In this document: positions 1 through 64,000 of the stretch, one piece after another | How positions within the stretch are numbered: the first letter of the stretch is position 1 | How the letters are laid out: each line of letters opens with the position of its first letter | NCBI GenBank assembly: GCA_046760785.1 | Contig: JBHIET010000007.1 | Location: 736-64,735, forward strand | Reading direction: 5' to 3' | DNA from: Anaerolineae bacterium | GTDB taxonomy: Bacteria; Chloroflexota; Anaerolineae; B4-G1 | DNA: 64,000 nucleotides | Position numbers and translations under genes: made by a program | Notes under the pieces: generated by a model | Database searches by the model: none | Seen by the model: the letters and a program-made list of their open reading frames with translations, nothing else | What the model was told of the DNA's origin: nothing

Positions 1-845
1 ACGAGTTGCCCGGTGTCCGCCGTGGTCAGTTCTCCAATGAACCTCTCCACTCCGACGCGCAGCGGTTGGCCTAGTTCCACGATGTCGGCGACGGAGGCGG
101 GGACGAGCTGCGGTGTGTCGCCGTAGAGGGAGACGGTCGCTGTGATCTCGACGGGTTGGCCCTTGTGAAGGGCAGGAGAGCTACCACTCAGGGCAATCAG
201 GTCATCACTCACAGCGACGGGGATGGAGCCGGTCTCGTCGCGGACGTTGATCAGTGTCAACCCCTCATACGGTGCGTACACCTGGCGCACCTCGCCCTGC
301 ACCCGCACGCGCAGGTACTCGTCCTCCGGCCCGATGGACCCGATGGTGCGATCCACCGGTTCAGCGCGGGTTACTGTGAGTTGCTCGGGCACGTTGACTG
401 TGAGCGCGAGAAAATCCTCCCGCACGCGCAATGTCCCGGCCACCTCGACCTCGTCGCCCAGCGCGGGCACGCGGCTCCCCTCAATGATCTGCCGTGTCTC
501 CGCCCGATAGGACGAGACGCGGATCTCGCCCGTCTCGTCCGCGATCCAGAAGCTGAGATAGTCACTTTCGGGGTCGTAGGTGGGGGCGCGGGTGCAGCGA
601 CCCTCCAGCCGCACGTAGGCCATGTTTATTGTCGCGCCGGCCTGTCCGATCTGAATCAGGGGCACCTCGGCGCGGATGGCGGCGAACCAGAGGGTGACGA
701 GTCCCACGGTGGCAAGCAGAATGGCGGCGATCTTGACGATGCGTATGGGGGTGCGTCCGGTCAGGTGGGCACCACAGTAGGGGCAGGCCCCATCCCCATA
801 AGGACCGACGTACCGTCCGCAACTGGGACAGTGGCTCTTCGGCAT
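1..845 (-). CDS. Zinc-ribbon / single-TM / probable OB-fold protein; the 3' end lies beyond the window edge
   Basis: My own translation. The ORF is absent from the track because no stop lies inside the window. ATG at 845-843 is preceded by AGGAGG. The product starts MPKSHCPSCGRYVGPYGDGACPYCGAHL (two CxxC pairs), followed by a TM helix IVKIAAILLATVGLVTLWFAAI. The frame stays open to position 1. Confidence 0.6.
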   Translation of the reverse strand, partial: MPKSHCPSCGRYVGPYGDGACPYCGAHLTGRTPIRIVKIAAILLATVGLVTLWFAAIRAEVPLIQIGQAGATINMAYVRLEGRCTRAPTYDPESDYLSFWIADETGEIRVSSYRAETRQIIEGSRVPALGDEVEVAGTLRVREDFLALTVNVPEQLTVTRAEPVDRTIGSIGPEDEYLRVRVQGEVRQVYAPYEGLTLINVRDETGSIPVAVSDDLIALSGSSPALHKGQPVEITATVSLYGDTPQLVPASVADIVELGQPLRVGVERFIGELTTADTGQL

Positions 846-927
846 GGTGTACCTCCTGGCGCGACTGGCGGTGCGCGAACGCTGGGTAGTTTACCCGGAT
901 TCGCCGGGTTTGTCCAATCCAAACCCC

Positions 928-1332
928 CTATTCCACCACCTCGTACAGTTCGAGCAGCACACCGTGGGTGCTTCGGGGGTGGACAAAAATGTAGCGGGTG
1001 CCGTGAACATCCAGGCGAGGCTCCTTGCTCAGCAACCGCGCCCCAGCAGCCCGCAACCGCTCCATCGTTGCCTCGATATCCTCAACTGCCAGGCAGATAT
1101 GATGAAGCCCCTCGCCGTGCTTCTCCAAAAAACGGACCACGCTGCCTGCTTCGCCCAGAGGCTGGACTAACTCGATCTCTCCTTCGCCGGCGGGCAGGAA
1201 GGCGATCTCGACCCCCTCCTCTGGCACCTCCCGCCGTTCGGTCATTTCCAAACCCAGTGCGTCACGGTAGAACTTCAGCGCCGCGTCCAGATCGTGCACG
1301 GCGATGGCGATGTGGTGTATATGTGTGCCCAT
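928..1332 (-). CDS. mce: Methylmalonyl-CoA epimerase (VOC/glyoxalase family)
   Basis: 134 aa. Contains HIAIAVHDLDAALKFY, GEGLHHICLAVEDI and FVHP, which are typical of the epimerase/VOC metal-binding pattern. Confidence 0.8.
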   Translation of the reverse strand: MGTHIHHIAIAVHDLDAALKFYRDALGLEMTERREVPEEGVEIAFLPAGEGEIELVQPLGEAGSVVRFLEKHGEGLHHICLAVEDIEATMERLRAAGARLLSKEPRLDVHGTRYIFVHPRSTHGVLLELYEVVE

Positions 1333-1393
1333 AGGTTTCCTCCGGTTCGTGTTTGCTACGTTCTACGCATTATGTATCACATGTGTAACTACC

Positions 1394-1571
1394 TTGACAA
1401 TGTCAGATTAACATAAGGCGGGCTACACCCGCTCGCCGCTGCTCGTAGCCCCCGTCCCTTCGGGCTGAGCCTCAGGACGAAGCCTCGGGGGCGTCTCAGG
1501 CGAGATTTGCCCCAAGAACACGCCCTCGGAGACGAGGGCTGAGAGCCTTTGGCCGAATGTGACATTGTCAA
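1394..1571. repeat. MITE-like 178-bp element with perfect 12-bp terminal inverted repeats
   Basis: TTGACAATGTCA at 1394-1405 and its reverse complement TGACATTGTCAA at 1560-1571. The first ~103 bp recur in inverted orientation at 40670-40773. Confidence 0.6.
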
Positions 1572-1617
1572 GCTACTCAGGCTATTCCGATCTGGACACA
1601 GAGAGCCACTGAGTAGG

Positions 1618-1664
1618 CACAGAGATTCACAGAGATACCGAAAATTTCTCTGTGTTCCTCTGTG
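1618..1664. terminator. Long imperfect hairpin downstream of the 1732-3075 minus-strand gene
   Basis: CACAGAGATTCACAGAGA (1618-1635) pairs with TCTCTGTGTTCCTCTGTG (1647-1664), leaving an 11-nt loop. There is no clear U-tract, so terminator function is uncertain. Confidence 0.35.
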
Positions 1665-1731
1665 AAACTCCGTGTAACAGCCCAGGCTGGGTAGTTACTC
1701 ACATATTTCGCATTGCGTGTGGCACAAGCAG

Positions 1732-3075
1732 TCATCGTCGCACCAGCACGTACCGCCCACGTGTTGTAGTCGAGGTGGCCGTGTAGAGATAGGTCGCCGG
1801 GCCGACGATGACGATGTCAGCGTGGCCCACGCCCACGTTGCCGGGCAGGTCCATTATCACCGGGTTGCCAGAGTACTTCTCCCACAGCCCGTCAATGGCC
1901 GGTCCCACGCTGCGCGCAAACCCCAGCCCGAACTGGTCATCCCTGACGGTGGGATCGCTGGGGCCGCGCACCCCCTCGTAGGCCATGTAGTAGTGGTCGC
2001 CCACCCCCACCACGTCGGCCGAGGAGACGGTGCGAAACTCGAAGTAGGGGTTAGCCGCCACCCCCAGAGCATCCACCGGCCCGTAGCCGAGCTCCGCGCC
2101 GAAGAGCGGATTGGACGCGCACTTACGCAAGCCCCCCACCCCGGCGTACTTATCGCCCACATAACAGCCCATGTGCCCCGGAGCCCGCCCCAGCCCGACG
2201 AAGACGTAGAGCAGGCTGCCTTCGACGTAGATGCCCGGTGGTGCGCCCACCAGGCATTCGAACTCTAACTCCGAATAGATGTGGGGGTGCTCGCCAATGG
2301 ATTCCGCCTCGCTGCACGACCCCCGGTCGGTGTGCCAGGCCCCGGTGCCGGGCACGTGAGTCTCGGCCGACCAGTTCAGGCCGTCGGCGGAGGTGCGCAG
2401 AAAGGTAGCTGCCCCCCATTCGTAGACGATGTAGACGCGGTCAGTGTCAAAGAAGACGCGCGGGTACTGTTGCTGGTGCGTGTGATCCCGGTTAGGGTCG
2501 CAGGGGCACGTAACGCAGGGGAAGAGACAGCGGGGACTTTCGAGCGAAAAGCGGAGCCCGCCATCGTGACTCTTCCACAGCGTGACGCAGCCGGGGAAGA
2601 GGACGGGGCCGCCGCATTTATCTATCACACCCGCTGACTCAAAACTCGCGTGCAGATAGGACCAAAACTCACCCCCGCCCCGGTAGACGGTGTCCGATTC
2701 GCCCACGGGCAAGCCCACGTCGTATACCTCCAATATCCACTCGGCACCCCCGGCCCAGAAGTCATCCAGGCTGGCGAACTCACGCCCGGGCGGGGGGACA
2801 GGGGCGAAGGGAGGCGGAGCAGTTGGTTGGGTGGTTGGTGTGGGGGTAGGGGTATTGATAGGGATTGGAGTGGATGGGGGCGTAGAGGTAGGGGTGGAGG
2901 TTAGGATAGGTGTGTCCGTAGGAGTTGGGGAAGGTGTGCGCGTCGGCGTAGCTGCCGACGAAGAGGTAAGTGCGACGGTCAGCGTGGGAGTTGGGCCGCG
3001 AGCACAGCCCGCGCACGTGAGCAGGCCAAGGAGCAGAACGGTGACGATTGACGAATTCCAGCGCCGCTTTTCCAT
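1732..3075 (-). CDS. Secreted lipoprotein with PT-rich linker, function unknown
   Basis: Start chosen at MEKRRWNSSIVTVLLLGLLTCAGC (signal peptide with lipobox-like LTCAG-C). A long P/T/S linker is followed by a globular domain of about 330 aa. Confidence 0.7.
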   Translation of the reverse strand: MEKRRWNSSIVTVLLLGLLTCAGCARGPTPTLTVALTSSSAATPTRTPSPTPTDTPILTSTPTSTPPSTPIPINTPTPTPTTQPTAPPPFAPVPPPGREFASLDDFWAGGAEWILEVYDVGLPVGESDTVYRGGGEFWSYLHASFESAGVIDKCGGPVLFPGCVTLWKSHDGGLRFSLESPRCLFPCVTCPCDPNRDHTHQQQYPRVFFDTDRVYIVYEWGAATFLRTSADGLNWSAETHVPGTGAWHTDRGSCSEAESIGEHPHIYSELEFECLVGAPPGIYVEGSLLYVFVGLGRAPGHMGCYVGDKYAGVGGLRKCASNPLFGAELGYGPVDALGVAANPYFEFRTVSSADVVGVGDHYYMAYEGVRGPSDPTVRDDQFGLGFARSVGPAIDGLWEKYSGNPVIMDLPGNVGVGHADIVIVGPATYLYTATSTTTRGRYVLVRR

Positions 3076-3236
3076 TTCAATACGGGTGGCAAGTGTAACG
3101 CATAAGACGGCAGAGGTCAAGTAACAGTTGGCCGTTAGCAGTTAGCAGTCACGCAGGAGACTTGCCGAATTACAAGGTTGAGCATATACTTGTCCTGGTC
3201 TTCACGCAACACGCATCACGTTTCAGGAGGTGGCCC

Positions 3237-3791
3237 GTGTGCTATCAGGAATGTGCGTTGTACGGTGATCTGGTGCTCTACCTGCGCGACCGCGCTGCCG
3301 AACTACTGGCTGGCGATGGTAGCAATGTGGAGACAGAACGAGGGCGGCTCGACACCGCCATCCGCGACTGGTTTTTCACCTCCCAAGATGAGCTCCACGG
3401 CTGTGCGCCCCGCGACCTGATCTGGGCTGAGCAGAAAGGAGAGCCCAACCCCATTCATCCCGACCGCCTGGCCGAGTTCTTCGAGGATGATTGCCCCGTC
3501 TGTCAGGCCGAGTACCGAGAGGTCCAGGCAGCCATCGAGGCCGGCGAGGAACATGGTTTTCACTGGCACTACGACGACGGCGGTTACCCATTGATCGCCC
3601 GCTACGACCCCGAAGGCTGGGACGAGCGCTGGGCTGAGGAGGACGCCGCGTTCGAACAATGGCAGGCAGAGCAAGAGACACAGGCCGCCGCGCCAGCCTA
3701 CGAACCTCCGTCAGTCGAAGATGTCGAGGTATCGCCAGAGGAGTTCATCTCAAAGCCTTCCCCTACCAGAACGTGGCTCTCGACTGGCTGA
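3237..3791 (+). CDS. Hypothetical acidic protein
   Basis: GTG at 3237 lies 7 nt after AGGAGG, in frame with track ORF 3162-3791. I recognise no family. Confidence 0.5.
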   Translation: MCYQECALYGDLVLYLRDRAAELLAGDGSNVETERGRLDTAIRDWFFTSQDELHGCAPRDLIWAEQKGEPNPIHPDRLAEFFEDDCPVCQAEYREVQAAIEAGEEHGFHWHYDDGGYPLIARYDPEGWDERWAEEDAAFEQWQAEQETQAAAPAYEPPSVEDVEVSPEEFISKPSPTRTWLSTG

Positions 3792-4018
3792 GCCAGCCGG
3801 AGCAGAACGCCGCGCTGATGGTCCAGGCCATGGAGCAGGTGATTGCACCGGAGGACGAGGACGAGATGGCCCGCTTCCGCCACCACCGCGACTTTGTCTT
3901 CGCCCTGGCCCGGCTGGTGCATCCAGGAGCGCGCCTCTGGCTCCAGGGCTGGCTCGACGCGGTGGCCCACGGTGCCTTCGGGCGCGCCAGCGGAGAGGAG
4001 GCGGACGATGACTTCTGA
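3771..4018 (+). CDS. Hypothetical protein, or a -1-shifted continuation of 3237-3791
   Basis: The frame of track ORF 3659-4018 becomes protein-like from ~3750 (HLKAFPYQNVALDWLSQPEQNAALMVQAMEQV...). No convincing RBS precedes the GTG at 3771. Confidence 0.35.
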
Positions 4019-4100
4019 ACCCAATCGAGCTGCACAGGACGATCTGAGCCTATATTTCGCACCCCTGGGAATCGTAAAACAACAGTAGCACAGCTCATAG

Positions 4101-4260
4101 CCAAATCGCATCCTGAGCTACGTCCTGAGCGTAGACGAAGGGTAGGCCGAAGGCCATATCGAAGGGGCGATTTGGCGGCCAGTCACCCCCTTCGGCAGGC
4201 TCAGGACAGGCTTCGATACACCGCTTCGCGGCACTCAGGATGACCGGCCTGATTTAGCTG
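4101..4260. repeat. GC-rich REP-like structured intergenic region
   Basis: GCCAAATCGC (4101-4110) and GCGATTTGGC (4167-4176) form an inverted repeat. The CCCTTCGG...GCTCAGGAC motif is related to the core of the 1394-1571 element. Confidence 0.35.
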
Positions 4261-4310
4261 CTAGCGGAGTGCGAAATCTAGGCTAAGGAGATTGATACCA
4301 GGAGGGGAAA

Positions 4311-5627
4311 ATGAGCGTACGCATCGGCATTCGCCGTGAGGATAAAAGCGTCTGGGAACGCCGTGTGCCCATCATCCCGGAGCACGCGCGTCAACTGCAG
4401 GAAGAACACGACATCGAGGTGTGGGTGCAACCGTCGGAGATCCGCGTCTTCCGCGATGAGGAGTTTGCGCAGGCCAGCGTCCGGGTCGAGGAAGATCTCT
4501 CCTCCTGCCCGGTGGTCTTCGCCGTCAAGGAGATCCCCGCCCACTTGTTCTACCCCAGCCACACATACGTGTTCTTCGCTCACGTCATCAAAGGCCAGTC
4601 GTATAACATGCCCATGCTCAAGCGCATGATGGAGCTGGGATGCCACTTGATTGACTACGAGAAGGTGACCGACGAGAAGGGACGACGATTGATCTTCTTC
4701 GGCCGCCACGCAGGGTTGGCAGGAATGATCGATACGCTATGGGCCCTGGGGCAGCGGCTGAACTGGGAGGGCGTGCCTAACCCCTTCAGCGACCTACAAC
4801 AGACGCACAAGTATAGCAGCCTGGTCGAGGCGAAAGCAGCGGTAGCGGCGGTTGGGGAGTGTATCGCCCAGGAGGGGTTGCCTGAATCGATCACTCCCTT
4901 CATCTGCGGCTTCGCCGGATATGGAAACGTCTTCAGGGGAGCCAACGAAATCATTGAACTCCTGCCGGTGCAGGAGATCGAACCCCACGAGGTCGGCGTC
5001 GTGGTCCAATCCGCCGACTATGCCCAAAACGCCCTGTACAAAGTGGTATTCAAAGAAGAGCACACGGTGGAGCCCATCTCGCCGCAGGACCAATTCGAAC
5101 TGCAGGACTACTACGACCATCCCGAGAAATACCGCTCCAAGTTCCACACCTACCTCCCCTACCTGACCACATTGGTCAACTGCGTCTACTGGGAGGCGAA
5201 ATACCCCCGGTTGGTGACGAAGGCGGATCTGAGAGAGCTATACGGAGGAGCAGAACCCCCACGCCTGCGGGTCATCGGCGACATCAGTTGCGACATCGAG
5301 GGGGCCATCGAGGGCACAATCAAATCCACCGAGCCTGGCGACCCTGTCTTCGTCTACGACCCCAGCGAGGATCGCGCCGTTGACGGGATCGAGGGACAAG
5401 GGCCGGTGATCATGGCCGTGGACATCCTGCCCAGCGAGTTGCCCCGCGATGCCTCGGTATACTTCAGCGGCGTGCTGATGGAGTACGTCCCGACCATCGC
5501 CGAGGCTGATTACTCGGTGCCCTTCGAGGAATTGGCCCTGCCGCCGGAGATCAAGCGGGCGGTCATTGTCTATCAGGGCGAACTGACGCCCGACTACCGG
5601 TACCTTGAACAGCATCTTCACACGTAG
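4311..5627 (+). CDS. Lysine-ketoglutarate reductase / saccharopine dehydrogenase (L-lysine-forming)-like, AlaDH/PNT fold
   Basis: 438 aa. The N-terminus MSVRIGIRREDKSVWERRVPIIPEH resembles the LKR domain of bifunctional LKR/SDH enzymes. GGAGG lies upstream of the ATG. Confidence 0.7.
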   Translation: MSVRIGIRREDKSVWERRVPIIPEHARQLQEEHDIEVWVQPSEIRVFRDEEFAQASVRVEEDLSSCPVVFAVKEIPAHLFYPSHTYVFFAHVIKGQSYNMPMLKRMMELGCHLIDYEKVTDEKGRRLIFFGRHAGLAGMIDTLWALGQRLNWEGVPNPFSDLQQTHKYSSLVEAKAAVAAVGECIAQEGLPESITPFICGFAGYGNVFRGANEIIELLPVQEIEPHEVGVVVQSADYAQNALYKVVFKEEHTVEPISPQDQFELQDYYDHPEKYRSKFHTYLPYLTTLVNCVYWEAKYPRLVTKADLRELYGGAEPPRLRVIGDISCDIEGAIEGTIKSTEPGDPVFVYDPSEDRAVDGIEGQGPVIMAVDILPSELPRDASVYFSGVLMEYVPTIAEADYSVPFEELALPPEIKRAVIVYQGELTPDYRYLEQHLHT

Positions 5628-5720
5628 AAGTGAGTTCAGGTTGCAGGTTTCAAGTCTCACTTTGATCAACCTGTAACCCGAAACCCTCTAACTTGAAACT
5701 TCAGCAACGGGAGGATTCTA

Positions 5721-7046
5721 ATGAAAAGCATTCTCGTTCTTGGCGCCGGCCTGGTCGCCAGTCCCCTGGTTCAATACCTGCTCGATCAGGCCGGGTATCG
5801 CGTGACGGTCGCCAGCCGCACGCTCAGCAAGGCCGAGGCACTGGTAGGCGACCATCCACAGGGGAAGGCCGTCGCGTTCGACATCACGCAGGACGGCGCA
5901 GCGCTGGGCGACCTGATCTCCCAGGCCGATCTGGCCGTCAGCCTGCTGCCCTACATCTACCACGTGCAGGTGGCCGAGCAATGCACCCGCCACTGCAAGC
6001 ATCTGGTCACGGCCAGTTACGTCAGCGACGGGATGCGAGCACTGGACGGCGCGGCGCGGGAGGCGGGAGTCATCCTGCTCAACGAAATCGGCCTCGACCC
6101 CGGCATTGACCATATGTCGGCGAAGCGAATCATCAACCGGGTGCACGACGCCGGTGGAGAGATCAAGTCATTCCGCTCCTACTGCGGTGGCCTGCCCGCC
6201 CCCGAGGCCAACGACAACCCTCTGGGCTACAAGTTCTCCTGGAGCCCGCGCGGGGTGGTGCTGGCGGGGCGCAACGACGCACGCTATCTGGAAAACGGTC
6301 ACGTCGTGGAAGTTCCCAACGCCCGCCTCTTCGCCACCCATTACTTGACCTGGGTCGAGGGGCTGGGCGATTTCGAAGCGTATCCCAACCGCGACTCGCT
6401 CCCCTACATCGAAATCTACGCCATCCCGGAGACCGACACGATGTATCGGGGTACGCTGCGCAACCTGGGCTGGTGCGATGTGATGCAGAAACTGAACAAG
6501 TTAGGCTACTTCAGCCCGGACGAGCGGCCCGATCTGCCTGGTAGGACTTTCCGGCAAGTGATGGCGGAACTGATTGGCAAAAGAGACACAGACAATCTCA
6601 AGGCCGATCTAGCCGCTTTCCTCAACGTTTCCCCTACGTCTGGGGTGATGATGGCGCTGGAGTGGCTAGGACTTCTGGACGACGCTCCCGTCTCGGACAA
6701 GACGACGCTGCTGGACATCCTGGCCGATCAGATGCTCGTCAAGATGCCCTACCGCGAGGGAGAGCGCGATCTGGTCATCCTGGTCCACGAATTCATCGCT
6801 GAGTATGCGGAACGCAGGGAGCACATCAGTTCGACCTTGATTGACTTCGGCGTCCCCGGTGGGAACAGCGCGATGGCGCGCACGGTGGGGTTACCGGCGG
6901 CCATCGGTACGCGGATGATCCTCGAGGAGGAAATCACCCTGACCGGCGTCCACATCCCGGTGCTGCCGGAGATCTACGAGCCAGTATTGGGAGAACTGGA
7001 GCAATTGGGAATCGCCTGTACGGAGAAGAGGGAGGTGCTCAGTTAG
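5721..7046 (+). CDS. Saccharopine dehydrogenase (NADP+, L-glutamate-forming)
   Basis: 441 aa. Contains the Rossmann motif ILVLGAGLVASP and a LYS9-like body (LNEIGLDPGIDHM, YKFSWSPRG). It is adjacent to the LKR-like gene. Confidence 0.8.
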   Translation: MKSILVLGAGLVASPLVQYLLDQAGYRVTVASRTLSKAEALVGDHPQGKAVAFDITQDGAALGDLISQADLAVSLLPYIYHVQVAEQCTRHCKHLVTASYVSDGMRALDGAAREAGVILLNEIGLDPGIDHMSAKRIINRVHDAGGEIKSFRSYCGGLPAPEANDNPLGYKFSWSPRGVVLAGRNDARYLENGHVVEVPNARLFATHYLTWVEGLGDFEAYPNRDSLPYIEIYAIPETDTMYRGTLRNLGWCDVMQKLNKLGYFSPDERPDLPGRTFRQVMAELIGKRDTDNLKADLAAFLNVSPTSGVMMALEWLGLLDDAPVSDKTTLLDILADQMLVKMPYREGERDLVILVHEFIAEYAERREHISSTLIDFGVPGGNSAMARTVGLPAAIGTRMILEEEITLTGVHIPVLPEIYEPVLGELEQLGIACTEKREVLS

Positions 7047-7085
7047 CGACGACATGAAGCAACTGCGCACTTCACGCTGTATCGC

Positions 7086-7114
7086 TTGACGCTACCAGAC
7101 TATTATGGTACTAT
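7086..7114 (+). promoter_or_regulatory. Candidate sigma70-type promoter
   Basis: TTGACG (7086-7091), 17 nt spacer, TACTAT (7109-7114), upstream of the LysM lipoprotein gene. Confidence 0.4.
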
Positions 7115-7167
7115 GCAAAGCGTACAGTGATTCGGCTGATGCGGCACATAAGGAAGGAGGTAGCCCC

Positions 7168-7833
7168 ATGAGGAAGACCCGACTCTTTTTGCTTTTGGGC
7201 ACGTTGATTGTACTGGGCACGATGACTGGCTGTTACAAGGAAGTGGCTCCCGACGTGACGCCGACGCCGGGAGCCGGTGCACAGGCCGTTCCGCTGGAGG
7301 AGGGGACGCCCGATCTGGTGGCCACAGCAGCCGCGAATTCTGCCTTGTTGACACAGGAGGCTGCTGAAGCTGAAGGAGAAGGCGAGACTTTACCCACCGA
7401 AACGCCCACCGCGCCACCGGATACGCCGACCCCGTCCTCTACTCCTGTGCCCACCACGCCGGCCCCCACCACGCCGGCGCCGACTCCAACGCCGCCCCCC
7501 ACAGGCCAGGTCACACACGTGGTTCAGCGAGGTGAGAATCTATTCCGCATCGCGCTGCGCTACGGCACCACGGTGCGGGCAATCGCCAATGCCAATAGTA
7601 TCGCCAACCCGGCTCTTATCTACGTCGGGCAGAAGTTGGTCATCCCATCCCAGGGCGCTCAGCCTCCATCGCCACCCGCAGGCGAGACCACCTATGTGGT
7701 ACAACCCGGTGACAATCTGTTCCGCATCTCTTTGCGTTACAACATGAGTTACCTGTACCTGGCGCAGCACAACGGCATCGCCAACCCTTCACGCATTTAC
7801 GCCGGCCAGGTTCTGCGCATCCCGCCGCACTAG
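7168..7833 (+). CDS. Lipoprotein with two LysM domains and a PT-rich linker
   Basis: MRKTRLFLLLGTLIVLGTMTGC lipobox. Two LysM repeats are present (THVVQRGENLFRIALRYG... and TYVVQPGDNLFRISLRYN...). AAGGAAGGAGG RBS. Confidence 0.85.
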   Translation: MRKTRLFLLLGTLIVLGTMTGCYKEVAPDVTPTPGAGAQAVPLEEGTPDLVATAAANSALLTQEAAEAEGEGETLPTETPTAPPDTPTPSSTPVPTTPAPTTPAPTPTPPPTGQVTHVVQRGENLFRIALRYGTTVRAIANANSIANPALIYVGQKLVIPSQGAQPPSPPAGETTYVVQPGDNLFRISLRYNMSYLYLAQHNGIANPSRIYAGQVLRIPPH

Positions 7834-7912
7834 CCACGCCAGCAGGAAATCCGTGAGAGACGATGTCCGTGGCTCGTCTGCAGACCGGCCACGGCCTCTA
7901 CATCTATCGGGG

Positions 7913-8806
7913 ATGATCACCAGTCTGAAGAACGACAAGGTCAGATACGTACGGGCGTTGCAGAGCCGGCGGCGCGTTCGACAGCGGGAACGACGTTTCA
8001 TCTTCGAGGGAGTACGGCTCGTCGAGGAGGCTGTCCAAACCGGCATCCCCCCCGCTTTCGCGTTCTACACCGAGGCCCTGGAGAGCGATGAGCAAGGCGG
8101 TAGACTGCTGAAGGCACTCCGCGAGATGAACGTCTCCTGTCACGCTGTGAGCGTGCCGGTGATGGCCGCTTGCTCCGATACAGTAACCCCCCAAGGTATT
8201 CTGGCCGTGCTTCCTATCCCCAACCTCTCCCGTCCCGAGCACCCCACCATCACACTGATCCTCGATCGCGTGCGAAACCCTGGGAATCTGGGCACCATCC
8301 TGCGCACGGCGCTCGCGGCAGGGGTGGAGCAGGTGCTGCTGACGCCTGGCACAGTAGACGCCAGCAATCCCAAGGTGGTGCGAGCTGGTATGGGAGCGCA
8401 TCTGCATCTCCCTCTGGCAGCGCTGGGGTGGGAGGCCATGTCCGAAGCAGTGACTGGCTGCGACGTGTGGCTGGCAGCGGCCGACGGCGAGATGGACTAC
8501 ACGGCGGTAGATTGGACACGACCGGTGGCGCTCGTCGTGGGGGGCGAGGCAACCGGGGCGGGGGAGCGGGCCCAGGCGCTCGCGCAGGGGCGGGTTTCCA
8601 TCCCAATGGCGGCGGAAGTCGAATCGCTGAACACGGCGGTGGCGACGGCGGTGATCCTCTTCGAGGTGGTGCGGCAGAGAGCAGCGAAGGATCACGACGC
8701 AGGCTTGACAAATCCCGCCCTTTCCGATATAGTAGCGGCAGTTTCCCCACAGCCCGCGGTGGAGAGGGGAGGAGTAACCATATCCCAATGCAGCCCTGGC
8801 GTCTGA
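7913..8806 (+). CDS. TrmH/SpoU-family RNA 2'-O-methyltransferase
   Basis: Contains RNPGNLGTILRTA, VVGGEATG and IPMAAEVESLNTAVATAV SpoU motifs. Start placed at MITSLKNDKV. Confidence 0.85.
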   Translation: MITSLKNDKVRYVRALQSRRRVRQRERRFIFEGVRLVEEAVQTGIPPAFAFYTEALESDEQGGRLLKALREMNVSCHAVSVPVMAACSDTVTPQGILAVLPIPNLSRPEHPTITLILDRVRNPGNLGTILRTALAAGVEQVLLTPGTVDASNPKVVRAGMGAHLHLPLAALGWEAMSEAVTGCDVWLAAADGEMDYTAVDWTRPVALVVGGEATGAGERAQALAQGRVSIPMAAEVESLNTAVATAVILFEVVRQRAAKDHDAGLTNPALSDIVAAVSPQPAVERGGVTISQCSPGV

Positions 8807-9549
8807 CTCTTGCCGTTGTACTCCTGACAGCGACAATAGCCTTTCTGTCTCCCTGCTCTGCCTTCGCGCAGAGTGGAGATCCCCCTGATGATCCGGCCCT
8901 CTCTTCCTACTGGAACTACGCGGTCCACCGCTGGGAGTCCATCATCCTCCGGTACGCCCAGGAGCGCAGCCTGGACCCAGATCTCGTCGCGGCCGTGATC
9001 TGGAAGGAATCACTGGGCCGCCCGCGGGAGCACAGTGTGGTTGGGGCCATCGGGCTGATGGGGCTGATGCCGTTCGACTGGCGGCCTAGCCCCGAAGAAC
9101 TGGAGAACCCCTGGACAAACGTGTACTGGGGTGCGCGGGCACTGTCCCACACCATCCGCGATGGCAAGGGGGACCTGTACTACTCGCTGGCTGCCTATAA
9201 CGGCGGATGGGGGCAGATTCACCTGCGCGTCACGCGCCGCTATGCGGCCGACGTGTTGGACTACTACGCTCGTGCTGTCGCCGTGCGGCATGGGTTGCCC
9301 GCCGATGGCGAGTGGGTCGCCATTTTCGCCGTTGAAGGAGCGCCTGCCCCCTCTACTATCACAGTGATTGGCCCACAGCGTCCACTGGCCCGCTACACCG
9401 AACGACCCTGGATCCGAGCCGATATCCCCACTGTGCCACTCGGTGTCTCTCCCCTCACCACCGCTATCACCTTCGTGGATGAGCGGGGCGTGGAGTGTCG
9501 GGTGAACGTGTGGCTGGTTGCAGAAGACGGCTCTCCTTTTGTGCCGTAG
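8788..9549 (+). CDS. Secreted lytic transglycosylase (SLT domain)
   Basis: Start at MQPWRLTLAVVLLTATIAFLSPCSAFA (signal peptide) after GGAGAGGGGAGGAG. Contains AVIWKESLG...GLMGLMP and AAYNGG SLT motifs. The long N-terminal extension of track ORF 8170 is rejected. Confidence 0.75.
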   Translation: MQPWRLTLAVVLLTATIAFLSPCSAFAQSGDPPDDPALSSYWNYAVHRWESIILRYAQERSLDPDLVAAVIWKESLGRPREHSVVGAIGLMGLMPFDWRPSPEELENPWTNVYWGARALSHTIRDGKGDLYYSLAAYNGGWGQIHLRVTRRYAADVLDYYARAVAVRHGLPADGEWVAIFAVEGAPAPSTITVIGPQRPLARYTERPWIRADIPTVPLGVSPLTTAITFVDERGVECRVNVWLVAEDGSPFVP

Positions 9550-9579
9550 CCCGGCCACCTGATAGCGCTTTTCTCCCAA

Positions 9580-9608
9580 TTGACCGCTCACAGTCTTTGT
9601 GTTATCAT
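9580..9608 (+). promoter_or_regulatory. Candidate sigma70-type promoter
   Basis: TTGACC (9580-9585), 17 nt spacer, TATCAT (9603-9608), upstream of the M48 protease gene. Confidence 0.4.
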
Positions 9609-9650
9609 ATTCTTGATTCTGTCTCGCGAAATCATACCGGGAGGTGCGCC

Positions 9651-11267
9651 ATGGTGAATCTCTTATTGCGCTCAACGCTCGTGCTGGCTCTGCTGTTCGG
9701 CCTGCTGTTCGCCGTCGGGATGATGGTGGTTGCCTACCTAGATCTCCCCATCTGGGTGGCAATCGCTTTCGCCCTCGGCACTCTAGCCCTCCAATACATC
9801 CTCGGTCCAACCGTCATCGAGTGGATCTACAAGATTCGCTGGGTCGAGCCGGAACGGGTAAGCCCAGAGTTGGCACGATTCACCAAAGAGACGTGTGCCC
9901 GCCGGAACTTCCCCGTCCCCCGCTTCGGCGTTATTGACGACGGCAATCCCAACGCCTTCACCTTCGGTCACTATCCTGGTGACGCCCGCCTGGTCGTCAC
10001 TAGAGGGCTTCTAGAAATGCTGGCCCCGGCTGAGGTGAACGGCGTCGTGGGCCATGAACTGGGCCACATCGCCCATTGGGATTTCGTGGTGATGACGGTG
10101 GCGGCTGCTGTGCCGCTGCTGCTGTACATCTTCGCCCGCTTCGCCTGGGGTGCAGGGCGAGGCCGCAGACAGCGCAGCAAAGGCAGCGGATACATCGCGC
10201 TGGTGGGCTTGATCGCCTACGTGGCTTACTTCGTCAGCCAGTACATTGTGCTGGTCCTCTCGCGGGTGCGCGAGTATTACGCCGACCGCTTCTCGGGCGA
10301 GGTGACCGGGCAGCCTGACTCTCTGGCGCGGGCATTAGTCAAGATTGCCTACGGGCTGGCCCGTGCGCCTCAGGAAGGCAGGAAGAAGGACGACACCCGT
10401 ATGGTCGCCGGGCGTGCTTTCGGCATCTTCGACCCGAAGGTGGCCCAGGCGCTGGCCCTGTCCGGGGCCGGCACAGGCGTGGTCTCGACCGCTGCGATGA
10501 CCGACGCGATGAGGTGGGATCTGTGGAACCCGTGGGCCAGGTGGTACGAACTCTCCTCCTCCCACCCACTGCCGGCCAAACGTATCCGCGCCCTCGAAAA
10601 GCAGACCGAGACACTGCATCAGATGCCCAGTTTCAGTTTCCGCGCCGAGCAGCCGGAGAGCTACTGGGATGAGTTCCTGGTGGATTTCGCGATAAACAGC
10701 CTGTCGGGGCTGGGCTTCCTGGTGGGTGTGGGAATCGCAATGGCGGGTATGGCAGCTAGTCTGCCGCTGGCTGGCGTGGGAGTGGGGCTTCTGGCCTGGG
10801 GCGCTGCCTGGTGGCTCAAGCGGCGCTTCGTCTACCCCCGCAACCTGAGCCAGCCACGCACGGTGAGCGAATTGGTAAGCGAGGTAAAGGTCAGCCGCGT
10901 GCGCGCCGTGCCTGGGACGCTGCAGGGGCGCATCATCGGCAAGGGTATCCCGGGTCTGTACTGGAGCGAGGACCTGGTTCTGCAAGATCGGTCCGGCTAC
11001 ATCGTGCTCGACTACCGGCAGCCAGCGCGGCTGTGGGAGACGCTGTTCGGATTGCTGCGGGCGGATAGCCTGATCGGCATGACGGGCAAGGCGCGAGGTT
11101 GGTTCCGCCGCGCCCCTCGCCCATTCTTCGAGTTGCGCGAGCTGGAGTTGGAGGACGGTCGGGTCATCAAGACTTACGTCTACCCGCTGGGTGAGCTCGC
11201 TAACTACGCACTCCTGGCCATGGGCATGCTGGCATTGGTGGCGCAGATGGCGGCATCGGTGATGTAG
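9651..11267 (+). CDS. M48-family (HtpX-like) membrane zinc metalloprotease with an extended C-terminal membrane domain
   Basis: Contains the HELGHIAHWD HExxH motif and multiple TM helices. Start at MVNLLLRS after GGGAGG. Confidence 0.8.
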   Translation: MVNLLLRSTLVLALLFGLLFAVGMMVVAYLDLPIWVAIAFALGTLALQYILGPTVIEWIYKIRWVEPERVSPELARFTKETCARRNFPVPRFGVIDDGNPNAFTFGHYPGDARLVVTRGLLEMLAPAEVNGVVGHELGHIAHWDFVVMTVAAAVPLLLYIFARFAWGAGRGRRQRSKGSGYIALVGLIAYVAYFVSQYIVLVLSRVREYYADRFSGEVTGQPDSLARALVKIAYGLARAPQEGRKKDDTRMVAGRAFGIFDPKVAQALALSGAGTGVVSTAAMTDAMRWDLWNPWARWYELSSSHPLPAKRIRALEKQTETLHQMPSFSFRAEQPESYWDEFLVDFAINSLSGLGFLVGVGIAMAGMAASLPLAGVGVGLLAWGAAWWLKRRFVYPRNLSQPRTVSELVSEVKVSRVRAVPGTLQGRIIGKGIPGLYWSEDLVLQDRSGYIVLDYRQPARLWETLFGLLRADSLIGMTGKARGWFRRAPRPFFELRELELEDGRVIKTYVYPLGELANYALLAMGMLALVAQMAASVM

Positions 11268-11300
11268 GTACTACGATGGAGCAATTCGATCTCAGGCAAT

Positions 11301-11483
11301 ATGCTGATGCATTGGGAGGAGAGTTGTTCAGTAGACATAACCCTTATCGTGGAGCGCTTGAACGTCATCACAAACAGCGTGAAAGCCTTGCGGGAACTTC
11401 GCCCTCTGACGTATGACGAATTCGCTACTTTCGCTCGCTATGTGAGTGAGTGGCTACAGATACACGTAGAGGAAGGAGAGTAA
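11301..11483 (+). CDS. Short ORF resembling the N-terminal part of a DUF86/HepT-like protein (possible remnant)
   Basis: 60 aa with DITLIVERLNVITNSVKALRELRPLTYDEF, in a locally low-GC stretch. It is too short to carry the RX4HXY motif. Confidence 0.3.
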   Translation: MLMHWEESCSVDITLIVERLNVITNSVKALRELRPLTYDEFATFARYVSEWLQIHVEEGE

Positions 11484-11484
11484 C

Positions 11485-12315
11485 ATGCTAAAAGCCCACT
11501 GGCATGGCTACGAAATTGACTCATCGGAGGCTGCCTACGAGGTCCAGGTACCCCAGCCCGAGCAACTGGGCGCGCTGGTGCGGGGATTGCTCACCTCTGG
11601 CTACTTCGTCCGCTCCTACTACCTGCTCTTTCAGGAGCCGCTGACCTGGCTGCGTGACTTTATCACCACCCGGGGCGAGACGGAGGACAAACTGGCAGCC
11701 AAGACACTGGAGCACCTGGAGAAGCAAATCGCCAAGTTTGACCCCGATAGCTGGAAAGCCAGCCGCATCGGCGTGCAGGCCATCGAGCCTATCCTCAACT
11801 ACGTCGGCACCCACCAGCAGGAACTCCTGGAGGCCGAGACCTTCCGCTTTGGACTGACCGAGGAGCAGAAGGAGACGTACGAGGACTACGGCTACGACGA
11901 GGAGTTCGAGCCCGGCAGCCTGGTGGAGGAGGAGGACTACTACTCTGAGGACGAGATCCCCCTCGATGGCGTCGCCCTCTTCCTGGGCTGCTCTCTGGTG
12001 CCGGCCAGCAAACTCGAGTCCCGCGAGGCCAAGCGGGCCTATAAGCTCGTGCACGATAAGTACGAGCAGGTCGGACTGCTAGATGAACTGGTCGGGATGG
12101 GCTCCTTCATGGGCCACGGGCCGCGCGACTACGTACAGGAGGACATCAACCGCCGCCACAACATCACGCTGCGGGCACGCCTCAACCCCGACGCCACTCT
12201 CACCGTCACCGGCCGCTGGATGGACGACGGTCAGTTCATCTTCCCCTACTACGACTACCTCCTGGGGCGGGCGGCGAAGAAGGCCGGGATGAAGATTGGG
12301 ACATACTGTCTCTAA
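11485..12315 (+). CDS. Hypothetical acidic protein, translationally coupled to the radical SAM gene
   Basis: 276 aa, preceded by a GGAAGGAGAG RBS. The stop overlaps the next start (TAATG at 12313-12317). I recognise no family. Confidence 0.6.
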   Translation: MLKAHWHGYEIDSSEAAYEVQVPQPEQLGALVRGLLTSGYFVRSYYLLFQEPLTWLRDFITTRGETEDKLAAKTLEHLEKQIAKFDPDSWKASRIGVQAIEPILNYVGTHQQELLEAETFRFGLTEEQKETYEDYGYDEEFEPGSLVEEEDYYSEDEIPLDGVALFLGCSLVPASKLESREAKRAYKLVHDKYEQVGLLDELVGMGSFMGHGPRDYVQEDINRRHNITLRARLNPDATLTVTGRWMDDGQFIFPYYDYLLGRAAKKAGMKIGTYCL

Positions 12316-13603
12316 TGCCCAGCCTCTCGCCTCACACTGTTATACGGCCTGAACCGAACGGAGCATTGCTTTTCCAGCAAGAGACCGCCGAGACGGCTCT
12401 GCTGGATCTGGAGGGATTGGACGCGCTCTACTTCCTGCTCAAGGGGGAACTGCGCGACTACCCGCCGTTCTTCGTCGCCTACCTACGGGCACATCGCTTC
12501 GTGGTAGAAGCTCACCCCGACGGCTCCCTGGAGCGAGTGGCGGCAGTGCGCGACGCGGCTCCCACGGCGATGGCCCCACCTCGCGCACTGGCTGCTCCGG
12601 AGACCATTCACTTTTCCGTCACCGGCCGCTGCGACCAGGCGTGTGCTGGCTGCCTCTACTCCGCCCGGCCCGGCTCCGGAGTCGCGCCGACCGACGCGCC
12701 CTTTGAGCTGTTCGAACGCATCGTCCGCCAGGCAGCGGAGGCCCGTGTCTTCCAGATGGCCCTGGGCGGCGGCGAGCCGCTGCTGCACAGTCGCCCTCTC
12801 GATATGGTGCGCCTGGCTCGTCAAAGCGGTATCGTACCTAACCTCACGACCAACGGCAACCTCCTGACAGTCGAGGTAGCGGCTGCGCTGAAGAAGGCCG
12901 GGCTGGGCCAGGCACAGATCTCCCTCAACGGCGCGTCGGAGAGGACGAACAGCGCCACCCGCCCCAACTTTACCGGGGCGCTGCAGGCAGTCGAGGCCTG
13001 CCGTGAGGCAGGTCTGCGCTTCGGCCTCAACGTCCTGCTCACCCGCAGCAACCTGCCTGACCTGGAAGCGGTCATCCGCCTAGGGCAGCATAAGCGCGCG
13101 GCCACCGTCAACCTTCTGCGTCCCAAGCCTCCACTACCGGGGGTGACTGGTTGGAGCGCGAGTCCCCCACCTCCGCCGACTACCGAAAAATGTCCCACCT
13201 CCTGCGCCATCCAGTATCCAGTACCCAGCATCCAGCAACAAGAATCACCATACACGCCTCCCTCACCTTCCTCCTCACCGACCGCTCACCTCAGACACTC
13301 TACCGTGCTGGCGTGTGGGGCTGCTCGGCGGCTCGCGAGTTCGTCACCGTGACACAGAAGGGAGACGTGCTTCCGTACAGCCACGTGCGCTGGTCGGACG
13401 TGGGCGATGGCGACGTGATACGCGCCTGGCGAAAGTCGGCTGTCCTCGCCCGCTTTCGAGATCTGGAGGACGTGATGCGCGGGCCGTGCCGCGCTTGCGA
13501 CCACCTCAATCTATGCCGGGGCTGCCCGGCAGTGGTGATGGCCTTCGGCGGCGAATTCGGCGACTCCGACCCCCACTGCCCCCGGCAAGCCGAGGGAAGC
13601 TGA
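12315..13603 (+). pseudogene. Radical SAM/SPASM maturase with an N-terminal PqqD-like (RRE) domain, interrupted by a 1-nt frameshift
   Basis: Contains the CDQACAGC (CX3CX2C) motif, GGGEPLL, and a C-terminal SPASM-like WGCSAAREFVTVTQKGDVLPYSH...CRACDHLNLCRGCP...DPHCP. The two halves sit in track ORFs 12315-13352 and 13151-13603. The frames join if one G is added to the G5 run at 13139-13143. Confidence 0.75.
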
Positions 13604-13724
13604 GCTGTCTTCTGCCTATTTAGACGCCGGCACACGACGATCTGACATCGCGTTGTGACTTTGCGTTGGCGCTGCTCTGGTGTACAATATCACGGCTTCC
13701 AACATCTGATTAAGGAGGACTAAA

Positions 13725-14156
13725 ATGCTGAAAGCAGGACTTATCGGTGCAGGAGTTGGTTTCGTACTGGCGATTATCGCCGCAGTGCTCACACCTCTCT
13801 GCAACCCCTGTGTGGCGCTTTTGTTGGGACTCGGCGTCGGCGTGCTGGCCGCTGTATGGGAGCGTCCCGCCACGTCGGGAGCTGGTGCCGGTGAAGGGGC
13901 CAAGGCCGGTGCCATCGCCAGTGTGGGCAGCCTGATAGGACAGATGGTCGGTGCCGTCATCAACGGCTTCATCGTGGGGCCCGAAACCCTGGCCAATCTC
14001 TACCGCCAATTTGACATCCCGGTGCCTACTGCTCAAAGTTACTGGATCTATAACCTTGGCGGCAACTGCCTGTGCGCCGTGGTGAACGTCGCGTTGGGAG
14101 CTGCGCTGGGCGCTGTGGGTGGCCTGCTGTGGCATCAAATCAGCGGGAAGGACTAG
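13725..14156 (+). CDS. Gly/Ala-rich integral membrane protein
   Basis: 143 aa with about four hydrophobic helices. A TAAGGAGG RBS lies 7 nt upstream. Confidence 0.65.
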   Translation: MLKAGLIGAGVGFVLAIIAAVLTPLCNPCVALLLGLGVGVLAAVWERPATSGAGAGEGAKAGAIASVGSLIGQMVGAVINGFIVGPETLANLYRQFDIPVPTAQSYWIYNLGGNCLCAVVNVALGAALGAVGGLLWHQISGKD

Positions 14157-14241
14157 CCTCCTCCCGCCGGGTTACCCGATCGAGGGGGCATACTGGAGCG
14201 TCTCGCCTAATCAGACCGGCTATGTCGAAAGGACAACGAGT

Positions 14242-15399
14242 ATGTCGAATGGCAAACTGACGATTCAATCGGTGCAAACACCTGAAGAACGACTGGCGTT
14301 CATCTACTTCCAGTGGGAAGTCTACCGCGACGATCCCAACTGGGTGCCCCCCCTCATCTCCGAACGGGTGGAGTTCCTCGACAAAGAGCGCCACCCGTTC
14401 CACCGGCACTCGGAGGTCGAGCTCTTTATGGCTCGCCGTGACGGTAAGCCCGTGGGCACCATCGCCGCCATCCTGAACAACCGGCACAACGAGTTTCACG
14501 CAGAGCGGGTGGGCTTCTTCGGCCTCTTCGAGGTGCTGCGGGATCAGGAGGCAGCGCAGGCGCTGCTGGAGACCGCCTGCGACTGGGTGCGAGGAAAGGG
14601 TATGACCGCCATCCGTGGCCCGGCCAACTTCTCCACCAACGAGGAGGTCAGCCTGCTGGTGGACGGCTGGGACGGCCCGCCGGTCATCATGATGACCTAC
14701 AACCCGCGCTACTACGTGGATTTCATCGAGAGTGCCGGGTTCCACAAGGCGATGGACCTGCTGGCCTACATCCTGGACCTGACTCAGTTCGGGCCGCACG
14801 GGGAGAACCTGCCACCGAAATTGCTCCGTGTGACCAAGAAGATCGAGCAGCGCGGGGGCTTCACCGTGCGCCCGGTAGATATGCGCGATTTTGATCGGGA
14901 GGTGGCCCGCTTCAAGCGCATCTACAACTCAGCCTGGGAGAAGAACTGGGGCTTTGTGCCCATGACCGATGCCGAGATTGACCACACCGCCGCCGGGCTG
15001 AGGCAAATCCTCGACCCCGACATCGTCTGGTTTGCCGAAAAGAATGGCGAGCCTATCGGCGCGATGCTCCCCCTCCCCGACCTGAACCAGGCATTGATTC
15101 GAGCCTACCCCCGCCCCGGCGTGCCGGAGTGGTGGACGATGGCCAAACTCATCTGGTACTGGAAGGTGCGCCGTTGCGTGGACACCATGCGCGGTTTCGC
15201 CGGTGGAGTGTTGGAGCCGCACCGGGGAAGGGGTGTGGAGGCTGTGCTCATGGTGAAGATGGCCGAGGTCGCCCTCCCCCGCTACCGCCGGGCGGAGATC
15301 TCGTGGGTTCTGGAAAACAATATGATGATGCGCCGCACGGCCGAGATGCTGGGCGCACAGGTGTATCGCATCTACCGCGTCTACGAAAAGGAAGTGTAG
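14242..15399 (+). CDS. Putative GNAT-like N-acyltransferase
   Basis: Start at MSNGKLTIQS. The family assignment comes from the general pattern (FGLFEV..., RGRGVEAVLM) and is only moderate. Confidence 0.55.
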   Translation: MSNGKLTIQSVQTPEERLAFIYFQWEVYRDDPNWVPPLISERVEFLDKERHPFHRHSEVELFMARRDGKPVGTIAAILNNRHNEFHAERVGFFGLFEVLRDQEAAQALLETACDWVRGKGMTAIRGPANFSTNEEVSLLVDGWDGPPVIMMTYNPRYYVDFIESAGFHKAMDLLAYILDLTQFGPHGENLPPKLLRVTKKIEQRGGFTVRPVDMRDFDREVARFKRIYNSAWEKNWGFVPMTDAEIDHTAAGLRQILDPDIVWFAEKNGEPIGAMLPLPDLNQALIRAYPRPGVPEWWTMAKLIWYWKVRRCVDTMRGFAGGVLEPHRGRGVEAVLMVKMAEVALPRYRRAEISWVLENNMMMRRTAEMLGAQVYRIYRVYEKEV

Positions 15400-15402
15400 A
15401 GT

Positions 15403-16683
15403 ATGCCGGTCAATCCGTCATCCTCTCGCCCGCCAGACCAACAACAGGCGGTCTACGAACTGTTCCGCAACCGCAACTTCAGATTGCTCTGGGCCGGGCA
15501 GTTACTCTCCCAGATCGGCGATCAGTGTCTGCTGATCGCAGCGATCACGTTGATCTCGAGTCTCTCCCGGTCGCCGTGGGCCATGCTCATCCCTGTGATC
15601 TCGATCGCCATCCCACAGCTTGTCTTCGGGTTGGTGGGCGGTGTGGCGGCCGACCGCTGGAACCGCAAACTGACGATGATCGGATCCGACGTCTTGCGCG
15701 GGCTCATCGTCCTCAGTATTCTCCTCGTCAGCGGCGTCCAGTCCCTCTGGATCCTCTACCTTGCGGCAGCGGGCCTGGCCTTTGTGGGCGTCTTCTTCTA
15801 CCCGGCGCGCAATGCCGCCATTCCCAACATCGTCCCGCCGGGGTTGCTCCTGGCGGCCAACGGCCTGATCCAGGGCAGTTACATCGTCGCCCTGATCGTG
15901 GGGCCGGTCATCGCTGGTGTGGCAGTCGAGCTATGGATGCCATCAGCCATCATCTTTGATAGCGCGACCTTCTTCGTCTCCGCGATCATCCTCGCCGTGC
16001 TCAAGATTCCCCACACGGTTCCAGAGCCATCATACACAGCCGGGGAAAAAAGTGTCTGGGAGGATATGAAGATCGGGCTCGATTTCATCCGTCACAACCG
16101 CGCCCTGAACCAGGTACTGGTCATCACGGCCATCGCTACCCTGGGGATCGGCGCGATCGTGCTGCTGGCCATCCCCCACCTGCAGGCGCAGTTGGGGGCC
16201 GGCGGCCTGGAATACGGAGTCGCGATGAGCGTACTCGGCCTGGGCTCTGTGCTGGGCGGACTGATGGTCAACCGGCTGTCGCGGCGGCTTCCAACCAGCA
16301 CCATCGTGGGTGGGATGCTGGTCATGGGAGGAGCCGCCATTGTCACCTTCGCCTTCGCACCGAACTACAGTGTCGTATTGGCCAGCGTCGCCGTCATCGG
16401 TCTGTGCGTTGTGGTTGCCCGTGGGGCGCTGGATACGATCTCACAGGCGCTTTCACCCGACGTGGTGCGAGGACGGGTGCAAGCGGCGGTCAATCTGCTC
16501 GTCGTCGCCGCCACCGCTGTAGCTGAGGGGCTCGCAGCTCTGCTCGGTTCCCTGCTCGGAGTGCAGACCGTCTTTGTGGCGGCTGGGATCGTGACGACGC
16601 TGACCGGCGTGGCGGCGATCTTCGTCCTGCGCGGCGCAGCCCGGCTGGTGAGCAGAGGGATGGTGGTGAGGGAGGTGGCGTAA
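15403..16683 (+). CDS. MFS transporter
   Basis: 426 aa with about 12 TM helices. Contains the GGVAADRWNRK loop 2-3 motif. Confidence 0.85.
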   Translation: MPVNPSSSRPPDQQQAVYELFRNRNFRLLWAGQLLSQIGDQCLLIAAITLISSLSRSPWAMLIPVISIAIPQLVFGLVGGVAADRWNRKLTMIGSDVLRGLIVLSILLVSGVQSLWILYLAAAGLAFVGVFFYPARNAAIPNIVPPGLLLAANGLIQGSYIVALIVGPVIAGVAVELWMPSAIIFDSATFFVSAIILAVLKIPHTVPEPSYTAGEKSVWEDMKIGLDFIRHNRALNQVLVITAIATLGIGAIVLLAIPHLQAQLGAGGLEYGVAMSVLGLGSVLGGLMVNRLSRRLPTSTIVGGMLVMGGAAIVTFAFAPNYSVVLASVAVIGLCVVVARGALDTISQALSPDVVRGRVQAAVNLLVVAATAVAEGLAALLGSLLGVQTVFVAAGIVTTLTGVAAIFVLRGAARLVSRGMVVREVA

Positions 16684-16752
16684 CGCCGAGCATAGTATAC
16701 AGGGATCGCCGGTCCCAACTACCATTAACTGGTGATGTCAGGAGGTGCAACG

Positions 16753-18198
16753 ATGACCGGACCTTTCTCCCCACAGGTGCTCAGTGAGGAGGAAATCGCC
16801 TCGCTGCTGAGCCAGGTCAGTGACGAGGAGGTTGCCCACGCCCGCCAATTCTCGCTCACTCCGCTCAAGAGCACTATCCTCTATCGTGGCGAGCCGGGCG
16901 GCGCCGTCGTGCACGACGACGAGGGCAACACCTACATTGACTGCACCGCCCAGGCGTGGACGCTGAACGTCGGCTATTGCAACCCTGACGTGCTGGCAGC
17001 CGCGGTCGAGCAGATGAAATATCTCACCCACGTCCGTTATGGCTACCCCACCATCCCACGCATCAAACTGATCAACCGTCTCTCAACCCTCTTCCCCGGC
17101 GAAACCCGCAAAGTCTGCCTCAACATCCAGGGCGGCGGCGCGGCGATTGAGGCGGCGATGAAACTGGCGATGATCAACAAACCCGGCGCTGACATCTTCC
17201 TGGTCGCCTCACGTGGGTACCACGGCGCGTCACTGGCGACGATCACCGCCAGCCAATACTTCCCCCTCCTCACCCGCTTCCCCTGCTTGGGGCGCGACCA
17301 GTTCGTCTGCTTCGCCTACCCCTACTGCTACCGCTGTCCCCTGGGCCTCCCCTCTCCCACTGGGGGAGGGGGCTGTGGATTGGCCTGCCTCGATCTGGTG
17401 GAGCAGGCAATCCGCCATGCCAGTGGTTCCGTCGCCGGCCTGATCATCGAGCCGATGCAAGGGGCGGGCGGCCAGGTGCCCACTCCACCTGGCTACCTCG
17501 CCGGCCTGCAAGAACTCTGCCGCCGGCACGATATCTTTCTGATCTTCGACGAGTGTCAGACCGCGTTCGGGCGCATCGGCGCGATGAGCGCGGCGGAGTA
17601 TTATGGCGTGATGCCCGATATGTTCGTGCTCTCCAAGGGGCTGGGAGGCGGCTTCCCCATCGGCGCGCTGGTGGCGCGGGCTGATCTCCTGGGCTTCACT
17701 ATGGTTGAGGAACACACCACCTTCGGCTCCGACCCGCTGCCGTTTGCGGCCGCGCTGGCCAATATCGAGGTCATCGAGCGCGCGAGGCTGTGCGAGCGGG
17801 CGCGGGCCCTGGGCGAGAAGGCCACCGCCTACCTGCGCCAACTGCAAGAGGAAATCGAGACCATCGGCGACGTGCGCGGCCCGGGGCTTTTCATCGGCGT
17901 CGAACTGGTGGAGGACCGCGAGAGCAAGGTCCCGGCGACGGAGCGGGCGGCTGCCTTCGTCGAGCTGGCGAAGAAACTCGGCGTCATCTTCGATCTCAGC
18001 ATGCCCGAAATCGTGGACGGAAAGCCCACAATGCGCAACGTCGTCAAGATCAAGCCGCCGCTGACCATCAACGACGAGCAGTTGGACCGGGTGCTGGAGA
18101 CGTTCAAATTCTGTCTAGAGCAGGTCTCCCAGATCCCAGCGGATATGAAAGAGATGATCCTGCAAAAGATGATCGCTGAAGCAATTCCTGAGGGCTAG
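16753..18198 (+). CDS. Class III (omega) PLP-dependent aminotransferase
   Basis: Contains QGGGAAIEAAMKLA, DECQTAFGRIG and SKGLGGGFPIG (PLP lysine). AGGAGG lies 8 nt upstream of the ATG at 16753. Confidence 0.85.
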   Translation: MTGPFSPQVLSEEEIASLLSQVSDEEVAHARQFSLTPLKSTILYRGEPGGAVVHDDEGNTYIDCTAQAWTLNVGYCNPDVLAAAVEQMKYLTHVRYGYPTIPRIKLINRLSTLFPGETRKVCLNIQGGGAAIEAAMKLAMINKPGADIFLVASRGYHGASLATITASQYFPLLTRFPCLGRDQFVCFAYPYCYRCPLGLPSPTGGGGCGLACLDLVEQAIRHASGSVAGLIIEPMQGAGGQVPTPPGYLAGLQELCRRHDIFLIFDECQTAFGRIGAMSAAEYYGVMPDMFVLSKGLGGGFPIGALVARADLLGFTMVEEHTTFGSDPLPFAAALANIEVIERARLCERARALGEKATAYLRQLQEEIETIGDVRGPGLFIGVELVEDRESKVPATERAAAFVELAKKLGVIFDLSMPEIVDGKPTMRNVVKIKPPLTINDEQLDRVLETFKFCLEQVSQIPADMKEMILQKMIAEAIPEG

Positions 18199-18206
18199 AT
18201 ACCTCA

Positions 18207-20519
18207 ATGAGAAGCGAGCACCGCTATCTTCTCTCTATCGTTGCGGGTGTCATCGTGCTGGCGCTGTTGGTCTGGCTGACCATCGCCATGCCACCAGGCC
18301 CGGTTGACCCGCTGCCTATGATCTGCTTCGGCATGCTGATCGTCTTCACGACGACCTTCGGCGTGCCGCTTGCCGGGGGCTCGGTGTCGCTGCTGCCGAT
18401 GACGACGGCTGCGGCCTATCTGGTGATGGGTCTGGTACCGGCTTGCTGGGCAGCGTTTGTGGGTGCCGTGGCCCACGGGGTCATCCGCTATCTCTGGGCC
18501 GAGCAGTTAGGAGAACAGCGGGAGCCAGGTGCCCTCAGGTTCATCGCTCTGACCGCAGCAAACGGTTCGATGAACTCAGGCAGCATCCTCGCCGGCGGCA
18601 CGGTCTTCCAGTTATTGGGTGGCGTCACGCCACTGGCCGCGGTCGGCAACTCCAGCTTCCTGCCGCTGGTGCTCCTCGGCCTGGCCTATCTGACCGTTAA
18701 CTACCTGATCGCGGGTGCCTACATCGCCGCGCGCGGGCGGGAATTGCTGCAACACTACCTGCGTTCGCTGCCCAACCTGATTTTCTACGAGGGAGGACCG
18801 TTACTCTTCGCACCGCTTACGGCGCTGGTCTACACACGGCTGGGCCTGGTGCAGTTTGGCCTCTTCGCTGTTCTGATCATCGTCTCGTCGCTCATCACAC
18901 GCAACCTGGCCCTCACCAGCCGCAGGCTTGAACGGAGAGTGCAGGAACTGGATAGCCTCCAGGCGGTCGGGCAGGCACTCAGTGCGAGCCTGCACACAGA
19001 GACGGTTCTTTCGGCAATCTACGACCAGGTCGCACGGCTCATGCCAGCCCGCAATTTCTACGTCGCCCTGTACGATCCGGAGGCAGACGAAGTCTCGTTC
19101 CCGCTGGCCGTCGAGGACGGAGAGCGCGTGCAGTGGCGATCCCGCCGGATGGGCAGCGGCCTGACCGAGCACATCCTGCGGACACGCGCGCCCTTGTTGA
19201 TTCGAAGAGACGTTAAGACCACTCTGGAGAAGCTCGGGATAGACGCCATTGGGCGGGCGGCTGCCTGCTGGCTGGGGGTGCCCATCCTGGCCGGGGACGA
19301 GCCGCTCGGCGTCATCGCGGTGCAGTCATATTCCACACCAGAGGCTTATGACTCCTCCCATCAGGAAGTGCTCGTCACCATCGCCACCCAGGCCGGCGTG
19401 GCGGTCCAGAACGCCCGCCTGTACGCGCGCACCGACGAGGCGCTGACCCACCGCGTGCAAGAGCTCGATTCGATTCTCAGGACCACACGCGAGGGGATGC
19501 TGTTACTCGACCCGGAGTGGCGTGTGCTGGCCGCCAATCGTGCACTGGCCGACTTCGTGGGCGTCGCCCAGTCGGAGTTGACCGGCGCCCGGTTAGATGG
19601 AAGTGAGCCACCCATCACGCTGATTGGATACACGCCGGAAAATCTGAGGGCCGACTGCGAGGCCTTGGCTGGAGGAGAGTGGGGTCGCAGGCAGGCCATT
19701 GTCGCTCTCGGCCCGTCGGAGCGACACGTCGAGCGCACGCTTACCCCGGTACGCGACCAGGAAGGGGCGATCACCGGCTGGCTGCTCGTTTTGCGCGACA
19801 TCACCGAGGAGATCGAGCTGGCGCGTCTCAAGGACGACATGACCCACATGCTGATCCACGACCTGCGCTCCCCACTGACGGTACTCAAAGGCAGCCTGCA
19901 CTTCATGGAAGCCGCCTTTGTCAAGCAGGAGGCGGAGAACTTCGACAGACTGCTGGAGATGGCGCGACACAGCAGCGACCGCATGTTGGGTATGGTGGAT
20001 GAGTTGCTTGACATCAGCAAGCTCGAAAGCGGCGAACTGCCCCTGCACCCCGAAGCGGTGGACGTGAGAGCGCTGTTGGAAGACGTCGCTGCCCGGCTCA
20101 CCACGCTGGCCACCTCGGCCCGGATCACCCTCGAAATTTCAGCCGACCCGGGCCTGCCGCCGCTGTACGTGGATCCCCAACTGGTCGGTCGCGTCATGTA
20201 CAACCTGCTGGACAATGCGATCAAATTCACGCCTGACGGCGGGCACGTCCGGCTGTGGACCCGGCTCGATCCAGAACTTGCCCCGGATCACCTGCTCGTC
20301 GGCGTGAGCGACACCGGCCCCGGCATCCCTGTCGAGGCGCAGCCCAAGTTGTTCGAGAAATTCCAGCAGGTTGCCTCCATAGAGGGCCGCCGATCCGGTA
20401 CCGGCCTGGGGCTTCCTTTCTGCAAGCTGGTCGTCGAAGCGCACAGCGGAAGGATTTGGGTGGAAAGTGAAGTGGGGAAGGGAAGCACGTTTGTGATGGC
20501 GTTGCCGGTGGTAGAGTAG
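18207..20519 (+). CDS. Membrane sensor histidine kinase (multi-TM N-terminus, GAF, PAS, HisKA, HATPase)
   Basis: Contains the H-box HDLRSPL, N-box NLLDNAIKF, and G-boxes DTGPGI and GTGLGL. No response regulator is adjacent. Confidence 0.9.
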   Translation: MRSEHRYLLSIVAGVIVLALLVWLTIAMPPGPVDPLPMICFGMLIVFTTTFGVPLAGGSVSLLPMTTAAAYLVMGLVPACWAAFVGAVAHGVIRYLWAEQLGEQREPGALRFIALTAANGSMNSGSILAGGTVFQLLGGVTPLAAVGNSSFLPLVLLGLAYLTVNYLIAGAYIAARGRELLQHYLRSLPNLIFYEGGPLLFAPLTALVYTRLGLVQFGLFAVLIIVSSLITRNLALTSRRLERRVQELDSLQAVGQALSASLHTETVLSAIYDQVARLMPARNFYVALYDPEADEVSFPLAVEDGERVQWRSRRMGSGLTEHILRTRAPLLIRRDVKTTLEKLGIDAIGRAAACWLGVPILAGDEPLGVIAVQSYSTPEAYDSSHQEVLVTIATQAGVAVQNARLYARTDEALTHRVQELDSILRTTREGMLLLDPEWRVLAANRALADFVGVAQSELTGARLDGSEPPITLIGYTPENLRADCEALAGGEWGRRQAIVALGPSERHVERTLTPVRDQEGAITGWLLVLRDITEEIELARLKDDMTHMLIHDLRSPLTVLKGSLHFMEAAFVKQEAENFDRLLEMARHSSDRMLGMVDELLDISKLESGELPLHPEAVDVRALLEDVAARLTTLATSARITLEISADPGLPPLYVDPQLVGRVMYNLLDNAIKFTPDGGHVRLWTRLDPELAPDHLLVGVSDTGPGIPVEAQPKLFEKFQQVASIEGRRSGTGLGLPFCKLVVEAHSGRIWVESEVGKGSTFVMALPVVE

Positions 20520-20573
20520 GCACATCGGCAAGTCACTGGTTTGCACCCTACAACCCGCGCCTGGAGATACAAG

Positions 20574-22133
20574 ATGCCACAGTACATCATCGCCCACGAC
20601 GTGGGCACGAGCGGCAACAAGGCGGTGCTCGTGGATATGAAGGGGAACATCCACGGCAGCGCTTTCCAACCCTACCCGATCCATTATCCCCGACCCGACT
20701 GGGCCGAGCAGGAGCCGGAGGACTGGTGGAGCGCCGTCGCCGCCACCACGCGACAGGTGCTGGAGAAATCCACCGCCCCGCTCCGAGACGTATCGGCGAT
20801 GGTCTACACCACCCAGATGCTGGGCATCGTCCCCATGGGGACCAACGGTCAGCCGCTGCGCCCGGCCATCATCTGGCTGGATGGGCGTGCGCCAGAGCAG
20901 GCGGAACGCATTATGCGCAAGTTCCTGGGGCGACGGGTCTTTGCCGCCGTCGCTGGTGCGGAACTCTCCGGCAAGGACGGCCTGCCCAAGTTGCTCTGGC
21001 TCAAGGAGAACGAGCCGGAGATCTACGACGGGATGACCTGCTTCCTGGACGTCAACGGCTACCTCACCCACCGGGCCACGGGACGGATGGCCTTTGAGTG
21101 GTCGTGCGCTTCTGCCATTGGGTTCGACCTGAAGAAGAAGGACTGGCTGCGGGGGATCATCCGCTACATCGGCCTGGACCTGAACAAGTTTCCCCCACTG
21201 GTGCGCTCGGTTGATCAGGTGGGTGGGCTGACGGCGGAGGCAGCGCGGGAGTGCGGGCTGCTGGAGGGAACTCCTGTCTTCGGTGGCGGCGGGGATGCGC
21301 CGGGGGCGGCGGTCGGCTCCGGAGCGGTCGGAGAGGGGGAGGGACACATTTATCTGGGCACCTCCGGCTGGGTGGGCGTCGTCACCCACAAGACCCCCAC
21401 CGGCTGTCACGGCATCGCCTCCATCCAATCCTCTGATCCCGGCAAGGCGCTGCTCTTTGCGGAGATGGAGACGGCGGGCGCGTGCCTCAAGTGGATCGCC
21501 GACGAGTTCTACCGTCACGAGCAGGCCGACCCCGCCATCCCCAACGTGTATGCACTGATGGACGAGAACGTGGAGAGCATCCCACCCGGGTCCGACTTCT
21601 TGATCTATACGCCGTGGATGTACGGGGAACGGGCCCCCGTCGCCGATACCTGGGTGCGCTCCACTTTCTTCAACCTGAGTGCCGACCACACGCGCGAGCA
21701 TCTCCTGCGGGCGGTCTACGAGGGAGTGGCCTATAACCTGCGCTGGATGATCGAGATCGTGGAGAAGACCTTTGGCTTCCCGCTGCCCGTGTTGCGGGTC
21801 ATCGGCGGGGGCGCGCGTGGCGCCCCGTGGATGCAGATCATCGCCGACGTGACTGGACGGCGGGTGGAAACCGTCGTCAATCCGCAGGAGGCGGGGGCGG
21901 TGGGCGCTGCGCTTACAGCCGGAATCGGCCTGGGGCTGTACTCCGACTTTGAGGCACTCAGGAAAGTCGTTTGCGTGGAGCGCGAGTTTGAGCCTCAGGC
22001 GTGCAACGCCGAGGTCTATGATTGCCTCTACCAGGCTTACCACCGCATCTACGGCTGCCTGCAGAAGCTGTACCGGGAGGTGAACGAAGTCCGGTTCGCA
22101 GAGCGCCGGGGGGAGGAAGTGGAGGAAGGTTGA
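20574..22133 (+). CDS. FGGY-family carbohydrate kinase
   Basis: Start at MPQYIIAHDVGTSGNKAVLVD (N-terminal ATPase motif). Also contains GGGDAPGAAVG and GGGARG. Confidence 0.85.
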   Translation: MPQYIIAHDVGTSGNKAVLVDMKGNIHGSAFQPYPIHYPRPDWAEQEPEDWWSAVAATTRQVLEKSTAPLRDVSAMVYTTQMLGIVPMGTNGQPLRPAIIWLDGRAPEQAERIMRKFLGRRVFAAVAGAELSGKDGLPKLLWLKENEPEIYDGMTCFLDVNGYLTHRATGRMAFEWSCASAIGFDLKKKDWLRGIIRYIGLDLNKFPPLVRSVDQVGGLTAEAARECGLLEGTPVFGGGGDAPGAAVGSGAVGEGEGHIYLGTSGWVGVVTHKTPTGCHGIASIQSSDPGKALLFAEMETAGACLKWIADEFYRHEQADPAIPNVYALMDENVESIPPGSDFLIYTPWMYGERAPVADTWVRSTFFNLSADHTREHLLRAVYEGVAYNLRWMIEIVEKTFGFPLPVLRVIGGGARGAPWMQIIADVTGRRVETVVNPQEAGAVGAALTAGIGLGLYSDFEALRKVVCVEREFEPQACNAEVYDCLYQAYHRIYGCLQKLYREVNEVRFAERRGEEVEEG

Positions 22134-22928
22134 ATGTTATCCATCCAGTTGCTGTCCCCTGACCGCTTGTGGGACATCCTGGATTTCTGCCCCGTGCATG
22201 CAGACCGGGAGGAGACCTGGTTCCCCGGGGACGTAGAACGGTATCGCCAGGGCCAGCACCGGCGCGCGGGCTTCCTGGCCCGCAAAATGGACGAGGGCGC
22301 CCGGCTGCAGGTGGCTTACCGGGACGGCGTCGCCGTCGGCTTCGTCGAGTATTACCCCATCGAGATCACCAACCTGGAACTGGCAGGCCAGGACGTCCTC
22401 GCTATCTGGTGCATCCTCGTGCGTGACGAGCGGCAGGGCATCGGCAGCGCGCTTCTGCAAGCCTGCCTGGACGACGCCCGGGCGATGGGGCGCAAGGGAG
22501 TGGCGGTCACCTGCTGGGACCCGGTCTGGATGGGACGGGCGATCTTTGAGCGGGCTGGCTTTGTGGAGGTCGGTCCTGCCGGGACGAGCGGAGCTGTACT
22601 CTTCAGGCCCTTCACTGCCAATGCTGAGCCGCCCCGCTGGGTGGGGCGCAAGCCGGCGATGGAGTTGGTGGAAGGCAAAGTCGCCGTGGATGTCTTCCAC
22701 ACTGACCGCTGCCCCATCCATTGGCGCAACACGGCGCTGGTGCGGGAGGTGGCCCAGGCGTTCGGCGACGCGATCCTCTGGCGCGAGCACTGGACCGACA
22801 GACGGGAGGATATGTTGCATTATGGGACCGCCTACAGCATATACGCCAACGGCAAGCTTATTGCCGCCGGACCACCAGTGAAGCGAGAGCGGGTGCGGCA
22901 AGCCATACTCGAGACGCTGCTGGCCTGA
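22134..22928 (+). CDS. GNAT-family acetyltransferase with an extra C-terminal domain
   Basis: Contains the RQGIGSALLQACLDDARAMG acetyl-CoA-binding-like motif. The start abuts the kinase stop. Confidence 0.6.
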   Translation: MLSIQLLSPDRLWDILDFCPVHADREETWFPGDVERYRQGQHRRAGFLARKMDEGARLQVAYRDGVAVGFVEYYPIEITNLELAGQDVLAIWCILVRDERQGIGSALLQACLDDARAMGRKGVAVTCWDPVWMGRAIFERAGFVEVGPAGTSGAVLFRPFTANAEPPRWVGRKPAMELVEGKVAVDVFHTDRCPIHWRNTALVREVAQAFGDAILWREHWTDRREDMLHYGTAYSIYANGKLIAAGPPVKRERVRQAILETLLA

Positions 22929-22949
22929 GATTAACTCAAGGAGGTTGGA

Positions 22950-24260
22950 ATGGAAAGACAAGACCTAGAGTCCCTGCCCCTCGCGCTGCCCGATGGGGTA
23001 GATTACGACGAGTATCTCATCGGCACGTATCTGGCTTCGTTCCCGGCCAGCGTACCCATCCCTCGTCTGGCCCCGGCGCTGGCCATCGAGCAATCCACCG
23101 GCACCTGGGTCCCGGTTCCGGGGGAGACCCTCGAGGTGCGCCGCCAGCACGTGGCAAAAGTCATCGGCGTCTACGAGGTGCCGGACCTGGAATACACCGT
23201 CCCGCCGAAGCTGGAGACGCGCAACTATGTCATCCAGATCGCCTTTCCCCAGGTCAACATCGGCTCGCAGATCCCGATGCTGTTGACGACAGTGGTGGGC
23301 AACATCTCGATGGGTGGCCGCATCAAGGTGCTCGACATCCGCTTCCCCAAAAAGTTTGTCGAGGGGTTCCAGGGACCCAAGTTCGGCATCCAGGGTGTAC
23401 GGGAGGTGCTGGGTGTGTCCGACCGCCCGCTGCTCAACAACATGATCAAGCCCTGCACCGGCTACACGCCAGAGGTGGGGGTCGAGCTGTTCCGGGCAGC
23501 GGCCCTGGGCGGCTGCGACATCATCAAGGACGACGAGTTGTTGGCCAATGCCTCCTTCAACGAGGTGCAGGCGCGGGTAAAGCTCTACATGGAGGCGGAG
23601 CGACAGGTCTACGAGGAGACCGGCGAGCACACGTTGTACACCGTCAACGTCACCGACGAGATTCCGCAGGTCTTTGAGAACGCCCACCGGGCGGTAGAGC
23701 TGGGCTGCAACGCCCTTATGGTCAACTACCTGGCGACCGGCTTCCCGGTGCTGCGCGCGCTGGCAGAGGACCCCGAAATCAACGTGCCCATCCTGGGCCA
23801 CATGGACGTGGCGGGGGCGTACTACATGTCGCCCTACCACGGTGTCACCTCGCACCTCATCCTGGGCAAGCTGCCCCGGTTGGCCGGCGCCGACATCGTC
23901 GTCTTCCCGGCCCCCTACGGCAAGGCCCCGGTGCTCAAGGACAAGTTCATCAACGTGGCCCGCAACCTCTCCTTCCCCTTTCACGACATCAAGCCTACCT
24001 TTCCCATGGCCTCCGGCGGCATCACTCCCTCGATGGTGCCCAAGGTGATGAAGGACCTGGGGAGCGACATCGTCATTGGTTCTGGCGGCGGCATCCACGC
24101 CCACCCGGACGGGCCAGTGGCGGGCGGCAAGGCGTTCCGTCAGGCGATTGACGCCACGATGCAGGGCGTCCCACTCAAGGAGGCGGCCAAAGAGCATCTC
24201 GAGCTGGCGGCCTCTTTGGAAGCGTGGGCGGATCCGTTTGGGAAGGGGATTTCGCTGTAA
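22950..24260 (+). CDS. RuBisCO-like protein (form IV RLP)
   Basis: RuBisCO large-chain pattern: VVGNI, MIKPCTG (equivalent of IKPKLG with the second Lys changed to Cys), GGCDIIKDDE (KDDE conserved), GHMDVAG (HR changed to HM), SGGI and GSGGGIHAHPDG. Several carboxylase residues are substituted. Confidence 0.85.
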   Translation: MERQDLESLPLALPDGVDYDEYLIGTYLASFPASVPIPRLAPALAIEQSTGTWVPVPGETLEVRRQHVAKVIGVYEVPDLEYTVPPKLETRNYVIQIAFPQVNIGSQIPMLLTTVVGNISMGGRIKVLDIRFPKKFVEGFQGPKFGIQGVREVLGVSDRPLLNNMIKPCTGYTPEVGVELFRAAALGGCDIIKDDELLANASFNEVQARVKLYMEAERQVYEETGEHTLYTVNVTDEIPQVFENAHRAVELGCNALMVNYLATGFPVLRALAEDPEINVPILGHMDVAGAYYMSPYHGVTSHLILGKLPRLAGADIVVFPAPYGKAPVLKDKFINVARNLSFPFHDIKPTFPMASGGITPSMVPKVMKDLGSDIVIGSGGGIHAHPDGPVAGGKAFRQAIDATMQGVPLKEAAKEHLELAASLEAWADPFGKGISL

Positions 24261-24269
24261 GGAGGCGAA

Positions 24270-24300
24270 GAAACCAGGTTTTTCGGAAGAACCTGGTTTC
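24270..24300. terminator. Perfect 11-bp hairpin between convergent genes
   Basis: GAAACCAGGTT (24270-24280), 9-nt loop, AACCTGGTTTC (24290-24300). It lies between the RLP stop (24260) and the VIT-vWA stop (24305). Confidence 0.5.
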
Positions 24301-24304
24301 TACC

Positions 24305-26686
24305 TTACCCCCGCATCCGCTGCCACAGCACTGCCGAGGCCAGCGCGACAATACCCATCACCATCGCGCCGGTGCACAGGAGGCCACCAGCCGGCTCCGC
24401 GGAGGTTGTCTCGCCACCGGGCATTGGCGTGACTGTCGGCTGCGTGAGCTCAGGCGTGTGGAGCGGCGGCACTTCCACCAGCTCACCCTCCCCATCCACC
24501 ACCTCGTAGGCCATGCCTTCGGCCACAAAGATGACCCGCTCGCCAAGCGCGAAGTACGCACCCCACTCCGGCCGGGCTGCCAGCAGGTCGAAGTACCCCT
24601 CGGAGCCGAAGCCGACCTGGGTGGTGGTCATCTGCGAGGGATCGAAGGCCGTATCAATCCAGACGCCGTCCTGAAGCAGAAATGTCTTGGAGCCCACCAG
24701 TCGCACCACCTGTGCGGCCTCCTCCGGCATCATCCCGCCGCCGACCGCTTCCACCTCTCGCATTTCGGCCTGTTCGGCGGCAGCTTCCACTGCTGGCGCA
24801 CCGAACGCAGCTGGAGTTGGCATAACCAGGAGTCTCTCCGCCGCTTCCTCCTGCCCCTCTGCGGTCAAGATGTCATCCTCCTCAATCAGGAACGACGTGT
24901 AGGGGGTGATGATGCCGTAGCGCACGCTCAACGCGACGACGGCGTCCACCCACTCGCGCCGCTCGCCGTGCAGCCGGATCTGGGTCAGCAGGTGGCCGAT
25001 CTTGCGTGTAGCCCACAGCCGGGGGATGAAGTCGTCGCCGCCGTTGACGCGGAAGTTGCCCTCGTAGACGAACTCCTGCCGCTCGCCGTTCACCTTGCCC
25101 GTGAGCGTGATCTTGGTCGCACCACTATCCCGGTAACGACCCACTAGAATCAACTGCGTGCCCGCGAACAGATCCGGCAGCGGGTAGGGGTAGGTGTCCT
25201 CGACCAGTATGTCCTCAAAGTCGAGTTCGATGTCAGCCAGAACCGGCGTGCTGATCTTGGCGTAAAAGCCGGAGACCTCCTCGTCAATCCGCTCGTGGGG
25301 GCGGACGTACCCGCTGGCCCCCCGCTGCTGCTCGGCCAGCGTGTCCAGTAGGACGGTGTTGACGTCGTCGCCGACGCCGAAGGGGAACAGCCGCACGTTA
25401 TCCGGCGCGGCGGCCTCCACATTGGCCAGAATCTGCTCGATTTCGACCACCCCCTCGGTGGGCAGGCCGTCGGTGAGGAAGATGAGCACCGTCGGTCGTC
25501 CCTCAACTTGCGCCAGCGCCTCCAGCAGTGCGCGGTTGATGTCGGTGCCACCGACCACCTCCAACCGCCGCACCCAATCAGCGGCCTCGTGGGCTTCCGA
25601 CGCGGGCCGCAGCCCCGGCGCGTACCGCTGCAAACCGGTGGAGAAGGCGATCACCTTGAAGCGATCTTCTTCGTTCAGATGCTCCAGCACATAGCTCAGC
25701 GCCTCCTTCGCCTGCTCGATCTTCTCCCCTTCCATCGAGCCAGAGGTGTCGAGCACCAAGAAGACGTCCCTGGGGATCACCCGACCCTTCTCCACCTCGA
25801 CGGTGGGAGCAACTAACAGCAGGAAGAAGCCATCGTCAGGTTGTTCCCGGTAGGTCAGCAGGTTCAGCCCCACGTCCTCCTGGCTCACGGTGTAGACCAG
25901 CTCAAAGTCCTGGTCGGGCAGCACGTCCGACTCCTCGTAGCCGACGGTGGCCCGATAATCGCCATCTCGCTCGATGTAGACTCGATCCTGATGAGTGGGG
26001 GAGTAGACCGCGTGCATCGCGTCATTCGAGCGAACCTCGACGTGGATGCTGACTTCCTCCAGGGGTCGAGCGGAGAATTTCTCGGTGTTGAGCGGATAGA
26101 CGTAGCGCACCAGGCCGTTGACGACGGGGAGCACCTGGCTGTATTCCAGCTCAATCTTGCGCGAGCCGCCAGGCGGAATGGGGAAGATGTGGGCCTGCAC
26201 AGCGCCGCGCCCGGCGTACTCCAGCAGCGCCGGGTCGCGCCGCCGCCGCACGATGTCCTCATAGATCTGGCGGGCCTCGTCCGCCTCCAGGATCTTGCCC
26301 TCGACCGGCTTGCCATCCACCCACATGATGAACTCGGAGACCGCTGCCCCCTCCGGCAGCGGGAAGACGTAGGTGCCCTCACACTCCCACTCGTGCTCGT
26401 TGAGGAACTCTTGCTCGACGCGCGTCGTTGCCACCTGATCCTCAATGGTCACGCTGACGCGGTGGTAACGAATGGTGAGCCAGGATTCCCGCAATGGGGG
26501 GAGCGGTTCGGGCAACGGGATTGGGTCTGGGATGATGACACCGTCGGCCAGGGCGGGGCGGGCTGCGCTCAGCAATAGAGCGACGGTCGCGATGGCGGCT
26601 ATTAGCAGTTTGCAGGCTGATGGATTGACAGGCTGGTAGATTCGTAGGTTCGTAGATTCGTAAGTTCGTAATTGGGTGCTGGTCAT
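24305..26686 (-). CDS. Secreted VIT + von Willebrand A domain protein with a C-terminal TM anchor
   Basis: VIT region (VSVTIEDQVATTRVEQEF...), MIDAS motif DTSGSMEG, and C-terminal hydrophobic LLCTGAMVMGIVALASAVLW. An AGGAG RBS precedes the ATG at 26686. Confidence 0.85.
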   Translation of the reverse strand: MTSTQLRTYESTNLRIYQPVNPSACKLLIAAIATVALLLSAARPALADGVIIPDPIPLPEPLPPLRESWLTIRYHRVSVTIEDQVATTRVEQEFLNEHEWECEGTYVFPLPEGAAVSEFIMWVDGKPVEGKILEADEARQIYEDIVRRRRDPALLEYAGRGAVQAHIFPIPPGGSRKIELEYSQVLPVVNGLVRYVYPLNTEKFSARPLEEVSIHVEVRSNDAMHAVYSPTHQDRVYIERDGDYRATVGYEESDVLPDQDFELVYTVSQEDVGLNLLTYREQPDDGFFLLLVAPTVEVEKGRVIPRDVFLVLDTSGSMEGEKIEQAKEALSYVLEHLNEEDRFKVIAFSTGLQRYAPGLRPASEAHEAADWVRRLEVVGGTDINRALLEALAQVEGRPTVLIFLTDGLPTEGVVEIEQILANVEAAAPDNVRLFPFGVGDDVNTVLLDTLAEQQRGASGYVRPHERIDEEVSGFYAKISTPVLADIELDFEDILVEDTYPYPLPDLFAGTQLILVGRYRDSGATKITLTGKVNGERQEFVYEGNFRVNGGDDFIPRLWATRKIGHLLTQIRLHGERREWVDAVVALSVRYGIITPYTSFLIEEDDILTAEGQEEAAERLLVMPTPAAFGAPAVEAAAEQAEMREVEAVGGGMMPEEAAQVVRLVGSKTFLLQDGVWIDTAFDPSQMTTTQVGFGSEGYFDLLAARPEWGAYFALGERVIFVAEGMAYEVVDGEGELVEVPPLHTPELTQPTVTPMPGGETTSAEPAGGLLCTGAMVMGIVALASAVLWQRMRG

Positions 26687-26844
26687 CTTGCTCCTACTGG
26701 CGTACAGTGTTTGCTCTGTTCTTTAGACGCCGGGTGGAGTGAGAAGGTTCCAGTGGCCCCCCCAGAATACGCAACACGCAATAGTGACCCAATTTGACCA
26801 ATGGCGGGATTGATGATATGGTAACGCTGCCCAAAATCGAGCGC

Positions 26845-26873
26845 TTGCCTTAGAACGGGTGTTCTGGTACAAT
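26845..26873 (+). promoter_or_regulatory. Candidate sigma70-type promoter of radA
   Basis: TTGCCT (26845-26850), 17 nt spacer, TACAAT (26868-26873). Confidence 0.4.
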
Positions 26874-26900
26874 ATCCCTAATCTCCAATAAGGAGGCACG

Positions 26901-28268
26901 ATGGCCAAGACACGCACCCAATGGGTCTGCCAAAACTGTGGGCGGACGACGCCCCGCGAGATGGGTCGTTGCCCCGGCTGCGGTGAGTGGAACACGATGG
27001 TTGAGGTAATCGAGCAGCCAATCGCCGCATCGGCCGGCATTTCGACCATCCCCGGCAGTGAGCCGTGCCGCCTGACTGAGATTGAAACCGAGGGACTGGA
27101 GCGCCTGCCGCTGCCGCTGGGGGAATTTGCCCGCGTGCTGGGCGGCGGCGTCGTGCCTGGCTCGCTTATTCTCGTTGGTGGAGATCCTGGAATAGGCAAA
27201 AGCACCTTGTTGCTCCAGACGGCGTCGCTAATGGCGGAGGCGACGGGCCAGCCCGTGTTATACATCTCCGGCGAGGAGTCGGCGCGGCAGATCAGGATGC
27301 GCGCCGACCGGCTCTCCATCCGCAACGAGAACCTGTTCGTCGTCACCGAGACCAACCTAGAGGCGATCCTGCGCCACGCGGAACGGATCCAGCCGCTGGC
27401 GATGATCGTGGACTCGATCCAGACCGTCACCTCGGAGGAACTGACCTCGGCGGCAGGCTCGATCAGCCAGGTGCGCCAGGCGGCGAACCGCTTCCAGTGG
27501 TGGGCCAAAGCCGAGGGCGTGTCCGTCTTCCTGGTAGGTCACGTGACCAAGGAAGGGGCCATCGCCGGGCCGAAGGTGCTGGAGCACATCGTGGACACGG
27601 TGCTCTATCTGGAGGGCGACCGCTTCCACACCTACCGGCTGCTGCGCTCGGTCAAGAACCGCTTCGGGGCCACCTCGGAGGTGGGTGTGTTCGAGATGCG
27701 GGAGCAGGGAATGGTCGAGGTGCCGAACCCCTCGGAGGCGTTTCTGGCCGAGCGCATGGTCAACGCGCCGGGGTCGGCCATCGCGGTGACGATGGAGGGC
27801 ACGCGCCCGTTACTGGTCGAGGTACAGGCCTTGGCCAGCCACACCAGCTTCGGCCATCCGCGCCGCACGGCCAACGGCGTGGACTTCAACCGACTGCTGC
27901 TGATCACCGCTGTGCTGAGTAGGCGGGTGGGGCTGCGGCTTTACGATCAGGACGTCTTCGCCAACGTGATCGGGGGGTTGCAGGTGGGGGAGCCGGCGGC
28001 GGACCTGGCGGTGGCGGTAGCCATCGCCTCCAGCGTGCGCGACCGGCCCGTCAAGGCTGATCTGGCCGTCGTCGGCGAGGTGGGGCTTTCGGGCGAGGTA
28101 CGGGCCGTGGGACGGACGGCGGCGCGGCTGAAGGAGGCAGCCCGGCTGGGGTTCCGTCGCTGCTTGCTGCCCAAGCCGGTGCGGCGCGGAGGGGAGCCGC
28201 TGCCCGAGGGCATCGAGGCCGTCCCCGTGCGCTCGGTGGCCGAGGCGGTGGAGAGGGCGTTGGTGTAG
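26901..28268 (+). CDS. radA: DNA repair protein RadA/Sms
   Basis: Contains the zinc finger CQNCG...CPGCGEWNT, Walker A GDPGIGKST, the KNRFG motif and a Lon-like C-terminus. Confidence 0.95.
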   Translation: MAKTRTQWVCQNCGRTTPREMGRCPGCGEWNTMVEVIEQPIAASAGISTIPGSEPCRLTEIETEGLERLPLPLGEFARVLGGGVVPGSLILVGGDPGIGKSTLLLQTASLMAEATGQPVLYISGEESARQIRMRADRLSIRNENLFVVTETNLEAILRHAERIQPLAMIVDSIQTVTSEELTSAAGSISQVRQAANRFQWWAKAEGVSVFLVGHVTKEGAIAGPKVLEHIVDTVLYLEGDRFHTYRLLRSVKNRFGATSEVGVFEMREQGMVEVPNPSEAFLAERMVNAPGSAIAVTMEGTRPLLVEVQALASHTSFGHPRRTANGVDFNRLLLITAVLSRRVGLRLYDQDVFANVIGGLQVGEPAADLAVAVAIASSVRDRPVKADLAVVGEVGLSGEVRAVGRTAARLKEAARLGFRRCLLPKPVRRGGEPLPEGIEAVPVRSVAEAVERALV

Positions 28269-28369
28269 CGAGAAGTGAACCGCGCCACCGTAAACAGGCG
28301 GCGCTGGGGGCATACCAGCACCGGTGCTTCAGACCGGTGCGGCGCTGGTGTAGCGTCTTGGGGGAGATA

Positions 28370-28378
28370 TGTTATAAT
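28370..28378 (+). promoter_or_regulatory. Candidate extended -10 promoter element
   Basis: TGTTATAAT (TGnTATAAT) lies 18 nt upstream of the restriction-enzyme ATG. No good -35 is present. Confidence 0.35.
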
Positions 28379-28395
28379 CGGGTACGAGGTCAACG

Positions 28396-29796
28396 ATGAC
28401 GAAGAAAAGCGCAATTCCATTCGGCGCCCAATTTAGTCCCAACCAGGTAGACCTACCAGGTTTACTTCAAATCATCCACGAATACGCAGGCGACCGCAAC
28501 AGAATCACCGAAGCTATCCGTGACCAATTCTTTGCGACCCACTCCCAGACTCAACGCTGGAAACTGGCCGATAACACCGTACTGGCGTTGCGGGCATATG
28601 AGTTGCTGGGCGAAGACGGCGCAACGCCGACTACATTGGCGGGAGAATTGTTGGCGATTGCCAACGCACTTGATGCGCTTTATGAGCGGTTCGCCAAACA
28701 TATTCTGATTAACCTCAGAGGCATCCCCTTCGTAGAAACGTTGGAGATAATGCGAACGGCTGGTGAGAAGATCACCCTTCCCACTTTGAGAAAGCGTCTT
28801 GGGCAACGTGGGCTACACGTTCCACGCGGCACAGTACACATTAGCAGCATGCGCTTGTGGCTAGCGCAAGCAGGCATTTTCGACGCAAGTGTCAAAGGTG
28901 GCCCAAGGTTGTACGAGGCTGACCAGGTGCGTCTGAATGAAGTGCTTGGCATTGGGCTGGATGCGATTGATAGCTTGACTCAACTCAATGCAGCCCAACG
29001 AGCCTTCTTGCGCGCCCTCACGCGCCTTGCTGAGCCAGACCCCTTTGTTGCCAACAAGGTGGCCGATCTGGCAAGTGCGCTCTACGCAGTGGAGTATAAT
29101 CACAAGGAGTTACCAAAGTCCGTTTTGTTCCCGCTGCGTGACCTTGGGTATATACAGGCGACAAAAACGACGACGGGACGCGGTGCCAAACCTTATGAAG
29201 TCTCACGGACGCCCAAATTTCACCAGGAGATTTCCGAGCCGATTCTTGCAGCGGCGGCCGATAAGGCTGGACTGGTTCCCAAAGAGGTCTTTGCACTCCC
29301 CTTGTCGCAGATACTCACTGACCTCAAGTCACCCAACAAGCACGTTAAGGGCAAGGCGCTTGAACTGCTGACAATCTACCTCACCCGCTTGATTGATTTG
29401 GATTTCAAAGGTTGGCGCACACGCGGTGCAGACACAGGTGGAGCCGAAGTGGATGTGATTGTTGAAGGGATGCGGCTTATCTTTAGCCGCTGGCAGATTC
29501 AGGCTAAGAATACCAGAATCGTTCGATTGGACGACGTCGCAAAAGAAGTCGGCTTGTCACTCACATTTATCTACTCCAACGTCGTGATGATTGTGACAAC
29601 CGGTGATTTCACCAAGGACGCCTACAGCTACGCTCAACACGTGATGAAGACTTGTAACCTCAACGTCATTCTGTTGAACGGTTCCGAACTTGAGCGCATC
29701 AGTCGAGACCCAACAGGCATTGTAGCCATTCTCAATAGCAAAGCCGAACAAGCGATGAAGGTAAAAGAGCGTAAGGACTACTTTGCGACTCAGTAG
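28396..29796 (+). CDS. Restriction endonuclease with a C-terminal Mrr-like PD-(D/E)xK domain
   Basis: 466 aa. The C-terminus has GGAEVDVIVEG...RWQIQAKN...VMIVTTGDFT, typical of the Mrr_cat core. It sits next to a methyltransferase in a lower-GC region. Confidence 0.7.
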   Translation: MTKKSAIPFGAQFSPNQVDLPGLLQIIHEYAGDRNRITEAIRDQFFATHSQTQRWKLADNTVLALRAYELLGEDGATPTTLAGELLAIANALDALYERFAKHILINLRGIPFVETLEIMRTAGEKITLPTLRKRLGQRGLHVPRGTVHISSMRLWLAQAGIFDASVKGGPRLYEADQVRLNEVLGIGLDAIDSLTQLNAAQRAFLRALTRLAEPDPFVANKVADLASALYAVEYNHKELPKSVLFPLRDLGYIQATKTTTGRGAKPYEVSRTPKFHQEISEPILAAAADKAGLVPKEVFALPLSQILTDLKSPNKHVKGKALELLTIYLTRLIDLDFKGWRTRGADTGGAEVDVIVEGMRLIFSRWQIQAKNTRIVRLDDVAKEVGLSLTFIYSNVVMIVTTGDFTKDAYSYAQHVMKTCNLNVILLNGSELERISRDPTGIVAILNSKAEQAMKVKERKDYFATQ

Positions 29797-29805
29797 GCAG
29801 AGGAG

Positions 29806-30837
29806 ATGCTTATGACCGAGATTCATTTTCGAAAAGAACCATTCTATGTAACCCAATACGGCGCGGCCTACCTGGGGGATGCGCTGGTCTACTTGCGTCA
29901 AATGGAGCGTGACTCAGTTGATTTGATTGTGACCTCGCCACCATTTGCCCTGAAGCGCAAGAAGGAATACGGCAACGTTGATGCCAAAGATTATGTACCG
30001 TGGTTTATGGTCTTCGCGGTTGAGTTCAAGCGGATACTCAAGGACACTGGTAGTCTGGTCATTGACATCGGTGGCTCCTGGGTCAAAGGTCAACCAACTC
30101 GCTCGTTATATCACTTTGAACTCGTGATCGCTCTGTGCAAGACATTGGGGTTCCACTTGGCCCAAGAGTTCTATTGGTACAATCCATCCAAGCTGCCCTC
30201 TCCTGCCGAGTGGGTGACAGTGAGGCGGGTTCGCGTTAAGGATGCAGTCGACCCAATCTGGTGGCTGTCAAAGACACCAGATCCTAGAGCGAGCAATTGG
30301 CGCGTACTGAAGCCTTACAGCGATTCGATGAAGAAGTTGTTGCAGAATGGCTACAAAGCGAAACTGCGACCTTCAGGACATAACATCTCGGAGAACTTCT
30401 CGAAGGACCATAAGGGGGCCATTCCGCCAAACCTACTGGAATTAGCAAATACCGACTCCAACAGCACTTACTTGCGTGAGTGTCGCGAGCGTGGTATTAA
30501 ACCTCACCCAGCGCGATTCCCGCATGGCTTACCAGAGTTCTTTATTAAGTTTCTCACCGAGCCTGGCGACCTGGTGGTTGACCCGTTTGCGGGCAGCAAC
30601 ATCACCGGCGAGGTGGCCGAACGACTAGAAAGGCACTGGTTAGCGTTTGAGATAATCGAAGAATACCTCGAAGCCTCAAAGTTTCGTTTTTCTGGCTTAC
30701 ATGAGCAACCGTTCCTATTCACGATGCGAGCAGAAGCTTCCGAAACGGAAACTGCTGGCGATGAAGAAGTGGTTTCACAACCACAGCTTCTTGAACCTAG
30801 AGCGCAATATGAAACCGAGCGTGAGAAGGGAGAATAG
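29806..30837 (+). CDS. Beta-class DNA methyltransferase (N4-cytosine or N6-adenine)
   Basis: Motif IV DLIVTSPPF is N-terminal and motif I VVDPFAGSNITG is C-terminal. The start may instead be the ATG at 29812, which is better spaced from GAGGAG. Confidence 0.85.
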   Translation: MLMTEIHFRKEPFYVTQYGAAYLGDALVYLRQMERDSVDLIVTSPPFALKRKKEYGNVDAKDYVPWFMVFAVEFKRILKDTGSLVIDIGGSWVKGQPTRSLYHFELVIALCKTLGFHLAQEFYWYNPSKLPSPAEWVTVRRVRVKDAVDPIWWLSKTPDPRASNWRVLKPYSDSMKKLLQNGYKAKLRPSGHNISENFSKDHKGAIPPNLLELANTDSNSTYLRECRERGIKPHPARFPHGLPEFFIKFLTEPGDLVVDPFAGSNITGEVAERLERHWLAFEIIEEYLEASKFRFSGLHEQPFLFTMRAEASETETAGDEEVVSQPQLLEPRAQYETEREKGE

Positions 30838-30955
30838 CATTCCATAAACTGGGGCGACCTGTGCCCAAACCGCCACACTCCAGTGAATATGTGTACTTTC
30901 GCAGCAAGGCGCGGCATCGAGCACAAAACTAAATCTGGAGTGAAAGGAGCGAAAT

Positions 30956-31729
30956 ATGACTCTCATACTGACTCATCTGAATAGGTATGGAATCATACAT
31001 GCAAGCGACTCTAGTCTGACCGCAGGGGACATGGATGCTGGTCAAGGCCAGAAGACCTTCGAAGTGCCATTTCTCAATGCAGGACTAACTGTTGCAGGCG
31101 CGTTTTCAGTCGGCAGGGAGGAAATGGACATCTGGATGAACGATTTTATCCAATCCCAAGCCAGCGTAAATGGCTTGACTCTCTCAGGATTTGCACATCG
31201 TCTAGAAAGCGAATTGCAGTCCAGAATGCTTCCTGGGGAAAAGGATGGGGGTAGCATGGTACACATTGCGGGCTACGCAAAAGAAGGCAATACATATCAT
31301 CCTGAGTTTTGGTTTATTAGCAATGTTCATGCCATTGACCGTAAGACGGGGGAATATGGCGGTATAGACTACAACTTCAAGTCATCTGAAGATTTCTGGA
31401 CAAGAGACTGCCCGGAGAACAACTTGATGAAGCGTTTCCAGGAACATGCAGGCGCGTACCAGATCTATGTGAATGGGTTTGCTCCTGGACGGATAAGCTA
31501 TGTCTTCCTTCAACGTGTTATGAATGAGTTCCTCCGTACAGTTTGGGGTAATCCAAATTGGAAATTCAGACCACCGCAGTCTTTGAAAGAGACAGAAATC
31601 CTAGTGAAGATGTACATACAGGTCATCATAAATCTCTTTCTATTGAGCGACTACAGCGCGAGGTTCATTGGCGGCGAGCCCCAAATCTACGCGATACCTC
31701 AACCTGAGAACGTAGTCACGTCGTGTTGA
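30956..31729 (+). CDS. Proteasome-beta/Anbu-like Ntn hydrolase (putative)
   Basis: MTLILTHLNRYGIIHASDSSLTAG...GQKTFEV...LTVAGA aligns by eye to the proteasome beta pattern T1...GxxxxxD17...K33...AG. Thr follows the initiator Met, and Asp is exactly 16 residues later. AAAGGAG RBS. Confidence 0.55.
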   Translation: MTLILTHLNRYGIIHASDSSLTAGDMDAGQGQKTFEVPFLNAGLTVAGAFSVGREEMDIWMNDFIQSQASVNGLTLSGFAHRLESELQSRMLPGEKDGGSMVHIAGYAKEGNTYHPEFWFISNVHAIDRKTGEYGGIDYNFKSSEDFWTRDCPENNLMKRFQEHAGAYQIYVNGFAPGRISYVFLQRVMNEFLRTVWGNPNWKFRPPQSLKETEILVKMYIQVIINLFLLSDYSARFIGGEPQIYAIPQPENVVTSC

Positions 31730-31767
31730 CCGTTACAGGCTGCATAGTGGTGGCAAGGGACTGCGTA

Positions 31768-32634
31768 ATGCCCGACCCAACCAATCCACTAGAATACTAC
31801 GCCCGTCCGGGCATCATGACCGACCCTGGAGAACACGCCGAACTGTTCAATGGTCTACCTGCCGAGATCCCTGCTCTCTGCCAGGTCGTGCAGGGACTCT
31901 TGTTGCACATCTTCTGGGCGGAACGGCACGGCGTGGAGTTATCGGAGGAGCGGAAGCAAGAGGTAAACGTCCGTCAAGTCTCGCACATGCTGGCACACAT
32001 TCGAGAGATGGATGACCATCCTCTCACCGTCGAGCGGTCGTTGGACAAGAAGCTGGTGGGCAACTGCCGCGACTTTTCTACGCTGTTATGTGCGATGTTG
32101 CGCCACCAGGGCGTGCCCGCACGGGCACGCTGCGGGTTCGGTGCGTACTTCGAGCCTGGTCATTACGAAGATCACTGGGTCTGCGAGTACTGGAACGCCG
32201 AAGAAAAGCGCTGGGCGCTGGCGGACACGCAACTGAATGAGTTTCAGCAGGAAACCTTGAAGATCGCGTTTGACACTTATGACGTACCCCGCGATCAATT
32301 TCTGGTCGGCGGCAAGGCCTGGCAGATGTGCCGCGCGGGCCAGGCCGACCCGGACAGCTTCGGCATCTTAGATATGCACGGGATGTGGTTCATTCGCGGC
32401 AACCTGGTGCGGGATCTGGTATCGCTCAACAAGATCGAAATCCTGCCCTGGGACCACTGGGGACTTATGTCCAAGGAGGAGCAAGACCTATCCGCAGAGG
32501 ATATGGCATTGCTGGATCGCATCGCCGAATTGACGGTGGCGGTTGCGACGGACGATGGAGCATTCCACGAGGTGTGTGCACTCTACGAAACTGACGCACG
32601 CTTGCATAAGCCGTCCGATTGGCTGCCGGACTGA
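31768..32634 (+). CDS. Transglutaminase-like cysteine protease superfamily protein
   Basis: Contains VGNCRDFSTLLCAMLRHQGVPARARCGF (catalytic Cys context) and YEDHWVCEYW (His). Start set at MPDPTNPLEYY. The track start at 31723 is a TTG. Confidence 0.75.
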   Translation: MPDPTNPLEYYARPGIMTDPGEHAELFNGLPAEIPALCQVVQGLLLHIFWAERHGVELSEERKQEVNVRQVSHMLAHIREMDDHPLTVERSLDKKLVGNCRDFSTLLCAMLRHQGVPARARCGFGAYFEPGHYEDHWVCEYWNAEEKRWALADTQLNEFQQETLKIAFDTYDVPRDQFLVGGKAWQMCRAGQADPDSFGILDMHGMWFIRGNLVRDLVSLNKIEILPWDHWGLMSKEEQDLSAEDMALLDRIAELTVAVATDDGAFHEVCALYETDARLHKPSDWLPD

Positions 32635-32637
32635 GAT

Positions 32638-34938
32638 GTGATGACAAAGAGACGTACCACTAGGCGTTCAACGAGACGCACGAGCAGGCGCACAACCAGG
32701 CGCAGGAGTAGCCGCAGACGCCGCAAGCCGCCGTCGCTGCCGACCATCAACCTCACGCTTGACCAGTGGCTCGACATCCTGGGCTACGGGCTGCTCGTCA
32801 TTGCGGTCTTCACGCTCCTCAGTTTCCCCTCCGCCAAGAACGGGGTGATCCTCGGCTGGTGGCTGGGCCGACTGCGGCAGGCCTTTGGCTGGGGAGCCTA
32901 CCTGACGCCGCTGTTCGTCGGTGCGGTGGGGCTGTGGCTCGTCCTGCGTGATTTTGGCGACCAGTTGCCCAGAGTGACCCCGCTGCAAATCACGGGTGTG
33001 GTGCTGGGCTACCTGGCCCTCTTAGTTACGCTTCACCTCCCGACGGCGTCACTCCGGTTCGGGGGTGACCTCCGGGCGACGGCCGAGGCCGGCCTGGGCG
33101 GCGGGCGCCTGGGCGCGGCGCTGGGCCGCTGGTTGCTGGGTGGGCTGGGCAGCGTGGGCACGGGCATCGTGCTGGTCACCTGGTGGCTGATCGTCGTCGC
33201 ACTCGTCTTTGGGGTCACGGCGCAGGACGCCGTGCGTGTGCTCGAACGGTTGCGAGGCAAGCCTCGACCACAGCGCGTCAGACCCCTACCCAGGCCGGCG
33301 GTTCCCACGACGGCGAGCCATCCCTCCGAGCCACCCCCTTCGCCACCGCGCGAGGTGCCCGTGGCTCCGAAGCCGGTCGCTGTTGTCCCAACCCCCGTTC
33401 GGCCTGCTCCGACTCCCTTGCCTGCCGCTCCTACCCCCCTCTCTCCCATCGGCGGCGATCAGGTGTGGGGACCTCCCACCTTGGACGAGATCCTCGAGCC
33501 CGGCAACGATCAAAGCATCAGCGCGGGGATACTGCGCCAACAGGCGCGCATCATCGAGGAGACGCTAAGAGAGCTCGGCGCGCCAGTTCGGGTCCACGAG
33601 ACCAACATCGGCCCCGTCGTAACCCAGTTCGCCGTCGAGCCGCTGGTAACGGCCAACAGTAATGGCAAAGAGACCAAGGTCAAAGTCAGCCATATCAGGG
33701 CACTGGCCAACGACCTGGCATTGGCGCTGGAGGCCAAGACGTTGCGCATCCAAGCTCCCATCCCCGGCAAGGGGCTGATCGGCATCGAGGTGCCCAACCC
33801 GGAGATTTCGCTGGTCGCGCTGCGGGACGTGATGGAATCCGAAGCGTTCGCGGAGATTGACTCCCCGTTGCGACTGTGCCTGGGGCAAGATGTCTCTGGC
33901 CATTCCATCGTCGCCGACTTGACCGCTATGCCCCACCTACTCATCGCCGGTACGACCGGCTCGGGTAAGTCGGTCTGCATCAACGGTATCATCGCTGCGT
34001 TGCTTCTGCAGAACAGCCCCGAGGAGTTGAAATTCCTGATGGTAGACCCCAAGCGGGTGGAGTTGACGGGGTACAACGGCATCCCGCACCTGCTGTCGAA
34101 AGTCGTGGTGGAGATGGAGCGAGTGGTGGGCGCGCTCCAATGGGTGCTGCGGGAGATGGACGGGCGATACCGCCGCTTCTCCAAGGTGCGTGCCATCCAC
34201 ATCCGCGACTACAACGAGCGCGTCGCGCCGAGCCGGGGCGAGAAACGGTTACCCTACATCGTGGTCGTCGTGGACGAGCTGGCGGATTTGATGATGATGG
34301 CCCCCCAGGAGACGGAGCGCTCCCTCTGCCGCATCGCCCAGATGGCGCGGGCGACCGGCATCCATCTCATCATCGCCACCCAGCGCCCCAGCGTGGACGT
34401 GGTCACCGGGCTGATCAAGGCCAACTTCCCGGCGCGCATCGCCTTCAACGTGGCTTCGACCGTGGATTCGCGGGTCATCCTCGATATGCCCGGTGCGGAG
34501 CAACTGCTGGGCCGGGGCGACATGCTGTTTCTGCCTCCCGATACTGCCACTCCCCTGCGCTTGCAGGGTGCCTTCGTCTCCGACGAAGAGCTGCGCCGCT
34601 TGGTGCAGTACTGGAAGGAGCAGGCGCGGCCAGGACCGATACCCGCCGAAAAGCCGGTGCAGCGACCGCTGTGGGAGGAGATGCGTCAGAAAGTGCGGAA
34701 AGTGGAGTACGAGGACGAGTTGCTGCCCGAAGTGATTGATTTGGTGTTGCGGGAGCAGCGCGCTTCCATCTCGCTCCTCCAGCGCAAACTGCGTATCGGC
34801 TACACGCGGGCAGCGCGGATCATGGATATCCTCGAACAGCACGGGGTCGTGGGGCCACAGCCGCCAGGCGGCAAGGCACGCGAGGTCTTCCCCAGCGCGG
34901 CCCACGCGCTGCTCCACCCCCAGGGGGAGGAACAATGA
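32638..34938 (+). CDS. ftsK: DNA translocase FtsK/SpoIIIE
   Basis: Arg-rich N-terminus, four TM helices, a P-rich linker, Walker A GTTGSGKS, and a gamma-domain winged helix ISLLQRKLRIGYTRAARIMD. Confidence 0.95.
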   Translation: MMTKRRTTRRSTRRTSRRTTRRRSSRRRRKPPSLPTINLTLDQWLDILGYGLLVIAVFTLLSFPSAKNGVILGWWLGRLRQAFGWGAYLTPLFVGAVGLWLVLRDFGDQLPRVTPLQITGVVLGYLALLVTLHLPTASLRFGGDLRATAEAGLGGGRLGAALGRWLLGGLGSVGTGIVLVTWWLIVVALVFGVTAQDAVRVLERLRGKPRPQRVRPLPRPAVPTTASHPSEPPPSPPREVPVAPKPVAVVPTPVRPAPTPLPAAPTPLSPIGGDQVWGPPTLDEILEPGNDQSISAGILRQQARIIEETLRELGAPVRVHETNIGPVVTQFAVEPLVTANSNGKETKVKVSHIRALANDLALALEAKTLRIQAPIPGKGLIGIEVPNPEISLVALRDVMESEAFAEIDSPLRLCLGQDVSGHSIVADLTAMPHLLIAGTTGSGKSVCINGIIAALLLQNSPEELKFLMVDPKRVELTGYNGIPHLLSKVVVEMERVVGALQWVLREMDGRYRRFSKVRAIHIRDYNERVAPSRGEKRLPYIVVVVDELADLMMMAPQETERSLCRIAQMARATGIHLIIATQRPSVDVVTGLIKANFPARIAFNVASTVDSRVILDMPGAEQLLGRGDMLFLPPDTATPLRLQGAFVSDEELRRLVQYWKEQARPGPIPAEKPVQRPLWEEMRQKVRKVEYEDELLPEVIDLVLREQRASISLLQRKLRIGYTRAARIMDILEQHGVVGPQPPGGKAREVFPSAAHALLHPQGEEQ

Positions 34939-35579
34939 GCTACACGATCCACAAACTGACATACGCTGATGGGCGGGCCTACCGTTATCACATCTCCGAC
35001 GAGGCCGGAAACCTGCGCTACGTGGCCGAGCGAACCGGTATGCTGCTTCCATCTCCAACGCGGCTGGTCGAGTTCTTCGACCCCGATCACAACCCATCCG
35101 GCCGTCTCCAGCCGCCGGAGGTCGCACCGTGGCTGCGCGGGAAGCGGTACGAGGTTTTCGTCAACAAAGGGGGCGAGGAGGCAGAGGAGCCCTACGCCGT
35201 GATCAAGGAGACGTGGAGGCTGGTGGACATTTTGCTGTTGCGCCTCCCGCGCTACGAGGTGCAACTGGGGGAACACTGCTACATCGTGCGGGGCAGCCGC
35301 TACGGGGAGCACTTCTACGAGATCTTCCGTCCGTGCGAGGAGGAGGAAGGAATTGATGAGGAACGAGTAGATGAGAAAATGGAGCAGGGGGAGGATGAAC
35401 AAGCGGAGGCAGGGGAAGGTGAGGAAGAGCCTGAGCCCAAGGAGATGAAGGTGGGTCAGATTCAGCGCCCTACGGTCGGCCCCAGCTATACCGTCGAAAG
35501 CGATGCCGCGCCGTTGCGCCAGGCTTTGTTAGTACTGGCCGCGCTGGTGATTCTTATTGATATGGAACTGCACCCTTGA
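34935..35579 (+). CDS. Hypothetical protein with an acidic linker and C-terminal TM helix
   Basis: 214 aa. ATGA overlap with the ftsK stop. Family not recognised; it may be tubby/LURP-like. Confidence 0.6.
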   Translation: MSYTIHKLTYADGRAYRYHISDEAGNLRYVAERTGMLLPSPTRLVEFFDPDHNPSGRLQPPEVAPWLRGKRYEVFVNKGGEEAEEPYAVIKETWRLVDILLLRLPRYEVQLGEHCYIVRGSRYGEHFYEIFRPCEEEEGIDEERVDEKMEQGEDEQAEAGEGEEEPEPKEMKVGQIQRPTVGPSYTVESDAAPLRQALLVLAALVILIDMELHP

Positions 35580-35589
35580 GACAACTGTT

Positions 35590-35880
35590 CACCCTCCCGC
35601 AGGTTCAGACGTTTTTCAGTCGCAGAAGTGCGTCTCGACTTGGTTTCAAGGCCGCAGACGCTGTCGGTCGTAACTTGCGGGAGGGCGACCTGTGCAATTG
35701 GAAGAGAACCCCGCCCGCCTCGCCGGGCACTGAACCGCCCGGCTCAAAGCTCAAGCCCCCTGTGGGGGCTACGGAAAGCCCGCGAAGCGGGGTTTGGCTA
35801 TGAGCACGGCGGTCTAGCGCCGTGCGGTACGCGACGCAAGTCTTAACTGCATAGGTCGCGGGAGGGTAGGCTGAGTAGCG
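35590..35880. repeat. GC-rich structured intergenic region (REP-like)
   Basis: CCCTCCCGCAGGTT (~35594) and AACTTGCGGGAGGG (~35672) form an inverted repeat. A GGGGGCTACGG motif is related to the MITE core. No coding signal. Confidence 0.3.
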
Positions 35881-35882
35881 TG

Positions 35883-36182
35883 CTAGCGCCGCCTGCGCTT
35901 CAGCTCCGGCCACTCCAGTTTCCGGCCTCTGCGAGATTTGGCTCTGACCACGTGTTTGACTGCCCGCGCCAGATCTTCGGGGTCGTAGCCTTCTAACCGC
36001 TCTCTCAGTTCATCAAGTGCCGCGCGCTGTTCCTCGTCGAGGCCTTCTCCGGCTTCGGCGTCCACGCTGAGCAGAGCCAGCAGCAGGGCCTGTTCATCGT
36101 CGCTCAAGCCCTCCCCTCCCCCCTCCAGCAATTCGCCGGGGCAGGAAACTGGCCCCTTCTTACTCTCCGCTTTCTTCGCCAT
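35883..36182 (-). CDS. Hypothetical acidic/basic small protein
   Basis: 99 aa ORF downstream of the GT2 gene on the same strand. Confidence 0.5.
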   Translation of the reverse strand: MAKKAESKKGPVSCPGELLEGGGEGLSDDEQALLLALLSVDAEAGEGLDEEQRAALDELRERLEGYDPEDLARAVKHVVRAKSRRGRKLEWPELKRRRR

Positions 36183-36233
36183 AACGCCTCCTCCCCGCTC
36201 TGATCACGACGTGGCACCTCGACGCGCCGCTTC

Positions 36234-37196
36234 CTATCTGCTCCTTCTCCGCCACCGCCACCACACTCCCACCGGATAGCCAATCATCTTGGCGACGTCG
36301 CCCGTGACGCGGATGACCGGCACCCACAGCGCCGCCTGCAACTTCCGGGCGAGGCTCAGGTGACCCCACGTCCGCGCCAGTCGCCGCCAACCCACCCAGA
36401 ACATCCCCGCTATGGCGATCAGATAGAGCGCCCACCACCACGGACTCACCAGAACCCCAGCAGCGGCGATGAGTGGCGCAGCGACCAGGTAGGTCAAATA
36501 GCGGATGGCGTGCCGCCTGGGCCACAGGCTCGCTTTGCCGTCTCCCCGCGCGTAGCGATAGTATTGGGCAAAGAAGGCACGCAGGCTGGAGCGCGGCCGA
36601 AAATAAACCAGCGCCTCAGGCGCAAAGACGAACGGGCCGAAACGGGCACGCAGCCGGAAATCGAAGACCAGGTCCTCGCAATAGTCAAGCCACTCGGGGT
36701 AGCCCCCCACCGCCTCCCAGACGCTCTTGCGAAAGGCGACCGAGCGGCTGGAGGGGAGAAAATGCGCCGGGTTGATGTCCCGTAGCTCTGGGAGCACTGT
36801 CGCCCCCATCGCCATCTCGAAGACCGTGTGCGGGTCGGGGACGAAGAAACCGGCGACGGCCTGTGTTTCCGTGTCTTCAAACGGCGCAACGATCTCCTCC
36901 AGCCACCGCAGGCTCAGCCGCACGCCTGCGTCGGTCACGGCGATGGCCTCACCCGTGGCGGCCTCAATCGCCGCGTTGCGTCCCTGCGAGATGTTGGCCC
37001 CCGGCCGCCGGATGACGTGTAGCGGCAAGCGGCCAGTGGCTTCATAGGCCGCCAGCAGCGATAGCGTGGAGTCGGTCGAGCCGCCGTCGCAGACGACTAC
37101 CTCGTCCGGGAGGCGGGTCTGGACGACCAAACTGTCGAGCAGCCGGTGCAGGCTGCTGGCCTCGTTCAGCACTGTGAAAACGACAGAAACGCGCAT
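36234..37196 (-). CDS. Family 2 glycosyltransferase with C-terminal TM helices
   Basis: MRVSVVFTVLNEASSL, and VVVCDGGSTDST (DxD-type region). ATG at 37196. Confidence 0.85.
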   Translation of the reverse strand: MRVSVVFTVLNEASSLHRLLDSLVVQTRLPDEVVVCDGGSTDSTLSLLAAYEATGRLPLHVIRRPGANISQGRNAAIEAATGEAIAVTDAGVRLSLRWLEEIVAPFEDTETQAVAGFFVPDPHTVFEMAMGATVLPELRDINPAHFLPSSRSVAFRKSVWEAVGGYPEWLDYCEDLVFDFRLRARFGPFVFAPEALVYFRPRSSLRAFFAQYYRYARGDGKASLWPRRHAIRYLTYLVAAPLIAAAGVLVSPWWWALYLIAIAGMFWVGWRRLARTWGHLSLARKLQAALWVPVIRVTGDVAKMIGYPVGVWWRWRRRSR

Positions 37197-37261
37197 CAAC
37201 GGAGATTATACACGACGATGCACGCCTCGCCAAGCACGTGGTCTGCCTCGCCAGGCGCGGT

Positions 37262-37290
37262 TTGACATTTGAGTATAAGCATGGTATAGT
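37262..37290 (+). promoter_or_regulatory. Near-consensus sigma70 promoter of the cold-shock gene, with a ~110-nt 5' UTR
   Basis: TTGACA (37262-37267), 17 nt spacer, TATAGT (37285-37290). Confidence 0.55.
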
Positions 37291-37407
37291 TGAATTGTAG
37301 GACGCAGTAAGTTCAGGTAGCCATATTCCGCCCGGGCTTATGAGGCCTGGGCGATTTGTGTATATGCAACCACTCCGGCCTACAAAATATCACAAAGGAG
37401 TAAGAAG

Positions 37408-37617
37408 GTGAACGAGAGAGAAATGGGAACCGTCAAGTGGTTCAGCAACGCCAAGGGGTACGGATTCATCTCGCGTGACGGAGGTGAGGATGTGTTTGTC
37501 CATCACACCGCCATTCAGAGCGAGGGCTTCCGGACGCTCGAAGAAGGCCAGCGCGTCGAATTCAACGTCGAGCAAGGCCCTAAGGGCTTGCAGGCCACCA
37601 ACGTCACCCCGCTGTAA
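37408..37617 (+). CDS. cspA: Cold-shock protein (CSD)
   Basis: Contains [15 protein letters not shown] (RNP1) and VFVHH (RNP2). The start is GTG 37408 or ATG 37423. Confidence 0.95.
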
Positions 37618-37673
37618 GACCGAGAGCGGGCTTTTGTGCGAAGTGGCAGCGAGCCATTTCCAGGGGAGGTAAT

Positions 37674-37979
37674 ATGACTAAGAAATTGTACGTCGGCAAC
37701 CTGGGTTATAGCGTGACGACGAACATGTTGGAGGAACTGTTCGCCTCTGTCGGCGAGGTCACGTCGGTCAACGTCATCACCGACCGCATGACGGGGCGAT
37801 CACGCGGGTTCGCCTTTGTTGAAATGGCCAAGAGCGCGGACGCGCAGAAGGCCATCGCTGAACTCAACGGCCGTGATGTGGAAGGTCGGGCGATTAAGGT
37901 AGCGGAGGCCCGTCCGCAACGGGATCGTCAGAGTGGTGGCTACGACGACCGACGTAGGGGACGACGTCGTCGTTATTAG
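37674..37979 (+). CDS. RRM-type RNA-binding protein with an RG-rich tail
   Basis: Contains KLYVGNL (RNP2) and RGFAFVEM (RNP1). Confidence 0.9.
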   Translation: MTKKLYVGNLGYSVTTNMLEELFASVGEVTSVNVITDRMTGRSRGFAFVEMAKSADAQKAIAELNGRDVEGRAIKVAEARPQRDRQSGGYDDRRRGRRRRY

Positions 37980-38002
37980 GCGCGCCACACAAGTGTACGC
38001 GA

Positions 38003-38046
38003 ACAAACCGTGTACATCTGGCCCTGTGCCAGCGTGCACGGTTTGT
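38003..38046. terminator. Hairpin between convergent genes
   Basis: ACAAACCGTG (38003-38012) pairs with CACGGTTTGT (38037-38046). Confidence 0.4.
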
Positions 38047-38063
38047 CATTCCATCAAACTGAA

Positions 38064-38987
38064 TTAGCCTTCTGAAGTCGCCACCACGTTCCACTCATTT
38101 AATTCCCCTCGCACCGTCTGCAGCAGCACCTCGACCTTCAGCTCGGCCAGGGTATAGCAAGGAGCTTCGAGGTGCTCGGCCAACGTTTGTGCCAACCCCT
38201 GGTCGAAGGCCTCGTGCTCCATGTTGATCACCACCGAGCGGATGTGATTCTGCGAGAACATCTCGGCGATGCGGCAGGCCTCCTCCTGCGGCGGCAGGTT
38301 AGTCATCGAGACGTTCCCCGCGCCATCGGTAAGTAGCACCATCAGCGGCATCAGGTCGGGGTGCTGTCGTAGCTCGCGGATGATGACCTCGTAGGCGGCC
38401 TGTAACCCGGCTGAAAGGGGAGTCTTGCCACCGACGGGGATGTCGGTCAGCGCCCGCCGCGCCAGCTCGACGCTGTTGGTAGGCGGGAGCACGACACGGG
38501 CGTCGTTCTTCTGGAAGACGACGAGTCCAACCCGGTCGCGCTGCTGGTAGGCATCCGTCAGCAGCGACATAACGGCCCCCTTCGTCGCCTGCATGCGTTC
38601 GGCCACCGCCATAGACCAGGAGGCGTCCACGACGAAGAGCACCAGGTTGGCGGCACGACGCACGCGCACCTTGCGCTGGTAGTCGTCGGGGTGCAACGCC
38701 AGTGCCGGGCCACCCTCGCGCCTCCGCTCTCTCTGGTGAGGGGCAGCAGCGCGAAACGTGGCGTCGAAGGCCAGGTCACTGGGATCGCCAGGAGAGGGGC
38801 GGGCCTGGACGTAGCGCCCGCGCTTGCGATCGGTGCGGGTCCGGCTGCGGCGACCGCCCGTGGAGCGGGTCAGCCGGTCGAGAGGTGTATCCAGCCGACG
38901 TGGCGTGAAGTCCTCACCGACGGCGACCTCTTCGCCGCCCTCCCACCAACGGCCCTCCGACGGCCACTGGGGCACGGTCTGCAGCAC
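38064..38987 (-). CDS. ChlD/BchD-like acidic linker + vWA domain protein (as called, GTG start, no good RBS)
   Basis: Contains the MIDAS motif VVDASWSM and vWA body VLLTDGAGN. The upstream frame is open back into the A9 run of the preceding gene (see findings). Confidence 0.8.
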   Translation of the reverse strand: MLQTVPQWPSEGRWWEGGEEVAVGEDFTPRRLDTPLDRLTRSTGGRRSRTRTDRKRGRYVQARPSPGDPSDLAFDATFRAAAPHQRERRREGGPALALHPDDYQRKVRVRRAANLVLFVVDASWSMAVAERMQATKGAVMSLLTDAYQQRDRVGLVVFQKNDARVVLPPTNSVELARRALTDIPVGGKTPLSAGLQAAYEVIIRELRQHPDLMPLMVLLTDGAGNVSMTNLPPQEEACRIAEMFSQNHIRSVVINMEHEAFDQGLAQTLAEHLEAPCYTLAELKVEVLLQTVRGELNEWNVVATSEG

Positions 38988-39016
38988 CGGCTCTCGCGCT
39001 ACCTCGCGTTGCTCAT

Positions 39017-39073
39017 GGGGAGACTCCTCGTCACCGGTCTCCCCGGCTACGCTTTTTTTTTACCCATCACCTC
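39017..39073 (-). promoter_or_regulatory. Candidate -1 frameshift / transcriptional slippage cassette
   Basis: On the minus-strand mRNA: GAGGUGAU (39073-39066), GGGU, A9 (39061-39053), GCG, UAG stop (39049-39047), then an 8-bp stem GGGGAGAC (39044-39037) / GUCUCCCC (39024-39017) with a 12-nt loop, starting 8 nt after the A-run. Confidence 0.4.
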
Positions 39074-40147
39074 TACATCAGTGTCGCTCTCTTGTCCAGA
39101 CTCGGCCTCAACCGGGTTCTGGGCGCGGGCCTCGGCCAGCCGCTCCGAAAGATCACCCAGCGTGACCTCCGCCTGTTGCAGCGGATGTCGCTTCAGCCGG
39201 TGGGGTAATGCCAGTTCGGCGGCCAGCAGGATGTCACGGTCGCTCAAACGGGTGTGCCCCTCGAAAGCAGCGTGGGCGCGGGCAGCTTTGAGCACCACCA
39301 GATCGGCGCGATGGCCATCTACCCCCAACTCGCTCATCGCCGTCGCGATCGTCGCCAGGTCCGATTGAGAGTGCCTAACATTGGGCAAGAGACGGCGGGC
39401 GCGGGCGATTTCCCTCGAAAGCTTCTGCTCCTTGGGAGCCCATTCCGCACAGACCCCCTCGGGGTCGGCCTCATAGGCCAGATTGCGTTCCATGATCGCC
39501 ATCCGGGCAGCGGGGTCGCCGATGCCACGGATGTCCACACAGAGGGCGAAGCGGTCGAGAAGCTGGGGGCGCAGGTCCCCCTCCTCCGGGTTCATCGTGC
39601 CGATGAGGATGAAACGGGCGGGGTGGCTGAAGGAAATGCCCTCCCGCTCCACGACGTTGACCCCCATCGCCGCGGCGTCGAGCAGTAAGTCCACGACGTG
39701 GTCGTCCAGCAGGTTGACCTCGTCCACGTAGAGGACGCCCCGGTTGGCCGCCGCGAGGACCCCTGGCTCGAAGTGCCGCTCTCCCTTCTGGATGGCGCGT
39801 TCGATGTCCAGCGTGCCCACGACGCGGTCCTCGGTCGCGCTGACGGGCAGGTCCACGAAGCGCGTGCGCCGGCGAGCGCGGGGCAGTTCCCCCCCAGTAT
39901 CATTCCGCTCGCGGCACTCGGTACACCACGTCGCTGGCTGGTCGGGGTCGCAACCGAAGGAGCAGTCGGCAACCACCTCGATCTCAGGCAGCAGCGCGGC
40001 CAGCGCGCGAGCAGCGGTAGACTTCGCCGTGCCGCGTTCGCCCCGAATGAGCACCCCGCCGATCTGGGGATAAATGGCATTCAGTATCAGAGCGCGCTTC
40101 ATGCGCTCCTGCCCGACAATAGCAGCGAATGGGAAGATAGGTGGCAT
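39047..40147 (-). CDS. ChlI/BchI-like AAA+ chelatase ATPase subunit
   Basis: Starts MPPIFPFAAIVGQERMKRAL. Contains Walker A GERGTAKS and Walker B VLYVDEVNLL. Ends ...VMGKKKA immediately after the A9 run. Confidence 0.9.
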   Translation of the reverse strand: MPPIFPFAAIVGQERMKRALILNAIYPQIGGVLIRGERGTAKSTAARALAALLPEIEVVADCSFGCDPDQPATWCTECRERNDTGGELPRARRRTRFVDLPVSATEDRVVGTLDIERAIQKGERHFEPGVLAAANRGVLYVDEVNLLDDHVVDLLLDAAAMGVNVVEREGISFSHPARFILIGTMNPEEGDLRPQLLDRFALCVDIRGIGDPAARMAIMERNLAYEADPEGVCAEWAPKEQKLSREIARARRLLPNVRHSQSDLATIATAMSELGVDGHRADLVVLKAARAHAAFEGHTRLSDRDILLAAELALPHRLKRHPLQQAEVTLGDLSERLAEARAQNPVEAESGQESDTDVEVMGKKKA

Positions 40148-40192
40148 CGAACTCCTAAGCGGCCCGCCACGCCGTGCCCATCAAGCCTTGGC

Positions 40193-40426
40193 TCACGACT
40201 TGAGGCCACAAGTCGCGCACGAGGCCGAGAGTGTGCAAGAGCCGCACGAAGAGCCTGCCCCCGCGATCACTCCCTCACTTCCGACGGCCGAGAACAATGA
40301 GATCACACGGCGCGTGTGCTCGCTGCCACACTTGGGGCAGACGATGGATGCGTCGGCGTCAGTCATTGCCCGCAGGGCATCAAAACACGTCTCGCAATCG
40401 AGACACTTATACTCATATAGTGGCAT
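40193..40426 (-). CDS. FmdB-family zinc-ribbon protein
   Basis: MPLYEYKCLDCETCFD...CPKCGS, the typical CxxC_CxxC_SSSS family N-terminus, with a Cys-rich tail. Confidence 0.8.
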   Translation of the reverse strand: MPLYEYKCLDCETCFDALRAMTDADASIVCPKCGSEHTRRVISLFSAVGSEGVIAGAGSSCGSCTLSASCATCGLKS

Positions 40427-40482
40427 GGTTCCTACTTCACCCTGCTCTCTCAATGGAGAGCCTTTCGCAATTCAAACTGCCA

Positions 40483-40580
40483 GACTGCGGAAGTCTCGAA
40501 GGTGCTCCGCCTAGTGGCTTTTGACGCCACATGGGACTGATTCTGCTTTCGAAATGCCAGACGGCAGACTTCCGCAGTCT
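40483..40580. repeat. 15-bp perfect inverted repeat flanking a 68-nt loop
   Basis: AGACTGCGGAAGTCT (40483-40497) and AGACTTCCGCAGTCT (40566-40580). Noncoding, adjacent to the partial MITE copy. Confidence 0.4.
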
Positions 40581-40669
40581 TTTGGTAACTACTCACCCCA
40601 AGCTCCAAGTCCCCGTCCCGGGGACGTCGTATGCGGTAGATGACCACTTTGCCGCGCCGTTTTGCGCTC

Positions 40670-40773
40670 GAGACGCCCCCGAGGCTTCGTCCTGAGGCTC
40701 AGCCCGAAGGGACGGGGGCTACGAGCAGCGGCGAGCAAGTGCAGCCGGCTTTATGTTAATCTGACATTGTCAA
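40670..40773. repeat. Partial inverted copy (~104 bp) of the 1394-1571 MITE-like element
   Basis: The reverse complement reads TTGACAATGTCAGATTAACATAAAGCCGGCTGCAC..GCTCGCCGCTGCTCGTAGCCCCCGTCCCTTCGGGCTGAGCCTCAGGACGAAGCCTCGGGGGCGTCTC, nearly identical to 1394-1496. The second TIR is absent. Confidence 0.6.
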
Positions 40774-40879
40774 AGTAGTCACATTCATTGTACCGCTGTT
40801 TCGCCGCATGTCAAGGTTGTTGGGCGCTCTGGCAAGGTGGTGGTATACTTCATCCGCTTTTCTGGGGAGACCGCTTGAT

Positions 40880-41614
40880 ATGACGACATATCCCTACATC
40901 TACCTCTCCCCCCACCCGGACGACGGCGTGCTCTCGTGTGGGGGACGTATCTGGCAGCAGGTACAAGCCGGTGAGCGCGTGCTGGTGTTGACGGTTTTTG
41001 CCGGGCCTCCTCCTCCGGGTGCACCGCTCTCCCCGTTCGCCCAGGAGTTGCATGCGCGCTGGGAGCATCCGGCCGATGCGGCCACCAGAAGACAGGAGGA
41101 GGACAGGGCAGCGTTGGCCCTCCTTGGGGCAGACCCGGTGCATTGGCCTTACAGCGACTGCATCTACCGGCAGACCGCCAGCGGTCGTTTTCCTTATGCC
41201 AGTGAGGAGGCACTGTGGGGGGAGGTGCATCCGGCAGAGGAGGGACTGGCCGCGGAGCTGGCGGCCGGGTTGGCAGCGCTACCGCTGAGCCGAGACAGCG
41301 TAGTCTACACGCCACTGGGGGTCGGTCACCACGTGGATCACCAGATAGTGCGCTGCGCAGCGGAGGCCTCTGGGCATACGCTGGTCTACTACGAGGATTT
41401 CCCCTATGCCGGAGATCCTCACGCAGTACAGGCTGCGCTAGGGGAAGGACAATGGCAGATGGATGTGGTGCAGCTCTCCGAGGAGGCGCTGGAGGCGAAG
41501 ATCGCCGCCATCGCCCGCTACCGCTCACAGCTCAGCACCTTCTGGGCTGACGAGGCGGAGATGGCGGCGGCAGTGCGAGCGTTTGCAGAACGGTACTGGA
41601 TATTGGACATTTGA
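40880..41614 (+). CDS. PIG-L/LmbE-family deacetylase
   Basis: Contains the YLSPHPDDGVLSCGG motif and later HVDHQ. Start at MTTYPYIYLS. Confidence 0.8.
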   Translation: MTTYPYIYLSPHPDDGVLSCGGRIWQQVQAGERVLVLTVFAGPPPPGAPLSPFAQELHARWEHPADAATRRQEEDRAALALLGADPVHWPYSDCIYRQTASGRFPYASEEALWGEVHPAEEGLAAELAAGLAALPLSRDSVVYTPLGVGHHVDHQIVRCAAEASGHTLVYYEDFPYAGDPHAVQAALGEGQWQMDVVQLSEEALEAKIAAIARYRSQLSTFWADEAEMAAAVRAFAERYWILDI

Positions 41615-41640
41615 TGAATCGTCACCATCCAGCATCCAGC

Positions 41641-42045
41641 CTATGTTGATCTGATTTCGGCTTTCGCCTTTGCCCTGGCGACGAATCGCTCCTCTTCAAC
41701 GACAAACCGCTCGTGGGTTGCCTCCCCAATCTGCTCTGCCTCGTCCCATGCCTCAACGCGGAACACCAACCGGCGACCCTCCAGCTCCACCAGCTCGGCA
41801 CGGGCGCGGACGCGCATCCCCACCGGCGTGGCAGCCAGGTGGCGGACGTCAATCCGACCGCCCACGGAGGTCCGGCCCGGTGGGAGGTGATCCGTCAGCG
41901 CCTGCACCGCCGCGCCTTCCATCAGCCCCACCAGCGCGGGCGTGCCGAAGACCGGCACCAACCCGCTGCCCCAGCGATCGGCCGTATCCGCCTCGGTCAC
42001 GACCGTCTCGATTTCACCTGTCAGTCCGGGTGCAAGCTCGTACAT
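41641..42045 (-). CDS. Hotdog-fold thioesterase
   Basis: 134 aa. GTPALVGLMEGAA...VGGRIDVRHLAATPVG...GRRLVFRVEAWDE resembles fluoroacetyl-CoA-thioesterase-like hotdog proteins. Confidence 0.7.
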   Translation of the reverse strand: MYELAPGLTGEIETVVTEADTADRWGSGLVPVFGTPALVGLMEGAAVQALTDHLPPGRTSVGGRIDVRHLAATPVGMRVRARAELVELEGRRLVFRVEAWDEAEQIGEATHERFVVEEERFVARAKAKAEIRST

Positions 42046-42048
42046 CAA

Positions 42049-43362
42049 TCACCTCGTCAGAGCCGGAATGATATACCTGAACAGACAATACACGTCCAGC
42101 GCCGCCAGTGCGGCGAAAAAGGCAGCTATCGCCCAGGCGCGCGTTCGCCGTGGCAGAACACCTGCCAGCGTGCTCAGCCCCAACGCAGCAGCCATCCCGA
42201 TGGGGATGAGGGCCGGGAACAGGTAGCGGCCCTGATGTTGTAAGAAGGACAAGTTGTACCCCAGGTATTCAAGCAGTATGAGTAGGAATAGGGCGAGGAG
42301 CAAGATCACGCTGGCGCGCTGGAACGAGGTCAGGCTGAGCCGCTTCCGATCGAACAGCCACCAGAAGAAGCCTACGATCAGCAGAACGGAGAGCAGAGCC
42401 AAGCCCTGGTAGATGCGAGCTGGCAGCACCACGCCCATCCAGCCGAACTGCCCCCAGAAGCTCTGAAACGTCCAGCGAACCATACGGCTCAGCAGTCCGC
42501 CCCAGCCGTGGAGCGCCAGGTATTCACTTGAGCGCATCTGTCCTTCGACGACCTCAGCGTGCCGCGACAACCCCATCGGGTCATGCCAGCCGTAGGTAAG
42601 GCCGTTGCGGATGAACCAGGGCGCAGATACGAGCAGCGCCGGGAAGAGCATCCAGACTACTTGTGTCACCGCCCATCCCACTGTCCGGCGCTCGTCCCGC
42701 CAGCGGATCAGCACAGCCGTCACTGCTACCACAGGGGCGACGTAGGCCGTGCTCTTGGCCAGCAATGCCGCCGCCAGCAGCAATCCGACCGGCCAGGGCT
42801 GCGCGTGGCCTCCACCGACGTAGAGCACCAATGCCCACAGCGTTCCTCCCACGACCAGCTCCGCCAGCGCGTCGTTGTTCACGCCCGCAGTCATCGCCAC
42901 GTGTTGAGGGATGAAAGCGATGAAAGCGGCGGTCATCAGCGCCAACTCGGTCCACCGGGGAAAGATGGCTCGCACCGTCCCGAAAGCGACCACCAGCAGT
43001 ACAGCCCCAAACAACACCGAGAGCAGCCGCAGCGGCAGCACCACGCCACCAAAGAGCAGGTAGACGGGAGTCGCCAGCAGGTAATAGAGCGGCGGCTGGT
43101 GATCCTCATACTCCACCGTGTCAACGGAGAGTTCGGGAGGGAAACGCGCCGACTTGAGGCATTCCAGGTAATCCTGGTCGTAGTCACCGAACTCGATGAC
43201 CGGAAAGCCCCGGCCCTCGGCCAGCGCGCGGACGTAGTTATAGTGGGCTGGCTCGTCGGGAACCTGCCAGGTGGGGGTGAGGCTCGCATAGAGGGTACCA
43301 ATCGCGACGTACACGATGACGATGGCGGCCAGAAGGACGCCAGGTGAAAGCCCTGTCTTCAT
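42049..43362 (-). CDS. GT-C fold membrane glycosyltransferase (ArnT/PMT-like)
   Basis: About 11 TM helices. The first loop contains PDEPAHYNYVRALAEG. Start at MKTGLSPGVLLAAIV. Confidence 0.7.
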   Translation of the reverse strand: MKTGLSPGVLLAAIVIVYVAIGTLYASLTPTWQVPDEPAHYNYVRALAEGRGFPVIEFGDYDQDYLECLKSARFPPELSVDTVEYEDHQPPLYYLLATPVYLLFGGVVLPLRLLSVLFGAVLLVVAFGTVRAIFPRWTELALMTAAFIAFIPQHVAMTAGVNNDALAELVVGGTLWALVLYVGGGHAQPWPVGLLLAAALLAKSTAYVAPVVAVTAVLIRWRDERRTVGWAVTQVVWMLFPALLVSAPWFIRNGLTYGWHDPMGLSRHAEVVEGQMRSSEYLALHGWGGLLSRMVRWTFQSFWGQFGWMGVVLPARIYQGLALLSVLLIVGFFWWLFDRKRLSLTSFQRASVILLLALFLLILLEYLGYNLSFLQHQGRYLFPALIPIGMAAALGLSTLAGVLPRRTRAWAIAAFFAALAALDVYCLFRYIIPALTR

Positions 43363-43569
43363 GGGGGCTATTGTACCCGCACAGAAGCCGATTGACAAGC
43401 ATCCTCAATCGCGTACCACGACATAGCCGACCTTACCCATCCTCGGACCTGGCAGGAATTTGCACAGAACACAGAGACAAGTATACTAACACGAGGAAAG
43501 CCCCGGCACTTTCACGGAGGGCCGAGGCTATGTCCAAGACGATGAGGGCGCCTTACAGAGGAGCATCCA

Positions 43570-44616
43570 ATGTCACGTGGAAAACGTGAGAGCCACTGGT
43601 TGGTCATACGCCGTTGCCTGGCCATCATCCGGCGGGCACAGCGCGGCCTGGCTAGCCGAGAGGAACTGATTCAGGCCGTACTGGCGCAGGAAGAGCCGGA
43701 GGCCTACGGAGAACTCCAGGGCAAGGCCCTGTATCGCCGCCTGGAGAACGACCTGCGGCGCATTCGGGACAACTTGATGGTGGACTTGTACTTCGACCGG
43801 CAGGCGGGCGGCTATGTGATCAAAGACACCTGGCTGCCCTTGCTGGACCTGCCGGACGAGGACCTGGCGACCATCGCCTGGCTGGAGGAGACGTTTGGCC
43901 TGGACTCGCCGCAGCACGACGAGGTACACGCGCTGCTGGGGCGGCTGAGGCTCTACCTGGGAACCGAGCGATTGGCCGCTCTGGAGCGCTGTCGTACGGC
44001 GCTGACAGTAGACCTGAGACAGCGGGACGAGGACGAGATTCCATCTGCGGTGTGGGATGGGCTGACGAAGGCAATGCTGGAGCGGCGGCAGGTCGAGTTG
44101 CTCTACCTCTCGCCCCAGTACGAGAATGGAAGACCCCGACGCCACGTGGTGGATCCCTACGACTACTACTTTGACACGACGCGCGGCCATTACTACCTGC
44201 GCGCCTACTGCCGCCGCGCCAAAGGCCCTGACGGCCTGGATGAGCCGCGCTGCTACATCACCTACCGCGTGGGGCGTATCTTGGAATTGACCGTGTTGCC
44301 TCAGAAGCTATCACCGCTGCCTCCACCCTCTCCCCGTTACGCTGTGGTGTACGAACTGGCTCCGCAGGTCGCCCGCCTGGGCGTCACCCACCACCTCAGG
44401 ATCGAGATCGAAGACATCGAGCGGCGAGACGATGGGAGTGCCGTCGTGCGCGGGACGACAGACAGCGTCTTCTGGGCCATCCAGGCCCTGATGCACTATC
44501 GGCATCACTGCCGCGTGCTGGGGGGGCCAGAGATGCTGCGGGAGATGCGAGCCACGGTACAAAAGATGGCTGAAATGTATGCACAGGAAAAGCGATCCCC
44601 ACGGATGTGGGGGTGA
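43570..44616 (+). CDS. WYL-domain transcriptional regulator, CRISPR-associated by position
   Basis: N-terminal HTH-like region and a WYL core (RRHVVDPYDYYFDTTRGHYYLRAYC...YRVGRI). It lies directly upstream of cas10d. From memory, a WYL regulator (sll7009) accompanies the Synechocystis type I-D locus. Confidence 0.8.
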   Translation: MSRGKRESHWLVIRRCLAIIRRAQRGLASREELIQAVLAQEEPEAYGELQGKALYRRLENDLRRIRDNLMVDLYFDRQAGGYVIKDTWLPLLDLPDEDLATIAWLEETFGLDSPQHDEVHALLGRLRLYLGTERLAALERCRTALTVDLRQRDEDEIPSAVWDGLTKAMLERRQVELLYLSPQYENGRPRRHVVDPYDYYFDTTRGHYYLRAYCRRAKGPDGLDEPRCYITYRVGRILELTVLPQKLSPLPPPSPRYAVVYELAPQVARLGVTHHLRIEIEDIERRDDGSAVVRGTTDSVFWAIQALMHYRHHCRVLGGPEMLREMRATVQKMAEMYAQEKRSPRMWG

Positions 44617-44672
44617 GGGTGTGGTAGAATGATATTGTGCAATGAGGGTGTGAGTCAAGAAGGGAGGAGTTG

Positions 44673-47600
44673 ATGCCCACAGTCTCTGAGATCGAACAAG
44701 TCCTGAATGAATACGTTGAAAAGTACATTCCGGTGATGTTGCGCCAGGGATACCACCTGGTGCTGGTCAAGGGCGGGCCGGACTATCCCCACCTGCCGGA
44801 ACAATCCCACTTTGCTCACATCATCAACGGCGCGTTTGGCCTGACGCAACTGGTCAAGTTCCTGATCGAGCACAACGTGCGCGTCCCCGGGCTGGACGAA
44901 GAAACTTTCCGCAAGGCGCTGGCGCTTTTCACCGTTCACGAAGTACACAAGGATGCCGAGGTGGAGCTGCTGGGCGATTCCCAGTTCAGCATCCCCCTGG
45001 AACGGCTGCGGGAAGAGTACCAGCGCCTGGGACTGGACCAATTCGCCCCGGTGGACGAGTACCTGATGCGGGCGGCCAATGTCCACAAGCGTAGCAGCAA
45101 GCACGGCGATTTGCTGCTCAGCGATGATCCGAACGCTGCACAGCTATGGCTATGGGTGCGCATCGCCGACACCTTCGCCTCGGTCAAGACGCCGGAAGAG
45201 GCGAAGGCTTCGCTGGAGGGCTATCTGGCCGATCTGGGGCCGGCCTTCGCCCCCAAGAGTCCGCCGGGCAAGTATACACTCTATTACCACGAGATCAAGG
45301 ACGTGCGCGGTGTGCTGACCAACACCGTCCACCAGGCTGTCGCTCAACAGTTGGCGGGCGACCTGGGCTTTTTCCCGCTGCTCTACTTCGCCACGGGCAC
45401 GCTCTATCTGGGACCGGCTCAATTGGACGGTGACGCCGATGACGCGATCCCCGCCGTCGCCGAATGGGTGCTCCAATCGCTGACCCAGGGCGGTGGTGGG
45501 GACGCCATCCGCGACGGGCTGCGTCGCCAAAAGTTCGACTTTGAGCGCTACGTCTACGCCTTTGCCACAGTGAAAGACCTGCTCCAGGTCGTCCACGATG
45601 AAACGCTGACCGCCAAACCCGACGCACGGGTAGCCCTCAAGGAGATAGACGGCCTGGTCAGCAAGCGCCAGGAACTGAGCGCCGAGTGGCGGGACACGGT
45701 CGAGGAACGGTTTGGCATCCAACTGCTCGACCCCAAGGAGCACAAAACCTTCAACGAACTCTGGTCCCAGGTACGGCGCTACCTGCTCTATGTGGACACG
45801 CTGTTGCGCGACCTGAACCCGGCCGAGAACCGACTGGAGTGGTTCCTGCGTGTGTTTGCCATCCCGCAGCCTTATGCCGACAACCTGCGTCGGGAAGCCG
45901 ACATCTGGGCGAAAGGCGGGATCGGCAAGTACGTGCTGGTGATCGCCTACCACTTCCTGCGCGGCCCCGACTTTGCCGACCGCCCGGCCGAGGCCACGCC
46001 GCCGGAGCAGGTGCTGGAGCGGTTGCACCGCCGCGTGCTGGAGGCCTTTCGCCAGGTGGATACCCAGGCCGGACGGCAGGCCGCCGTGGCCGAGCTGGGG
46101 TTGCGCCAGGACCTGGAGGCGTACCTGGCCGAGCATCTGTACCTTTCCTTTGCCCCGGCCAGTCAACTGGCCGCTGACAGCCTGGCGGGCTATGTGTCGC
46201 CGAAGCGCAAGGGGCACACGGGCCAGGTGTGTTCCATCTGCAACCGGCGCAGCGAGTACGTGCAGTCCTTGCGGGCGGGCATCCTGGACGACTTTGGGCG
46301 GGTTTTTTCCAATCGGGTGCTCCCCGCCCGCGAAGCGCCCCAGGGCAACCGCCTCTGGTGCCCGGTCTGCCAGTTGGAGTTCATCTTGCGCAAGGTGATG
46401 GGCATGGGCCTGCCCTCCACTGCCCATTACAAGAACTCGCGCCGCATTTATCTCTATGTGTTGCCCACCTTCTCTTTCACCCTGGAGCACCTGCGCCTCT
46501 TCGAGCCGCTGCTGAAACCGTTCCACCGCGTGACCGGCTTGCCGGTGCGCGATTACGGCAAGGGCGATCCCGGCTTGCCGCGCTACTGGTTGGAGCATCG
46601 CGCCTTCGACCCGGATTGGGTGGAGGACTTGCAAGAGGTGTTGGAGCGCGAGGCGGACAAGATCGCCGGCTGGGGCGGACGGGGCTTTGTGGGCGAACGG
46701 GTCTCGCTGGGACGCATCACCGGCCAGCCGCACTACTACCTCATCACTTGGGAGAAAGCGGCCCGCGACACCGAACCCGACGACGCCCGCATCGCCACCC
46801 GCACCGAGGCCTGGTGCAAGGCGCTCTTCGCCGCGGCAGTCATCAGCGGGCTGACCAGTTGCAAGGTCTACGTCACCGAACGGCCTTACCTGCCGGTGGC
46901 CGACCCCGCCGAGTTGAGGGCTACCATCACCCTCGATGGTCCGCCCCCGGCGCTGCGGGGGCTGCTGGGCGGGCGCACCGACGAGGTCACGCTTTACGGG
47001 CGGGAAAAGGGAGAGCGCAGCGGCCTGGAGCGGGTGTTGGACCTGAGCGCGGCGCTGTGGGCGGTGACCGCCGACGTGCACGCACCCCAACGCAACACCA
47101 AAGACAAGCACATCTCCGGCCGGCTGGGGACGCTGAATACCTCGCCGCTGGCCGGGGCCACGTTCTACAAGGAGTATGGCCGCCTGAACGAGGGGCAATC
47201 GCCCTTTCCCACATTGACGACGGCCTGTGAGGTACTGCTGGAGGTTCAAGGAGGTGAACTGATGGACCTGGTAGAAAAGATCGCACAAAAGAGCCTGGAG
47301 ATTGCCCTGCCGCGAGGTGCATCCGGCCGGGGCAAGGCGCGGCGCTACGAACTGGTCTTCCGCGAGGCGGTCTCCGCCATGCGCCAGGCGCAAAAGATGA
47401 TCCCGGAGATGCGAGAGGCGGCCATCGGCGGGAGGCGCCCGTCGGCGCAGAGCATCGCCGAACTGAAGCGGTTGACGGCGGGCACGCTGCTCAAGGGGTT
47501 GGAGCGCCGCCAGGAGAGCAGGCGGGGCGAGATCTTTGTCCGCGCCTGGGGCGACCAACTGGGCCGGCTGGTAGGCGAGTTCGTGGACCTGCTGGTGGAC

Positions 47601-47762
47601 GAGCTCTACCTGGGCCGCGCTGGGGGCAGCTTCGCCCGCTTCCTGCGGCTGGAGAACAGCCTGGCCGATGGGATCTATTACTACACCGACCGGCACCTGG
47701 GAGAAGAGTGGGCAGCGTACAAGGCCGCCAGAAAGGAGAGCGGGGAGCAGACCAATGAGTGA
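44673..47762 (+). CDS. cas10d: Type I-D large subunit Cas10d (Csc3) with an N-terminal HD-like domain
   Basis: 1029 aa. Has H...H(E)xxHK motifs (SHFAHIING, FTVHEVHKD, RIADTF) and the Zn ribbon CSICN...CPVCQ. It lies in an operon with csc2/csc1/cas3'. A GGGAGGAG RBS precedes the ATG at 44673. Confidence 0.8.
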   Translation: MPTVSEIEQVLNEYVEKYIPVMLRQGYHLVLVKGGPDYPHLPEQSHFAHIINGAFGLTQLVKFLIEHNVRVPGLDEETFRKALALFTVHEVHKDAEVELLGDSQFSIPLERLREEYQRLGLDQFAPVDEYLMRAANVHKRSSKHGDLLLSDDPNAAQLWLWVRIADTFASVKTPEEAKASLEGYLADLGPAFAPKSPPGKYTLYYHEIKDVRGVLTNTVHQAVAQQLAGDLGFFPLLYFATGTLYLGPAQLDGDADDAIPAVAEWVLQSLTQGGGGDAIRDGLRRQKFDFERYVYAFATVKDLLQVVHDETLTAKPDARVALKEIDGLVSKRQELSAEWRDTVEERFGIQLLDPKEHKTFNELWSQVRRYLLYVDTLLRDLNPAENRLEWFLRVFAIPQPYADNLRREADIWAKGGIGKYVLVIAYHFLRGPDFADRPAEATPPEQVLERLHRRVLEAFRQVDTQAGRQAAVAELGLRQDLEAYLAEHLYLSFAPASQLAADSLAGYVSPKRKGHTGQVCSICNRRSEYVQSLRAGILDDFGRVFSNRVLPAREAPQGNRLWCPVCQLEFILRKVMGMGLPSTAHYKNSRRIYLYVLPTFSFTLEHLRLFEPLLKPFHRVTGLPVRDYGKGDPGLPRYWLEHRAFDPDWVEDLQEVLEREADKIAGWGGRGFVGERVSLGRITGQPHYYLITWEKAARDTEPDDARIATRTEAWCKALFAAAVISGLTSCKVYVTERPYLPVADPAELRATITLDGPPPALRGLLGGRTDEVTLYGREKGERSGLERVLDLSAALWAVTADVHAPQRNTKDKHISGRLGTLNTSPLAGATFYKEYGRLNEGQSPFPTLTTACEVLLEVQGGELMDLVEKIAQKSLEIALPRGASGRGKARRYELVFREAVSAMRQAQKMIPEMREAAIGGRRPSAQSIAELKRLTAGTLLKGLERRQESRRGEIFVRAWGDQLGRLVGEFVDLLVDELYLGRAGGSFARFLRLENSLADGIYYYTDRHLGEEWAAYKAARKESGEQTNE
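47262..47762 (+). CDS. cas11d: Candidate internally translated small subunit Cas11d (nested in the cas10d frame)
   Basis: A near-perfect internal SD, AAGGAGGTGA (47249-47258), lies just upstream of the in-frame ATG at 47262. The 166-aa helical product starts MDLVEKIAQKSLEIAL... Confidence 0.45.
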   Translation: MDLVEKIAQKSLEIALPRGASGRGKARRYELVFREAVSAMRQAQKMIPEMREAAIGGRRPSAQSIAELKRLTAGTLLKGLERRQESRRGEIFVRAWGDQLGRLVGEFVDLLVDELYLGRAGGSFARFLRLENSLADGIYYYTDRHLGEEWAAYKAARKESGEQTNE

Positions 47763-49968
47763 ATTCGACTTTGGACCAATCTCACGCACGGTGGACGCCT
47801 CAACCGGTCGAGGCGATGCCATCAACTTTGCCTCACTGCCGGTCCACGAAGCGCTGACGGCCCTGCTGGCGAGCAACAAGGCGAGCAACAACCGGGATGA
47901 ATTTGTCGCCTGGCTGTGGCACGACCTGTTCAAGCCGTTGTTCTGGTGGCAATGGAATGCACGTAAGAGAAAATTTGATTGGATCCACTATCCCAACAAT
48001 AGACCAAATGATCCACTAAATGTTGAGGCACACTGGTCAAGTGTGACAGGAATTCCATCCGGTCTGGTGGAAACGCATCACCTTCACAGTGGCCGCAAGT
48101 TTAGGTTTGGGGAAACGGAAACGATTAACAACGAGTTCGACCAGGTTGCCATAGGAAAGGATGCCCGTTTTGTCCAACTCTCCTTCCTGGTCGAACCTGC
48201 TACCCATACTGCCCTGCTCCGTGCCGTGATCGCCGACGCCTTTATGGAAGTCGTGACGAAAGCGGTTGCTGCATCCATCGGAACGGAACTGGCAACCAAG
48301 TCGCCTACCTTCAAACGAGTCCGCTATGTTTTTGATTTCGATCAGGTCGCGCTGTCTAGCCCGCCCACCAGTTCAGAGATTGCGTCTCTGGCGAACCAAT
48401 ACACTTTGGACGTCACTTCTGATGAACTGATCATCAAGCACTTGGTGCCCCTTGCCAAACCGGACCTGGACGGACGTCACGTTGAGGTTGTGCTTGATTT
48501 GACCGCCGAGCCACCGACTGCAGAGCGGTTTGGCCAGGGCATAATCTCGTTGGTGGAGTTGTTGACCGTTTACCAAGACAGTCGTACCATCCTAATGGGT
48601 ATCCCTCAGTTTCTGACGGTGGATGTTGGGCAACTGACGCAACAGGTGCAGAGTGCAACAGAGCAGCGGCTACAGGGCCTGGATATTCGGACAATGGCAA
48701 ACACGGTTGAGCTCAAGCGGCAGGGCACAACACAAGGTCGTGTGAACTGGGATGCTCTGCCACTGAACAAGCAAGGTCAGGAGGTTGATTTGCTGGCACA
48801 CGTGTTTGCCGAGCAGGTGGAAATCCGCCTGATCGACCGAGGCCGATTGCTCCAAAAGGTCAAAGCCTCCAAAGGGAAATCCTTCGAGGTTCGTTTCCTC
48901 AGCGAGATCGTGTCGCATCCCATTGCATTGCTTGCTGGCAAACCTCGTCACTGCCGTTTCTGCAACTCGGCGTTCGAGAGCAATCTTCCCCCAGCCGACG
49001 CAAAAGTAGGAGGCTATTTCACCGATATTGAGCACGTTGGCTTTGGCGGCGACATTTGCCCGATGTGCCGTGTTTATATACTCAACTCCCACAAGTCCCA
49101 TACCGAGGCCGAAAGAGCGCAAGGCATTACAGGGGACCGGAAGGGATATCGTGGGGCTTTTGCCATCGCTTCTCCTTCCTCCCATTTCACCTATGATGGG
49201 GAACAGTGTCAGCTCATCGAGCAACCTCCACTGGATATCGGCGGCCGCTTCGCTGCACCCTTGCAACGGGCCACAGTCACCCTGCAGGAATATGCCCTGT
49301 TCAATATGCTTTCTCGTCGGCTCATCGCCCAGATTTGGACCCGGCTGGATGCTGCTAACGAGATGCAACCACTGCCCCTGCCATATGTGGGGGCCATTCT
49401 GTTAACCCAAAACAAAGCGGCTCAAATTCGGACACTGTTCGACTGTCTGGAGGTGCTCTTTGACAAAGTGGAACTTGTGGCATATCCGTTCAAGGTAACC
49501 GTACAGCCGGCTGCAGAACTGGCTTTCGAGATGGCGGTGAACGACCTGAAACAGCATCACACCAAACATACCTATCTGAAGACCAGCCCCATCATTGTCC
49601 CTGTACATCCAGACAGCAAGTTCACCCTCCTGGTGGACAACGGACTTCAGTTGGAGGTGAACTGCAAGTTCTTTGAGGATCGAAGGCGAGTGAACGAGCT
49701 TTTGGAGGACATCAAAGGTCAGAAGCGACAACACAATTGGCTTCTGGCCGTGCTTCAAGGCATAGACCCGGTGACAGCAACGGCGGAAACTTTCTATGAT
49801 TATGACGTGCCACTCCGGCAGGCCGAAGAGGCGTTTTGGAATACACGCTTGAATGCCGAGTCTCTTGCCCAGCAATGGCAACGATATGAAAAAGTGTGCG
49901 ACGAGGTTGGCCGCATTGTGGCCAGGTATCCGATGTTGATTGAGTTCTTTGCCAAACCAGGGAGGTAA
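47755..49968 (+). CDS. Second large-subunit-like protein: N-terminal HD motif + Zn ribbon (Cas10d-like / type IV-C Csf1-like)
   Basis: 737 aa. The ATG overlaps the cas10d stop (ATGAGTGA). Contains PVHEAL...AWLWHDLFKP (H...HD..K) and CRFCN-x41-CPMCR, which parallels CSICN-x44-CPVCQ of Cas10d. GC is lower than in the flanking genes. Confidence 0.6.
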   Translation: MSEFDFGPISRTVDASTGRGDAINFASLPVHEALTALLASNKASNNRDEFVAWLWHDLFKPLFWWQWNARKRKFDWIHYPNNRPNDPLNVEAHWSSVTGIPSGLVETHHLHSGRKFRFGETETINNEFDQVAIGKDARFVQLSFLVEPATHTALLRAVIADAFMEVVTKAVAASIGTELATKSPTFKRVRYVFDFDQVALSSPPTSSEIASLANQYTLDVTSDELIIKHLVPLAKPDLDGRHVEVVLDLTAEPPTAERFGQGIISLVELLTVYQDSRTILMGIPQFLTVDVGQLTQQVQSATEQRLQGLDIRTMANTVELKRQGTTQGRVNWDALPLNKQGQEVDLLAHVFAEQVEIRLIDRGRLLQKVKASKGKSFEVRFLSEIVSHPIALLAGKPRHCRFCNSAFESNLPPADAKVGGYFTDIEHVGFGGDICPMCRVYILNSHKSHTEAERAQGITGDRKGYRGAFAIASPSSHFTYDGEQCQLIEQPPLDIGGRFAAPLQRATVTLQEYALFNMLSRRLIAQIWTRLDAANEMQPLPLPYVGAILLTQNKAAQIRTLFDCLEVLFDKVELVAYPFKVTVQPAAELAFEMAVNDLKQHHTKHTYLKTSPIIVPVHPDSKFTLLVDNGLQLEVNCKFFEDRRRVNELLEDIKGQKRQHNWLLAVLQGIDPVTATAETFYDYDVPLRQAEEAFWNTRLNAESLAQQWQRYEKVCDEVGRIVARYPMLIEFFAKPGR

Positions 49969-49972
49969 TTCA

Positions 49973-50452
49973 ATGGCTGAAAATCAGAAATCATCGCGGG
50001 AACAGCGTCTGCGCCGGGCTTACGAAGCCATCGAGCAGATGCAGTTGGGCGAGCGCGAAGCGGAAGTCAAACTGGCGCTCAAGGCGTTGCTGATAGCGCG
50101 AGGGTGCATTCGTCTGCCTGAGACACCGCAAGCCCGCCGCAAGACACTTCAGCGGCTCTATCCGGCACTCGTCAAGTATTCGAGAGCCTCGGAAGCGGAA
50201 ACACTGGGTGCTCTGGTAAACGACGTGATCGGTGCTCTGTCGCCCGATTGGGATTTCTCCCCCCATCGCGCTCTCGGAGACCCTGTGGAAGACATCTACC
50301 AGGAGAGCGAAACGGCCAAACGGGCCAGAGAGCTCCTTAAGGAAGAGACCGTCCCTCTGGTCATCTTGATGAAAAAGATCTACCAAAGCTTCATCGAACC
50401 CGAAGAAGCGACTGAGGAAGAACAGGCAGAAGAGGAGGCCAGCCATGCATAA
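49973..50452 (+). CDS. Small all-helical protein, Cas11-like small subunit candidate
   Basis: 159 aa, preceded by a GGGAGG RBS. It is predicted helical by composition, with an acidic tail. Its position between the large subunit and a Cas7-like gene supports the call. Confidence 0.5.
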   Translation: MAENQKSSREQRLRRAYEAIEQMQLGEREAEVKLALKALLIARGCIRLPETPQARRKTLQRLYPALVKYSRASEAETLGALVNDVIGALSPDWDFSPHRALGDPVEDIYQESETAKRARELLKEETVPLVILMKKIYQSFIEPEEATEEEQAEEEASHA

Positions 50453-51437
50453 CCTGAAACTGTACGCCTTGTATCAGGCCAAGCAACCCATCATTCACAC
50501 TGAGGAGACCATCGGCAACATCTCCAAGATCAAAAAGATGCGCGTCATTCACGATGGCAAGCCTGTACCGGTGCCGACCCTCTCCGGCAACAGCTTCCGC
50601 GGCCAGTTCCGCGACATCCTGGCGGACCAGATGTTCGCCATTCTGACCAACGGTGGTGCCAGCCGTGTCAAACTCCCCCCTGACCATTACGGCGTTATCT
50701 ACAGCGGCGGCGTGATGAAGGAGGGCTCCAAGATGGGGGAGCAGATGAAGGCGATGGCTGACGCCATTCCTATGCTGCGACTGATGGGCTCGGCCTTTGG
50801 CAACGTGATGCTTCCATCAAAGTTGGCCGTGACCCACATCATTCCCTACGCGGTGGAAACGCAAGCCGTTGTCCAATCTACGGTGAATGCGCTGCCGGAC
50901 GAAGGGCGTGCCTTGTTGCCGGCGGAGCCACCCAGTCGCGGTGATTTGCTGTTCAACGATGGCCCACTGACCCGCAAGGATGACACCAAAGACCTGACCA
51001 AACAGCGCTACGCCGAGACAGAAGCAGACCTGGGCCAGGACGAAGAACGCACCCGCCGCCAGATGATCTACTACGTCGAGTGTATTCCTGCCGGAACGTT
51101 CCTGCTCCAGGAGATGTACAGCAAATATCCCCTGGACGATCTGGAACTGGGCTGCTTCTTCGATGGCCTGCTCACTTTTCTCCAGGAACCCAGCCTGGGT
51201 GGACGCAGCGCAGCAGGTTATGGGCAGGTACTGGCAAGGTACTGGGTACAATTGGAAGGCAAAGACCCGTTCGAGTTGACATCGGAGCAGGCGATCACAC
51301 TTCCCCAGCCGGTGCAGGATGCTATTGAGCAATACCGAAAGTGCGTGGAGAAACAGCAACAAGCTTTTCTCGGCGCGTTGAAAGCCAAAACCATTTCTGA
51401 GGAGGCGCAAGATGACGCCCCCGACTCCACGGAGTAG
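50445..51437 (+). CDS. RAMP protein, Cas7-like (Csf2/Csm3-like backbone subunit candidate)
   Basis: 330 aa. Contains TLSGNSFRGQFRD (compare the RAMP motif SGxSxRGxxR), LMGSAFGN, and the G-rich loop SLGGRSAAGYGQV. There is an 8-nt overlap with the previous gene. Confidence 0.65.
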   Translation: MHNLKLYALYQAKQPIIHTEETIGNISKIKKMRVIHDGKPVPVPTLSGNSFRGQFRDILADQMFAILTNGGASRVKLPPDHYGVIYSGGVMKEGSKMGEQMKAMADAIPMLRLMGSAFGNVMLPSKLAVTHIIPYAVETQAVVQSTVNALPDEGRALLPAEPPSRGDLLFNDGPLTRKDDTKDLTKQRYAETEADLGQDEERTRRQMIYYVECIPAGTFLLQEMYSKYPLDDLELGCFFDGLLTFLQEPSLGGRSAAGYGQVLARYWVQLEGKDPFELTSEQAITLPQPVQDAIEQYRKCVEKQQQAFLGALKAKTISEEAQDDAPDSTE

Positions 51438-52506
51438 GAGTAAAAGAGCTTTTCCTCTGAACGAGGAAGCCTGGCAACTGCTCAATGATACTGCCAGGGC
51501 AGTATCTTACGACCTGAGCGACGATACCGTCTACGAGCTGCGTCTGCGCCTGCAAACGCCCGGCATCTTTGCCCTGTACAAGGCCGACATCCCGGCTCCG
51601 GGACTGCCCATGCTGGATGGCTTCTTAAAGTTCGTGGCCTTTCAACAAGCGATGGACCAGGTAATGCGGAAAAGGCCAGACTTGACCAATGACTTGCTGT
51701 GGCAATGGAACCTGGCGCTTCGTGACACCCGGTACTGGATAGACTTTTGTATCCCCATTCGCCAAGAGACACTCAATAGCGGCATTGTGCTCTATGACTG
51801 TTCGGTCGGTTTGCCGGTGACTCCAGAAGATGACGTTCTCTATCCGACGGGCGCCTTTTTTGCCTGCGGGGGTAACCTGACCACCTACCCATCTGAAGAA
51901 AAAGGGCCGGCCGACCAGATTGCCTTGCGTCGCCGCTCTGTAGAACCAGTTTATCGACCCTTTGAATTGACCGGTAAATTGAACCCCCAGAGTGGTTCCA
52001 GAAAGGCGTTGGACAACCGTATCTATTACGCTCTCACCCAGGAATACACCTTCTACTTCCGAGGGGACAAAGATGGCGTCAGGCAATTATTGCACTTTGC
52101 TCTTCAGCAAGGGGTCGGCATCGGGAAAAAGACTTCGTTGGGGTATGGGCGCATTGCCCAGCTTGAGATTCAACCTGCCAACCAGTGCGTTACTCTCGGA
52201 CACGACATCGGTTTGCCTGGTGTGCCCCGGATAGCCTTGCTCAAGAACGTTCCTTATCAGGAACTCCAACGCCGAAGCATCCGGCAGAGTGGTGAGTTTG
52301 GGCTTGTTCAGGTAAAAGAAGGGAATCAGTGGAAGGACATCCTTACGCAGAATGAACGGGACCAAAACGAGAGGTTGTTCGGTGCCCGCGAGTTCAGCCT
52401 GGCCTCGCCCATCGAGACCTTTGATTGTTACTATCCGCCCTATTGGCGACGTGAAGGTCGCACGCAGGTGCTGAGATACGGCACTCTGCTCATACCACGC
52501 TCGTAA
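51412..52506 (+). CDS. RAMP protein, Cas5-like (Csf3-like candidate)
   Basis: 364 aa. Contains PMLDGFLKFVAF near the N-terminus and the G-rich loop GVGIGKKTSLGYGRI. A GAGGAGG RBS lies inside the upstream gene. Confidence 0.55.
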   Translation: MTPPTPRSRSKRAFPLNEEAWQLLNDTARAVSYDLSDDTVYELRLRLQTPGIFALYKADIPAPGLPMLDGFLKFVAFQQAMDQVMRKRPDLTNDLLWQWNLALRDTRYWIDFCIPIRQETLNSGIVLYDCSVGLPVTPEDDVLYPTGAFFACGGNLTTYPSEEKGPADQIALRRRSVEPVYRPFELTGKLNPQSGSRKALDNRIYYALTQEYTFYFRGDKDGVRQLLHFALQQGVGIGKKTSLGYGRIAQLEIQPANQCVTLGHDIGLPGVPRIALLKNVPYQELQRRSIRQSGEFGLVQVKEGNQWKDILTQNERDQNERLFGAREFSLASPIETFDCYYPPYWRREGRTQVLRYGTLLIPRS

Positions 52507-52520
52507 AGAAGGAGGTAAAA

Positions 52521-53525
52521 ATGACTCTGAAGACTTTACAACCCTACGCCAGCTATTTCGTTCCCGAGATCCCGCGCACACCCACCAATCGCTACGCCAG
52601 CATCATCCTGCTGCGGGAGACCAAGTCCTACGCCATCTTCACCACCGAGGGCGGCGAGCAGCAGGACGTGGAAGAGACCCCCGCCGGCCCGGCCCACACC
52701 GAGCCGACCACCCGCCTGGTGATGTTCAAGCGCAAGCAGGTGGCCCCGGAGCGACGCACCGGCAAGGCATTGCTGCGGCAATACGGTGTCTTTCCCTATG
52801 CCATCCAGGACGGACGGGTGGTCTATGGCGAAGAGGCGCTTCAGGCAAGGAAGCACTACGAGGACTGCTACCTCACCGAGGGTCTCTGCACCCACTGCCC
52901 CGACTGCCTGATCTACGGCTACGCCGCCATCGAGGCCGAAGGCGCCCGCAAAGCTCGCTTGATGACCGACACCTGCTTCACCGTCCGCCCCTACGAGATC
53001 ATCCAGAAGCAGGTCAAGTTCAACGTCATTGACGAGGCCCGGCACACCTCCGGCACCATCACCGAGTACGACTACACCACGCCGGGCGTCTTTCTCCCCG
53101 CCGTGGAGACGACGGTGGACCTGACTGCCGACGAGTTCGCCTACGTGCTGGGCAACGTCCTGCGCACCACCCGCTACGGCAAGGAGAGCACCCGCCAGGG
53201 CTTTGTGCGCAACCACATCCTGGCCATCGCCTTCTCCGACGTGGAACTCTTTGCCAACCTGGAGTTCACCCAGGCCCTCTACGACGCCCTGGTTGGCGCC
53301 GGCAAGGACCTGGCCGCCGAGGGCCTCTCGCTGGCCGACTTCCAACAGCACGCCGAGGCCGTCATTCAGCGGTTGACGGAGCAGTTGACCGGGCGGCTCA
53401 CCCTGGTCACCGGAGAGGAACTGGCGGGCATCCTGGAGGACGTGCGCGCCCTGAACCAGGACGAGGAGCGTCTGGCCGGGTTCCTACGAGACCTGAACAC
53501 GGCTTCGGCGTCGTTTGTGGTGTGA
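52521..53525 (+). CDS. csc2: Type I-D Cas7 (Csc2)
   Basis: 334 aa. Contains the LCTHCPDCLIYGYA Cys cluster and a Csc2-like body (FNVIDEARHTSGTITEYD, TRYGKESTRQGFVRN). AAGGAGG RBS. Confidence 0.8.
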   Translation: MTLKTLQPYASYFVPEIPRTPTNRYASIILLRETKSYAIFTTEGGEQQDVEETPAGPAHTEPTTRLVMFKRKQVAPERRTGKALLRQYGVFPYAIQDGRVVYGEEALQARKHYEDCYLTEGLCTHCPDCLIYGYAAIEAEGARKARLMTDTCFTVRPYEIIQKQVKFNVIDEARHTSGTITEYDYTTPGVFLPAVETTVDLTADEFAYVLGNVLRTTRYGKESTRQGFVRNHILAIAFSDVELFANLEFTQALYDALVGAGKDLAAEGLSLADFQQHAEAVIQRLTEQLTGRLTLVTGEELAGILEDVRALNQDEERLAGFLRDLNTASASFVV

Positions 53526-53659
53526 GGTCGCACGGCGGTTGAAACCGCATGCTGCGGGGTGCGAAACCGCCTGCGGCGGTTGGGGGGGCTGCGCCGGCAG
53601 GCTTCGCCGCCCCCAGCCCGCGAATTCATTCGCCGGGCAGAAAGAGAAGGAGCATCAGT

Positions 53660-54406
53660 ATGCACATCTACCGCATCGCCATCGAGCTGCTCGACTACAT
53701 CTTTTATGCCACCACCGAACGGGGCAAGGTCTACGAGACAGGGGCCTTCATCCACAACTATGCCCTGGCCTACGCCCTGGGCCTGGGGCGGGGAGAGACC
53801 TACACCTACGCCAACCTGAAACAGAAACCGCACTACCTGGAGGAATTGACGCCGCTGAACGGTCGCCTCTACCTCACCCCCGCTGCGCCCCGGCAAGTGG
53901 CCCACCGTCTGGTGCAGTGGAACACCATCCGCGAGGGGTATGCCTTTCCGGGCAAGGAACCGTCGGTGGGCTACCCCGACTGGGGCTTTGCCCGCATGCT
54001 GCGGCCTGGCTCTCGTTTTCTGTTCTACCTGCTTGCGCCCGACCCTGCCGCCTTGCCCGATGCACCTGCGCTCCGTGATCTGACAGCCGGACGGCCGATA
54101 CGGATACGGCTGGGCAAGTTCCCCGGCAAGGCCCGCTTGCAGGCGCAGCAGGCGGACAGGGTAGTGACGCGAGAGGGGCCTTTCCAGACGACGGCCATGC
54201 TCAACTGGCGCGACCTGGAGACCGACCCCCAGGTGTGCGACGTGGTCGCCGCCAGCCTGCCCACCCGCCTGCTCAGTCGCGCCCACTTTGCGGAAGGACC
54301 GTCCTACGAGGCTCATTTTGGCGATGACCGGGTTCGGCTACCAGTGCGGATGCGCTTCCTGGCCCGGCCGCCGGAAACACGTCGTCGCGCAAGGAGTCGC
54401 CGATGA
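53660..54406 (+). CDS. csc1: Type I-D Cas5 (Csc1)
   Basis: 248 aa, starting MHIYRIAIELLDYIFYATTERGKVYETGAFIHNYALAYALGL (Csc1 signature as I recall it). AGAAGGAG RBS. Confidence 0.75.
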   Translation: MHIYRIAIELLDYIFYATTERGKVYETGAFIHNYALAYALGLGRGETYTYANLKQKPHYLEELTPLNGRLYLTPAAPRQVAHRLVQWNTIREGYAFPGKEPSVGYPDWGFARMLRPGSRFLFYLLAPDPAALPDAPALRDLTAGRPIRIRLGKFPGKARLQAQQADRVVTREGPFQTTAMLNWRDLETDPQVCDVVAASLPTRLLSRAHFAEGPSYEAHFGDDRVRLPVRMRFLARPPETRRRARSRR

Positions 54407-56511
54407 ACCCGTTGACGGTGGAGGTCGGCCCGCTGGCCTACGCCCAAACCGACGAGCCGTGGATCGGCGACTACCGGCCCTACCTCTACCAGAGCCGCGT
54501 ATACCGGGCCGTGCAGGAAGCGTTGACGGGGCGAGAGACGCGTTGTCTCTTCCTGGTCACGCCCACCGGCAGCGGCAAGACGCTGGCCAGCTACGCCTAC
54601 ACCATCAACCACGGCACACCGGCCTTTGGCGTCTACCCCACCAACGAACTGATCCGCGACCAGGAGCGCTCGCTCAAGGACTGGCTGGACCCCGGCGACG
54701 ATTACCGGTTGCTGCGCATTGACAGCCGGCAGCTCGACCAGTGGCAGGATGGCCTCGACCTGCCGCAACACGCTCAGACCTTTGAGCGGCTGATGCACTG
54801 GCGGCCGACCATTCTCACCAACCCCGACATCCTGTTCTATACTTTCTTCGGGCTATACCGGGGACCGCGAGGGTTGAGCCAACGGCTTTTTGCACTGCTG
54901 GGGCAGTACCGGCTGTTCATCTTTGACGAATTCCACCTCTACAACGTCAAGCAGATGGCCGATGTGGCCTTTTTTGCCGGGACGCTGCACGCCATCAACC
55001 CAGGCTACGGGCGCGTCTTCCTCTTCGCCTCGGCCACGCCCGCATCACCGGCCCTGCCCTGGCTGCGCGACCGCTTGCACCTGCCGGTGGAGGTGGTTGA
55101 AGGAGAACCGTCGGACGCGCCGGAGGCCCGCACCATCGCCCATCCGCTGCAACTGACCCTGCTGCCCGCCGACCTGCGCCGCTGGAAAGGGGTGGAGACA
55201 CTGCTGGAGTACCTGCCGGCGCTGGAGCCATTCTTCCAAGAGCACCCCCAGGCCCGCCTGGTGACCATCCTCGACTCGGTGGCCGGGGCCATCGCCACCG
55301 CCCAGGCCCTGCGCCAGCGGTTCCCCGACAAAGCAGTGGGCGAAGTGCACGGCTTCAGTTCCGACCAGGAGCGAGAGGAGGCCTTGCGCCGACCCTTCAC
55401 CGTCGGCACCTCCACCATCGAGGTGGGCATTGACTTCAAGGACGAGGCGGAAAAGGACGTGCTGATCTTTGAGGCGCGCACGGCCAGCCAGTTCATCCAG
55501 CGCTTCGGACGGCTGGCACGACACGAGAAGGCCCTCGCCATCCCCAACCGCGTCATCGCCCTGGTGCCGGAGTACGTCTACCACTTTTTGGACGACAAAC
55601 TGAGCAACGGGCAGACCCTCTCACGCTACGATTTGTACTCGCTGGTCGAGGAGGGCTACACCAAACCGGAGGATTTCGAGCGCTACCTGCGCACCCACGC
55701 CGCCGCCGAGTTCCAGGCCGCCCGCAAGAACGCCCAGTGGCCCTTCCAGCCCGACGACCGGCCGCGCATCGAACAGGGACTGGCGGAGACCATCACCGCG
55801 CTGACGGGCAAGACCGATGGGCAAGCGTGGTCGCTGTACCGTCGTTACCAGGACGAGGAGCGCATCCTGGCCCCCTTGCTCACCTTTCGCGGCAGCGGGT
55901 TCGAAGCCGCCATCCTGGACGAGCGCGGAACAGACGCCGGCTTTCCGGCCAAACGCTACAACCTGATGTTCCTCCTGCGGCGCGGCATCTTCACCGAACT
56001 GGATGAGGAAGAATACCTGGCGCGGCTGGAAGCACTGGCCGACCACTGGCCGGAAGACGCCGCTCGCGAGCGGCGCTACGGCAAGCGCATCGGGCGCAGG
56101 CCGGAGGACCTGTTGGGCGTTTGCGGATTCTTCAGGCTGACCGGCCTGCTGGACAAGGGCCGCAAGGTCTGGTTTGAGATGAGCGAAGATGCTGTCTGGG
56201 GACGCAAGGCACGGGTGGCGGTGATTGACGGGTTGGATATAGTGACTGACCCAGACATGCCCTTGAGGCGGCTCAACCGCCACCTGCGCAAAAAACAAGT
56301 CGTCGCCTGGTTCGTGGACCGTCATCCGGCCTCGATCAAATTGGGCCGCGCCCTGCCACCTCTGTTCGAGATACACGAACTGCGCCTCCGGCGGCCCGGC
56401 GGTGGCCTCAGCCCCACCGTGTGGAGCATTGCCTTCAACCAGGACGCCTTTTTTGTGGATAGCCTGGGATGGCACAGAGAAAGCCGAGAAGATCGGGCGA
56501 TCATCCTGTGA
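54403..56511 (+). CDS. cas3: Cas3' helicase (no HD domain)
   Basis: Contains Walker A TPTGSGKT, DEFH box IFDEFH and motif VI QRFGRLAR. ATGA overlap with csc1. Confidence 0.9.
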   Translation: MNPLTVEVGPLAYAQTDEPWIGDYRPYLYQSRVYRAVQEALTGRETRCLFLVTPTGSGKTLASYAYTINHGTPAFGVYPTNELIRDQERSLKDWLDPGDDYRLLRIDSRQLDQWQDGLDLPQHAQTFERLMHWRPTILTNPDILFYTFFGLYRGPRGLSQRLFALLGQYRLFIFDEFHLYNVKQMADVAFFAGTLHAINPGYGRVFLFASATPASPALPWLRDRLHLPVEVVEGEPSDAPEARTIAHPLQLTLLPADLRRWKGVETLLEYLPALEPFFQEHPQARLVTILDSVAGAIATAQALRQRFPDKAVGEVHGFSSDQEREEALRRPFTVGTSTIEVGIDFKDEAEKDVLIFEARTASQFIQRFGRLARHEKALAIPNRVIALVPEYVYHFLDDKLSNGQTLSRYDLYSLVEEGYTKPEDFERYLRTHAAAEFQAARKNAQWPFQPDDRPRIEQGLAETITALTGKTDGQAWSLYRRYQDEERILAPLLTFRGSGFEAAILDERGTDAGFPAKRYNLMFLLRRGIFTELDEEEYLARLEALADHWPEDAARERRYGKRIGRRPEDLLGVCGFFRLTGLLDKGRKVWFEMSEDAVWGRKARVAVIDGLDIVTDPDMPLRRLNRHLRKKQVVAWFVDRHPASIKLGRALPPLFEIHELRLRRPGGGLSPTVWSIAFNQDAFFVDSLGWHRESREDRAIIL

Positions 56512-56536
56512 GGTAGGTGGGAGTGGAGAGGGAACG

Positions 56537-57409
56537 ATGAGCGCGAACGACGATATGCTCTACTCTATCGTCCTCATCCTCACCCCCACGCGCGCGTCGA
56601 GCGTCCGCGCCACGATGGGGTATCAGGCCCACGCTGCCTTCCTGAAGACGGTGCGCGAATCGGACCCCGCCCTGGCCGAGGTGCTGCACATGCCCGATAT
56701 GCCTTGCCGGCCGTTTACCGTGTCGCCCTTGCGAGGAACGCCGCGGCCTCAGAATGGGCGTATCCGCCTTTCGCCGGAAGAGACCTACTGGCTGCGCTTT
56801 ACCATCCTTTACCCGCCCATTTTCGAGCAGTTCATGCGCCGCTTTCTGCGGGGGGAAGGACGCCCCGTCGTCCGGCTGGGTCACGCCGTGCTGCTCATCA
56901 AAGAGATTCTCGCCACACCCGGAAGCCATCCCTGGACCGGATACACCTCGTGGGGAGAGATCGCGTCCGGCGCTCGGCCAGAGGCCGAGATCACGCTCGA
57001 CTTTGTCTCTCCCACTGCTTTTGGGTTTGGGCAAAAGGATTGGGGCAAGAAGGTGGTCGTGTTGCCAGAACCGGACGCGGTTTTCGGCAGCCTGGCCCGC
57101 TCGTGGAACAACCTGGCCCCGCCACCACTGCAAGTGGAGCGGGATGCGTTGAAGATCTATGTGGAGGAACACGTCGTCGTCAAGCGCATCAGTGATCTGC
57201 GCACACGGATGTTGCACTTCCGTAAGTCGCCCCAGGTGGGCTTCGTGGGACAGGTGACCTACGGCCTGATGGCGGAGAACGAGGCTGCCCGCTGTCAACT
57301 CAGCGCGCTGGCCGATTTTGCCTTCTACGCCGGCGTGGGGATGAAGACGACGATGGGGATGGGGCAAACCCGCCGGTGTGCTGACCAATATGGTCTACGA
57401 CGTCAGTGA
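56537..57409 (+). CDS. cas6: Cas6 crRNA endoribonuclease
   Basis: 290 aa with the C-terminal G-rich loop GVGMKTTMGMGQ. Start at MSANDDMLYSIVLIL after GGAGAGGGA. Confidence 0.8.
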   Translation: MSANDDMLYSIVLILTPTRASSVRATMGYQAHAAFLKTVRESDPALAEVLHMPDMPCRPFTVSPLRGTPRPQNGRIRLSPEETYWLRFTILYPPIFEQFMRRFLRGEGRPVVRLGHAVLLIKEILATPGSHPWTGYTSWGEIASGARPEAEITLDFVSPTAFGFGQKDWGKKVVVLPEPDAVFGSLARSWNNLAPPPLQVERDALKIYVEEHVVVKRISDLRTRMLHFRKSPQVGFVGQVTYGLMAENEAARCQLSALADFAFYAGVGMKTTMGMGQTRRCADQYGLRRQ

Positions 57410-57436
57410 CAGCGGCCCTTTTCAAGGGACTTTGGA

Positions 57437-57706
57437 TTGCGTGACCAGATCCGCGGAGCAGCCGGTTCGACTATGCACAACGTCGCCGAAGGATTCGATG
57501 CTGGCTCGGACGCCGAATTCATCCGCTTTTTGAAGTATGCCCGCCGTTCGGCCAGCGAGGTGCAATCGCAGCTCTACATCGCCCTCGACCGGCGCTACGT
57601 GACCCAGGATCAGTTCCAGTGCATCTACGACCAGGCCACCTCGGTCAAGAAGCCGATCAACGCCTTCATCGGTTACCTGAAAAAGTCCCGTCGGACATCC
57701 AAATGA
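57437..57706 (+). pseudogene. N-terminally truncated four-helix-bundle protein (23S rRNA intervening-sequence / Avd-like family)
   Basis: LRDQIRGAAGSTMHNVAEGF...EFIRFLKYARRSASEVQSQLYIA matches the central and C-terminal helices of the family. About 30 N-terminal residues are missing. Only a TTG start is available, and the ORF is in the same frame as cas6, nine codons past its TGA stop. Confidence 0.6.
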
Positions 57707-58335
57707 CGACCAAGCGACCACCAGACCAAATAGCCACCAGACCAATGAAGCAGCCCGACTATCTGCCGATCTCAATGCTGAATCAACTGGAATACTGCGA
57801 GCGCCGCTTCTGGCTGATGTACGTCTGCGGCGAGATGGAGGTCAACGCCCCGGTGCTGGAGGGCATCCAGCAACACGAGCGGGCGCACGCTGGCGGCGTC
57901 GAGCGGGATGGCGAGACCACCATTCATCGCCGCGTCTACCTGTGGTCCGATAGGCTGCGCGTCTCCGGTTTTGCCGACGTGGTAGAGGAGCGGGCGGAGG
58001 AACTGGCGCCGGTGGAGTACAAGCACGGCCGGATGGGGCGCTGGCTCAACGATCACATCCAGTTGTGTGCCCAGGCGATGTGCCTGGAGGAGCGGACGGG
58101 GCGGCAGGTGCAGCAGGGGGCGATCTTTTACTGGCGTTCGCGGCGGCGGATGCCGGTGGAATTCACCCCCGGACTACGGATCCGCACCGAAGAAGCGATC
58201 GCGCGGGCCTTCGAGTTATTGGAAGCAGGCCAGATGCCGCCGCCTCTCGACCGTCGGGCCAAGTGCCACGACTGCTCGTTGGAGACCATCTGCCTGCCCC
58301 GTGAGGTTCTATTCCTCTCGAAGGAGCCGGCCTGA
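57703..58335 (+). CDS. cas4: Cas4 (RecB-like nuclease with a 4Fe-4S cluster)
   Basis: Contains YCERRFW (N-terminal Cys), DVVEE...VEYKHG, and the C-terminal CHDCSLETIC. The start is ATG 57703 (ATGA overlap) or ATG 57745. Confidence 0.9.
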   Translation: MTTKRPPDQIATRPMKQPDYLPISMLNQLEYCERRFWLMYVCGEMEVNAPVLEGIQQHERAHAGGVERDGETTIHRRVYLWSDRLRVSGFADVVEERAEELAPVEYKHGRMGRWLNDHIQLCAQAMCLEERTGRQVQQGAIFYWRSRRRMPVEFTPGLRIRTEEAIARAFELLEAGQMPPPLDRRAKCHDCSLETICLPREVLFLSKEPA

Positions 58336-59432
58336 TGGCGCAACTCCAGACGTGGGAGGATGGCATGGCTACTCTCTATCTGACCGAACCGCGCTCGCTG
58401 GTCAAGAAAGACGGCGACACGCTTGTGGTACACATCCCGGAGGATAAGGAGCGCGGCACATCGAAACGGAAGGTGCGCGTGCCTCTCATTAAGGTCACCC
58501 AGGCCGTCGTCTACGGCGACGTGACGCTCACCAGCCCGGCACTGGCGGCGCTCCTGGAGCAGCGGGCCGATATTTGTTTCTGCTCCTATTATGGACGTTT
58601 CCGGGGGCGGCTGGCGCCGCCGCTGAGCAAGAACAGTCTGATCCGGCTGGAGCAGCACCGAGCCCACAATGACCCAGTGCGGGCATTTACCCTGGCACAG
58701 GCCTTCGTGCGCGGCAAGCTGGCTAATATGAGAGCCATGCTGCTGCGAGCCAAGCGCAAGCGGGATGACCCGGCCATTGCCCAGGCAGTGGCGTCGCTCA
58801 AAGGCGTGCTGGATCAGGTAGATGAACTGGAACCCGAGGCCGCGGCCGCGCCGCTCGATCCCTCCCATCCTCAGGCAGATAGCGCCATCGGCACACTTCT
58901 GGGATTAGAGGGAGCGGGAACGGCCTTTTACTTCGGCGTTCTGGGGCAGTTGTTAAAGGGAGACTGGAGCTTTAAGCGGAGGCAGCGTCGCCCCCCGCGC
59001 GATCCCGTCAATGCACTTCTCTCGTTCGGATACGTGCTGCTGATGAACCAGGTCGCGTCAGCGATCAGCATCGTTGGCCTGGACCCCTACGTGGGATTTC
59101 TTCATTCGTCGCAATTCGGCAAGCCAGCGCTGGCGCTGGACGTGATGGAGACGTTTCGCCCGCTGGTCGTGGATTCGGTGGTACTTACCCTGCTGAACAA
59201 CGGTATGTTGACGCAGCGCGACTTCCGCGAGGAACTGGGGGCTTACCGTCTGACAGACAAAGGGCGACGCACGTTTCTCGCCAAATTCGAAGAGCGACTG
59301 GACACCGCGATTCAACATGCGGTCTTCGGCTACAAGGCGACCTACCGGCGGAGCCTGGAACTGGAGGTACGATTGGTCGCCAAGTGGCTGACGGGGGAGA
59401 TTCGTAAGTTTAAGCCATTCGTGGTAAGATAG
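58335..59432 (+). CDS. cas1: Cas1 integrase
   Basis: 365 aa. Contains LEGAGTAFYF, DPVNALLSFGY and DPYVGFLH. TGATG overlap with cas4. Confidence 0.95.
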   Translation: MAQLQTWEDGMATLYLTEPRSLVKKDGDTLVVHIPEDKERGTSKRKVRVPLIKVTQAVVYGDVTLTSPALAALLEQRADICFCSYYGRFRGRLAPPLSKNSLIRLEQHRAHNDPVRAFTLAQAFVRGKLANMRAMLLRAKRKRDDPAIAQAVASLKGVLDQVDELEPEAAAAPLDPSHPQADSAIGTLLGLEGAGTAFYFGVLGQLLKGDWSFKRRQRRPPRDPVNALLSFGYVLLMNQVASAISIVGLDPYVGFLHSSQFGKPALALDVMETFRPLVVDSVVLTLLNNGMLTQRDFREELGAYRLTDKGRRTFLAKFEERLDTAIQHAVFGYKATYRRSLELEVRLVAKWLTGEIRKFKPFVVR

Positions 59433-59731
59433 TGATGCAGCGCGGGAAGCCAGAACGTACACTCTATGTCATTGCCTACGATATTCCCAGCGACCGCCGC
59501 CGCACCAAAGTGCACAAGACGCTGTGCGGGTTCGGGGAGTGGACTCAGTACAGCCTCTTCGAGTGTCATCTGACGGACAAAGAGCGGGTGGCCCTACGCG
59601 GCAAACTGGATGAGCTTCTGAAGCCAGAAGAGGACAGCGTGCGTTTCTACCACGTCTGCGCGGCGTGCGTGGCAAAAGCAGAAACCATTGGATCGGAGAA
59701 ACCTGTGGAGAAGGACGTGTTCATCGTCTAG
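59432..59731 (+). CDS. cas2: Cas2
   Basis: Contains LYVIAYDIPSDRRRTKVHKTL...YSLFEC. The start is GTG 59432 or ATG 59435. Confidence 0.9.
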   Translation: MMQRGKPERTLYVIAYDIPSDRRRTKVHKTLCGFGEWTQYSLFECHLTDKERVALRGKLDELLKPEEDSVRFYHVCAACVAKAETIGSEKPVEKDVFIV

Positions 59732-60135
59732 TAGGGGCGATCCCTTGCGGTCGCCTGGTAGGGGTGCACTTATGCCACGATAAATCCCGAAAACCCGCGC
59801 TTTTTTGACAGCCTGCGGGCCTGCGAGCGGTGAAGCATCCCTAGCGGATCTAGGAACCGCTCGCAGTGGACGAATGAAGGGGCAAAGCGCCACATGTATG
59901 GGGTCGGCGACAAGGTGATAGCAGATGTGGGGGAGAAAGTGATGAAGGTGATGGACAGAGCATGCGCGAGTAGTCAGCAAACGGGCACAGGGCAGCGAGC
60001 CGCTCGCAATGTGAGGGAAGGTGGGAAGAGATGGCTATTTCCAGGGCCAAAACAGGCACATTGTGGGGCGCTGAGGGCACAAAAGCGGGGAAAAACGGCC
60101 CGCAGTGGGGCACCGTGCCCATAGGGACGTGAGGA
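59732..60135 (+). promoter_or_regulatory. CRISPR leader
   Basis: 404 nt of noncoding sequence between cas2 and the first repeat. It contains an 11-bp perfect inverted repeat, CTGCGAGCGGT (59821-59831) / ACCGCTCGCAG (59856-59866). I could not place the promoter confidently. Confidence 0.6.
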
Positions 60136-63100
60136 GCTCAACAAAACAGAATCCCGACTGAGGGATTGAAACAGCGTGCTTGGCGGCTTTCGCCCCAGGC
60201 GCTTCGGGCTCAACAAAACAGAATCCCGACTGAGGGATTGAAACTCTGCAACTCGCGATGCGACATACAAACTTGACCTCGCTCAACAAAACAGAATCCC
60301 GACTGAGGGATTGAAACCGGGGACTATGCTGTGCTTCGATGTGCAGCCCCCGAGCTCAACAAAACAGAATCCCGACTGAGGGATTGAAACGAGAGCAATC
60401 AACTCTTATCTAAGGAATCCTGGGAAGCTCAACAAAACAGAATCCCGACTGAGGGATTGAAACCGCGAATCACAGGCAAAAACGAATATCAGATTATCGG
60501 CTCAACAAAACAGAATCCCGACTGAGGGATTGAAACAGTTCCACTTCTCCCGTGATATCTGATTCCTCCAGCAGCTCAACAAAACAGAATCCCGACTGAG
60601 GGATTGAAACAATGTAAATCTTATTATGGAGGAATCTGTGCCGGAAGGCTCAACAAAACAGAATCCCGACTGAGGGATTGAAACCACCGTGGTAGGCCTC
60701 TCTTTCGAGAGCGAGAGCAGCTCAACAAAACAGAATCCCGACTGAGGGATTGAAACTGCCCGAATTCGAGATATCGATTACCTCGAATTCCGCTCAACAA
60801 AACAGAATCCCGACTGAGGGATTGAAACGGGGAAATTGAATCTCGAATCCTATCAGATGGAGAAGCTCAACAAAACAGAATCCCGACTGAGGGATTGAAA
60901 CTGGTTGCGGGAAGGGGAGAGATTGAGGGCTGATTGGGCTCAACAAAACAGAATCCCGACTGAGGGATTGAAACATAGGCTATCCCCTTAGCCAGGAATC
61001 CGAAGAGCGTAGCTCAACAAAACAGAATCCCGACTGAGGGATTGAAACTGATTGGGCTCGGCAGTGCTTACCTTAGTTTTCAGGCTCAACAAAACAGAAT
61101 CCCGACTGAGGGATTGAAACAATTTTCCTTCCCCACCCGCTTGATCAAAATCAAAGCTCAACAAAACAGAATCCCGACTGAGGGATTGAAACTTGGGACT
61201 GGGCTACCTCCAAAGTGCGCGCGAAAGGCTCAACAAAACAGAATCCCGACTGAGGGATTGAAACCTGAGTTGGATGAATACGGAGAAAACAGGATAGACA
61301 GCTCAACAAAACAGAATCCCGACTGAGGGATTGAAACCAAATAAAACCAATCGGAATCTCTGATTACCCCCCAGCTCAACAAAACAGAATCCCGACTGAG
61401 GGATTGAAACAAGTCCCCCTCTCCCCGCAACAAAAATTGATAACAGCTCAACAAAACAGAATCCCGACTGAGGGATTGAAACTTATTGGTAGTCAAAATG
61501 AAACGCCGCACCCCCCACAGCTCAACAAAACAGAATCCCGACTGAGGGATTGAAACGCCGCCAGAATAATATCTATCCGGCGTCGTGGGCCATGCTCAAC
61601 AAAACAGAATCCCGACTGAGGGATTGAAACAATAATGCACCTTGAGCGCATAGAAGAAATCGACATAGCTCAACAAAACAGAATCCCGACTGAGGGATTG
61701 AAACGAGGGCTGATTGGTCGGGAATTGCGGACGGTGAACGGGCTCAACAAAACAGAATCCCGACTGAGGGATTGAAACTCGAAGATAGCCTCCGGCGGCC
61801 GATCCGGCCAATGGGCTCAACAAAACAGAATCCCGACTGAGGGATTGAAACTAGCCTTTTGATATTCATTTCATCCTATCCTATTAGCTCAACAAAACAG
61901 AATCCCGACTGAGGGATTGAAACTGGAATAATATCATCAAGAGGAGGAAAAATGACCAGGCTCAACAAAACAGAATCCCGACTGAGGGATTGAAACAATA
62001 CGGAAAAGAGGATAGAAACATAATGGCTACTAGCTCAACAAAACAGAATCCCGACTGAGGGATTGAAACCTCTCCCACAACCCTGCCTTATGGGTTGCCT
62101 ATCAGGCTCAACAAAACAGAATCCCGACTGAGGGATTGAAACGAAACCGCTGATTACGCCGAATCGCTCTATCCCAGCTCAACAAAACAGAATCCCGACT
62201 GAGGGATTGAAACCCGCCCTTGTCCAGTCGGGCCTTCCCTTAGCCATTAGCTCAACAAAACAGAATCCCGACTGAGGGATTGAAACGCAGCAACGTCTTC
62301 CCTCAGATATTCATCCTGCCAAGCTCAACAAAACAGAATCCCGACTGAGGGATTGAAACCGAGCGAAAGCCCCTCTATATCTCATCTCCCACAATGCTCA
62401 ACAAAACAGAATCCCGACTGAGGGATTGAAACGCCGTTTATCCGCCGAGGCCGTCATATCCGCTGCGGCTCAACAAAACAGAATCCCGACTGAGGGATTG
62501 AAACCGTACAACGCCGTGATGCGAGCGCTGGAGCGGCTGAAGCTCAACAAAACAGAATCCCGACTGAGGGATTGAAACGGTAATGCCCGGCAATTATTGC
62601 CCGGCAATACCAGGCTCAACAAAACAGAATCCCGACTGAGGGATTGAAACAAGGCTATCGTCATTTTCATCGCTTGCTCCCGCCTGGCTCAACAAAACAG
62701 AATCCCGACTGAGGGATTGAAACAATCCTGCCGCAGAGCGATACGAGAAGCGGGCAGAGGCTCAACAAAACAGAATCCCGACTGAGGGATTGAAACGGCG
62801 TGCTGGGCAGCCTTCGCGCCAGGCGCTTCAGGCTCAACAAAACAGAATCCCGACTGAGGGATTGAAACTCATATCGCCACGGGGGCAGCTGCCGTAATGG
62901 AGCAGCTCAACAAAACAGAATCCCGACTGAGGGATTGAAACCAAAGGGCTGTTGAAAGCAGGCCTGCTCGATTCGTAGCTCAACAAAACAGAATCCCGAC
63001 TGAGGGATTGAAACCGGCGATCCTGAACTTGCATTGCATCTCGACAACTTGCTCAACAAAACAGAATCCCGACTGAGGGATTGAAACAGCTTCTATACGA

Positions 63101-64000
63101 TGAAGCGCTACGATGCGCTAAGGCTCAACAAAACAGAATCCCGACTGAGGGATTGAAACACCACGCTCATAAAATGGGGCTTCCCTACCAAGAAGCTCAA
63201 CAAAACAGAATCCCGACTGAGGGATTGAAACAATACTGAGAAAAGAGGATAGACACATAATGGCTACGCTCAACAAAACAGAATCCCGACTGAGGGATTG
63301 AAACTCCGGCGCGATCTCCCTTGCATTTTTAGGAATGCCTTTGCTCAACAAAACAGAATCCCGACTGAGGGATTGAAACATTCCAGGCATCCGTCAATGC
63401 ATAATTTTCTGGAAGCTCAACAAAACAGAATCCCGACTGAGGGATTGAAACTATCACCCCGCGATGGAGCATCTGGAAGCCCATCGAGCTCAACAAAACA
63501 GAATCCCGACTGAGGGATTGAAACTTCGCCTGTGATCCGGGCGCGGAAACAATGGTGCTTGGCTCAACAAAACAGAATCCCGACTGAGGGATTGAAACCT
63601 TCAATTCGGGAGAACACAACGAGGCGGTGAATCGGCTCAACAAAACAGAATCCCGACTGAGGGATTGAAACATATAAATTTGAAGGATGCCAATCTGCAG
63701 AATGCCGGCTCAACAAAACAGAATCCCGACTGAGGGATTGAAACTAGATTCTGGGAGCTACTTCAGAAAAGCGTGATCGGCTCAACAAAACAGAATCCCG
63801 ACTGAGGGATTGAAACTCGACGTAGAAATAATTCATTTTCCCAGCCTTTTGGCTCAACAAAACAGAATCCCGACTGAGGGATTGAAACATAGAGATTATG
63901 GGGGGGATCACCGATCCGGCGGAGGCTCAACAAAACAGAATCCCGACTGAGGGATTGAAACACATAATATCTCCCATCGTTATATGAGGGCGATGCTGGC
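60136..64000 (+). CRISPR. CRISPR array with 53 complete identical repeats, continuing beyond the window
   Basis: The 37-nt repeat is GCTCAACAAAACAGAATCCCGACTGAGGGATTGAAAC, with an internal stem AATCCC/GGGATT and a 3' ATTGAAAC tag. The first repeat is 60136-60172 and the last complete one is 63925-63961. Spacers are 34-38 nt. A probable 54th repeat starts at 63999. Orientation is set by the ATTGAAAC end and the cas2-side leader. Confidence 0.99.

Follow-up and report, generated by a model that had tools for sequence, protein, structure and literature searches.

Does a contig of an Anaerolineae bacterium carry two neighbouring genes, one for an ATPase and one for a vWA protein, or a single gene that is decoded in two ways? 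The question is raised by positions 38064 to 40147 of the window, by which we mean the whole stretch of 64,000 nucleotides that was analysed (assembly GCA_046760785.1, contig JBHIET010000007.1). The annotation of the source MAG lists two entries here, MFQ6100048.1 ("ATP-binding protein", termed ORF1 below) and MFQ6100047.1 ("VWA domain-containing protein", 38987..38064, termed ORF2). The following elements of the locus are referred to throughout:

39047..40147, minus strand: ORF1, ChlI-like AAA+ ATPase (short product), with Walker A GERGTAKS and Walker B VLYVDEVN
39066..39073, minus strand: SD-like motif GAGGUGAU, a possible stimulator
39053..39061, minus strand: A9 run in codon phase 0, AAA AAA AAA (Lys-Lys-Lys)
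39059..39053, minus strand: in-phase heptamer A_AAA_AAA within the A9 run
39047..39049, minus strand: zero-frame UAG stop, codon 2 past the A9 run (GCG UAG)
39017..39044, minus strand: hairpin with an 8-bp stem and a 12-nt loop that starts 8 nt past the run, a possible stimulator
39044..39037 and 39024..39017, minus strand: the stem arms, GGGGAGAC and GTCTCCCC (the second arm is also listed as GUCUCCCC)
38064..39053, minus strand: continuation in the -1 frame, with acidic linker, AAPxQ region and a vWA part with MIDAS-like DASWS
38169..38642, minus strand: vWA domain of the long product (VWA, ORF2 residues 116-273; VWA_2, 116-222)

ORF1 runs on the minus strand from 40147 to 39047, encodes 366 amino acids and has the 3' end GGT AAA AAA AAA GCG TAG, which is the junction that a first-pass annotation of this DNA had described. 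The same annotation had claimed that the -1 frame is open from the A-run into a 307-aa ORF of linker and vWA domain. We can confirm this, as the frame that starts at the last A of the run reads SVAGETGDEESPHEQREVAREPVLQTVPQW... and is stop-free as far as 38064. Joined to ORF1, the continuation gives a ChlD-like conceptual fusion of 694 amino acids (the long product). Its mass would be about 75 kDa, compared to about 40 kDa for the short product, and the predicted junction peptide is (K)SVAGETGDEESPHEQR. As listed, ORF2 (38987..38064, minus strand, 307 aa) starts with a GTG codon that is located 60 nt past the zero-frame stop. Because the closest GAGG ends 14 nt 5' of it, this GTG has no convincing RBS, in agreement with the earlier description of ORF2 as an ORF with a GTG as its only start.

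The domain content of both halves is well defined. The AAA+ module (GERGTAKS, VLYVDEVN) and the MIDAS-type DxSxS of the vWA part (DASWS) can be read directly in the translations, and Pfam matches are Mg_chelatase, AAA_5 and AAA_lid_2 for ORF1 and VWA_2 and VWA for ORF2. Taken alone, ORF1 covers positions 1-348 of the NCBIfam model TIGR02442 ("putative cobaltochelatase") with 510.3 bits and ORF2 covers positions 387-640 with 276.2 bits. The conceptual fusion aligns in one single stretch (residues 5-667, model positions 1-640 of 641) and reaches 797.1 bits, a full-length match above the curated cut-off of 779.45 bits. The fusion of about 690 amino acids with AAA+, linker and vWA parts that had been proposed for this locus is thus borne out as a chain of 694 residues with one continuous family match. 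Scores stay below the cut-offs of both Mg-chelatase equivalogs, with 425.0-427.5 bits against 466.95 for BchI-ChlI (TIGR02030) and 440.4 bits against 499.55 for BchD-ChlD (TIGR02031). By these models the gene is ChlI/ChlD-like, but it is not classed as a Mg-chelatase subunit. A protein search with the fused query returned single-chain proteins of 640-768 amino acids and 74-90% identity as its best 120 database matches. This search listed in-frame homologues only, a ranking bias that arises since full-length matches score highest, and scans at the DNA level that are blind to the reading frame were used to offset it. Recoded fs-chlD genes are recognized by a ChlI-like ORF that is followed by a vWA ORF in the -1 frame, and this is the arrangement found here. 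Judged by its sequence, the minus strand at 38064-40147 holds one gene that belongs to the fused ChlI/ChlD type, known as "fs-chlD" in the literature.

The A9 run that separates the two reading frames stands out in its surroundings. It had been noticed as the longest homopolymer in the first pass, and it is in fact the sole homopolymer longer than 7 in the 64-kb window, which has a GC content of 60.9%. Dinucleotide shuffles predict 0.10 such runs where one is found, and any such run occurs in 6 of 100 shuffles. AAA makes up 25.5% of the Lys codons of the window, and the Lys codons of both ORFs outside the run are 12 AAG and 1 AAA. The DNA scans ignoring the frame yielded a set of 108 distinct related junctions, all of which have a run of A7-A10 at the homologous place. 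The downstream part lies in the -1 frame in 89 of these junctions, is in frame in 15 and requires +1 in 4. In every one of the 89 -1 junctions the downstream frame can be read without a stop from the run onward, and a zero-frame stop follows at most 16 nt from the run in 82 of them. Their in-phase heptamer is AAAAAAA (64 junctions), AAAAAAG (24) or AAAAAAC (1). The 89 junctions originate from many projects and both halves are intact throughout. Conservation of the run with a near stop in orthologs, which the first-pass annotation had named as a check, is therefore seen in 89 of the 108 distinct related junctions.

We consider it highly probable that the locus is one recoded gene in which slippage on the A-run gives a short I-type and a long D-type product. 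Slippage at the run is well supported because the run, the near stop and the open -1 frame are conserved and because the run is not an under-called A10 (see below). Standard decoding would end at the UAG in codon 2 past A9 and yield the 366-aa AAA+ motor (I-type). A one-base slip at A9 would move decoding into the -1 frame and yield the 694-aa protein of AAA+ domain, acidic linker and vWA domain (D-type adaptor). In this way the two partners of a class-I-chelatase-like motor complex would come from a single gene. We infer the synthesis of both proteins, as well as their ratio, from the nucleotide sequence.

Several other explanations have to be weighed against recoding. Loss of one base in sequencing or assembly would turn a plain in-frame fusion into the observed junction. 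Close relatives are often in-frame fusions, a second gene of the window (radical SAM/SPASM) is one base short, and the only independent contig that is identical, a Logan assembly (SRR29324583) with 100% identity across 3483 nt, may have a common origin with the reads of the source MAG. An under-called A10 had accordingly been held against the frameshift in the first pass. However, the in-frame relatives also carry A9, not A10, and differ from the window at the base after the run (GCC/GGC GTA compared to GCG TA), and for this reason an under-called A10 is ruled out. The same GGT-A9-GCG-TAG-CCGGGGAGAC junction is furthermore present in four other assemblies (L166-L169) of a lineage in which the DNA of the gene is 85.6% identical, and -1 junctions, 89 of them distinct, recur in data from many projects. 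On these comparisons the -1 junction is independent of assembly error, and we regard a lost base as extremely improbable. A young pseudogene, in which a recent mutation inactivated an in-frame chlD-type gene, deserves as little credence. It would fit with the single-base difference between in-frame and -1 alleles inside a population that is 98-99% identical and with an immediate clade of the window that is mostly in frame. It does not fit with the wider clade, where -1 is the majority (89 of 108) and both halves are always intact, with an identical -1 junction across lineages that are 14% apart in DNA, or with an ORF2 that has accumulated no further stops or indels. As to the contig in general, some assembly error is possible because one extra base is also required in the radical SAM/SPASM gene (about 13.16-13.24 kb of the window); the exact ORF of this gene was looked up in public assemblies and gave no record.

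The reading taken by the source record, two separate genes, would have the vWA protein initiate at its own GTG (38987), or arise by termination-reinitiation, in the absence of any fusion. Apart from the record itself, the GTG 60 nt past the stop and the signs of downstream initiation in some constructs of Antonov et al. (2013; PMC3711429) speak for it. Against it, the GTG lacks a usable SD and the called start varies among close relatives (GTG VLQT... here, ATG MREPM... in L166), while the -1 frame is open to the run in 89 of 89 junctions. From the run to the GTG there are 22 codons, and in the -1 frame these align with the single-chain, in-frame homologues. Moreover, a vWA protein that lacks the AAA-like N-domain does not have the architecture of a medium chelatase subunit (TIGR02442, TIGR02031). 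We consider two independent genes very unlikely. An independent ORF2 start was also rejected as a candidate across the set of relatives, as a start codon with an SD-like 4-mer ahead of the vWA part is no commoner in -1 loci (8 of 89) than in in-frame loci (3 of 15).

If the A-run slips, the slip could occur at two levels, as a ribosomal -1 shift on A_AAA_AAA or as the addition of one A by RNA polymerase. The predicted junction peptide is identical in both cases. The first-pass annotation had pointed to a dnaX-type trio of SD-like motif, slippery run and hairpin. All three elements are present. The GAGG of the SD-like GAGGTGAT (39073..39070) lies 8 nt 5' of the run and, as stated earlier, 10 nt 5' of A_AAA_AAA; the 8-bp stem begins 8 nt downstream of the run, again as described, and the run is conserved. 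The two stimulators fare less well. The GAGG is missing from the closest relatives (L082, L083, L166-L171), and among A9 relatives an SD-like motif occurs in 6 of 50 against a background of 0.09, hence at about background level. In the window the 53 nt 3' of the run fold at -23.3 kcal/mol (z = -3.3), an energy below that of all other 50-nt segments of the gene (average -15.0 +/- 3.9), and when upstream sequence is added the minimum-energy structure does not contain the full stem. Aligned over 13 close relatives, 67% of the pair positions of the stem region can pair, which is not above shuffles, and no compensatory change or covariation was found in these 13 sequences. The hairpin, whose recurrence in orthologs the first-pass annotation had also named as a check, is not conserved in the closest relatives. 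A search of Rfam returned no match at an E-value of 1 or below within 38800-39300.

Relatives with shorter runs behave differently from this. Runs of A7 lie in phase 2 in 12 of 12 cases and runs of A8 in phase 1 in 10 of 10, so that an in-phase A_AAA_AAG results, and the 3' hairpins of the A7 and A8 groups reach -21.4 and -19.5 kcal/mol compared to -15.1 and -14.4 in controls. The stem of the A8 clade shows compensatory changes. These A7/A8 relatives clearly display the predicted signals of classic ribosomal frameshifting. In A9/A10 relatives as a class hairpins are not enriched (median percentiles 0.55-0.59).

It is probable that ribosomal and transcriptional slippage both contribute on A9. 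For the allele of the window we lean slightly towards the ribosomal shift as the larger share, since its heptamer is in phase and a strong hairpin follows at 8 nt. RNA polymerase as the main slipper, producing A10 mRNAs from the T9 template and from these the long protein, is a serious candidate to which we give somewhat less than even chances, and it can coexist with a ribosomal shift. Efficient slippage of bacterial RNA polymerase is known from runs of nine A/T (PMC5009743), the hairpin and SD enrichment of the A7/A8 relatives is missing in A9/A10, and in-frame and -1 alleles stand side by side at 98-99% DNA identity. Polymerase slippage could also supply the +1 that four relatives need, which a -1 ribosomal shift could not, although these four loci may be errors or pseudogenes. 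The in-phase A_AAA_AAA of the window with its strong hairpin at the typical 8-nt spacing and the clear reliance of short-run relatives on ribosomal signals count against the polymerase as the main source. Loss of the hairpin is compatible with either level, because long A-runs are also slipperier for ribosomes.

An arrangement in which one gene produces both the I-type and the D-type subunit had been thought undescribed in the first pass. This is not the case, since frameshifted chlD genes of magnesium/cobalt chelatases with poly-A sites were published between 2013 and 2022 (PMC3711429; PMC5009743; PMC9227772). Antonov et al. (2013 NAR; PMC3711429) measured -1 frameshifting of chlD in E. coli reporters and found 63% on A11, 40% on A9 and 10% on A7. 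A review has a section entitled "Magnesium chelatase: also regulatory?" (Atkins et al., 2016; PMC5009743), and fs-chlD was reported from Anaerolinea, Ornatilinea, Longilinea, Levilinea and Brevefilum (Kuznetsov, Milenkin & Antonov, 2022; PMC9227772). Frameshifted chlD is also treated in Antonov (2020 Mol Biol Evol 37:2268), as far as can be taken from its citation in PMC9227772. The window gene resembles these systems in all main points: a ChlI-like ORF is followed by a -1 vWA ORF and the two meet at a poly-A site (A_AAA_AAR), two adjacent genes are found in public records, and the short product corresponds to the small and the long product to the medium subunit. Similar genes are known from Chloroflexi (Herpetosiphon) and from Anaerolineae. 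We see no essential difference, and the gene of this MAG itself is not named in the fs-chlD papers. For annotation, this means that the two entries of the record should be one recoded gene, and the same applies to dozens of Chloroflexota MAGs.

The comparison with dnaX is instructive in two directions. With E. coli dnaX (tau/gamma) the locus shares an A-rich heptamer, an SD-like motif about 10 nt upstream, a 3' hairpin and two products that have a common N-terminus and are needed together in one complex. However, the polarity is reversed: at this locus the short product comes from the zero frame and the long one requires the shift. A reversed arrangement is also mentioned for dnaX in PMC5009743. 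A further difference is that SD and hairpin lack conservation in the close relatives of this gene. In Thermus thermophilus dnaX slippage on nine A/T leads to two products at about 1:1 (PMC5009743). The A9 of the window satisfies the run-length criterion for slippage of this transcriptional type (at least 9 A/T). The likeness extends to a hairpin that may be dispensable, to nearby stops in the other frames (PMC5009743) and to an expected rough balance of the two products. A difference is that the long product of Thermus dnaX is in frame, as it is in the sister alleles L170, L171, L082 and L083 but not in the window allele.

The two-gene chelatases BchI/BchD, ChlI/ChlD and CobS/CobT likewise combine an AAA+ motor with an adaptor of AAA-like domain, acidic linker and vWA domain with MIDAS, and motor hexamers of class I chelatases bind their adaptor (bioRxiv 10.64898/2026.07.21.739949). 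In contrast to these pairs, a single gene is used here, the intact Walker A/B module of the I-type product is also part of the D-type product, and no gene for a large subunit (cobN/chlH) is nearby. None of the ORFs scanned across the 64-kb window is a cobN, chlH or cobalamin gene, and among 12 ORFs of at least 800 aa that flank 113 related loci none was CobN-like when judged by eye. Anaerolineae carriers that lack the large subunit were reported before (PMC9227772). For the gene studied here, "cobaltochelatase" is a family name only. Encoding AAA+ motor and adaptor in one gene would fix their co-expression, and co-translational assembly may be possible.

At least 14 changes of the frame state have occurred within the clade, and in-frame and -1 alleles of 98-99% DNA identity differ by one G adjoining A9. 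Because many close relatives have plain in-frame genes, the -1 alleles may simply be tolerated, with no advantage over the in-frame state. Rather speculatively, this lability of the frame state may mean one of two things: slippage on A9/A10 could lie near 50%, so that both states give similar ratios, or the indel could be a heritable switch by which the I:D ratio is inverted. If true, slippage of about 50% or an I:D switch would concern an Anaerolineae motor complex that functions in the absence of CobN/ChlH.

The minus strand of the window carries a chelatase-type gene whose AAA+ and vWA parts lie in different frames at a run of nine adenines. Re-reading this strand bore out the layout that the first-pass annotation had described for 38064-40147, namely a ChlI-like frame, the A9 run and an open -1 frame leading into the vWA part. 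The gene and its surroundings are as follows:

40147..39047, minus strand: ORF1, the ChlI-like AAA+ frame, 366 aa, ending GGT AAA AAA AAA GCG TAG
39061..39053, minus strand: A9 run at the 3' end of ORF1
38987..38064, minus strand: ORF2 as mechanically listed, the linker and vWA frame, 307 aa, GTG start
40193-40453: Zn-ribbon (FmdB-type) gene, upstream of the chelatase-type gene
37408-37979: RRM RNA-binding and cold-shock genes, downstream, opposite strand

From the last A of the run the -1 frame reads SVAGETGDEESPHEQREVAREPVLQTVPQW... and is stop-free down to 38064, and no usable SD is present for the GTG start of ORF2. The conceptual fusion of ORF1 with this frame has 694 aa. ORF1 matches the domains Mg_chelatase, AAA_5 and AAA_lid_2, ORF2 matches VWA_2 and VWA, and the source MAG is annotated with two genes (MFQ6100048.1 and MFQ6100047.1, "Anaerolineae bacterium", NCBI). 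The A9 run, initially described as the longest homopolymer noticed in the window, is indeed the only one longer than seven (window GC 60.9%), and shuffles give an expectation of 0.10 for the single run of this type. AAA makes up 25.5% of the Lys codons of the window, while ORF1 and ORF2 outside the run use 12 AAG and one AAA.

In an NCBIfam search, ORF1 and ORF2 fall on positions 1-348 and 387-640 of TIGR02442 ("putative cobaltochelatase"), a single-chain ChlI/ChlD-type model of 641 positions. The fusion matches this model in a single continuous stretch with 797.1 bits (cut-off 779.45); it scores under the BchI-ChlI and BchD-ChlD equivalog cut-offs and is therefore ChlI/ChlD-like without qualifying as a bona fide Mg-chelatase subunit. 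Each of the 120 top-ranking database proteins (74-90% identity) is a single chain (640-768 aa) that conserves G-K-K-K at the junction, and the -1 frame of the window matches their sequence between the run and the GTG. Full-length matches rank top, hence this list is skewed to in-frame genes, and two frame-blind scans were therefore done at the DNA level, one of species-representative genomes and one of metagenome contigs. We kept 108 distinct junctions with an N-domain at least 62% identical to that of the window. An A7-A10 run is present at all of them (108/108); relative to ORF1, the vWA part is -1 in 89, in frame in 15 and +1 in 4. No stop interrupts the downstream frame between the vWA part and the run at any -1 junction (89/89), and a zero-frame stop follows within 16 nt of the run in 82 and within 7 nt in 63 of these, so that the run and the near stop are largely kept among orthologs, a check proposed from the first reading. 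A start codon with an SD-like 4-mer precedes the vWA part at only 8/89 -1 loci, not more often than in in-frame genes (3/15). Judged from these comparisons, the junctions bear the marks of conserved recoding, and they fit neither two separate genes nor decay nor error. The four related loci with a +1 vWA frame (L067, L128, L158 and L163; one A9, three A10) are beyond rescue by a -1 ribosomal shift; they may represent errors or pseudogenes, or they may rely on polymerase slippage.

The first-pass annotation had regarded an under-called A10, that is a plain fused gene, as a serious alternative. A Logan assembly is 100% identical to the window over 3483 nt, A9-GCGTAG included, and may share its read source with the MAG. 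We consider more telling against an assembly error the sequences of four assemblies from other projects (L166-L169), in which the gene is 85.6% DNA-identical to that of the window and the junction GGT-A9-GCG-TAG-CCGGGGAGAC is identical. The nearest in-frame relatives read GGT-A9-GCC-GTA or GGT-A9-GGC-GTA. Since A9 is present in both frame states and one base directly 3' of the run differs, an under-called A10 is not what separates them, and this explanation was rejected. Two further close relatives, L170 and L171, are 98-99.2% DNA-identical to L166 and in frame via one extra G; A9-GCGTAG (-1) thus occurs in the four assemblies and A9-GGCGTAG (in frame) in these two. With genes of such identity in either state, both states coexist as a polymorphism in what is probably one species-level population. 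Across the clade, a neighbour-joining tree with Fitch parsimony requires the frame state to have changed 14 times or more. A -1 slip in in-frame alleles runs into a stop after 2-16 codons (7 for most members of the close clade to which the window belongs), and a short I-type product could come from such alleles as well.

The SD-like GAGG and the 8-bp stem, which together with the run had been put forward as three dnaX-type elements, were found where they had been placed, but conservation holds for the run only. The stem region of the window folds at -23.3 kcal/mol (z = -3.3), lower than all other 50-nt windows of the gene, and the stem has 8/8 pairs; the minimum-energy fold with upstream sequence added leaves the full stem unused. 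Its arms code for Gly-Glu-Thr and Ser-Pro of the linker. Among 13 close relatives 67% of the pair positions are pairable, no better than in shuffles, with no compensatory changes, and the closest relatives lack the GAGG. Thus, from sequence conservation, the run is the conserved element, and the SD-like motif and hairpin, present in the window, are not demonstrably selected. Among the related loci L001-L165, run length tracks the stimulators: A7/A8 runs have strong hairpins on their 3' side, which often covary, and SD-like motifs are frequent there, whereas A9/A10 runs come with neither. The 50 nt 3' of the run fold at -21.4 (A7) and -19.5 kcal/mol (A8), compared to -15.1 and -14.4 in other windows of the same genes, and the A8 clade conserves an 11-bp stem, with 6/16 predicted pairs kept via changes on both sides. 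An SD-like motif at dnaX-like spacing is found in 5/12 A7 and 6/10 A8 relatives, compared to 6/50 for A9 and 3/17 for A10 (background 0.09); mean fold energies of A9/A10 relatives equal those of controls (median percentiles 0.55-0.59). Phase is locked, with A7 in phase 2 in 12/12 and A8 in phase 1 in 10/10, giving an in-phase A_AAA_AAG.

Zero-frame decoding of the window gene would end at the UAG and yield the ChlI-like short product, and a one-base slip at A9 would yield the long AAA+/linker/vWA product, both partners then coming from one gene. The slip may be ribosomal, with an in-phase A_AAA_AAA and a hairpin at 8 nt, or transcriptional, by an extra A added by RNA polymerase. Bacterial RNA polymerase slips efficiently on nine A/T, which is used by Thermus dnaX (PMC5009743), and the window gene likewise has A9. 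In E. coli cassettes, frameshifting reached 63% on A11, 40% on A9 and 10% on A7 (PMC3711429). For the window allele we lean slightly towards the ribosome, and both levels would be expected to contribute. Class I chelatase motors consist of two subunits, a hexameric AAA+ subunit and an AAA-linker-vWA adaptor (bioRxiv 10.64898/2026.07.21.739949), whereas the window gene would supply both from one gene; its D-type product keeps intact Walker motifs in sequence. We found no cobN, chlH or cobalamin genes within the 64-kb window, and no cobN/chlH stood out by eye in the flanks of related loci; "cobaltochelatase" is a family name here, and the function is putative. Close relatives share the genes for an RRM protein, a cold-shock protein (CSD), a glycosyltransferase and FtsK in this neighbourhood; the upstream side varies, with Memo/AMMECR1/ROK in L082-L085.

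The arrangement had been thought undescribed, which is wrong given the published fs-chlD, the recoded chlD, of Anaerolineae. Antonov et al. (2013; PMC3711429) grouped 23 genes that shift to -1 on poly-A into a "magnesium chelatase" cluster; its members stand in annotation as two neighbouring genes, and the Chloroflexi genus Herpetosiphon is represented among them. [quoted passage not shown] The gene of the window is orthologous to this one and comes from the same taxon. The feature is real and was correctly read, its mechanism is well supported by comparative data, and it is already known. Any residual novelty would be confined to two observations that may or may not have been published before: the polymorphism between in-frame and -1 states within a species, and the presence of hairpins at A7/A8 runs as opposed to hairpin-less A9/A10 runs.

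A second split gene of the window, of radical SAM/SPASM type (12315-13603), has its radical SAM core at 12315-13352 and continues in the -1 frame with the SPASM domain at 13151-13603. The two halves have to meet at ~13158-13241, where homopolymers are limited to C5 (13164) and A5 (13186). The exact radical SAM ORF has no record in public assemblies, and the split may stem from misassembly, from decay to a pseudogene or from another cause. The window also contains a complete type I-D CRISPR-Cas locus (44670-59432, array ~60208-64000):

44670-47762: Cas10d/Csc3
52521-53525: Csc2
54403-56511: Cas3
56402-57409: Cas6
57619-58335: Cas4
58335-59432: Cas1
~60208 to window end: CRISPR array, 37-nt repeat GCTCAACAAAACAGAATCCCGACTGAGGGATTGAAAC, period ~73

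The product of 22950-24260 is a RuBisCO-like protein that NCBIfam matches best to the MtnW-type 2,3-diketo-5-methylthiopentyl-1-phosphate enolase, slightly below threshold (392 bits, cut-off 409); an FGGY kinase and GNAT acetyltransferases are encoded alongside. The segment 28396-31729 comprises genes for an Mrr-like restriction endonuclease and an N6/N4 DNA methylase plus an unassigned ORF, and its clearly lower third-position GC (0.51-0.58 compared to 0.7-0.87 in neighbours) suggests a horizontally acquired island.

Follow-up and report, generated by a model that had tools for sequence, protein, structure and literature searches.

The window that we analysed, a 64,000-nucleotide stretch of the genome of an Anaerolineae bacterium, harbors a complete type I-D CRISPR-Cas operon, in the order WYL regulator, cas10d, csc2, csc1, cas3', cas6, cas4-cas1-cas2 and array, between flanks of housekeeping-type genes. 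The first gene (43570..44616, + strand) encodes a putative transcription regulator with WYL and WCX domains (Pfam, 6.6e-8 and 4.1e-8, respectively). Its homologues lie upstream of cas10d in the related loci L005, L009, L062-L068 and L070-L071: this regulator is conserved at that position across the I-D lineage of the window. The type I-D large subunit gene cas10d (44670..47762, +) was recognized with TIGR03174 (6e-46) and PADLOC Cas10_Id (1.2e-46), and the Cas10d profile matched the Synechocystis Cas10d 7sba at 1.9e-73. Similarly, csc2 (Cas7d; 52521..53525, +) matched TIGR03157 (2e-61) and Pfam Csc2 (1.8e-78); csc1 (Cas5d; 53549..54406, +) matched TIGR03159 (1.5e-31) over residues 45-270, and its true start may be downstream of the annotated 53549; and the cas3' helicase gene (54403..56511, +) matched TIGR03158 (5.4e-55).

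The cas6 gene (56402..57409, +, start uncertain; TIGR01877, 1.3e-18; Pfam CRISPR_Cas6, 4e-19, and Cas6_N, 2.3e-13) is the sole crRNA-processing endonuclease gene of the locus. The only adaptation module (57619..59731) consists of cas4 (57619-58335, +; TIGR00372, 8.6e-38), cas1 (58335-59432, +) and cas2 (59432-59731, +), the last two being open reading frames identified by homology to the cas1 and cas2 genes of related I-D loci. The single CRISPR array (60136..63961, +) contains 53 perfect 37-nt repeats (GCTCAACAAAACAGAATCCCGACTGAGGGATTGAAAC), a minimum count as the array continues past the window end, with spacers of 34-38 nt. Upon folding, the repeat shows a 6-bp hairpin followed by GAAAC, and an Rfam search of positions 43000-61000, repeat and leader included, returned no family above threshold. 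The I-D genes that the original prediction had described around a group of extra genes are all present, with a putative internal cas11d in cas10d.

These extra genes, which had been predicted as four open reading frames and were all recovered, are tightly coupled and occupy positions 47755-52506 of the + strand, between cas10d and csc2. The ATG of the first one, which encodes a putative type IV-C (Cas10-like) large subunit of 737 aa (47755..49968, +), overlaps the cas10d stop (ATGAGTGA). The ATG of the second one, which specifies an all-helical, Cas11-like candidate small subunit of 159 aa from that ATG (49973..50452, +), stands 4 nt past the large subunit stop. The first RAMP gene, predicted to encode a 330-aa type IV Cas7 of the Csf2 family (50445..51437, +), overlaps the small subunit gene by 8 nt, and the second RAMP gene, for a predicted 364-aa type IV Cas5 of the Csf3 family (51412..52506, +), overlaps cas7 by 26 nt and ends 14 nt before the csc2 start (52521). 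Every cassette junction is therefore a start/stop overlap or a gap of at most 14 nt. A scan of the cassette borders for a promoter or terminator of its own showed no enrichment, and intergenic room is absent there; terminator-like sites were not enriched as compared to shuffled sequence (11 found, 14.5 expected). The cassette contains the four genes, flanked by I-D genes, and none of DinG, RecD, CysH-like, cas6, adaptation genes or array. All the motifs quoted in the original prediction were found, namely PVHEAL (H31), WLWHDLFKP (H56, D57 and K60), SGNSFRGQFRD, GGRSAAGYG and GIGKKTSLGYGRI, whereas both of its Zn ribbon spacings had to be corrected: C400xxC403-x31-C435xxC438, instead of x41, in the large subunit of the cassette, and C521xxC524-x39-C564xxC567, instead of x44, in Cas10d.

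From the following lines of evidence, drawn from sequence profiles and structural models, we conclude that the cassette encodes a second, complete effector module of class 1, belonging to the rare type IV-C, as had been guessed, with the subunit order (HD large subunit, Cas11, Cas7/Csf2 and Cas5/Csf3) that had been claimed. First, the profile of each of the four proteins matches a different chain of a single solved complex (PDB 11fs/11hc/11hd, entries known here by their chain names and chain counts), at 1.4e-9 for Cas10IVc, 7.4e-4 for Cas11c, 1.8e-23 for Cas7c and 1.6e-3 for Cas5c. Second, the Cas7 protein matches the PADLOC profile Csf2_0_IV (typeIV_Cas7) over its full length (7.8e-47), TIGR03115 (8e-14, under the curated cut-off) and the IV-B Csf2 protein 7jhy (1.5e-12), as expected for the Csf2-family Cas7 of type IV-C. 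Third, the Cas5 protein matches the PADLOC profiles Csf3_0_IV (typeIV_Cas5, 1.9e-18) and 'CAS-IV-C effector_G5' (5e-5), TIGR03116 (9.5e-8, under the curated cut-off) and the IV-A Csf3 protein 7xfz (8.6e-3), i.e., it belongs to the Csf3 family found in type IV-C. Fourth, the AF2 model of the large subunit (pLDDT 80, pTM 0.88) has the Cmr2/Cas10 protein 3ur3 as its best Foldseek match (E 1e-4, probability 0.99), indicating a predicted Cas10/Cmr2-like fold. Collectively, these profile and structure searches place the four proteins in Cas families of type IV-C.

The weakest of the four assignments is that of Cas11, which would nevertheless qualify as the small subunit through its match to Cas11c and the conservation of its position and size in related loci; its single-sequence AF2 model is all-alpha and of low confidence (pLDDT 58), too weak for a fold search. 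The matches of both Cas11 and the large subunit to 11fs are modest, and neither protein has any match in Pfam, NCBIfam or PADLOC. In an alignment of 22 large subunits, spanning 30% to 100% identity to that of the window, residues H31, H56, D57, K60, H78, H108 and C400 are invariant, the other Zn ribbon cysteines C403, C435 and C438 are kept in at least 90% of the sequences, and the GGD[DE] cyclase motif is absent from all 22. The order of the HD motifs is Cas3-like, unlike the type III form. The protein thus has the features of the type IV-C large subunit: it is Cas10-like and replaces Csf1, has an HD domain at its N terminus as well as a Zn finger, and lacks GGDD. We also considered that it might be a diverged paralogue of Cas10d, and ruled this out because hhalign gave a probability of 10% and aligned the Zn ribbon alone. 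The 'mirroring' of the two ribbons that had been put forward is overstated, such a ribbon being generic to large subunits.

The cassette behaves as a unit. In a survey of 61 loci fetched via the large subunit, to which L062 was added, all four genes co-occur in an unchanged order wherever the contig extends over them, the small subunit gene always lies between those of the large subunit and cas7, and no complete locus has a broken cassette. The four-gene block, whose relatives were sought both inside and outside I-D loci, was found in both settings. It occupies five or more I-D junctions (cas10d|csc2, csc1|cas3', cas3'|cas6, cas3'|cas10d and cas6|cas4), and it also lies within I-B loci, beside cas6/truncated-cas1/cas2/array remnants, or alone, these arrangements being interleaved within a clade of large subunits mostly >65% identical to that of the window. 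In Oscillochloris trichoides DG6, Poribacteria and others, neither an array nor any further cas gene, cas6 included, lies within 10 kb of the cassette, and therefore the module can persist away from a visible crRNA source. In L036, L044 and L017, from which the type I effector genes are gone, it stands next to an array, cas6, cas2 and a truncated cas1. L036 had been considered as an autonomous IV-C locus with its own adaptation module, but its cas1 is 5'-truncated, and it therefore looks like the remnant of an I-D locus.

These arrangements bear on the possibility that the four proteins serve the I-D machinery as accessory subunits and do not form an effector of their own, as could be thought from genes that are embedded and translationally coupled amid I-D effector genes, in a cassette often associated with I-D loci. 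We regard this as highly improbable, since the four proteins would make up a full class 1 effector and match a solved stand-alone IV-C complex; the same cassette occurs in I-B loci, alone, or with only cas6/cas2/array; and the related I-D operons L072-L074 are complete without it. That the cassette is phage- or plasmid-borne was also ruled out, from the housekeeping-type flanks and from searches that returned no relatives of the large subunit or of Cas10d in IMG/VR and no relatives of the large subunit in PLSDB.

The sister I-D loci reveal what else can occupy these positions. In L064-L066 and L069, with Cas10d proteins 76-93% identical, the cas10d|csc2 junction carries a second I-D cassette; in L067, it carries an I-B cassette; and in L063 and L071, a III-C cassette occurs at the csc2|csc1 junction. 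Furthermore, L064/L065, L066 and L069 retain a relic of 90-120 nt of the 3' end of a IV-C cas5 gene, and the last ~107 nt of the cas5 gene of the window (52400-52506) correspond to this part, which survives in sister loci with a different guest. The IV-C cassette is one among several interchangeable guest effectors of this operon family.

The cassette genes have dN/dS values of 0.05-0.15, whereas the I-D effector genes and cas6 reach 0.16-0.30, all these values being rough at best because dS is near saturation; they point to strong purifying selection on all four genes. This selection and the conservation of the four genes as a unit speak against open reading frames that arose by chance. The GC3 of the cassette (0.60-0.72) is lower than that of the host cas genes of the window (0.72-0.88), and the same offset was observed in four other loci of differing overall GC; it could reflect weaker codon optimisation instead of transfer. 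A GC3 below that of the host genes everywhere examined, the mobility and replacement of the cassette and its solo copies far from arrays and cas6 would all be in line with a non-defensive or parasitic guest, which soaks up or competes for the host crRNAs, or exerts a regulation, with no destruction of targets, as proposed for IV-B; a review also allows for a role other than defence in array-less IV-C loci (PMC8175902). This explanation appears quite improbable to us in view of the purifying selection, the conservation of the HD residues and Zn ribbon cysteines across such diverse large subunits, the lack of relatives in the viral and plasmid collections and the three remnant loci, which keep the cassette together with cas6 and an array but no type I effector, as fits a working effector.

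The explanation that we favor, and regard as probable as a whole, is that the cassette is a conserved, selected and horizontally exchanged IV-C 'guest' effector in a I-D operon, which lacks its own Cas6, Cas1-2-4 and array and would use the crRNAs of the operon. The cassette lies in the same orientation as the I-D genes, is translationally coupled to them and would be co-transcribed with them, and it probably borrows the RNA-processing and memory genes of the host operon. Its proteins would assemble on crRNAs that the single Cas6 cuts from the shared array. Such crRNAs would comprise an 8-nt 5' tag (ATTGAAAC) and the 34-38 nt spacers, and those from this array found on the IV-C complex would be expected to carry the 8-nt 5' tag AUUGAAAC. 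In agreement with this proposal, nearly all arrays adjoining IV-C cassettes, be it in I-D, I-B or remnant loci, have (A/C)TGAAA(C/G) at their end, one Poribacteria array ending with ATAGAAAC; this shared repeat 3' end and the single Cas6 are compatible with a sharing of crRNAs. We propose that each spacer thus serves two different effectors, as is known for type III-B/III-C modules that have no array and occur alongside a type I system.

Regarding the architecture of the second complex, the three solved entries total 21 Cas7c, 18 Cas11c, 3 Cas10IVc and 3 Cas5c chains, and a seven-Cas7 backbone is therefore implied. The cassette would accordingly yield a surveillance complex of about one large subunit, about six Cas11, about seven Cas7 and one Cas5, alongside the I-D Cascade. 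Once a target is recognized, the Cas3-type HD site of this second complex would cut it, DNA being the likeliest substrate. IV-C is predicted to cleave DNA through its HD domain in the 2025 classification (PMC12669027), and its HD motifs have been described as Cas3-like (PMC8175902); our literature search found no biochemical paper on IV-C, nor the paper behind PDB 11fs. Alternatively, the complex could operate in a type III-like mode, i.e., bind target RNA (transcripts) and then cut nearby ssDNA with its HD domain, with no dsDNA R-loop. The Cmr2/Cas10 protein as best structural match of the large subunit and the weak matches of Cas7 to Csm3 would be consistent with such a mode, as would the type III ancestor to which the literature traces IV-C, the reported likeness of the solved IV-B complex to Csm (PMC7937560) and the occurrence of a III-C module as the equivalent guest in sister loci. 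We consider it rather unlikely, knowing that the HD motif order is Cas3-like and not of the type III form (PMC8175902), that the cyclase motif is absent, that there is a single Cas7 paralogue, in which a catalytic Asp-type RNase motif was looked for and not identified, and that the 2025 classification (PMC12669027) predicts cleavage of DNA.

The Cas10d protein of the host operon has a peculiarity of its own. Its HD motif II is HE (FTVHEVHK), where Synechocystis 7sba has ITLHDYDK and distant I-D loci have HD; the canonical motif is thus missing. It is worth noting that a dead nuclease is unsupported, as the other HD-domain residues are conserved (H49, H89, K93, D166, H206 and H220) and D and E alternate repeatedly, having switched in at least six parts of the tree. 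The glutamate may simply be tolerated. As a more speculative possibility, which we find doubtful, the HE lineage of I-D operons (WYL-cas10d-csc2-csc1-cas3'-cas6-cas4-1-2) might be a 'host platform' that depends functionally on a swappable guest effector to supply the canonical HD nuclease, the IV-C, second I-D, I-B and III-C guests being exchanged at fixed operon junctions. A guest is present in 8/9 HE loci sampled through Cas10d, the ninth looking decayed, and absent in 3/3 sampled close relatives with a canonical HD (one-sided Fisher ~0.018, with phylogeny ignored), in a small sample selected by the length of available sequence. Three loci with the relic of a replaced IV-C cassette were counted toward this idea, and distant I-D lineages with IV-C guests, which have HD, speak against it.

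These findings have several implications. In the literature that we examined, no type IV subtype is understood less well than IV-C, and the present locus brings a bacterial IV-C cassette into one operon with a Cas6, an array and an adaptation module that are all defined, so that crRNA sourcing and HD activity are directly testable. The guest exchange, the several junctions and the relics in this I-D operon family are new from our survey; the exchange of effector modules as cassettes inside the operon of another effector extends the known shuffling of adaptation versus effector modules. Finally, since current profile libraries recognize neither the large nor the small subunit of this clade, such composite loci are under-annotated.

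The IV-C exemplar in the 2020 classification of Makarova and colleagues is reportedly Thermoflexia bacterium D6793_05715-05700. The literature agrees with what the original prediction had said of that classification, namely that the large subunit is Cas10-like and bears an HD domain, that the exemplar is of Chloroflexi type and that arrays and adaptation genes are usually missing. Similarly to published type IV-C, the cassette has four genes in the same order, an HD and Zn-finger Cas10-like subunit with no GGDD, Csf2/Csf3-type RAMPs and Cas11; it contains neither DinG nor CysH, comes without its own cas6, adaptation genes and array, and occurs in a thermophile/Chloroflexi setting in association with type I loci. 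The solved Cas10IVc has 608 aa, whereas the large subunits of the window's clade, annotated as hypothetical at NCBI, have 717-799 aa and are distant from it (E 1.4e-9). The cassette also goes beyond mere adjacency, since it sits between two type I effector genes. The novelty is less than first claimed: its nesting in a complete I-D operon stands, but IV-C is catalogued, its association with type I systems has been described in print as common (Pinilla-Redondo et al. 2019), and complex loci in which several interference modules accompany a single adaptation module have been published (Bernheim et al. 2019; PMC7145637).

The window locus is such a composite, with two interference modules of different types and a single adaptation module, Cas6 and array. 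It resembles the array-less III-B/III-C modules that accompany type I systems (Marinomonas I-F/III-B, cited in PMC7145637), where one adaptation module, Cas6 and array likewise stand with two interference modules; the difference is that the second effector is here of type IV-C and nested in the genes of the first one, and that we infer the sharing. Types IV-A and IV-B possess homologous Cas7 and Cas5 proteins (the Cas7 proteins of Rhodococcus IV-B plasmids are 26-29% identical), and IV-B also has Cas11, but their large subunit Csf1 is small and devoid of nuclease, whereas that of the cassette has an HD domain; IV-A uses DinG and IV-B a CysH-like protein, and both are mostly plasmid-borne, unlike the chromosomal cassette. 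Type I-D (Synechocystis Cascade 7sba) and the cassette both place the HD nuclease on a large subunit that is Cas10-like and contains a Zn ribbon, and both have backbones of multi-copy Cas7 and Cas11. They differ in that no specific homology of their large subunits was detected by hhalign beyond the ribbon, in their RAMP families, which are Csc2/Csc1 in I-D and Csf2/Csf3 in the cassette, and in the dedicated Cas3' helicase of I-D.

The four cassette genes were found to lie in a gene row of a metagenome-assembled genome of Anaerolineae, all on the + strand. A WYL/WCX regulator gene (43570-44616, +) stands directly upstream of the type I-D gene cas10d (44670-47762, +), which is followed by four unannotated genes (47755-49968, 49973-50452, 50445-51437 and 51412-52506), csc2 (52521-53525, +) and then csc1, cas3', cas6, cas4, cas1 and cas2. 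The CRISPR array (60136-63961; 53 perfect 37-nt repeats, spacers of 34-38 nt) continues past the window edge. The genes leave almost no room between them: the ATG that opens the cassette overlaps the stop codon of cas10d (ATGAGTGA), the junctions within the cassette measure +4, -8 and -26 nt, and 14 nt separate the fourth gene from the csc2 start; a terminator scan of the locus revealed no enrichment of terminator-like sites over shuffled sequence. The genes upstream in the window are ordinary (glycosyltransferase, PIG-L, AAA/VWA). The position of the WYL/WCX regulator upstream of cas10d is conserved throughout the window's I-D lineage; in three related loci (L031, L046 and L052) it directly precedes the IV-C large-subunit gene.

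Using a combination of methods (profile searches, structure modelling and comparison of homologues), we identify these genes as a complete IV-C effector gene set. First, general profile libraries recognised the two RAMPs, the 330-aa one as type IV Cas7 (PADLOC Csf2_0_IV, 7.8e-47; NCBIfam Csf2, 8e-14, under the cut-off) and the 364-aa one as type IV Cas5 (PADLOC Csf3_0_IV, 1.9e-18, and 'CAS-IV-C effector_G5', 5e-5); the 737-aa protein, 100% identical to the NCBI 'hypothetical protein ACE5OS_02315', and the 159-aa protein had no match in Pfam, NCBIfam or PADLOC. Second, profiles made from related loci and run against the sequences of solved structures matched four different chains of one set of PDB entries (11fs/11hc/11hd), namely Cas10IVc (1.4e-9), Cas11c (7.4e-4), Cas7c (1.8e-23, full length) and Cas5c (1.6e-3), with IV-B Csf2 (7jhy) and IV-A Csf3 (7xfz) as runners-up. 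Third, the large subunit was modelled with AlphaFold2 (pLDDT 80, pTM 0.88), and the model's sole significant PDB match was Cmr2/Cas10 3ur3 (E 1e-4, probability 0.99); lower in the list stood further Cas10 proteins. Fourth, in 22 large-subunit homologues (30-100% identity to the window's) there is no variation at residues H31, W53, W55, H56, D57, K60, H78 and H108 and little or none at the four ribbon cysteines, and a GGD[DE] motif occurs in none. These features agree with the published definition of IV-C, in which the large subunit is Cas10-like and bears HD and Zn finger but no cyclase motif, cas11, csf2 and csf3 accompany it, and array, Cas6 and adaptation genes are usually missing (PMC7038947, PMC8175902, PMC12669027), the published exemplar being a Thermoflexia (Chloroflexi) bacterium. 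The IV-C assignment of the original prediction was thus right, and every motif it quoted is present; its Zn-ribbon spacings of x41 and x44 had been miscounted and are in fact x31 and x39.

Subtype IV-C is already known; the window cassette adds a bacterial example that is new and poorly annotated. When 1.84 billion representative proteins were scanned in full with HMMER, the large-subunit profile gave just 51 matches, among them about ten full-length bacterial clusters and a few distant proteins about 530-710 aa long. No relative of this subunit was found in IMG/VR or PLSDB, and the sole matches of the Cas7 search were IV-B Csf2 proteins of Rhodococcus-type plasmids (26-29% identity). Unlike IV-A and IV-B, the IV-C cassette is here chromosomal.

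We mapped all window proteins onto 61 related loci (24 genome, 37 metagenome), and found the four genes always together and in constant order wherever the contig was long enough, with varying neighbours. The cassette lies between cas10d and csc2 in the window, L001, L002, L022, L025, L028 and L033 (L029 and L032 show only the csc2 side); between csc1 and cas3' in L009, L023, L039, L050 and L060; between cas3' and cas6 in L005 and L035; between cas3' and cas10d in L037, L038, L042 and L043; and between cas6 and cas4 in L026 and L040. In Poribacteria and others it is nested in type I-B loci, either between cas8b-cas7b-cas5b-cas3 and cas4-cas1b-cas2-array (L011) or between cas3-cas1 and cas2-cas4-array (L053). 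Downstream of it, L036, L044 and L017 have (cas6), a cas1 truncated at its 5' end, cas2 and an array; the fetched flanks yielded no type I effector genes, and IV-C is the sole effector visible there. Of cas1, these three loci retain roughly the final 110-135 codons, and their breakpoints are alike (L036:15464-15868, L044:5124-5522, L017:15101-15448). The cassette is solitary in many genomes, including that of the cultured Oscillochloris trichoides DG6. In a neighbour-joining tree built from large-subunit sequences, three I-D arrangements are interleaved in a clade mostly >65% identical to the window's, and from this interleaving we deduce that the IV-C block has moved between positions repeatedly.

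Some cassette genes are interrupted: cas7 of one Poribacteria genome is broken by about 870 bp (L008:13085-13962), both cas7 and cas5 of L009 (12727-14655) are distributed over more than one reading frame, and the large subunit is split in L004 (2125). Pseudogenisation or misassembly may account for these interruptions. Between cas5b and cas3 of the Poribacteria I-B locus (L011:5335-6683), 21-nt direct repeats recur at 47-48 nt spacing beside a REP-associated tyrosine transposase; they are not a CRISPR array.

Close homologues of the window Cas10d (at least 120 at 61% identity or more) far outnumber those of the large subunit. Among sister loci, which were long-contig contexts of Cas10d homologues picked irrespective of IV-C, the cas10d/csc2 junction that holds IV-C in the window carries a second I-D set in L064/L065 (Cas10d 93% identical; guest at L064:4728-11692), L066 (80%) and L069 (76%), made of cas3', a canonical Cas10d (PADLOC Cas10_Id, 7e-218), csc2 and csc1, and an I-B set in L067 (79%; 13114-19575), made of Cas8b (4e-145), Cas7b, Cas5b and a helicase. 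A III-C set lies between csc2 and csc1 in L063 (84%; 14245-21791; Cmr1, Cmr6, Cas10c at 6e-167, Cmr4, Cmr5 and Cmr3) and L071 (75%; 14295-22477), the latter assigned from matching gene sizes and RAMP matches only. A type III-like set follows cas3' in L070 (77%), and L068 (78%) has no guest, a split csc2 and a truncated cas1. In the type III-like guests, an AAA_15/AAA_21 ATPase with AriA, AbiLi, GajA and OLD-like proteins as best PADLOC matches lies between Cmr1-like and Cmr6-like RAMP genes (L070:15492-16781, L069:22535-23165). Toxin-antitoxin pairs occur within or beside the sister cas operons (L066:21588-22507, L071:16577-17321, L070:13487-14175), NTP_transf_2 with HEPN twice (one inside a III-C guest) and PIN with MazE once.

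In L064/L065, L066 and L069, homology to the final ~35-55 codons of IV-C cas5 is found in the 90-120 nt that precede the outer csc2. This non-coding relic (L064:11716-11823, L066:20060-20212, L069:20123-20224) corresponds to window 52400-52506; it was detected by blastn (84-90% identity across the segment containing it), in a sequence alignment, and by tblastn in L064 (cas5 residues 329-364, 86% identity, E 6e-15). Its conservation equals that of the adjacent coding DNA, and it may also serve as csc2 5' UTR or ribosome-binding region. The relic shows that an IV-C cassette once occupied this junction and was then replaced. The window is thus a single snapshot of a family of loci whose I-D operon gains and loses second effector cassettes.

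Motif II of the window Cas10d (residues ~87-94) is HE (FTVHEVHK) instead of HD, as in 106 of 118 full-length close homologues; HD is found in Synechocystis Cas10d (7sba), in distant I-D loci and in the nested second Cas10d (YIVHDYTK). Given that the other HD-domain residues are conserved and that HD variants are dispersed over six or more places in the Cas10d tree, glutamate may simply be tolerated. A guest cassette is present in 8/9 HE loci versus 0/3 HD loci (L072-L074, plain and complete I-D operons), in a small sample of long-contig, phylogenetically non-independent loci.

GC3 in the window is 0.60-0.72 for the cassette versus 0.72-0.88 for the surrounding cas genes, and is likewise lower than in host genes in L001, L005, L042 and L050, with overall GC spanning 48% to 63%. 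Combined with the shifting positions, the offset is in keeping with a module that undergoes horizontal exchange more frequently than the host genes do; alternatively, weaker codon optimisation would explain the low GC3. The small-subunit gene (49973-50452) is 94%, 84% and 64% identical to those of L002, L033 and L001, the large subunit 75%, 67% and 78%, and these differing patterns suggest recombination within the cassette.

Pairwise dN/dS, rough because dS is near saturation, is 0.05-0.15 for the four cassette genes; for the same pairs it is equal or higher in the I-D effector and cas6 genes (0.16-0.30) and lower still in cas1 and cas2. This strong purifying selection, the invariant HD site and the presence of the cassette also outside I-D loci argue against a non-defensive crRNA-binding guest, which we regard as quite improbable, and against accessory subunits of I-D, which we find hardly credible. 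We favour a second defensive effector, encoded in an operon that holds one Cas6, one adaptation module and one array. The cassette would be co-transcribed with the I-D genes, and the IV-C complex (~7 Cas7 and ~6 Cas11, going by the 11fs chain counts) would be loaded with Cas6-processed crRNAs of the shared array. The window repeat has a 6-bp hairpin and the 3' end ATTGAAAC; nearly all arrays beside IV-C cassettes, in I-D, I-B and remnant loci, end in (A/C)TGAAA(C/G), the exception being one Poribacteria array (ATAGAAAC). The HD site would then cut the target, presumably DNA, given the Cas3-like order of the HD motifs (PMC8175902) and the current prediction of DNA cleavage for IV-C (PMC12669027); we hold a type III-like, RNA-activated mode to be unlikely.

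We consider the finding solid and the earlier interpretation correct. In the literature searched (2020 classification paper, supplementary figure of Pinilla-Redondo et al. and 11fs paper aside), no description was found of the cas10d-csc2 nesting, of the cassette's several points of insertion or of its substitution by cassettes of other effectors. The association of IV-C with type I loci is published, and so is the idea that adaptation modules and arrays can be shared. Complex loci in which several interference modules accompany a single adaptation module have already been described (PMC7145637), and in function the window's cassette can be likened to a type III-B/III-C module that lacks an array and stands next to a type I system; in the window, crRNAs would presumably be shared.

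Follow-up and report, generated by a model that had tools for sequence, protein, structure and literature searches.

Positions 47755-52506 of the window (the whole 64,000-nucleotide stretch of Anaerolineae DNA that was analysed) lie within a WYL-associated type I-D operon, flanked by cas10d and csc2, and hold what we read, with a probability of about 75%, as a complete type IV-C module that was inserted in the same orientation as its host and is proposed to share the I-D crRNAs. All four genes of this cassette are encoded on the forward strand and are assigned to type IV, not I-D.

The first gene (47755..49968) encodes a Cas10-like large subunit (737 aa) that has an HD domain at its N-terminus and a CxxC...CxxC zinc finger. 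The sole PDB match of its family profile was 11fs_A 'Cas10IVc' (3.5e-8), the alignment being confined to two stretches, the HD motif (WLWHDlFKP matched to LIHDYYKP) and the CxxC...CPxC zinc finger. An AF2 model (pLDDT 86) gave its best Foldseek matches with Cmr2/Cas10 (6.8e-4), and the PADLOC IV-C Cas10 model scored an E-value of only 0.048. H31, H56, D57, K60, H78 and C400 are invariant in 74 large-subunit sequences, in which H108, H109, C403, C435 and C438 are at least 90% conserved. The GGDD cyclase motif, looked for as GGD[DE], is absent from the 737-aa protein. The second gene (49973..50452) encodes an all-helical, Cas11-like small subunit of 159 aa (AF2 pLDDT 86). Sequence searches with it gave no match, and the lone fold match with a TM above 0.5 was the type IV-B Cas11 7jhy_g (TM 0.52-0.57, probability 0.84, E 0.67); in related loci its gene is invariably found between the large subunit and Csf2. 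Csf2, the type IV Cas7 (50445..51437), matches the PADLOC model typeIV_Cas7 (Csf2_0_IV) over its full length (7.8e-47, residues 3-316) and TIGR03115 with 8e-14 and 51.6 bits, under the cut-off of 130; in the PDB it matches IV-B Csf2 (9e-11) and IV-C 'Cas7c' (2.3e-9). Csf3, the type IV Cas5 (51412..52506), is matched by typeIV_Cas5 (Csf3_0_IV) of PADLOC (1.9e-18) and, under the curated cut-off, by TIGR03116 (9.5e-8). The top PDB match of its family profile was 11fs_D 'Cas5c' with a marginal E-value of 0.019, and Pfam Csf3 is found on its homologues.

The closest known system is type IV-C, with its reference locus D6793_05715-D6793_05700 of Thermoflexia bacterium and its solved complex PDB 11fs/11hc/11hd ('Cas10IVc', 'Cas7c', 'Cas5c'). 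The cassette shares with it a Cas10-like HD/zinc-finger large subunit without GGDD, together with Csf2 and Csf3, and has a candidate Cas11 in the expected position. Like type IV-C, it comes without DinG (type IV-A), CysH (type IV-B), its own array or its own adaptation genes (cas1/2/4), and it also lacks a cas6 of its own; all genes from 43570 to 59731 could be assigned to I-D, IV-C or adaptation, and none encodes DinG or a CysH-like protein. The relatives of the cassette belong to the Chloroflexota, including Thermoflexales. The difference is that the window proteins are only remotely similar in sequence to the solved IV-C proteins, and the PADLOC IV-C Cas10 score is weak.

The window originates from a hydrothermal-vent metagenome. 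Its I-D locus lies on the forward strand throughout and is intact, with cas10d, csc2, csc1, cas3', cas6, cas4, cas1, cas2, the WYL regulator and the repeat all present. A WYL/WCX-domain regulator (43570..44616; Pfam WYL 6.6e-8, WCX 4.1e-8) stands upstream of the operon, and such a gene also precedes cas10d in the related loci L076, L078-L081, L083 and L085, while it is split in L084. It is followed by cas10d (csc3), the I-D large subunit (44670..47762; TIGR03174 6e-46, 157 bits, cut-off 60), whose nearest relative is 93% identical. HD motif II of Cas10d reads VHEVHK, with HE and not HD, a reading that the window shares with 103 of 120 close homologues; the Cas10d proteins of more distant I-D systems have HD at this place. 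Beyond the cassette lie csc2 (Cas7d, 52521..53525; Pfam Csc2 1.8e-78; TIGR03157 2.1e-61, 207.8 bits, cut-off 38), csc1 (Cas5d, 53660..54406; TIGR03159 1.5e-31, 109.6 bits, cut-off 41.4) and the I-D helicase gene cas3' (54403..56511; TIGR03158 5.4e-55, 186.9 bits, cut-off 69.1). The start of csc1 was set at the ATG at 53660, as homology to relatives begins at 53659. They are followed by cas6 (56546..57409, start approximate; Pfam CRISPR_Cas6 2.7e-19, Cas6_N 1.3e-13) and by open reading frames for cas4 (57619-58335), cas1 (58335-59432) and cas2 (59432-59731), the orthologues of which in locus L001 carry Pfam Cas4, Cas1 and Cas2. In the array (60136..63961), which continues past the end of the window, a 37-nt repeat with ATTGAAAC as its last bases occurs at least 53 times.

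The cassette is tightly packed into this operon. Direct reading confirmed that its first gene begins inside the cas10d stop, where the large-subunit ATG overlaps the TGA by 8 nt (ATGAGTGA at 47755..47762, forward strand), an overlap also present in L001 and L032. The large subunit is probably followed by a 4-nt gap before the small subunit (TAA ttca ATG at 49973), as in the homologues, and the internal overlaps of 8 nt (small subunit/Csf2) and 26 nt (Csf2/Csf3) are as originally described. Translational coupling on both sides, as originally stated, is not supported: the start/stop overlap is limited to the 5' junction, and at the 3' junction a 14-nt spacer with an AGGAGG ribosome-binding site (52507..52520, forward strand, read directly) precedes the csc2 ATG at 52521. 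Given such tight junctions, the cassette would be expressible only within the I-D operon.

A recombination junction within the 737-aa gene, at about 47930, had also been suggested, but was rejected, since homology of the cassette begins at its ATG. Residues 1-60 carry the family-invariant G7, P8, I9, R11, H31, W53, W55, H56, D57 and K60, and the GC3 peak of codons 31-60 (0.87) recurs in L001 (0.83), L007 (0.80) and L011 (0.80). Although the cassette of L011 lies away from cas10d, its homology with the window at the nucleotide level still begins at 47762. The GC-rich N-terminus of the large subunit is a trait of the closer relatives of the cassette.

Comparison with related loci shows that the cassette is an insertion, in agreement with the idea that it arose separately from the I-D genes: its proteins are type IV, it is tightly packed, and in relatives the slot is empty or differently filled. 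In the close I-D relatives L011, L078, L081, L083, L084 and L085, cas10d is directly followed by csc2. Another module, a second I-D or an I-B module, occupies the slot in L076, L079, L080 and L082, and a III-C module is nested one junction further on in L078 and L085. The IV-C cassette itself is found between cas10d and csc2 in at least ten loci (the window, L001/L002/L006/L029, L007, L026, L032, L033, L036 and L037). In other I-D operons it occurs at five or more different junctions, and the junction types are intermixed in the large-subunit tree.

The compositional break reported for the cassette was borne out by sliding-window GC, GC3 and codon usage. Four earlier hand counts of G+C (75/100, 50/100, 30/60, 39/60) could be reproduced exactly, and the drop in GC that was derived from them is real. 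Its size of 15-25 points was however an overestimate due to the small samples: over whole genes, GC is 0.548 in the cassette, 0.647 in cas10d and 0.634 from csc2 to cas2, a gap of about 9-10 points, while GC3 is 0.72-0.88 in the I-D genes against 0.60-0.72 in the cassette, a gap of 15-25 points. Segments of equal size outside the cassette (1-60000) have a mean GC of 0.621 (sd 0.024), and only 2.6% of them reach its low value; the minimum among all segments (start 28301) lies in the R-M island. Compared with one uniform composition, a model with two boundaries, placed at about 47900 and 52560, gains 59 log-likelihood units. Synonymous codon usage differs between cassette and I-D genes with a chi2 of 233.7 (df 41, p 8e-29), compared to 60.4 in an I-D versus I-D control. 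In every case in which both were measured, the GC3 of the cassette was below that of the adjacent cas genes. The reduced GC3 is consistent with a circulation of the cassettes among lower-GC genomes and with only partial amelioration in high-GC hosts. Simple amelioration agrees only roughly with a gap that persists past a dS of about 1, and continuing exchange or selection may contribute further.

The arrangement could in principle stem from a chimeric contig in which a type IV locus was fused into an I-D locus, and contigs of the source runs do end near both borders. We regard the probability of such an artefact as negligible. Mismatch-free single unitigs (47631-52744 in run X1, 47631-52604 in run X2) each cross both junctions, and therefore the cassette is not an assembly chimera; the identical arrangement is also present in independent JGI, NCBI, ENA and Logan assemblies. 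A recent horizontal insertion, in which the compositional break would mark a newly arrived block with too little time to adapt, had been implied by the original observation; it is more plausible but still unlikely. Apart from the sharp break itself, it would account for the cassette copies in marsh metagenomes, which are 95-99% identical while the I-D genes there are far more diverged (mostly below 90% identity), all full-length contigs of the marsh runs with at least 95% identity falling inside the cassette. It would also agree with the fact that the nearest Cas10d relative, at 93%, has no cassette. However, in the loci that share the arrangement (at least ten), the cassette is as diverged as its flanks (dS of about 0.9-1.1 versus 0.6-1.6), the junctions are tightly evolved, and the GC3 dip is present in all relatives examined except the Poribacteria locus L014. 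The 93% relative retains a remnant of csf3 and has thus lost a cassette that it once carried. In L076 and L079, the csf3 3' end (52400..52506 on the forward strand of the window), terminating in YYPPYWRREGRTQVLRYGTLLIPRS and the stop, is found just 5' of csc2 with the rest of csf3 gone. Both loci have replaced the cassette. In the window, the GC3 of the cassette is also well above the 0.35-0.45 of the distant relatives L005, L013 and L023, which argues for a long stay in a high-GC host. All four genes have a dN/dS of 0.10-0.12 and evolve under purifying selection, and the insertion dates far back in this lineage.

That the composition is intrinsic, i.e. caused by amino-acid content, expression level or codon selection in a block native to the I-D lineage, we consider very improbable. 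The dip is kept over deep divergence and in all contexts, and the first two codon positions are slightly poorer in GC as well (0.50-0.54 versus 0.50-0.61), but nested modules unrelated to the cassette (I-D' and III-C) show an equal GC3 offset. The empty or otherwise filled slots, the occurrence at five junctions and in non-I-D contexts, and the type IV proteins also speak against a native block. The cassette is instead mobile, as it is found in several slots, is replaced in some relatives and has near-identical copies elsewhere; relatives of the small subunit reach 93-97% identity, those of the large subunit 78% at most. This spread among loci would suit a selfish hitch-hiker or a decoy for I-D crRNAs, and IV-B complexes bind heterogeneous RNAs, for which a sponge role has been proposed (PMC8175902). 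It is nevertheless distinctly unlikely that the cassette is such an element, or a decaying relic, and no working second effector, given the conservation of the HD and zinc-finger residues and the low dN/dS of all four genes. Moreover, IV-C is the sole effector in some loci. These retain I-D-type cas6-cas4-cas1-cas2 (Cas6 of L003 is 70% identical to that of the window) and their arrays exceed 45 repeats, the repeat being much like that of the window and ending ATTGAAAC.

From gene content alone, including that of the IV-C-only loci, we infer that the module may be a second effector that uses I-D crRNAs. The cassette proteins would assemble on crRNAs released from the adjacent array by the I-D Cas6, forming a second interference complex with the HD domain of the IV-C large subunit as its putative nuclease. 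This complex would work beside the I-D Cascade with its Cas10d and Cas3'. Type III modules on the crRNAs of co-resident type I systems are likewise second effectors without processing or adaptation genes that depend on the array of a neighbour, and the nested III-C modules of L078 and L085 are held similarly; here, however, the guest is of type IV and is enclosed by two effector genes of its host, with which it is predicted to be co-transcribed, and does not form a separate locus. Type IV-A, in its cross-talk with I-E and I-F, also leans on a type I partner, which provides adaptation and Cas6-compatible repeats; the repeats are shared, and spacers are acquired in trans (PMC7038947; Benz 2024 as cited in PMC12669027). 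In contrast, IV-A is plasmid-borne and has its own array and Cas6 as well as a DinG helicase, but no nuclease, whereas the module in the window is chromosomal, embedded in the operon of its partner and equipped with a predicted HD nuclease.

Type IV-C has been called experimentally uncharacterised (PMC12669027). Its association with type I systems is known (PMC7038947, PMC8175902), and IV-C with adaptation genes has been termed 'atypical' (PMC12538437). In the literature searched, neither IV-C nested within an I-D operon or in multiple slots, nor IV-C-only loci with full cas6-cas4-cas1-cas2 and large arrays, are described; we found no cassette on plasmids or phages. It has been reported that lineages with I-D systems shuffle their effector genes (PMC10212523), but here foreign effector modules split the effector gene block, in a lineage with HE in the HD motif of Cas10d. 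Because relatives hold other effector sets at the same place, this I-D operon family appears as a recurrent docking site for swappable effectors, namely IV-C, a second I-D, I-B and III-C. If the proposed sharing of crRNAs is true, a single spacer memory would arm two different effectors.

The four-gene block at 47755-52506 (the cassette) differs in composition from the type I-D operon around it. A recount reproduced all four G+C hand counts behind the original prediction exactly, and the proposed compositional break was confirmed by a GC profile, a composition model and a codon-usage comparison. GC is 0.62-0.69 before the block, 0.51-0.60 across ~47800-52500, and recovers after it. The cassette as a whole has a GC of 0.548 and a GC3 of 0.60-0.72, compared with 0.647 and 0.83 for cas10d and 0.634 and 0.72-0.88 for the genes from csc2 to cas2. 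The fit improved by 59 log-likelihood units under the two-boundary composition model, which places the boundaries at about 47900 and 52560. Synonymous codon usage differed between cassette and I-D genes (chi2 233.7, df 41, p 8e-29), against a chi2 of 60.4 in an I-D versus I-D control. Among same-size windows not overlapping the cassette, 2.6% are as low in GC, the lowest starting at 28301 in the R-M island. This second low-GC island (28300-32000, GC 0.51), just upstream of ftsK, carries a protein with an Mrr-type restriction endonuclease domain (28396-29796), an N6/N4 DNA methylase (29806-30837) and an unassigned 257-aa ORF. Upstream of the array, no other part of the window has a GC lower than that of the cassette; the CRISPR array (GC 0.48) is also below it.

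Judged by profile matches and predicted folds, the gene set of the cassette corresponds to the published definition of type IV-C, i.e. a Cas10-like large subunit with an HD domain together with Cas11, Csf2 and Csf3, without DinG or CysH (PMC8175902, PMC7038947). The 737-aa large subunit (47755-49968) has no match in Pfam or NCBIfam. Its profile (74 homologues) matched exactly one PDB sequence, 'Cas10IVc' (11fs_A, 3.5e-8), in an alignment that spans the HD motif (WLWHDLFKP) and a CxxC...CPxC zinc finger, and the AF2 model (pLDDT 86, pTM 0.91) has a Cas10 fold, with Cmr2/Cas10 as nearest folds. H31, H56, D57, K60, H78 and C400 are invariant among the 74 homologues, H108, H109 and the three remaining cysteines are retained by 90% or more of the sequences, and a GGDD motif is absent from the protein. 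We also considered that it might be a diverged copy of the adjacent Cas10d and rejected this, as BLASTP finds no similarity between them. The small subunit, a candidate Cas11 (159 aa, 49973-50452, AF2 pLDDT 86), has its best fold match in IV-B Cas11 (TM 0.52-0.57). Csf2/Cas7 (50445-51437) is recognized over its full length by PADLOC (7.8e-47) and matches IV-B Csf2 (9e-11) and IV-C 'Cas7c' (2.3e-9) in the PDB, while Csf3/Cas5 (51412-52506) is recognized by PADLOC at 1.9e-18, with 'Cas5c' as best PDB profile match (E 0.019). The cassette homologues that were found are mostly from Chloroflexota, including Thermoflexales; type IV-C has as its reference locus a block of four genes in a Thermoflexia bacterium (PMC7434947).

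The cassette is flanked by an intact type I-D system, consisting of a WYL regulator, cas10d, csc2, csc1 and cas3', and cas6, cas4, cas1 and cas2. The array (60136-64000), which continues past the window end, comprises at least 53 copies of a 37-nt repeat that ends in ATTGAAAC. On direct reading, the 5' junction holds (ATGAGTGA at 47755-47762, overlapping the cas10d stop by 8 nt), as do the overlaps of 8 and 26 nt between cassette genes. On the 3' side, a 14-nt spacer carrying AGGAGG precedes csc2. A chimeric assembly is ruled out, because unitigs from two independent sequencing runs of the hydrothermal-vent source cover both junctions with zero mismatches. The suggestion that the recombination junction lies inside the large-subunit gene, at ~47930, had to be abandoned: the N-terminus is conserved across the family, homology begins at 47762, and the same GC3 peak is found in the related locus L011, where the neighbour of the cassette is cas3'. 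That the compositional left boundary falls near 47900 is due only to the high GC of codons 31-60 in the large-subunit gene (GC3 0.87), a peak shared with the comparison loci L001, L007 and L011 in residues that include the invariant HD motif. The structural junction lies at the start codon and not at ~47930.

Nothing conserved across slots (the gene junctions at which such modules sit) was found at the cassette borders in a search for recombination motifs, terminal repeats and repeat-like sequences. The array repeat has no match outside the array, and consensus matches for a promoter or terminator of the cassette's own did not exceed chance. At both borders, unitigs are interrupted and depth increases. 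In run X2 one contig (5x versus ~24x) joins 47692 to 52569, skipping 4876 nt, with 36 nt on one side; this single low-depth contig may derive from a second I-D locus, its slot empty, that is present in the same vent community.

That the cassette is an insertion is borne out by Cas10d-related loci, in which the cas10d|csc2 slot is empty or otherwise filled. Nine loci were picked by Cas10d similarity alone (65-93%). Three of them (L081, L083, L084) have nothing nested, csc2 directly following cas10d. The slot is filled by a second, distantly related I-D effector set (Cas3d-Cas10d-Cas7d-Cas5d; I-D') in L076, L079 and L082 and by a type I-B set (Cas8b-Cas7b-Cas5b-261 aa-Cas3) in L080, and a type III-C(-like) set lies one junction on, between csc2 and csc1, in L078 and L085. 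A nested second effector (I-D, I-B or III-C) is therefore present in six of the nine. The window aligns to L076 (Cas10d 93% identical) at 91.5% up to 47704 and at 89.8% again from 52400. Positions 52400-52506 are the 3' end of csf3, which persists upstream of csc2 as a non-coding remnant (…YYPPYWRREGRTQVLRYGTLLIPRS and stop) that covers its final ~35 codons and is still conserved as a peptide in L076 (11716-11823) and L079 (20060-20212), where the second I-D module now stands in place of the IV-C cassette. Since both loci keep this remnant, the I-D' module displaced an ancestral IV-C cassette from the slot in these lineages.

Several further features of the host operons were observed. HD motif II of the window's Cas10d (44930-44950, residues ~88-95) reads VHEVHK, with HE instead of HD; HE occurs in 103 of 120 close Cas10d homologues and HD in more distant I-D Cas10d, including the nested I-D' copies. 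The idea that HE-variant Cas10d requires a nested nuclease-bearing module in every I-D locus was dropped, as plain loci with HE exist (L081, L083, L084), and HE showed no link to nesting. The csc2|csc1 spacer (53526-53659, 134 nt) is GC-rich, with several hairpins and a GGTTGAAAC stretch; a structured RNA was rejected here, the folding z of -1.5 not being significant. Nucleotide alignments to the window break at this spacer in L001, L011, L076 and L078, and run X1 contains an odd back-joint within it (53638->53534). Besides the III-C(-like) modules of L078 and L085, the junction holds NTase+HEPN in L079 and a RAMP protein with an AAA ATPase in L082. Small genes for PF05635 '23S rRNA intervening sequence protein' lie among or are fused to adaptation genes in the plain loci L084 (19622-20942) and L081 (18075-18845); L081 also has its csc2 broken into two ORFs.

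Across I-D operons, IV-C cassettes are located at five distinct junctions. The cas10d|cassette|csc2 order is common to the window, L001/L002/L006/L029, L007, L026, L032, L033, L036 and L037; other cassettes sit at cas3'|cas6 (L011, L039), cas6|cas4 (L030, L046), cas3'|cas10d (L043, L044, L048, L049) and csc1|cas3' (L016, L045, L056, L071). A neighbour-joining tree of the large subunit does not sort by slot; cassettes from different slots are interspersed even in the clade at least 65% identical to the window. The cassette is also a mosaic, with small-subunit relatives 93-97% identical and a best large-subunit relative of 78%, a mismatch that reflects recombination within the cassette. The contigs holding these relatives of the small-subunit gene (49973-50452) have a large subunit only ~75% identical. 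Marsh metagenomes contain contigs 95-99% identical to the cassette; for csc2 through cas6, most of the matches in these metagenomes are under 90%. When a 95% threshold is applied, full-length marsh contigs occur only within 48172-52281. Zero cassette relatives were found in IMG/VR or PLSDB as signs of phage or plasmid carriage. The cassette most likely moves by exchange through recombination of I-D loci with one another. Solo four-gene cassettes occur in L013 (the cultured Oscillochloris trichoides DG6, GL501404.1) and L014-L024 (Poribacteria); their large subunits are 33-36% identical to the window's, and for most of them no gene related to the window's cas genes lies within 10 kb, with weak cas3, cas1 and cas2 matches in L017. 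In the distant loci L005 (14897-17804), L016 and L056 (downstream of csf3), a helicase resembling Cas3', with 26-27% identity to that of the window, comes after the cassette, and in L005 an IS (DDE_3 transposase) separates this helicase from csf3.

The original prediction, partly supported in its interpretation, was right about an inserted module and a real compositional break, but the junction at ~47930 did not stand. Between window and L001, dS is 0.9-1.1 for the cassette (small subunit 2.4) and 0.6-1.6 for the flanking cas genes, and each of the four cassette genes has a dN/dS of 0.10-0.12. These values indicate co-divergence of cassette and flanks under purifying selection and, with the shared cas10d|cassette|csc2 order, show that the insertion is old in the window lineage. 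Wherever both were measured, the cassette has a lower GC3 than the cas genes next to it: 0.54-0.70 against 0.73-0.84 in L001, 0.57-0.71 against 0.79-0.90 in L011, 0.57-0.67 against 0.70-0.83 in L003, 0.38-0.45 against 0.84-0.88 in L005, and 0.35-0.42 against 0.70-0.72 in L023. The break is thus a mark of separate origin and not of recent arrival. The intermediate GC3 of the window cassette fits partial amelioration, possibly with continuing exchange with a lower-GC pool. The nested I-D' and III-C modules measured (L076, L078, L079) show the same offset, with a GC3 of 0.61-0.72 versus 0.75-0.88 for host cas genes.

The cassette lacks a cas6, adaptation genes and an array of its own, and it appears to be locked into the I-D transcript. 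IV-C is the only effector in L003/L004, L042, L005 (plus helicase), L050/L051, L062 and L023; an I-D-type cas6-cas4-cas1-cas2 set is kept in L003/L004 and L005, and part of it in the others. L003 has a Cas6 70% identical to the window's and more than 45 repeats closely resembling the window repeat and ending in ATTGAAAC; the ~9 repeats seen in L005 also end in ATTGAAAC. These loci show that IV-C can serve as effector on its own in an adaptive locus, and they point to I-D Cas6 and array as the most likely origin of IV-C guide RNAs. The simplest reading of the gene content is that IV-C proteins would assemble on I-D crRNAs processed by Cas6 and act via the HD nuclease of the large subunit, so that one array would arm two different effectors in the window. 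The loci are compact natural operons suited to reconstitution.

Type IV-C itself is already known and was recently solved. Reviews and the 2025 classification describe it as a rare, deep-branching type IV subtype with a nuclease, typically devoid of adaptation modules and experimentally uncharacterised as of that classification (PMC12538437, PMC12669027). For archaeal IV-C, the literature mentions a loose 'association with type I systems' (PMC7038947), and the only related mention in an I-D review is shuffled effector gene order (PMC10212523). In the literature searched, we found no description of IV-C or other effector modules nested between I-D operon genes, of slot polymorphism of such modules, or of IV-C-only adaptive loci derived from I-D. 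We put a probability of roughly 0.5 on the reading that I-D operons of a mainly Chloroflexota lineage are a docking platform for interchangeable effector cassettes (IV-C, second I-D and I-B in cas10d|csc2, III-C in csc2|csc1), which would share one Cas6, adaptation module and array and be swapped by recombination, with remnants like that of csf3 left behind as scars; in time, the IV-C guest could make the locus its own, so that IV-C-only loci with complete adaptation modules arise. The nested second effectors in six of nine loci, together with IV-C in five junctions, suggest a way for CRISPR-Cas to diversify interference on one shared immune memory, and the pattern of cassette exchange merits a systematic survey. 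If the docking-platform reading is true, effector exchange inside a single operon would be a regular mode of CRISPR-Cas evolution, and type IV-C would gain a defined natural source of crRNA.

Follow-up and report, generated by a model that had tools for sequence, protein, structure and literature searches.

Two spacers of a long type I-D CRISPR array, spacer 1 and spacer 37, are probably separate acquisitions from diverged variants of a single protein-coding protospacer. The array lies at the end of a stretch of 64,000 nucleotides from an Anaerolineae bacterium, the whole of which is called the window below. The two spacers differ mainly by silent changes, and a version of their protospacer was found in a mobile element that accompanies the locus in hydrothermal-vent metagenomes.

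The type I-D locus and its array

The locus is a complete type I-D CRISPR-Cas system of a hydrothermal-vent Chloroflexota (Anaerolineae-like) bacterium. The following features were assigned, with the calls for the adaptation genes (cas4, cas1d and cas2) taken from Logan contigs.

44670..47762, plus strand: cas10d, the type I-D large subunit (PADLOC Cas10_Id, 1.2e-46, residues 44-1006, nearly full-length)
52521-53525, plus strand: csc2/cas7d (NCBIfam equivalog Csc2, 2e-61, 207.8 bits, cutoff 38)
53549-54406, plus strand: csc1/cas5d (NCBIfam equivalog Csc1, 1.5e-31, 109.6 bits, cutoff 41.4)
54403-56511, plus strand: separate cas3' helicase (TIGR03158 cas3_cyano, 5e-55, 186.9 bits, cutoff 69.1)
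56537-57409, plus strand: cas6d (PADLOC Cas6d, 2e-41)
57745-58335, plus strand: cas4 (NCBIfam cas4, 8.6e-38)
58335-59432, plus strand: cas1d (NCBIfam cas1_CYANO, 1.8e-121, 405 bits, cutoff 385)
59435-59731, plus strand: cas2 (NCBIfam cas2, 1.5e-16)
59732..60135, plus strand: leader, 404 nt from the cas2 stop codon to the first repeat
60136..64000, plus strand: CRISPR array of 53 identical 37-nt repeats (GCTCAACAAAACAGAATCCCGACTGAGGGATTGAAAC) with spacers of 34-38 nt

The marks of type I-D are thus Cas10d, Csc2 together with Csc1, a separate Cas3' and Cas1d-Cas2-Cas4 beside the array. A WYL regulator and a 77-aa PF05635 ORF also lie upstream in the locus. The host FtsK is up to 84% identical to FtsK of Anaerolineales MAGs, and the cas region is present in four hydrothermal-vent metagenome runs (X1-X4), among them SRR29324585, SRR29324586 and SRR29324587. 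The same set of genes (cas10d, csc2, csc1, cas3', cas6d, cas4, cas1d and cas2) makes up the type I-D systems of Synechocystis sp. PCC 6803 (CRISPR1), Microcystis (TiD) and Sulfolobus islandicus. The likeness extends to a repeat of 37 nt with GAAAC at its end, to a spacer length of about 35 nt and to the GTC flank of the spacer-37 protospacer, which fits the GTN motif (PMC10212523). Unlike the known type I-D systems, the present one belongs to a vent Chloroflexota host and has a type IV-C-like module between cas10d and csc2.

This module lies inside the I-D operon. Positions 50445-51437 match typeIV_Cas7 (8e-47) and positions 51412-52506 match typeIV_Cas5 (2e-18). The stretch 47668-49968 matched the PDB entry 'Cas10IVc' over 65 residues only (E = 2.8e-5), and the 170-aa ORF of the module gave no match. 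The gene order here fits that of type IV-C, namely a cas10-like (HD) large subunit, a cas11-like gene, csf2 and csf3 (PMC8175902).

The array runs past the end of the window, and the 53 repeats are those inside it. All 53 are identical, that is, without a change over 1961 nt. The array is transcribed from left to right, as indicated by the cas2-leader-array layout, by the 3' end of the repeat (ATTGAAAC) and by a 6-bp hairpin close to this end on the plus strand. As a rule of CRISPR polarity, leader-proximal spacers are the youngest. Spacer 1, being leader-proximal in a left-to-right array, is therefore the youngest unit and younger than spacer 37, which bears out its description as the newest spacer in the first-pass annotation. 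No sigma-70 consensus promoter was found in the leader, and no spacer had a self-target within the window when up to 7 mismatches were allowed. The exact repeat was absent from the GTDB representative genomes. Arrays of Anaerolineae, Chloroflexus and cyanobacteria have related repeats and no spacer in common with the present one.

The paired spacers and the element they target

The two members of the pair are as follows.

60173..60207, plus strand: spacer 1, leader-proximal, from the array parse (AGCGTGCTTGGCGGCTTTCGCCCCAGGCGCTTCGG)
62797..62831, plus strand: spacer 37, with a protospacer located in the co-occurring invader (GGCGTGCTGGGCAGCCTTCGCGCCAGGCGCTTCAG)

The sequences reported in the first-pass annotation are exact, and the two spacers are indeed co-linear and identical at 29 of 35 positions. 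The mismatches fall at positions 1, 9, 13, 16, 22 and 34, five of the six being congruent to 1 modulo 3. As had been claimed, none of the five in-phase changes alters the amino acid in either of the two reading frames with this wobble position; the off-phase change corresponds to L/W when read in the plus frame and to K/Q when read in the minus frame. The ungapped score between the two spacers was 17, whereas 20 shuffled spacer sets reached no more than 7, and the pattern shared by spacers 1 and 37 occurs at two places only in the window, with 0 expected. It should be noted that the codon-phase bias of the mismatches is by itself marginal (P = 0.053 for five or more of the six falling in a single phase). 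The GC contents of spacers 1 and 37 (0.71 and 0.74, respectively) are the highest of the array, the others being about 0.5.

To locate protospacers, contigs of the four vent runs were aligned to the array. Unlike short array unitigs, certain high-depth contigs align to single spacers and then continue into unrelated sequence. The spacer-37 protospacer was found on such non-array contigs in all four vent runs holding the locus (1870, 1082, 1720 and 4365 bp in X1-X4, with depths of 74, 28, 16 and 97.5). They align to positions 62796-62829 with 32 of 34 nucleotides identical and 2 mismatches. The 5' flank of the protospacer is ...CATTTGTC, its last three bases being GTC. On the invader contigs, the sequence before the site reads ...CGGGCGCGGTCAATCTCGCCAGCCATTTGT-C and that after it CGTCACCGCCCTGATCCCCCGCTCCATATC, the 3' side continuing as CGTCACC.... 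At position 34 the invader has C, spacer 37 has A and spacer 1 has G, and in both wobble-sharing frames these three alleles encode the same amino acid. The published type I-D PAM is 5'-GTN-3', read on the non-target strand (PMC10212523), and GTC before the protospacer is a canonical case of it. The occurrence of the site, together with this motif, in co-occurring contigs of high depth supports the earlier view that spacers 1 and 37 go back to a single protospacer in a foreign element.

The present invader is closer to the old spacer 37 (32/34) than to the new spacer 1. Its contigs did not align to spacer 1 at a threshold of at least 80%, and neither the collections nor the four vent runs yielded an invader variant that matches spacer 1. 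Spacer 1 itself was on no contig of the four runs, and neither was spacer 13; spacer 2 appeared in their contigs as a partial invader match only and not as an array unit. The vent population also carries many spacers that the window lacks. Since spacer 13 is missing too and the population spacers differ, the absence of spacer 1 from the contigs is no proof that it is recent.

The protospacer of spacer 37 probably lies inside a protein-coding gene, as the first-pass annotation had supposed from the phase of the mismatches. The 94 nt that were reconstructed around the site are open in 4 of the 6 frames, and both frames predicted by the mismatch phase are among them; the full target gene was not recovered. 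The minus-strand frame, which reads DMERGIRAVTEAPGAKAAQHADKWLARLTAP, appears to be the better candidate. It is in register with an open minus frame at protospacer 12, which is 1.28 kb away on the same contig, and it shares the direction of three tightly packed genes called on the invader contig L206. A plus-strand frame, too, stays in register with the region of protospacer 12. Searches with the peptides of all four open frames were negative in the protein database, in PHROGs and in the collections of phages and plasmids, as was a tblastn search of these collections with the translated site.

Most of the array is directed against one co-occurring virus-like mobile element. In X4, two contigs of 7466 bp (104.5x) and 4365 bp (97.5x) make up a target of 11.8 kb that is hit by at least 27 of the 53 spacers; spacers 2, 29, 42 and 50 match other contigs. 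On the 7466-bp contig, 10 protospacers are on the plus strand and 9 on the minus strand. The depth of the invader in X4 is 97-104x, against about 10-20x for the host cas/leader region, and the ratio of invader to host is about 5-10 in X4, about equal in X2 and below 1 in X3. The invader is a separate replicon, because its depth varies independently of that of the host. By protein-database search, fragments of other protospacers led to an invader protein (P0001) and to L206, a 1-kb contig that stops short of the spacer-37 site. No Pfam or PHROG family was found on L206, the invader peptides and ORFs gave nothing significant, and P0001 had no relative in IMG/VR. The structural model of P0001 is of low confidence (pLDDT 60). 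Its best fold matches, which are tail-type beta-sandwiches and proteins from uncultured viruses that are themselves uncharacterised, give a faint hint that the element may be a virus.

The 7466-bp contig starts with a repeat and spacer 18. The reading of this start as an invader-borne repeat was rejected, and the start is most likely a de Bruijn-graph chimera, because L206 starts in the same way at a place where the X4 contig is continuous. Scans of IMG/VR and of the GTDB genomes with wobble-degenerate patterns of the pair and with exact invader fragments returned nothing. Four JGI metagenome matches to the pair pattern were discarded as being at chance level (22-26 of 35 positions identical, with 21 forced by the pattern). 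The database search that the first-pass annotation had proposed was fruitless in public viral, plasmid, genome and metagenome collections and successful for spacer 37 in the four vent runs, which contain its protospacer.

The present-day flanks of 21 protospacers are GTN in 5 cases, ATN in 7, CTN in 1 and other in 8, so that ATN, unlike in the known type I-D systems, is as frequent as GTN in the present invader. T is found at position -2 in 13 of the 21 (10 of 13 among the first flanks collected, P = 2.5e-4). The GTN-flanked protospacers of window spacers (2, 27, 37 and 44) have at least 3 mismatches each, and the perfect or near-perfect matches, those of spacers 10 and 12, are flanked by ATT and ATG. 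These flanks fit either a relaxed -3 position or a G-to-A PAM escape, and the flanks of the invader may have mutated since acquisition.

Based on an all-against-all comparison, spacers 1 and 37 are not the sole pair of their kind. Two further sets, 16/26/43 and 11/22, also consist of variants or overlaps of single loci.

61265..61300, plus strand: spacer 16, overlapping the spacer 26/43 locus (offset 12, 22/24 identical to spacer 43)
61997..62032, plus strand: spacer 26, variant form of spacer 43 with a 1-nt indel and 28/34 identity
63232..63267, plus strand: spacer 43, at the invader locus shared with spacers 16 and 26
60902..60937, plus strand: spacer 11, protospacer inside L206:87-440, with a 13-nt overlap with that of spacer 22
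61705..61741, plus strand: spacer 22, overlapping spacer 11 and the population spacer popH at the same invader locus

Spacers 26 and 43 span the RBS and ATG of L206:87-440 and differ by non-coding changes and the indel. The same pattern was seen when window spacers were paired with population spacers (spacer 51 with popD and spacer 22 with popH). The overlapping spacer pairs are all same-strand. Between popH and L206:87-440 there are 7 differences, 6 of them at third codon positions and all 6 synonymous; both mismatches of popK on L206 are synonymous third-position changes as well. The divergence of these spacers from the invader contigs was 7/36 for popH, 6/37 for spacer 22 and 7/35 for popD. 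Mostly silent, diverged variants of invader genes are archived repeatedly in the arrays of this population.

Origin of the pair

We suggest that spacer 37 was acquired first and spacer 1 later, in separate acquisitions of the same PAM-flanked 35-nt protospacer, and that their sources were two diverged variants of one invader element. The protospacer would most likely lie in a gene on the strand opposite to the spacer, with the peptide ...TEAPGAKAA(K/Q)HAD.... Divergence under purifying selection would leave such variants different mainly at synonymous third positions. The coincidence of the site probably comes from few PAM-flanked sites, a small target genome and dense sampling. Both the order of events and the source of spacer 1 are inferred.

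The first-pass annotation had spoken of an evolved or escape variant, and the escape part of this reading found no support. Escape mutations from CRISPR are typically single changes in the PAM or seed. Six mostly silent differences in 35 nt resemble standing divergence among viral lineages, and it is the old spacer that the present invader matches.

How often chance alone returns to one site was estimated for 28-40 spacers on 12-40 kb. With GTN only, 0.16-0.53 identical-site pairs are expected (P = 0.14-0.41), and under a looser NTN rule the P value of a same-site re-hit is 0.04-0.12. A chance re-hit is therefore expected in about 4-40% of such arrays. Priming is not needed for the coincidence of the site, because at least 27 spacers on 11.8 kb would give a chance re-hit in about 6-40% of arrays of this kind.

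It is conceivable, if rather unlikely, that spacer 1 is a primed 'update', in which the spacer-37 crRNA met the mismatched variant and the I-D complex stimulated Cas1-Cas2-Cas4 to take up spacer 1. The older partial match that this would need exists, with six mismatches to spacer 1 that include seed position 1. Primed adaptation is established for types I-E, I-F, I-B and I-C (see PMC10212523), and in types I-E and I-F partially mismatched targets prime rather than interfere. Features shared with these systems are the older partial match, the later acquisition from the same replicon and a possible local clustering of protospacers. Three same-strand tandem protospacer pairs are 14-16 nt apart (spacer 8 to spacer 7, spacer 3 to spacer 38 and spacer 45 to spacer 20), and spacers 7 and 8 are also neighbours in the array. 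Under uniform placement, and on a protospacer map that is incomplete, the P value of the tandem pairs is about 1e-4, or about 0.009 for any spacing. That every overlapping spacer pair is same-strand also speaks for priming. Against it, the near-even strands on the 7466-bp contig amount to no overall strand bias, unlike in the primed type I-E, I-F, I-B and I-C systems. Furthermore, the enrichment of same-strand pairs lying within 60 nt is slight (P = 0.08), 35 spacers part spacer 1 from spacer 37, and a re-hit of the site has the chance rate given above. Priming is without demonstration in type I-D, for which it is listed as an open question (PMC10212523). The broader proposal that the array is a natural record of I-D priming, with new spacers taken by preference 14-16 nt downstream of the targeted protospacers or overlapping them (spacer 8 to spacer 7, spacer 45 to spacer 20, spacers 3/38, 11/22 and 16/26/43), is unlikely.

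It is more doubtful still that the pair comes from two distinct elements (two viruses, or a virus and a plasmid) with a conserved homologous gene, and not from one lineage. A nucleotide divergence of 17%, nearly all of it silent, is large for strains of one virus, and the spacer-1-type allele was not seen among the invader contigs. The high GC content of the two spacers likewise suggests a conserved or atypical gene. However, the divergence at other loci of the same invader is comparable, and because popH, spacer 22 and popD differ from it to a similar degree, the invader population itself spans divergence of the 17% type. A second element was not detected.

Finally, a duplication of the repeat-spacer unit within the array, followed by point mutation of the copy, has next to no likelihood: the spacers are exactly co-linear and of equal length, but mutation within the array is excluded because the repeats are unchanged (0 substitutions in 1961 nt) while the spacers differ at 6 of 35 nt with a codon logic that array mutations have no cause to follow, be it in phase or in synonymy, and the adjoining spacers are not duplicated.

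Comparison with known cases and meaning

When an array archives one protospacer in two versions that differ silently, this is a textbook trace of host-virus co-existence, described since 2008-2009. The pair of spacers 1 and 37, preferably read as the product of two acquisitions whose sources were diverged variants of a coding protospacer, is a new instance of what is already known, in an I-D array that is long but otherwise ordinary. In the Synechococcus mats of Yellowstone, viral variants of a single protospacer within a coding gene differ from the spacer silently or conservatively (Heidelberg et al. 2009, PMC2612747). The same silent-variant pattern is seen here when spacer 1 is compared with spacer 37 and popH with the invader gene; in the mats one variant is in the array and the others are in the virome, whereas here both are in one array. 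Repeated sampling of one protospacer within a population has also been reported for environmental arrays (PMC4814470, PMC10370329). Those cases are mainly reverse-complement pairs or imperfect matches to one phage, whereas the present pair is same-strand, co-linear and wobble-diverged.

By itself the pair matters little, being an expected by-product of sampling one small variable invader dozens of times. What is most interesting in the window lies beside the pair, namely the type IV-C-like module and the patterns of tandem spacing and of PAM flanks. The system as a whole is a natural data set, in which a long I-D array, many sets of variant or overlapping spacers and, from the same samples, a nearly complete target at high coverage come together. 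It bears on priming in type I-D, on PAM tolerance at position -3 and on the persistence of a small virus under more than 27 spacers. If the array were a record of I-D priming, it would provide in-situ support for priming and a predicted spacing signature. If the tandem-spacing signal held, experiments on I-D priming would have a concrete prediction to work from.

Placement and flanks of protospacers on the invader

Many spacers of the type I-D array (60136-64000) target a co-occurring, virus-like element, hereafter the invader, on whose contigs the protospacers were read. Three same-strand pairs of protospacers were found in tandem on this element, separated by gaps of 14, 15 and 16 nt. Numbered from the leader-proximal end, the corresponding array spacers are:

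60611-60719, spacers 7/8, tandem protospacers on the invader
60318-60353 and 62869-62904, spacers 3/38, tandem protospacers on the invader
63380-63414 and 61557-61593, spacers 45/20, tandem protospacers on the invader

The probability of such spacing was ~1e-4 under uniform placement and ~0.009 when any spacing was allowed. Spacers 7 and 8 are neighbours in the array as well as on the invader. Local or primed spacer acquisition may have left this tandem arrangement.

Spacers 26 (61997-62032) and 43 (63232-63267), and in part spacer 16, are directed against the ribosome-binding site and start codon (L206:59-96) of an invader gene, L206:87-440, called on L206, a recovered contig of ~1 kb. In the non-coding part, substitutions and a 1-nt indel set spacers 26 and 43 apart from one another as well as from the invader sequence.

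For 21 protospacers of the invader as it stands today, L206 included, the 5' flank was GTN in five cases, ATN in seven, CTN in one and other in eight, with T at position -2 in 13 of the 21. Every GTN-flanked protospacer of a window spacer carried at least 3 mismatches to its spacer, and spacers 10 and 12, which match the invader perfectly or nearly so, have the flanks ATT and ATG. This pattern is consistent with either a relaxed -3 position or G-to-A PAM escape.

Repeat-like sequence on invader contigs

In the middle of a 7.5-kb invader contig, TGAAAC lies directly 5' of the protospacer of spacer 14 (61115-61157); these are the final 6 nt of the CRISPR repeat. Similarly, the alignment of spacer 46 (63445-63488) to the invader runs 7 nt into the repeat. 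The probability of this arising by chance is ~1%.

At the start of invader contigs stands the CRISPR repeat, whole or in part, and after it a spacer with a perfect match (L206:1-26; the 7466-bp contig of X4, one of the four hydrothermal-vent metagenome runs X1-X4 that contain the locus, window 61374-61445), and the same contigs terminate within other perfectly matched protospacers. Most likely, these starts and ends result from chimerism between array and invader in the de Bruijn graph. Taken at face value they would suggest a solitary repeat borne by the invader, but the start point of L206 is uninterrupted sequence in the X4 contig, and this candidate was rejected.

Array heterogeneity in the population

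The arrays in runs X1-X4 were heterogeneous relative to that of the window. No array unitigs for window spacers 1, 2 and 13 were found in any of the four runs, and most window spacers were absent from X4. At least 12 spacers that are not in the window follow the same repeat in the runs; among them, TCCACGTAGTAGCAATTATTTTCCCCAGCCTTTTG is a co-linear variant of spacer 51 with 7 mismatches, and CGATTGGTCGGGGATTGTGGATGGAGAGCGACTTGA overlaps with spacer 22. The repeat k-mer depth was ~100-200x that of the host, and therefore further arrays or strains are implied.

Genes and elements around the type I-D operon

Between cas6d and cas4 lies a small ORF that is conserved in Logan contigs from two runs:

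57473-57706, +, 77-aa ORF, PF05635 family (23S rRNA-intervening-sequence protein, four-helix bundle)

Directly after the cas2 stop is a 36-nt stretch, TAGGGGCGATCCCTTGCGGTCGCCTGGTAGGGGTGC (59733-59768). It recurs on two further contigs per run with differing flanks and is either a short dispersed repeat or a terminator-like element that these contigs share.

Inside the operon itself, four genes were located between cas10d and csc2:

within 47668-52506, +, 766-aa protein, short match to PDB 'Cas10IVc' (E = 2.8e-5)
within 47668-52506, +, 170-aa ORF, no match, Cas11-like by position
within 47668-52506, +, Csf2/type IV Cas7 (8e-47)
within 47668-52506, +, Csf3/type IV Cas5 (2e-18)

The four genes resemble an effector module of type IV-C, and their order fits that of type IV-C systems (PMC8175902). 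The module has neither an array nor adaptation genes of its own, and therefore it presumably shares the array and Cas6 of the type I-D system.
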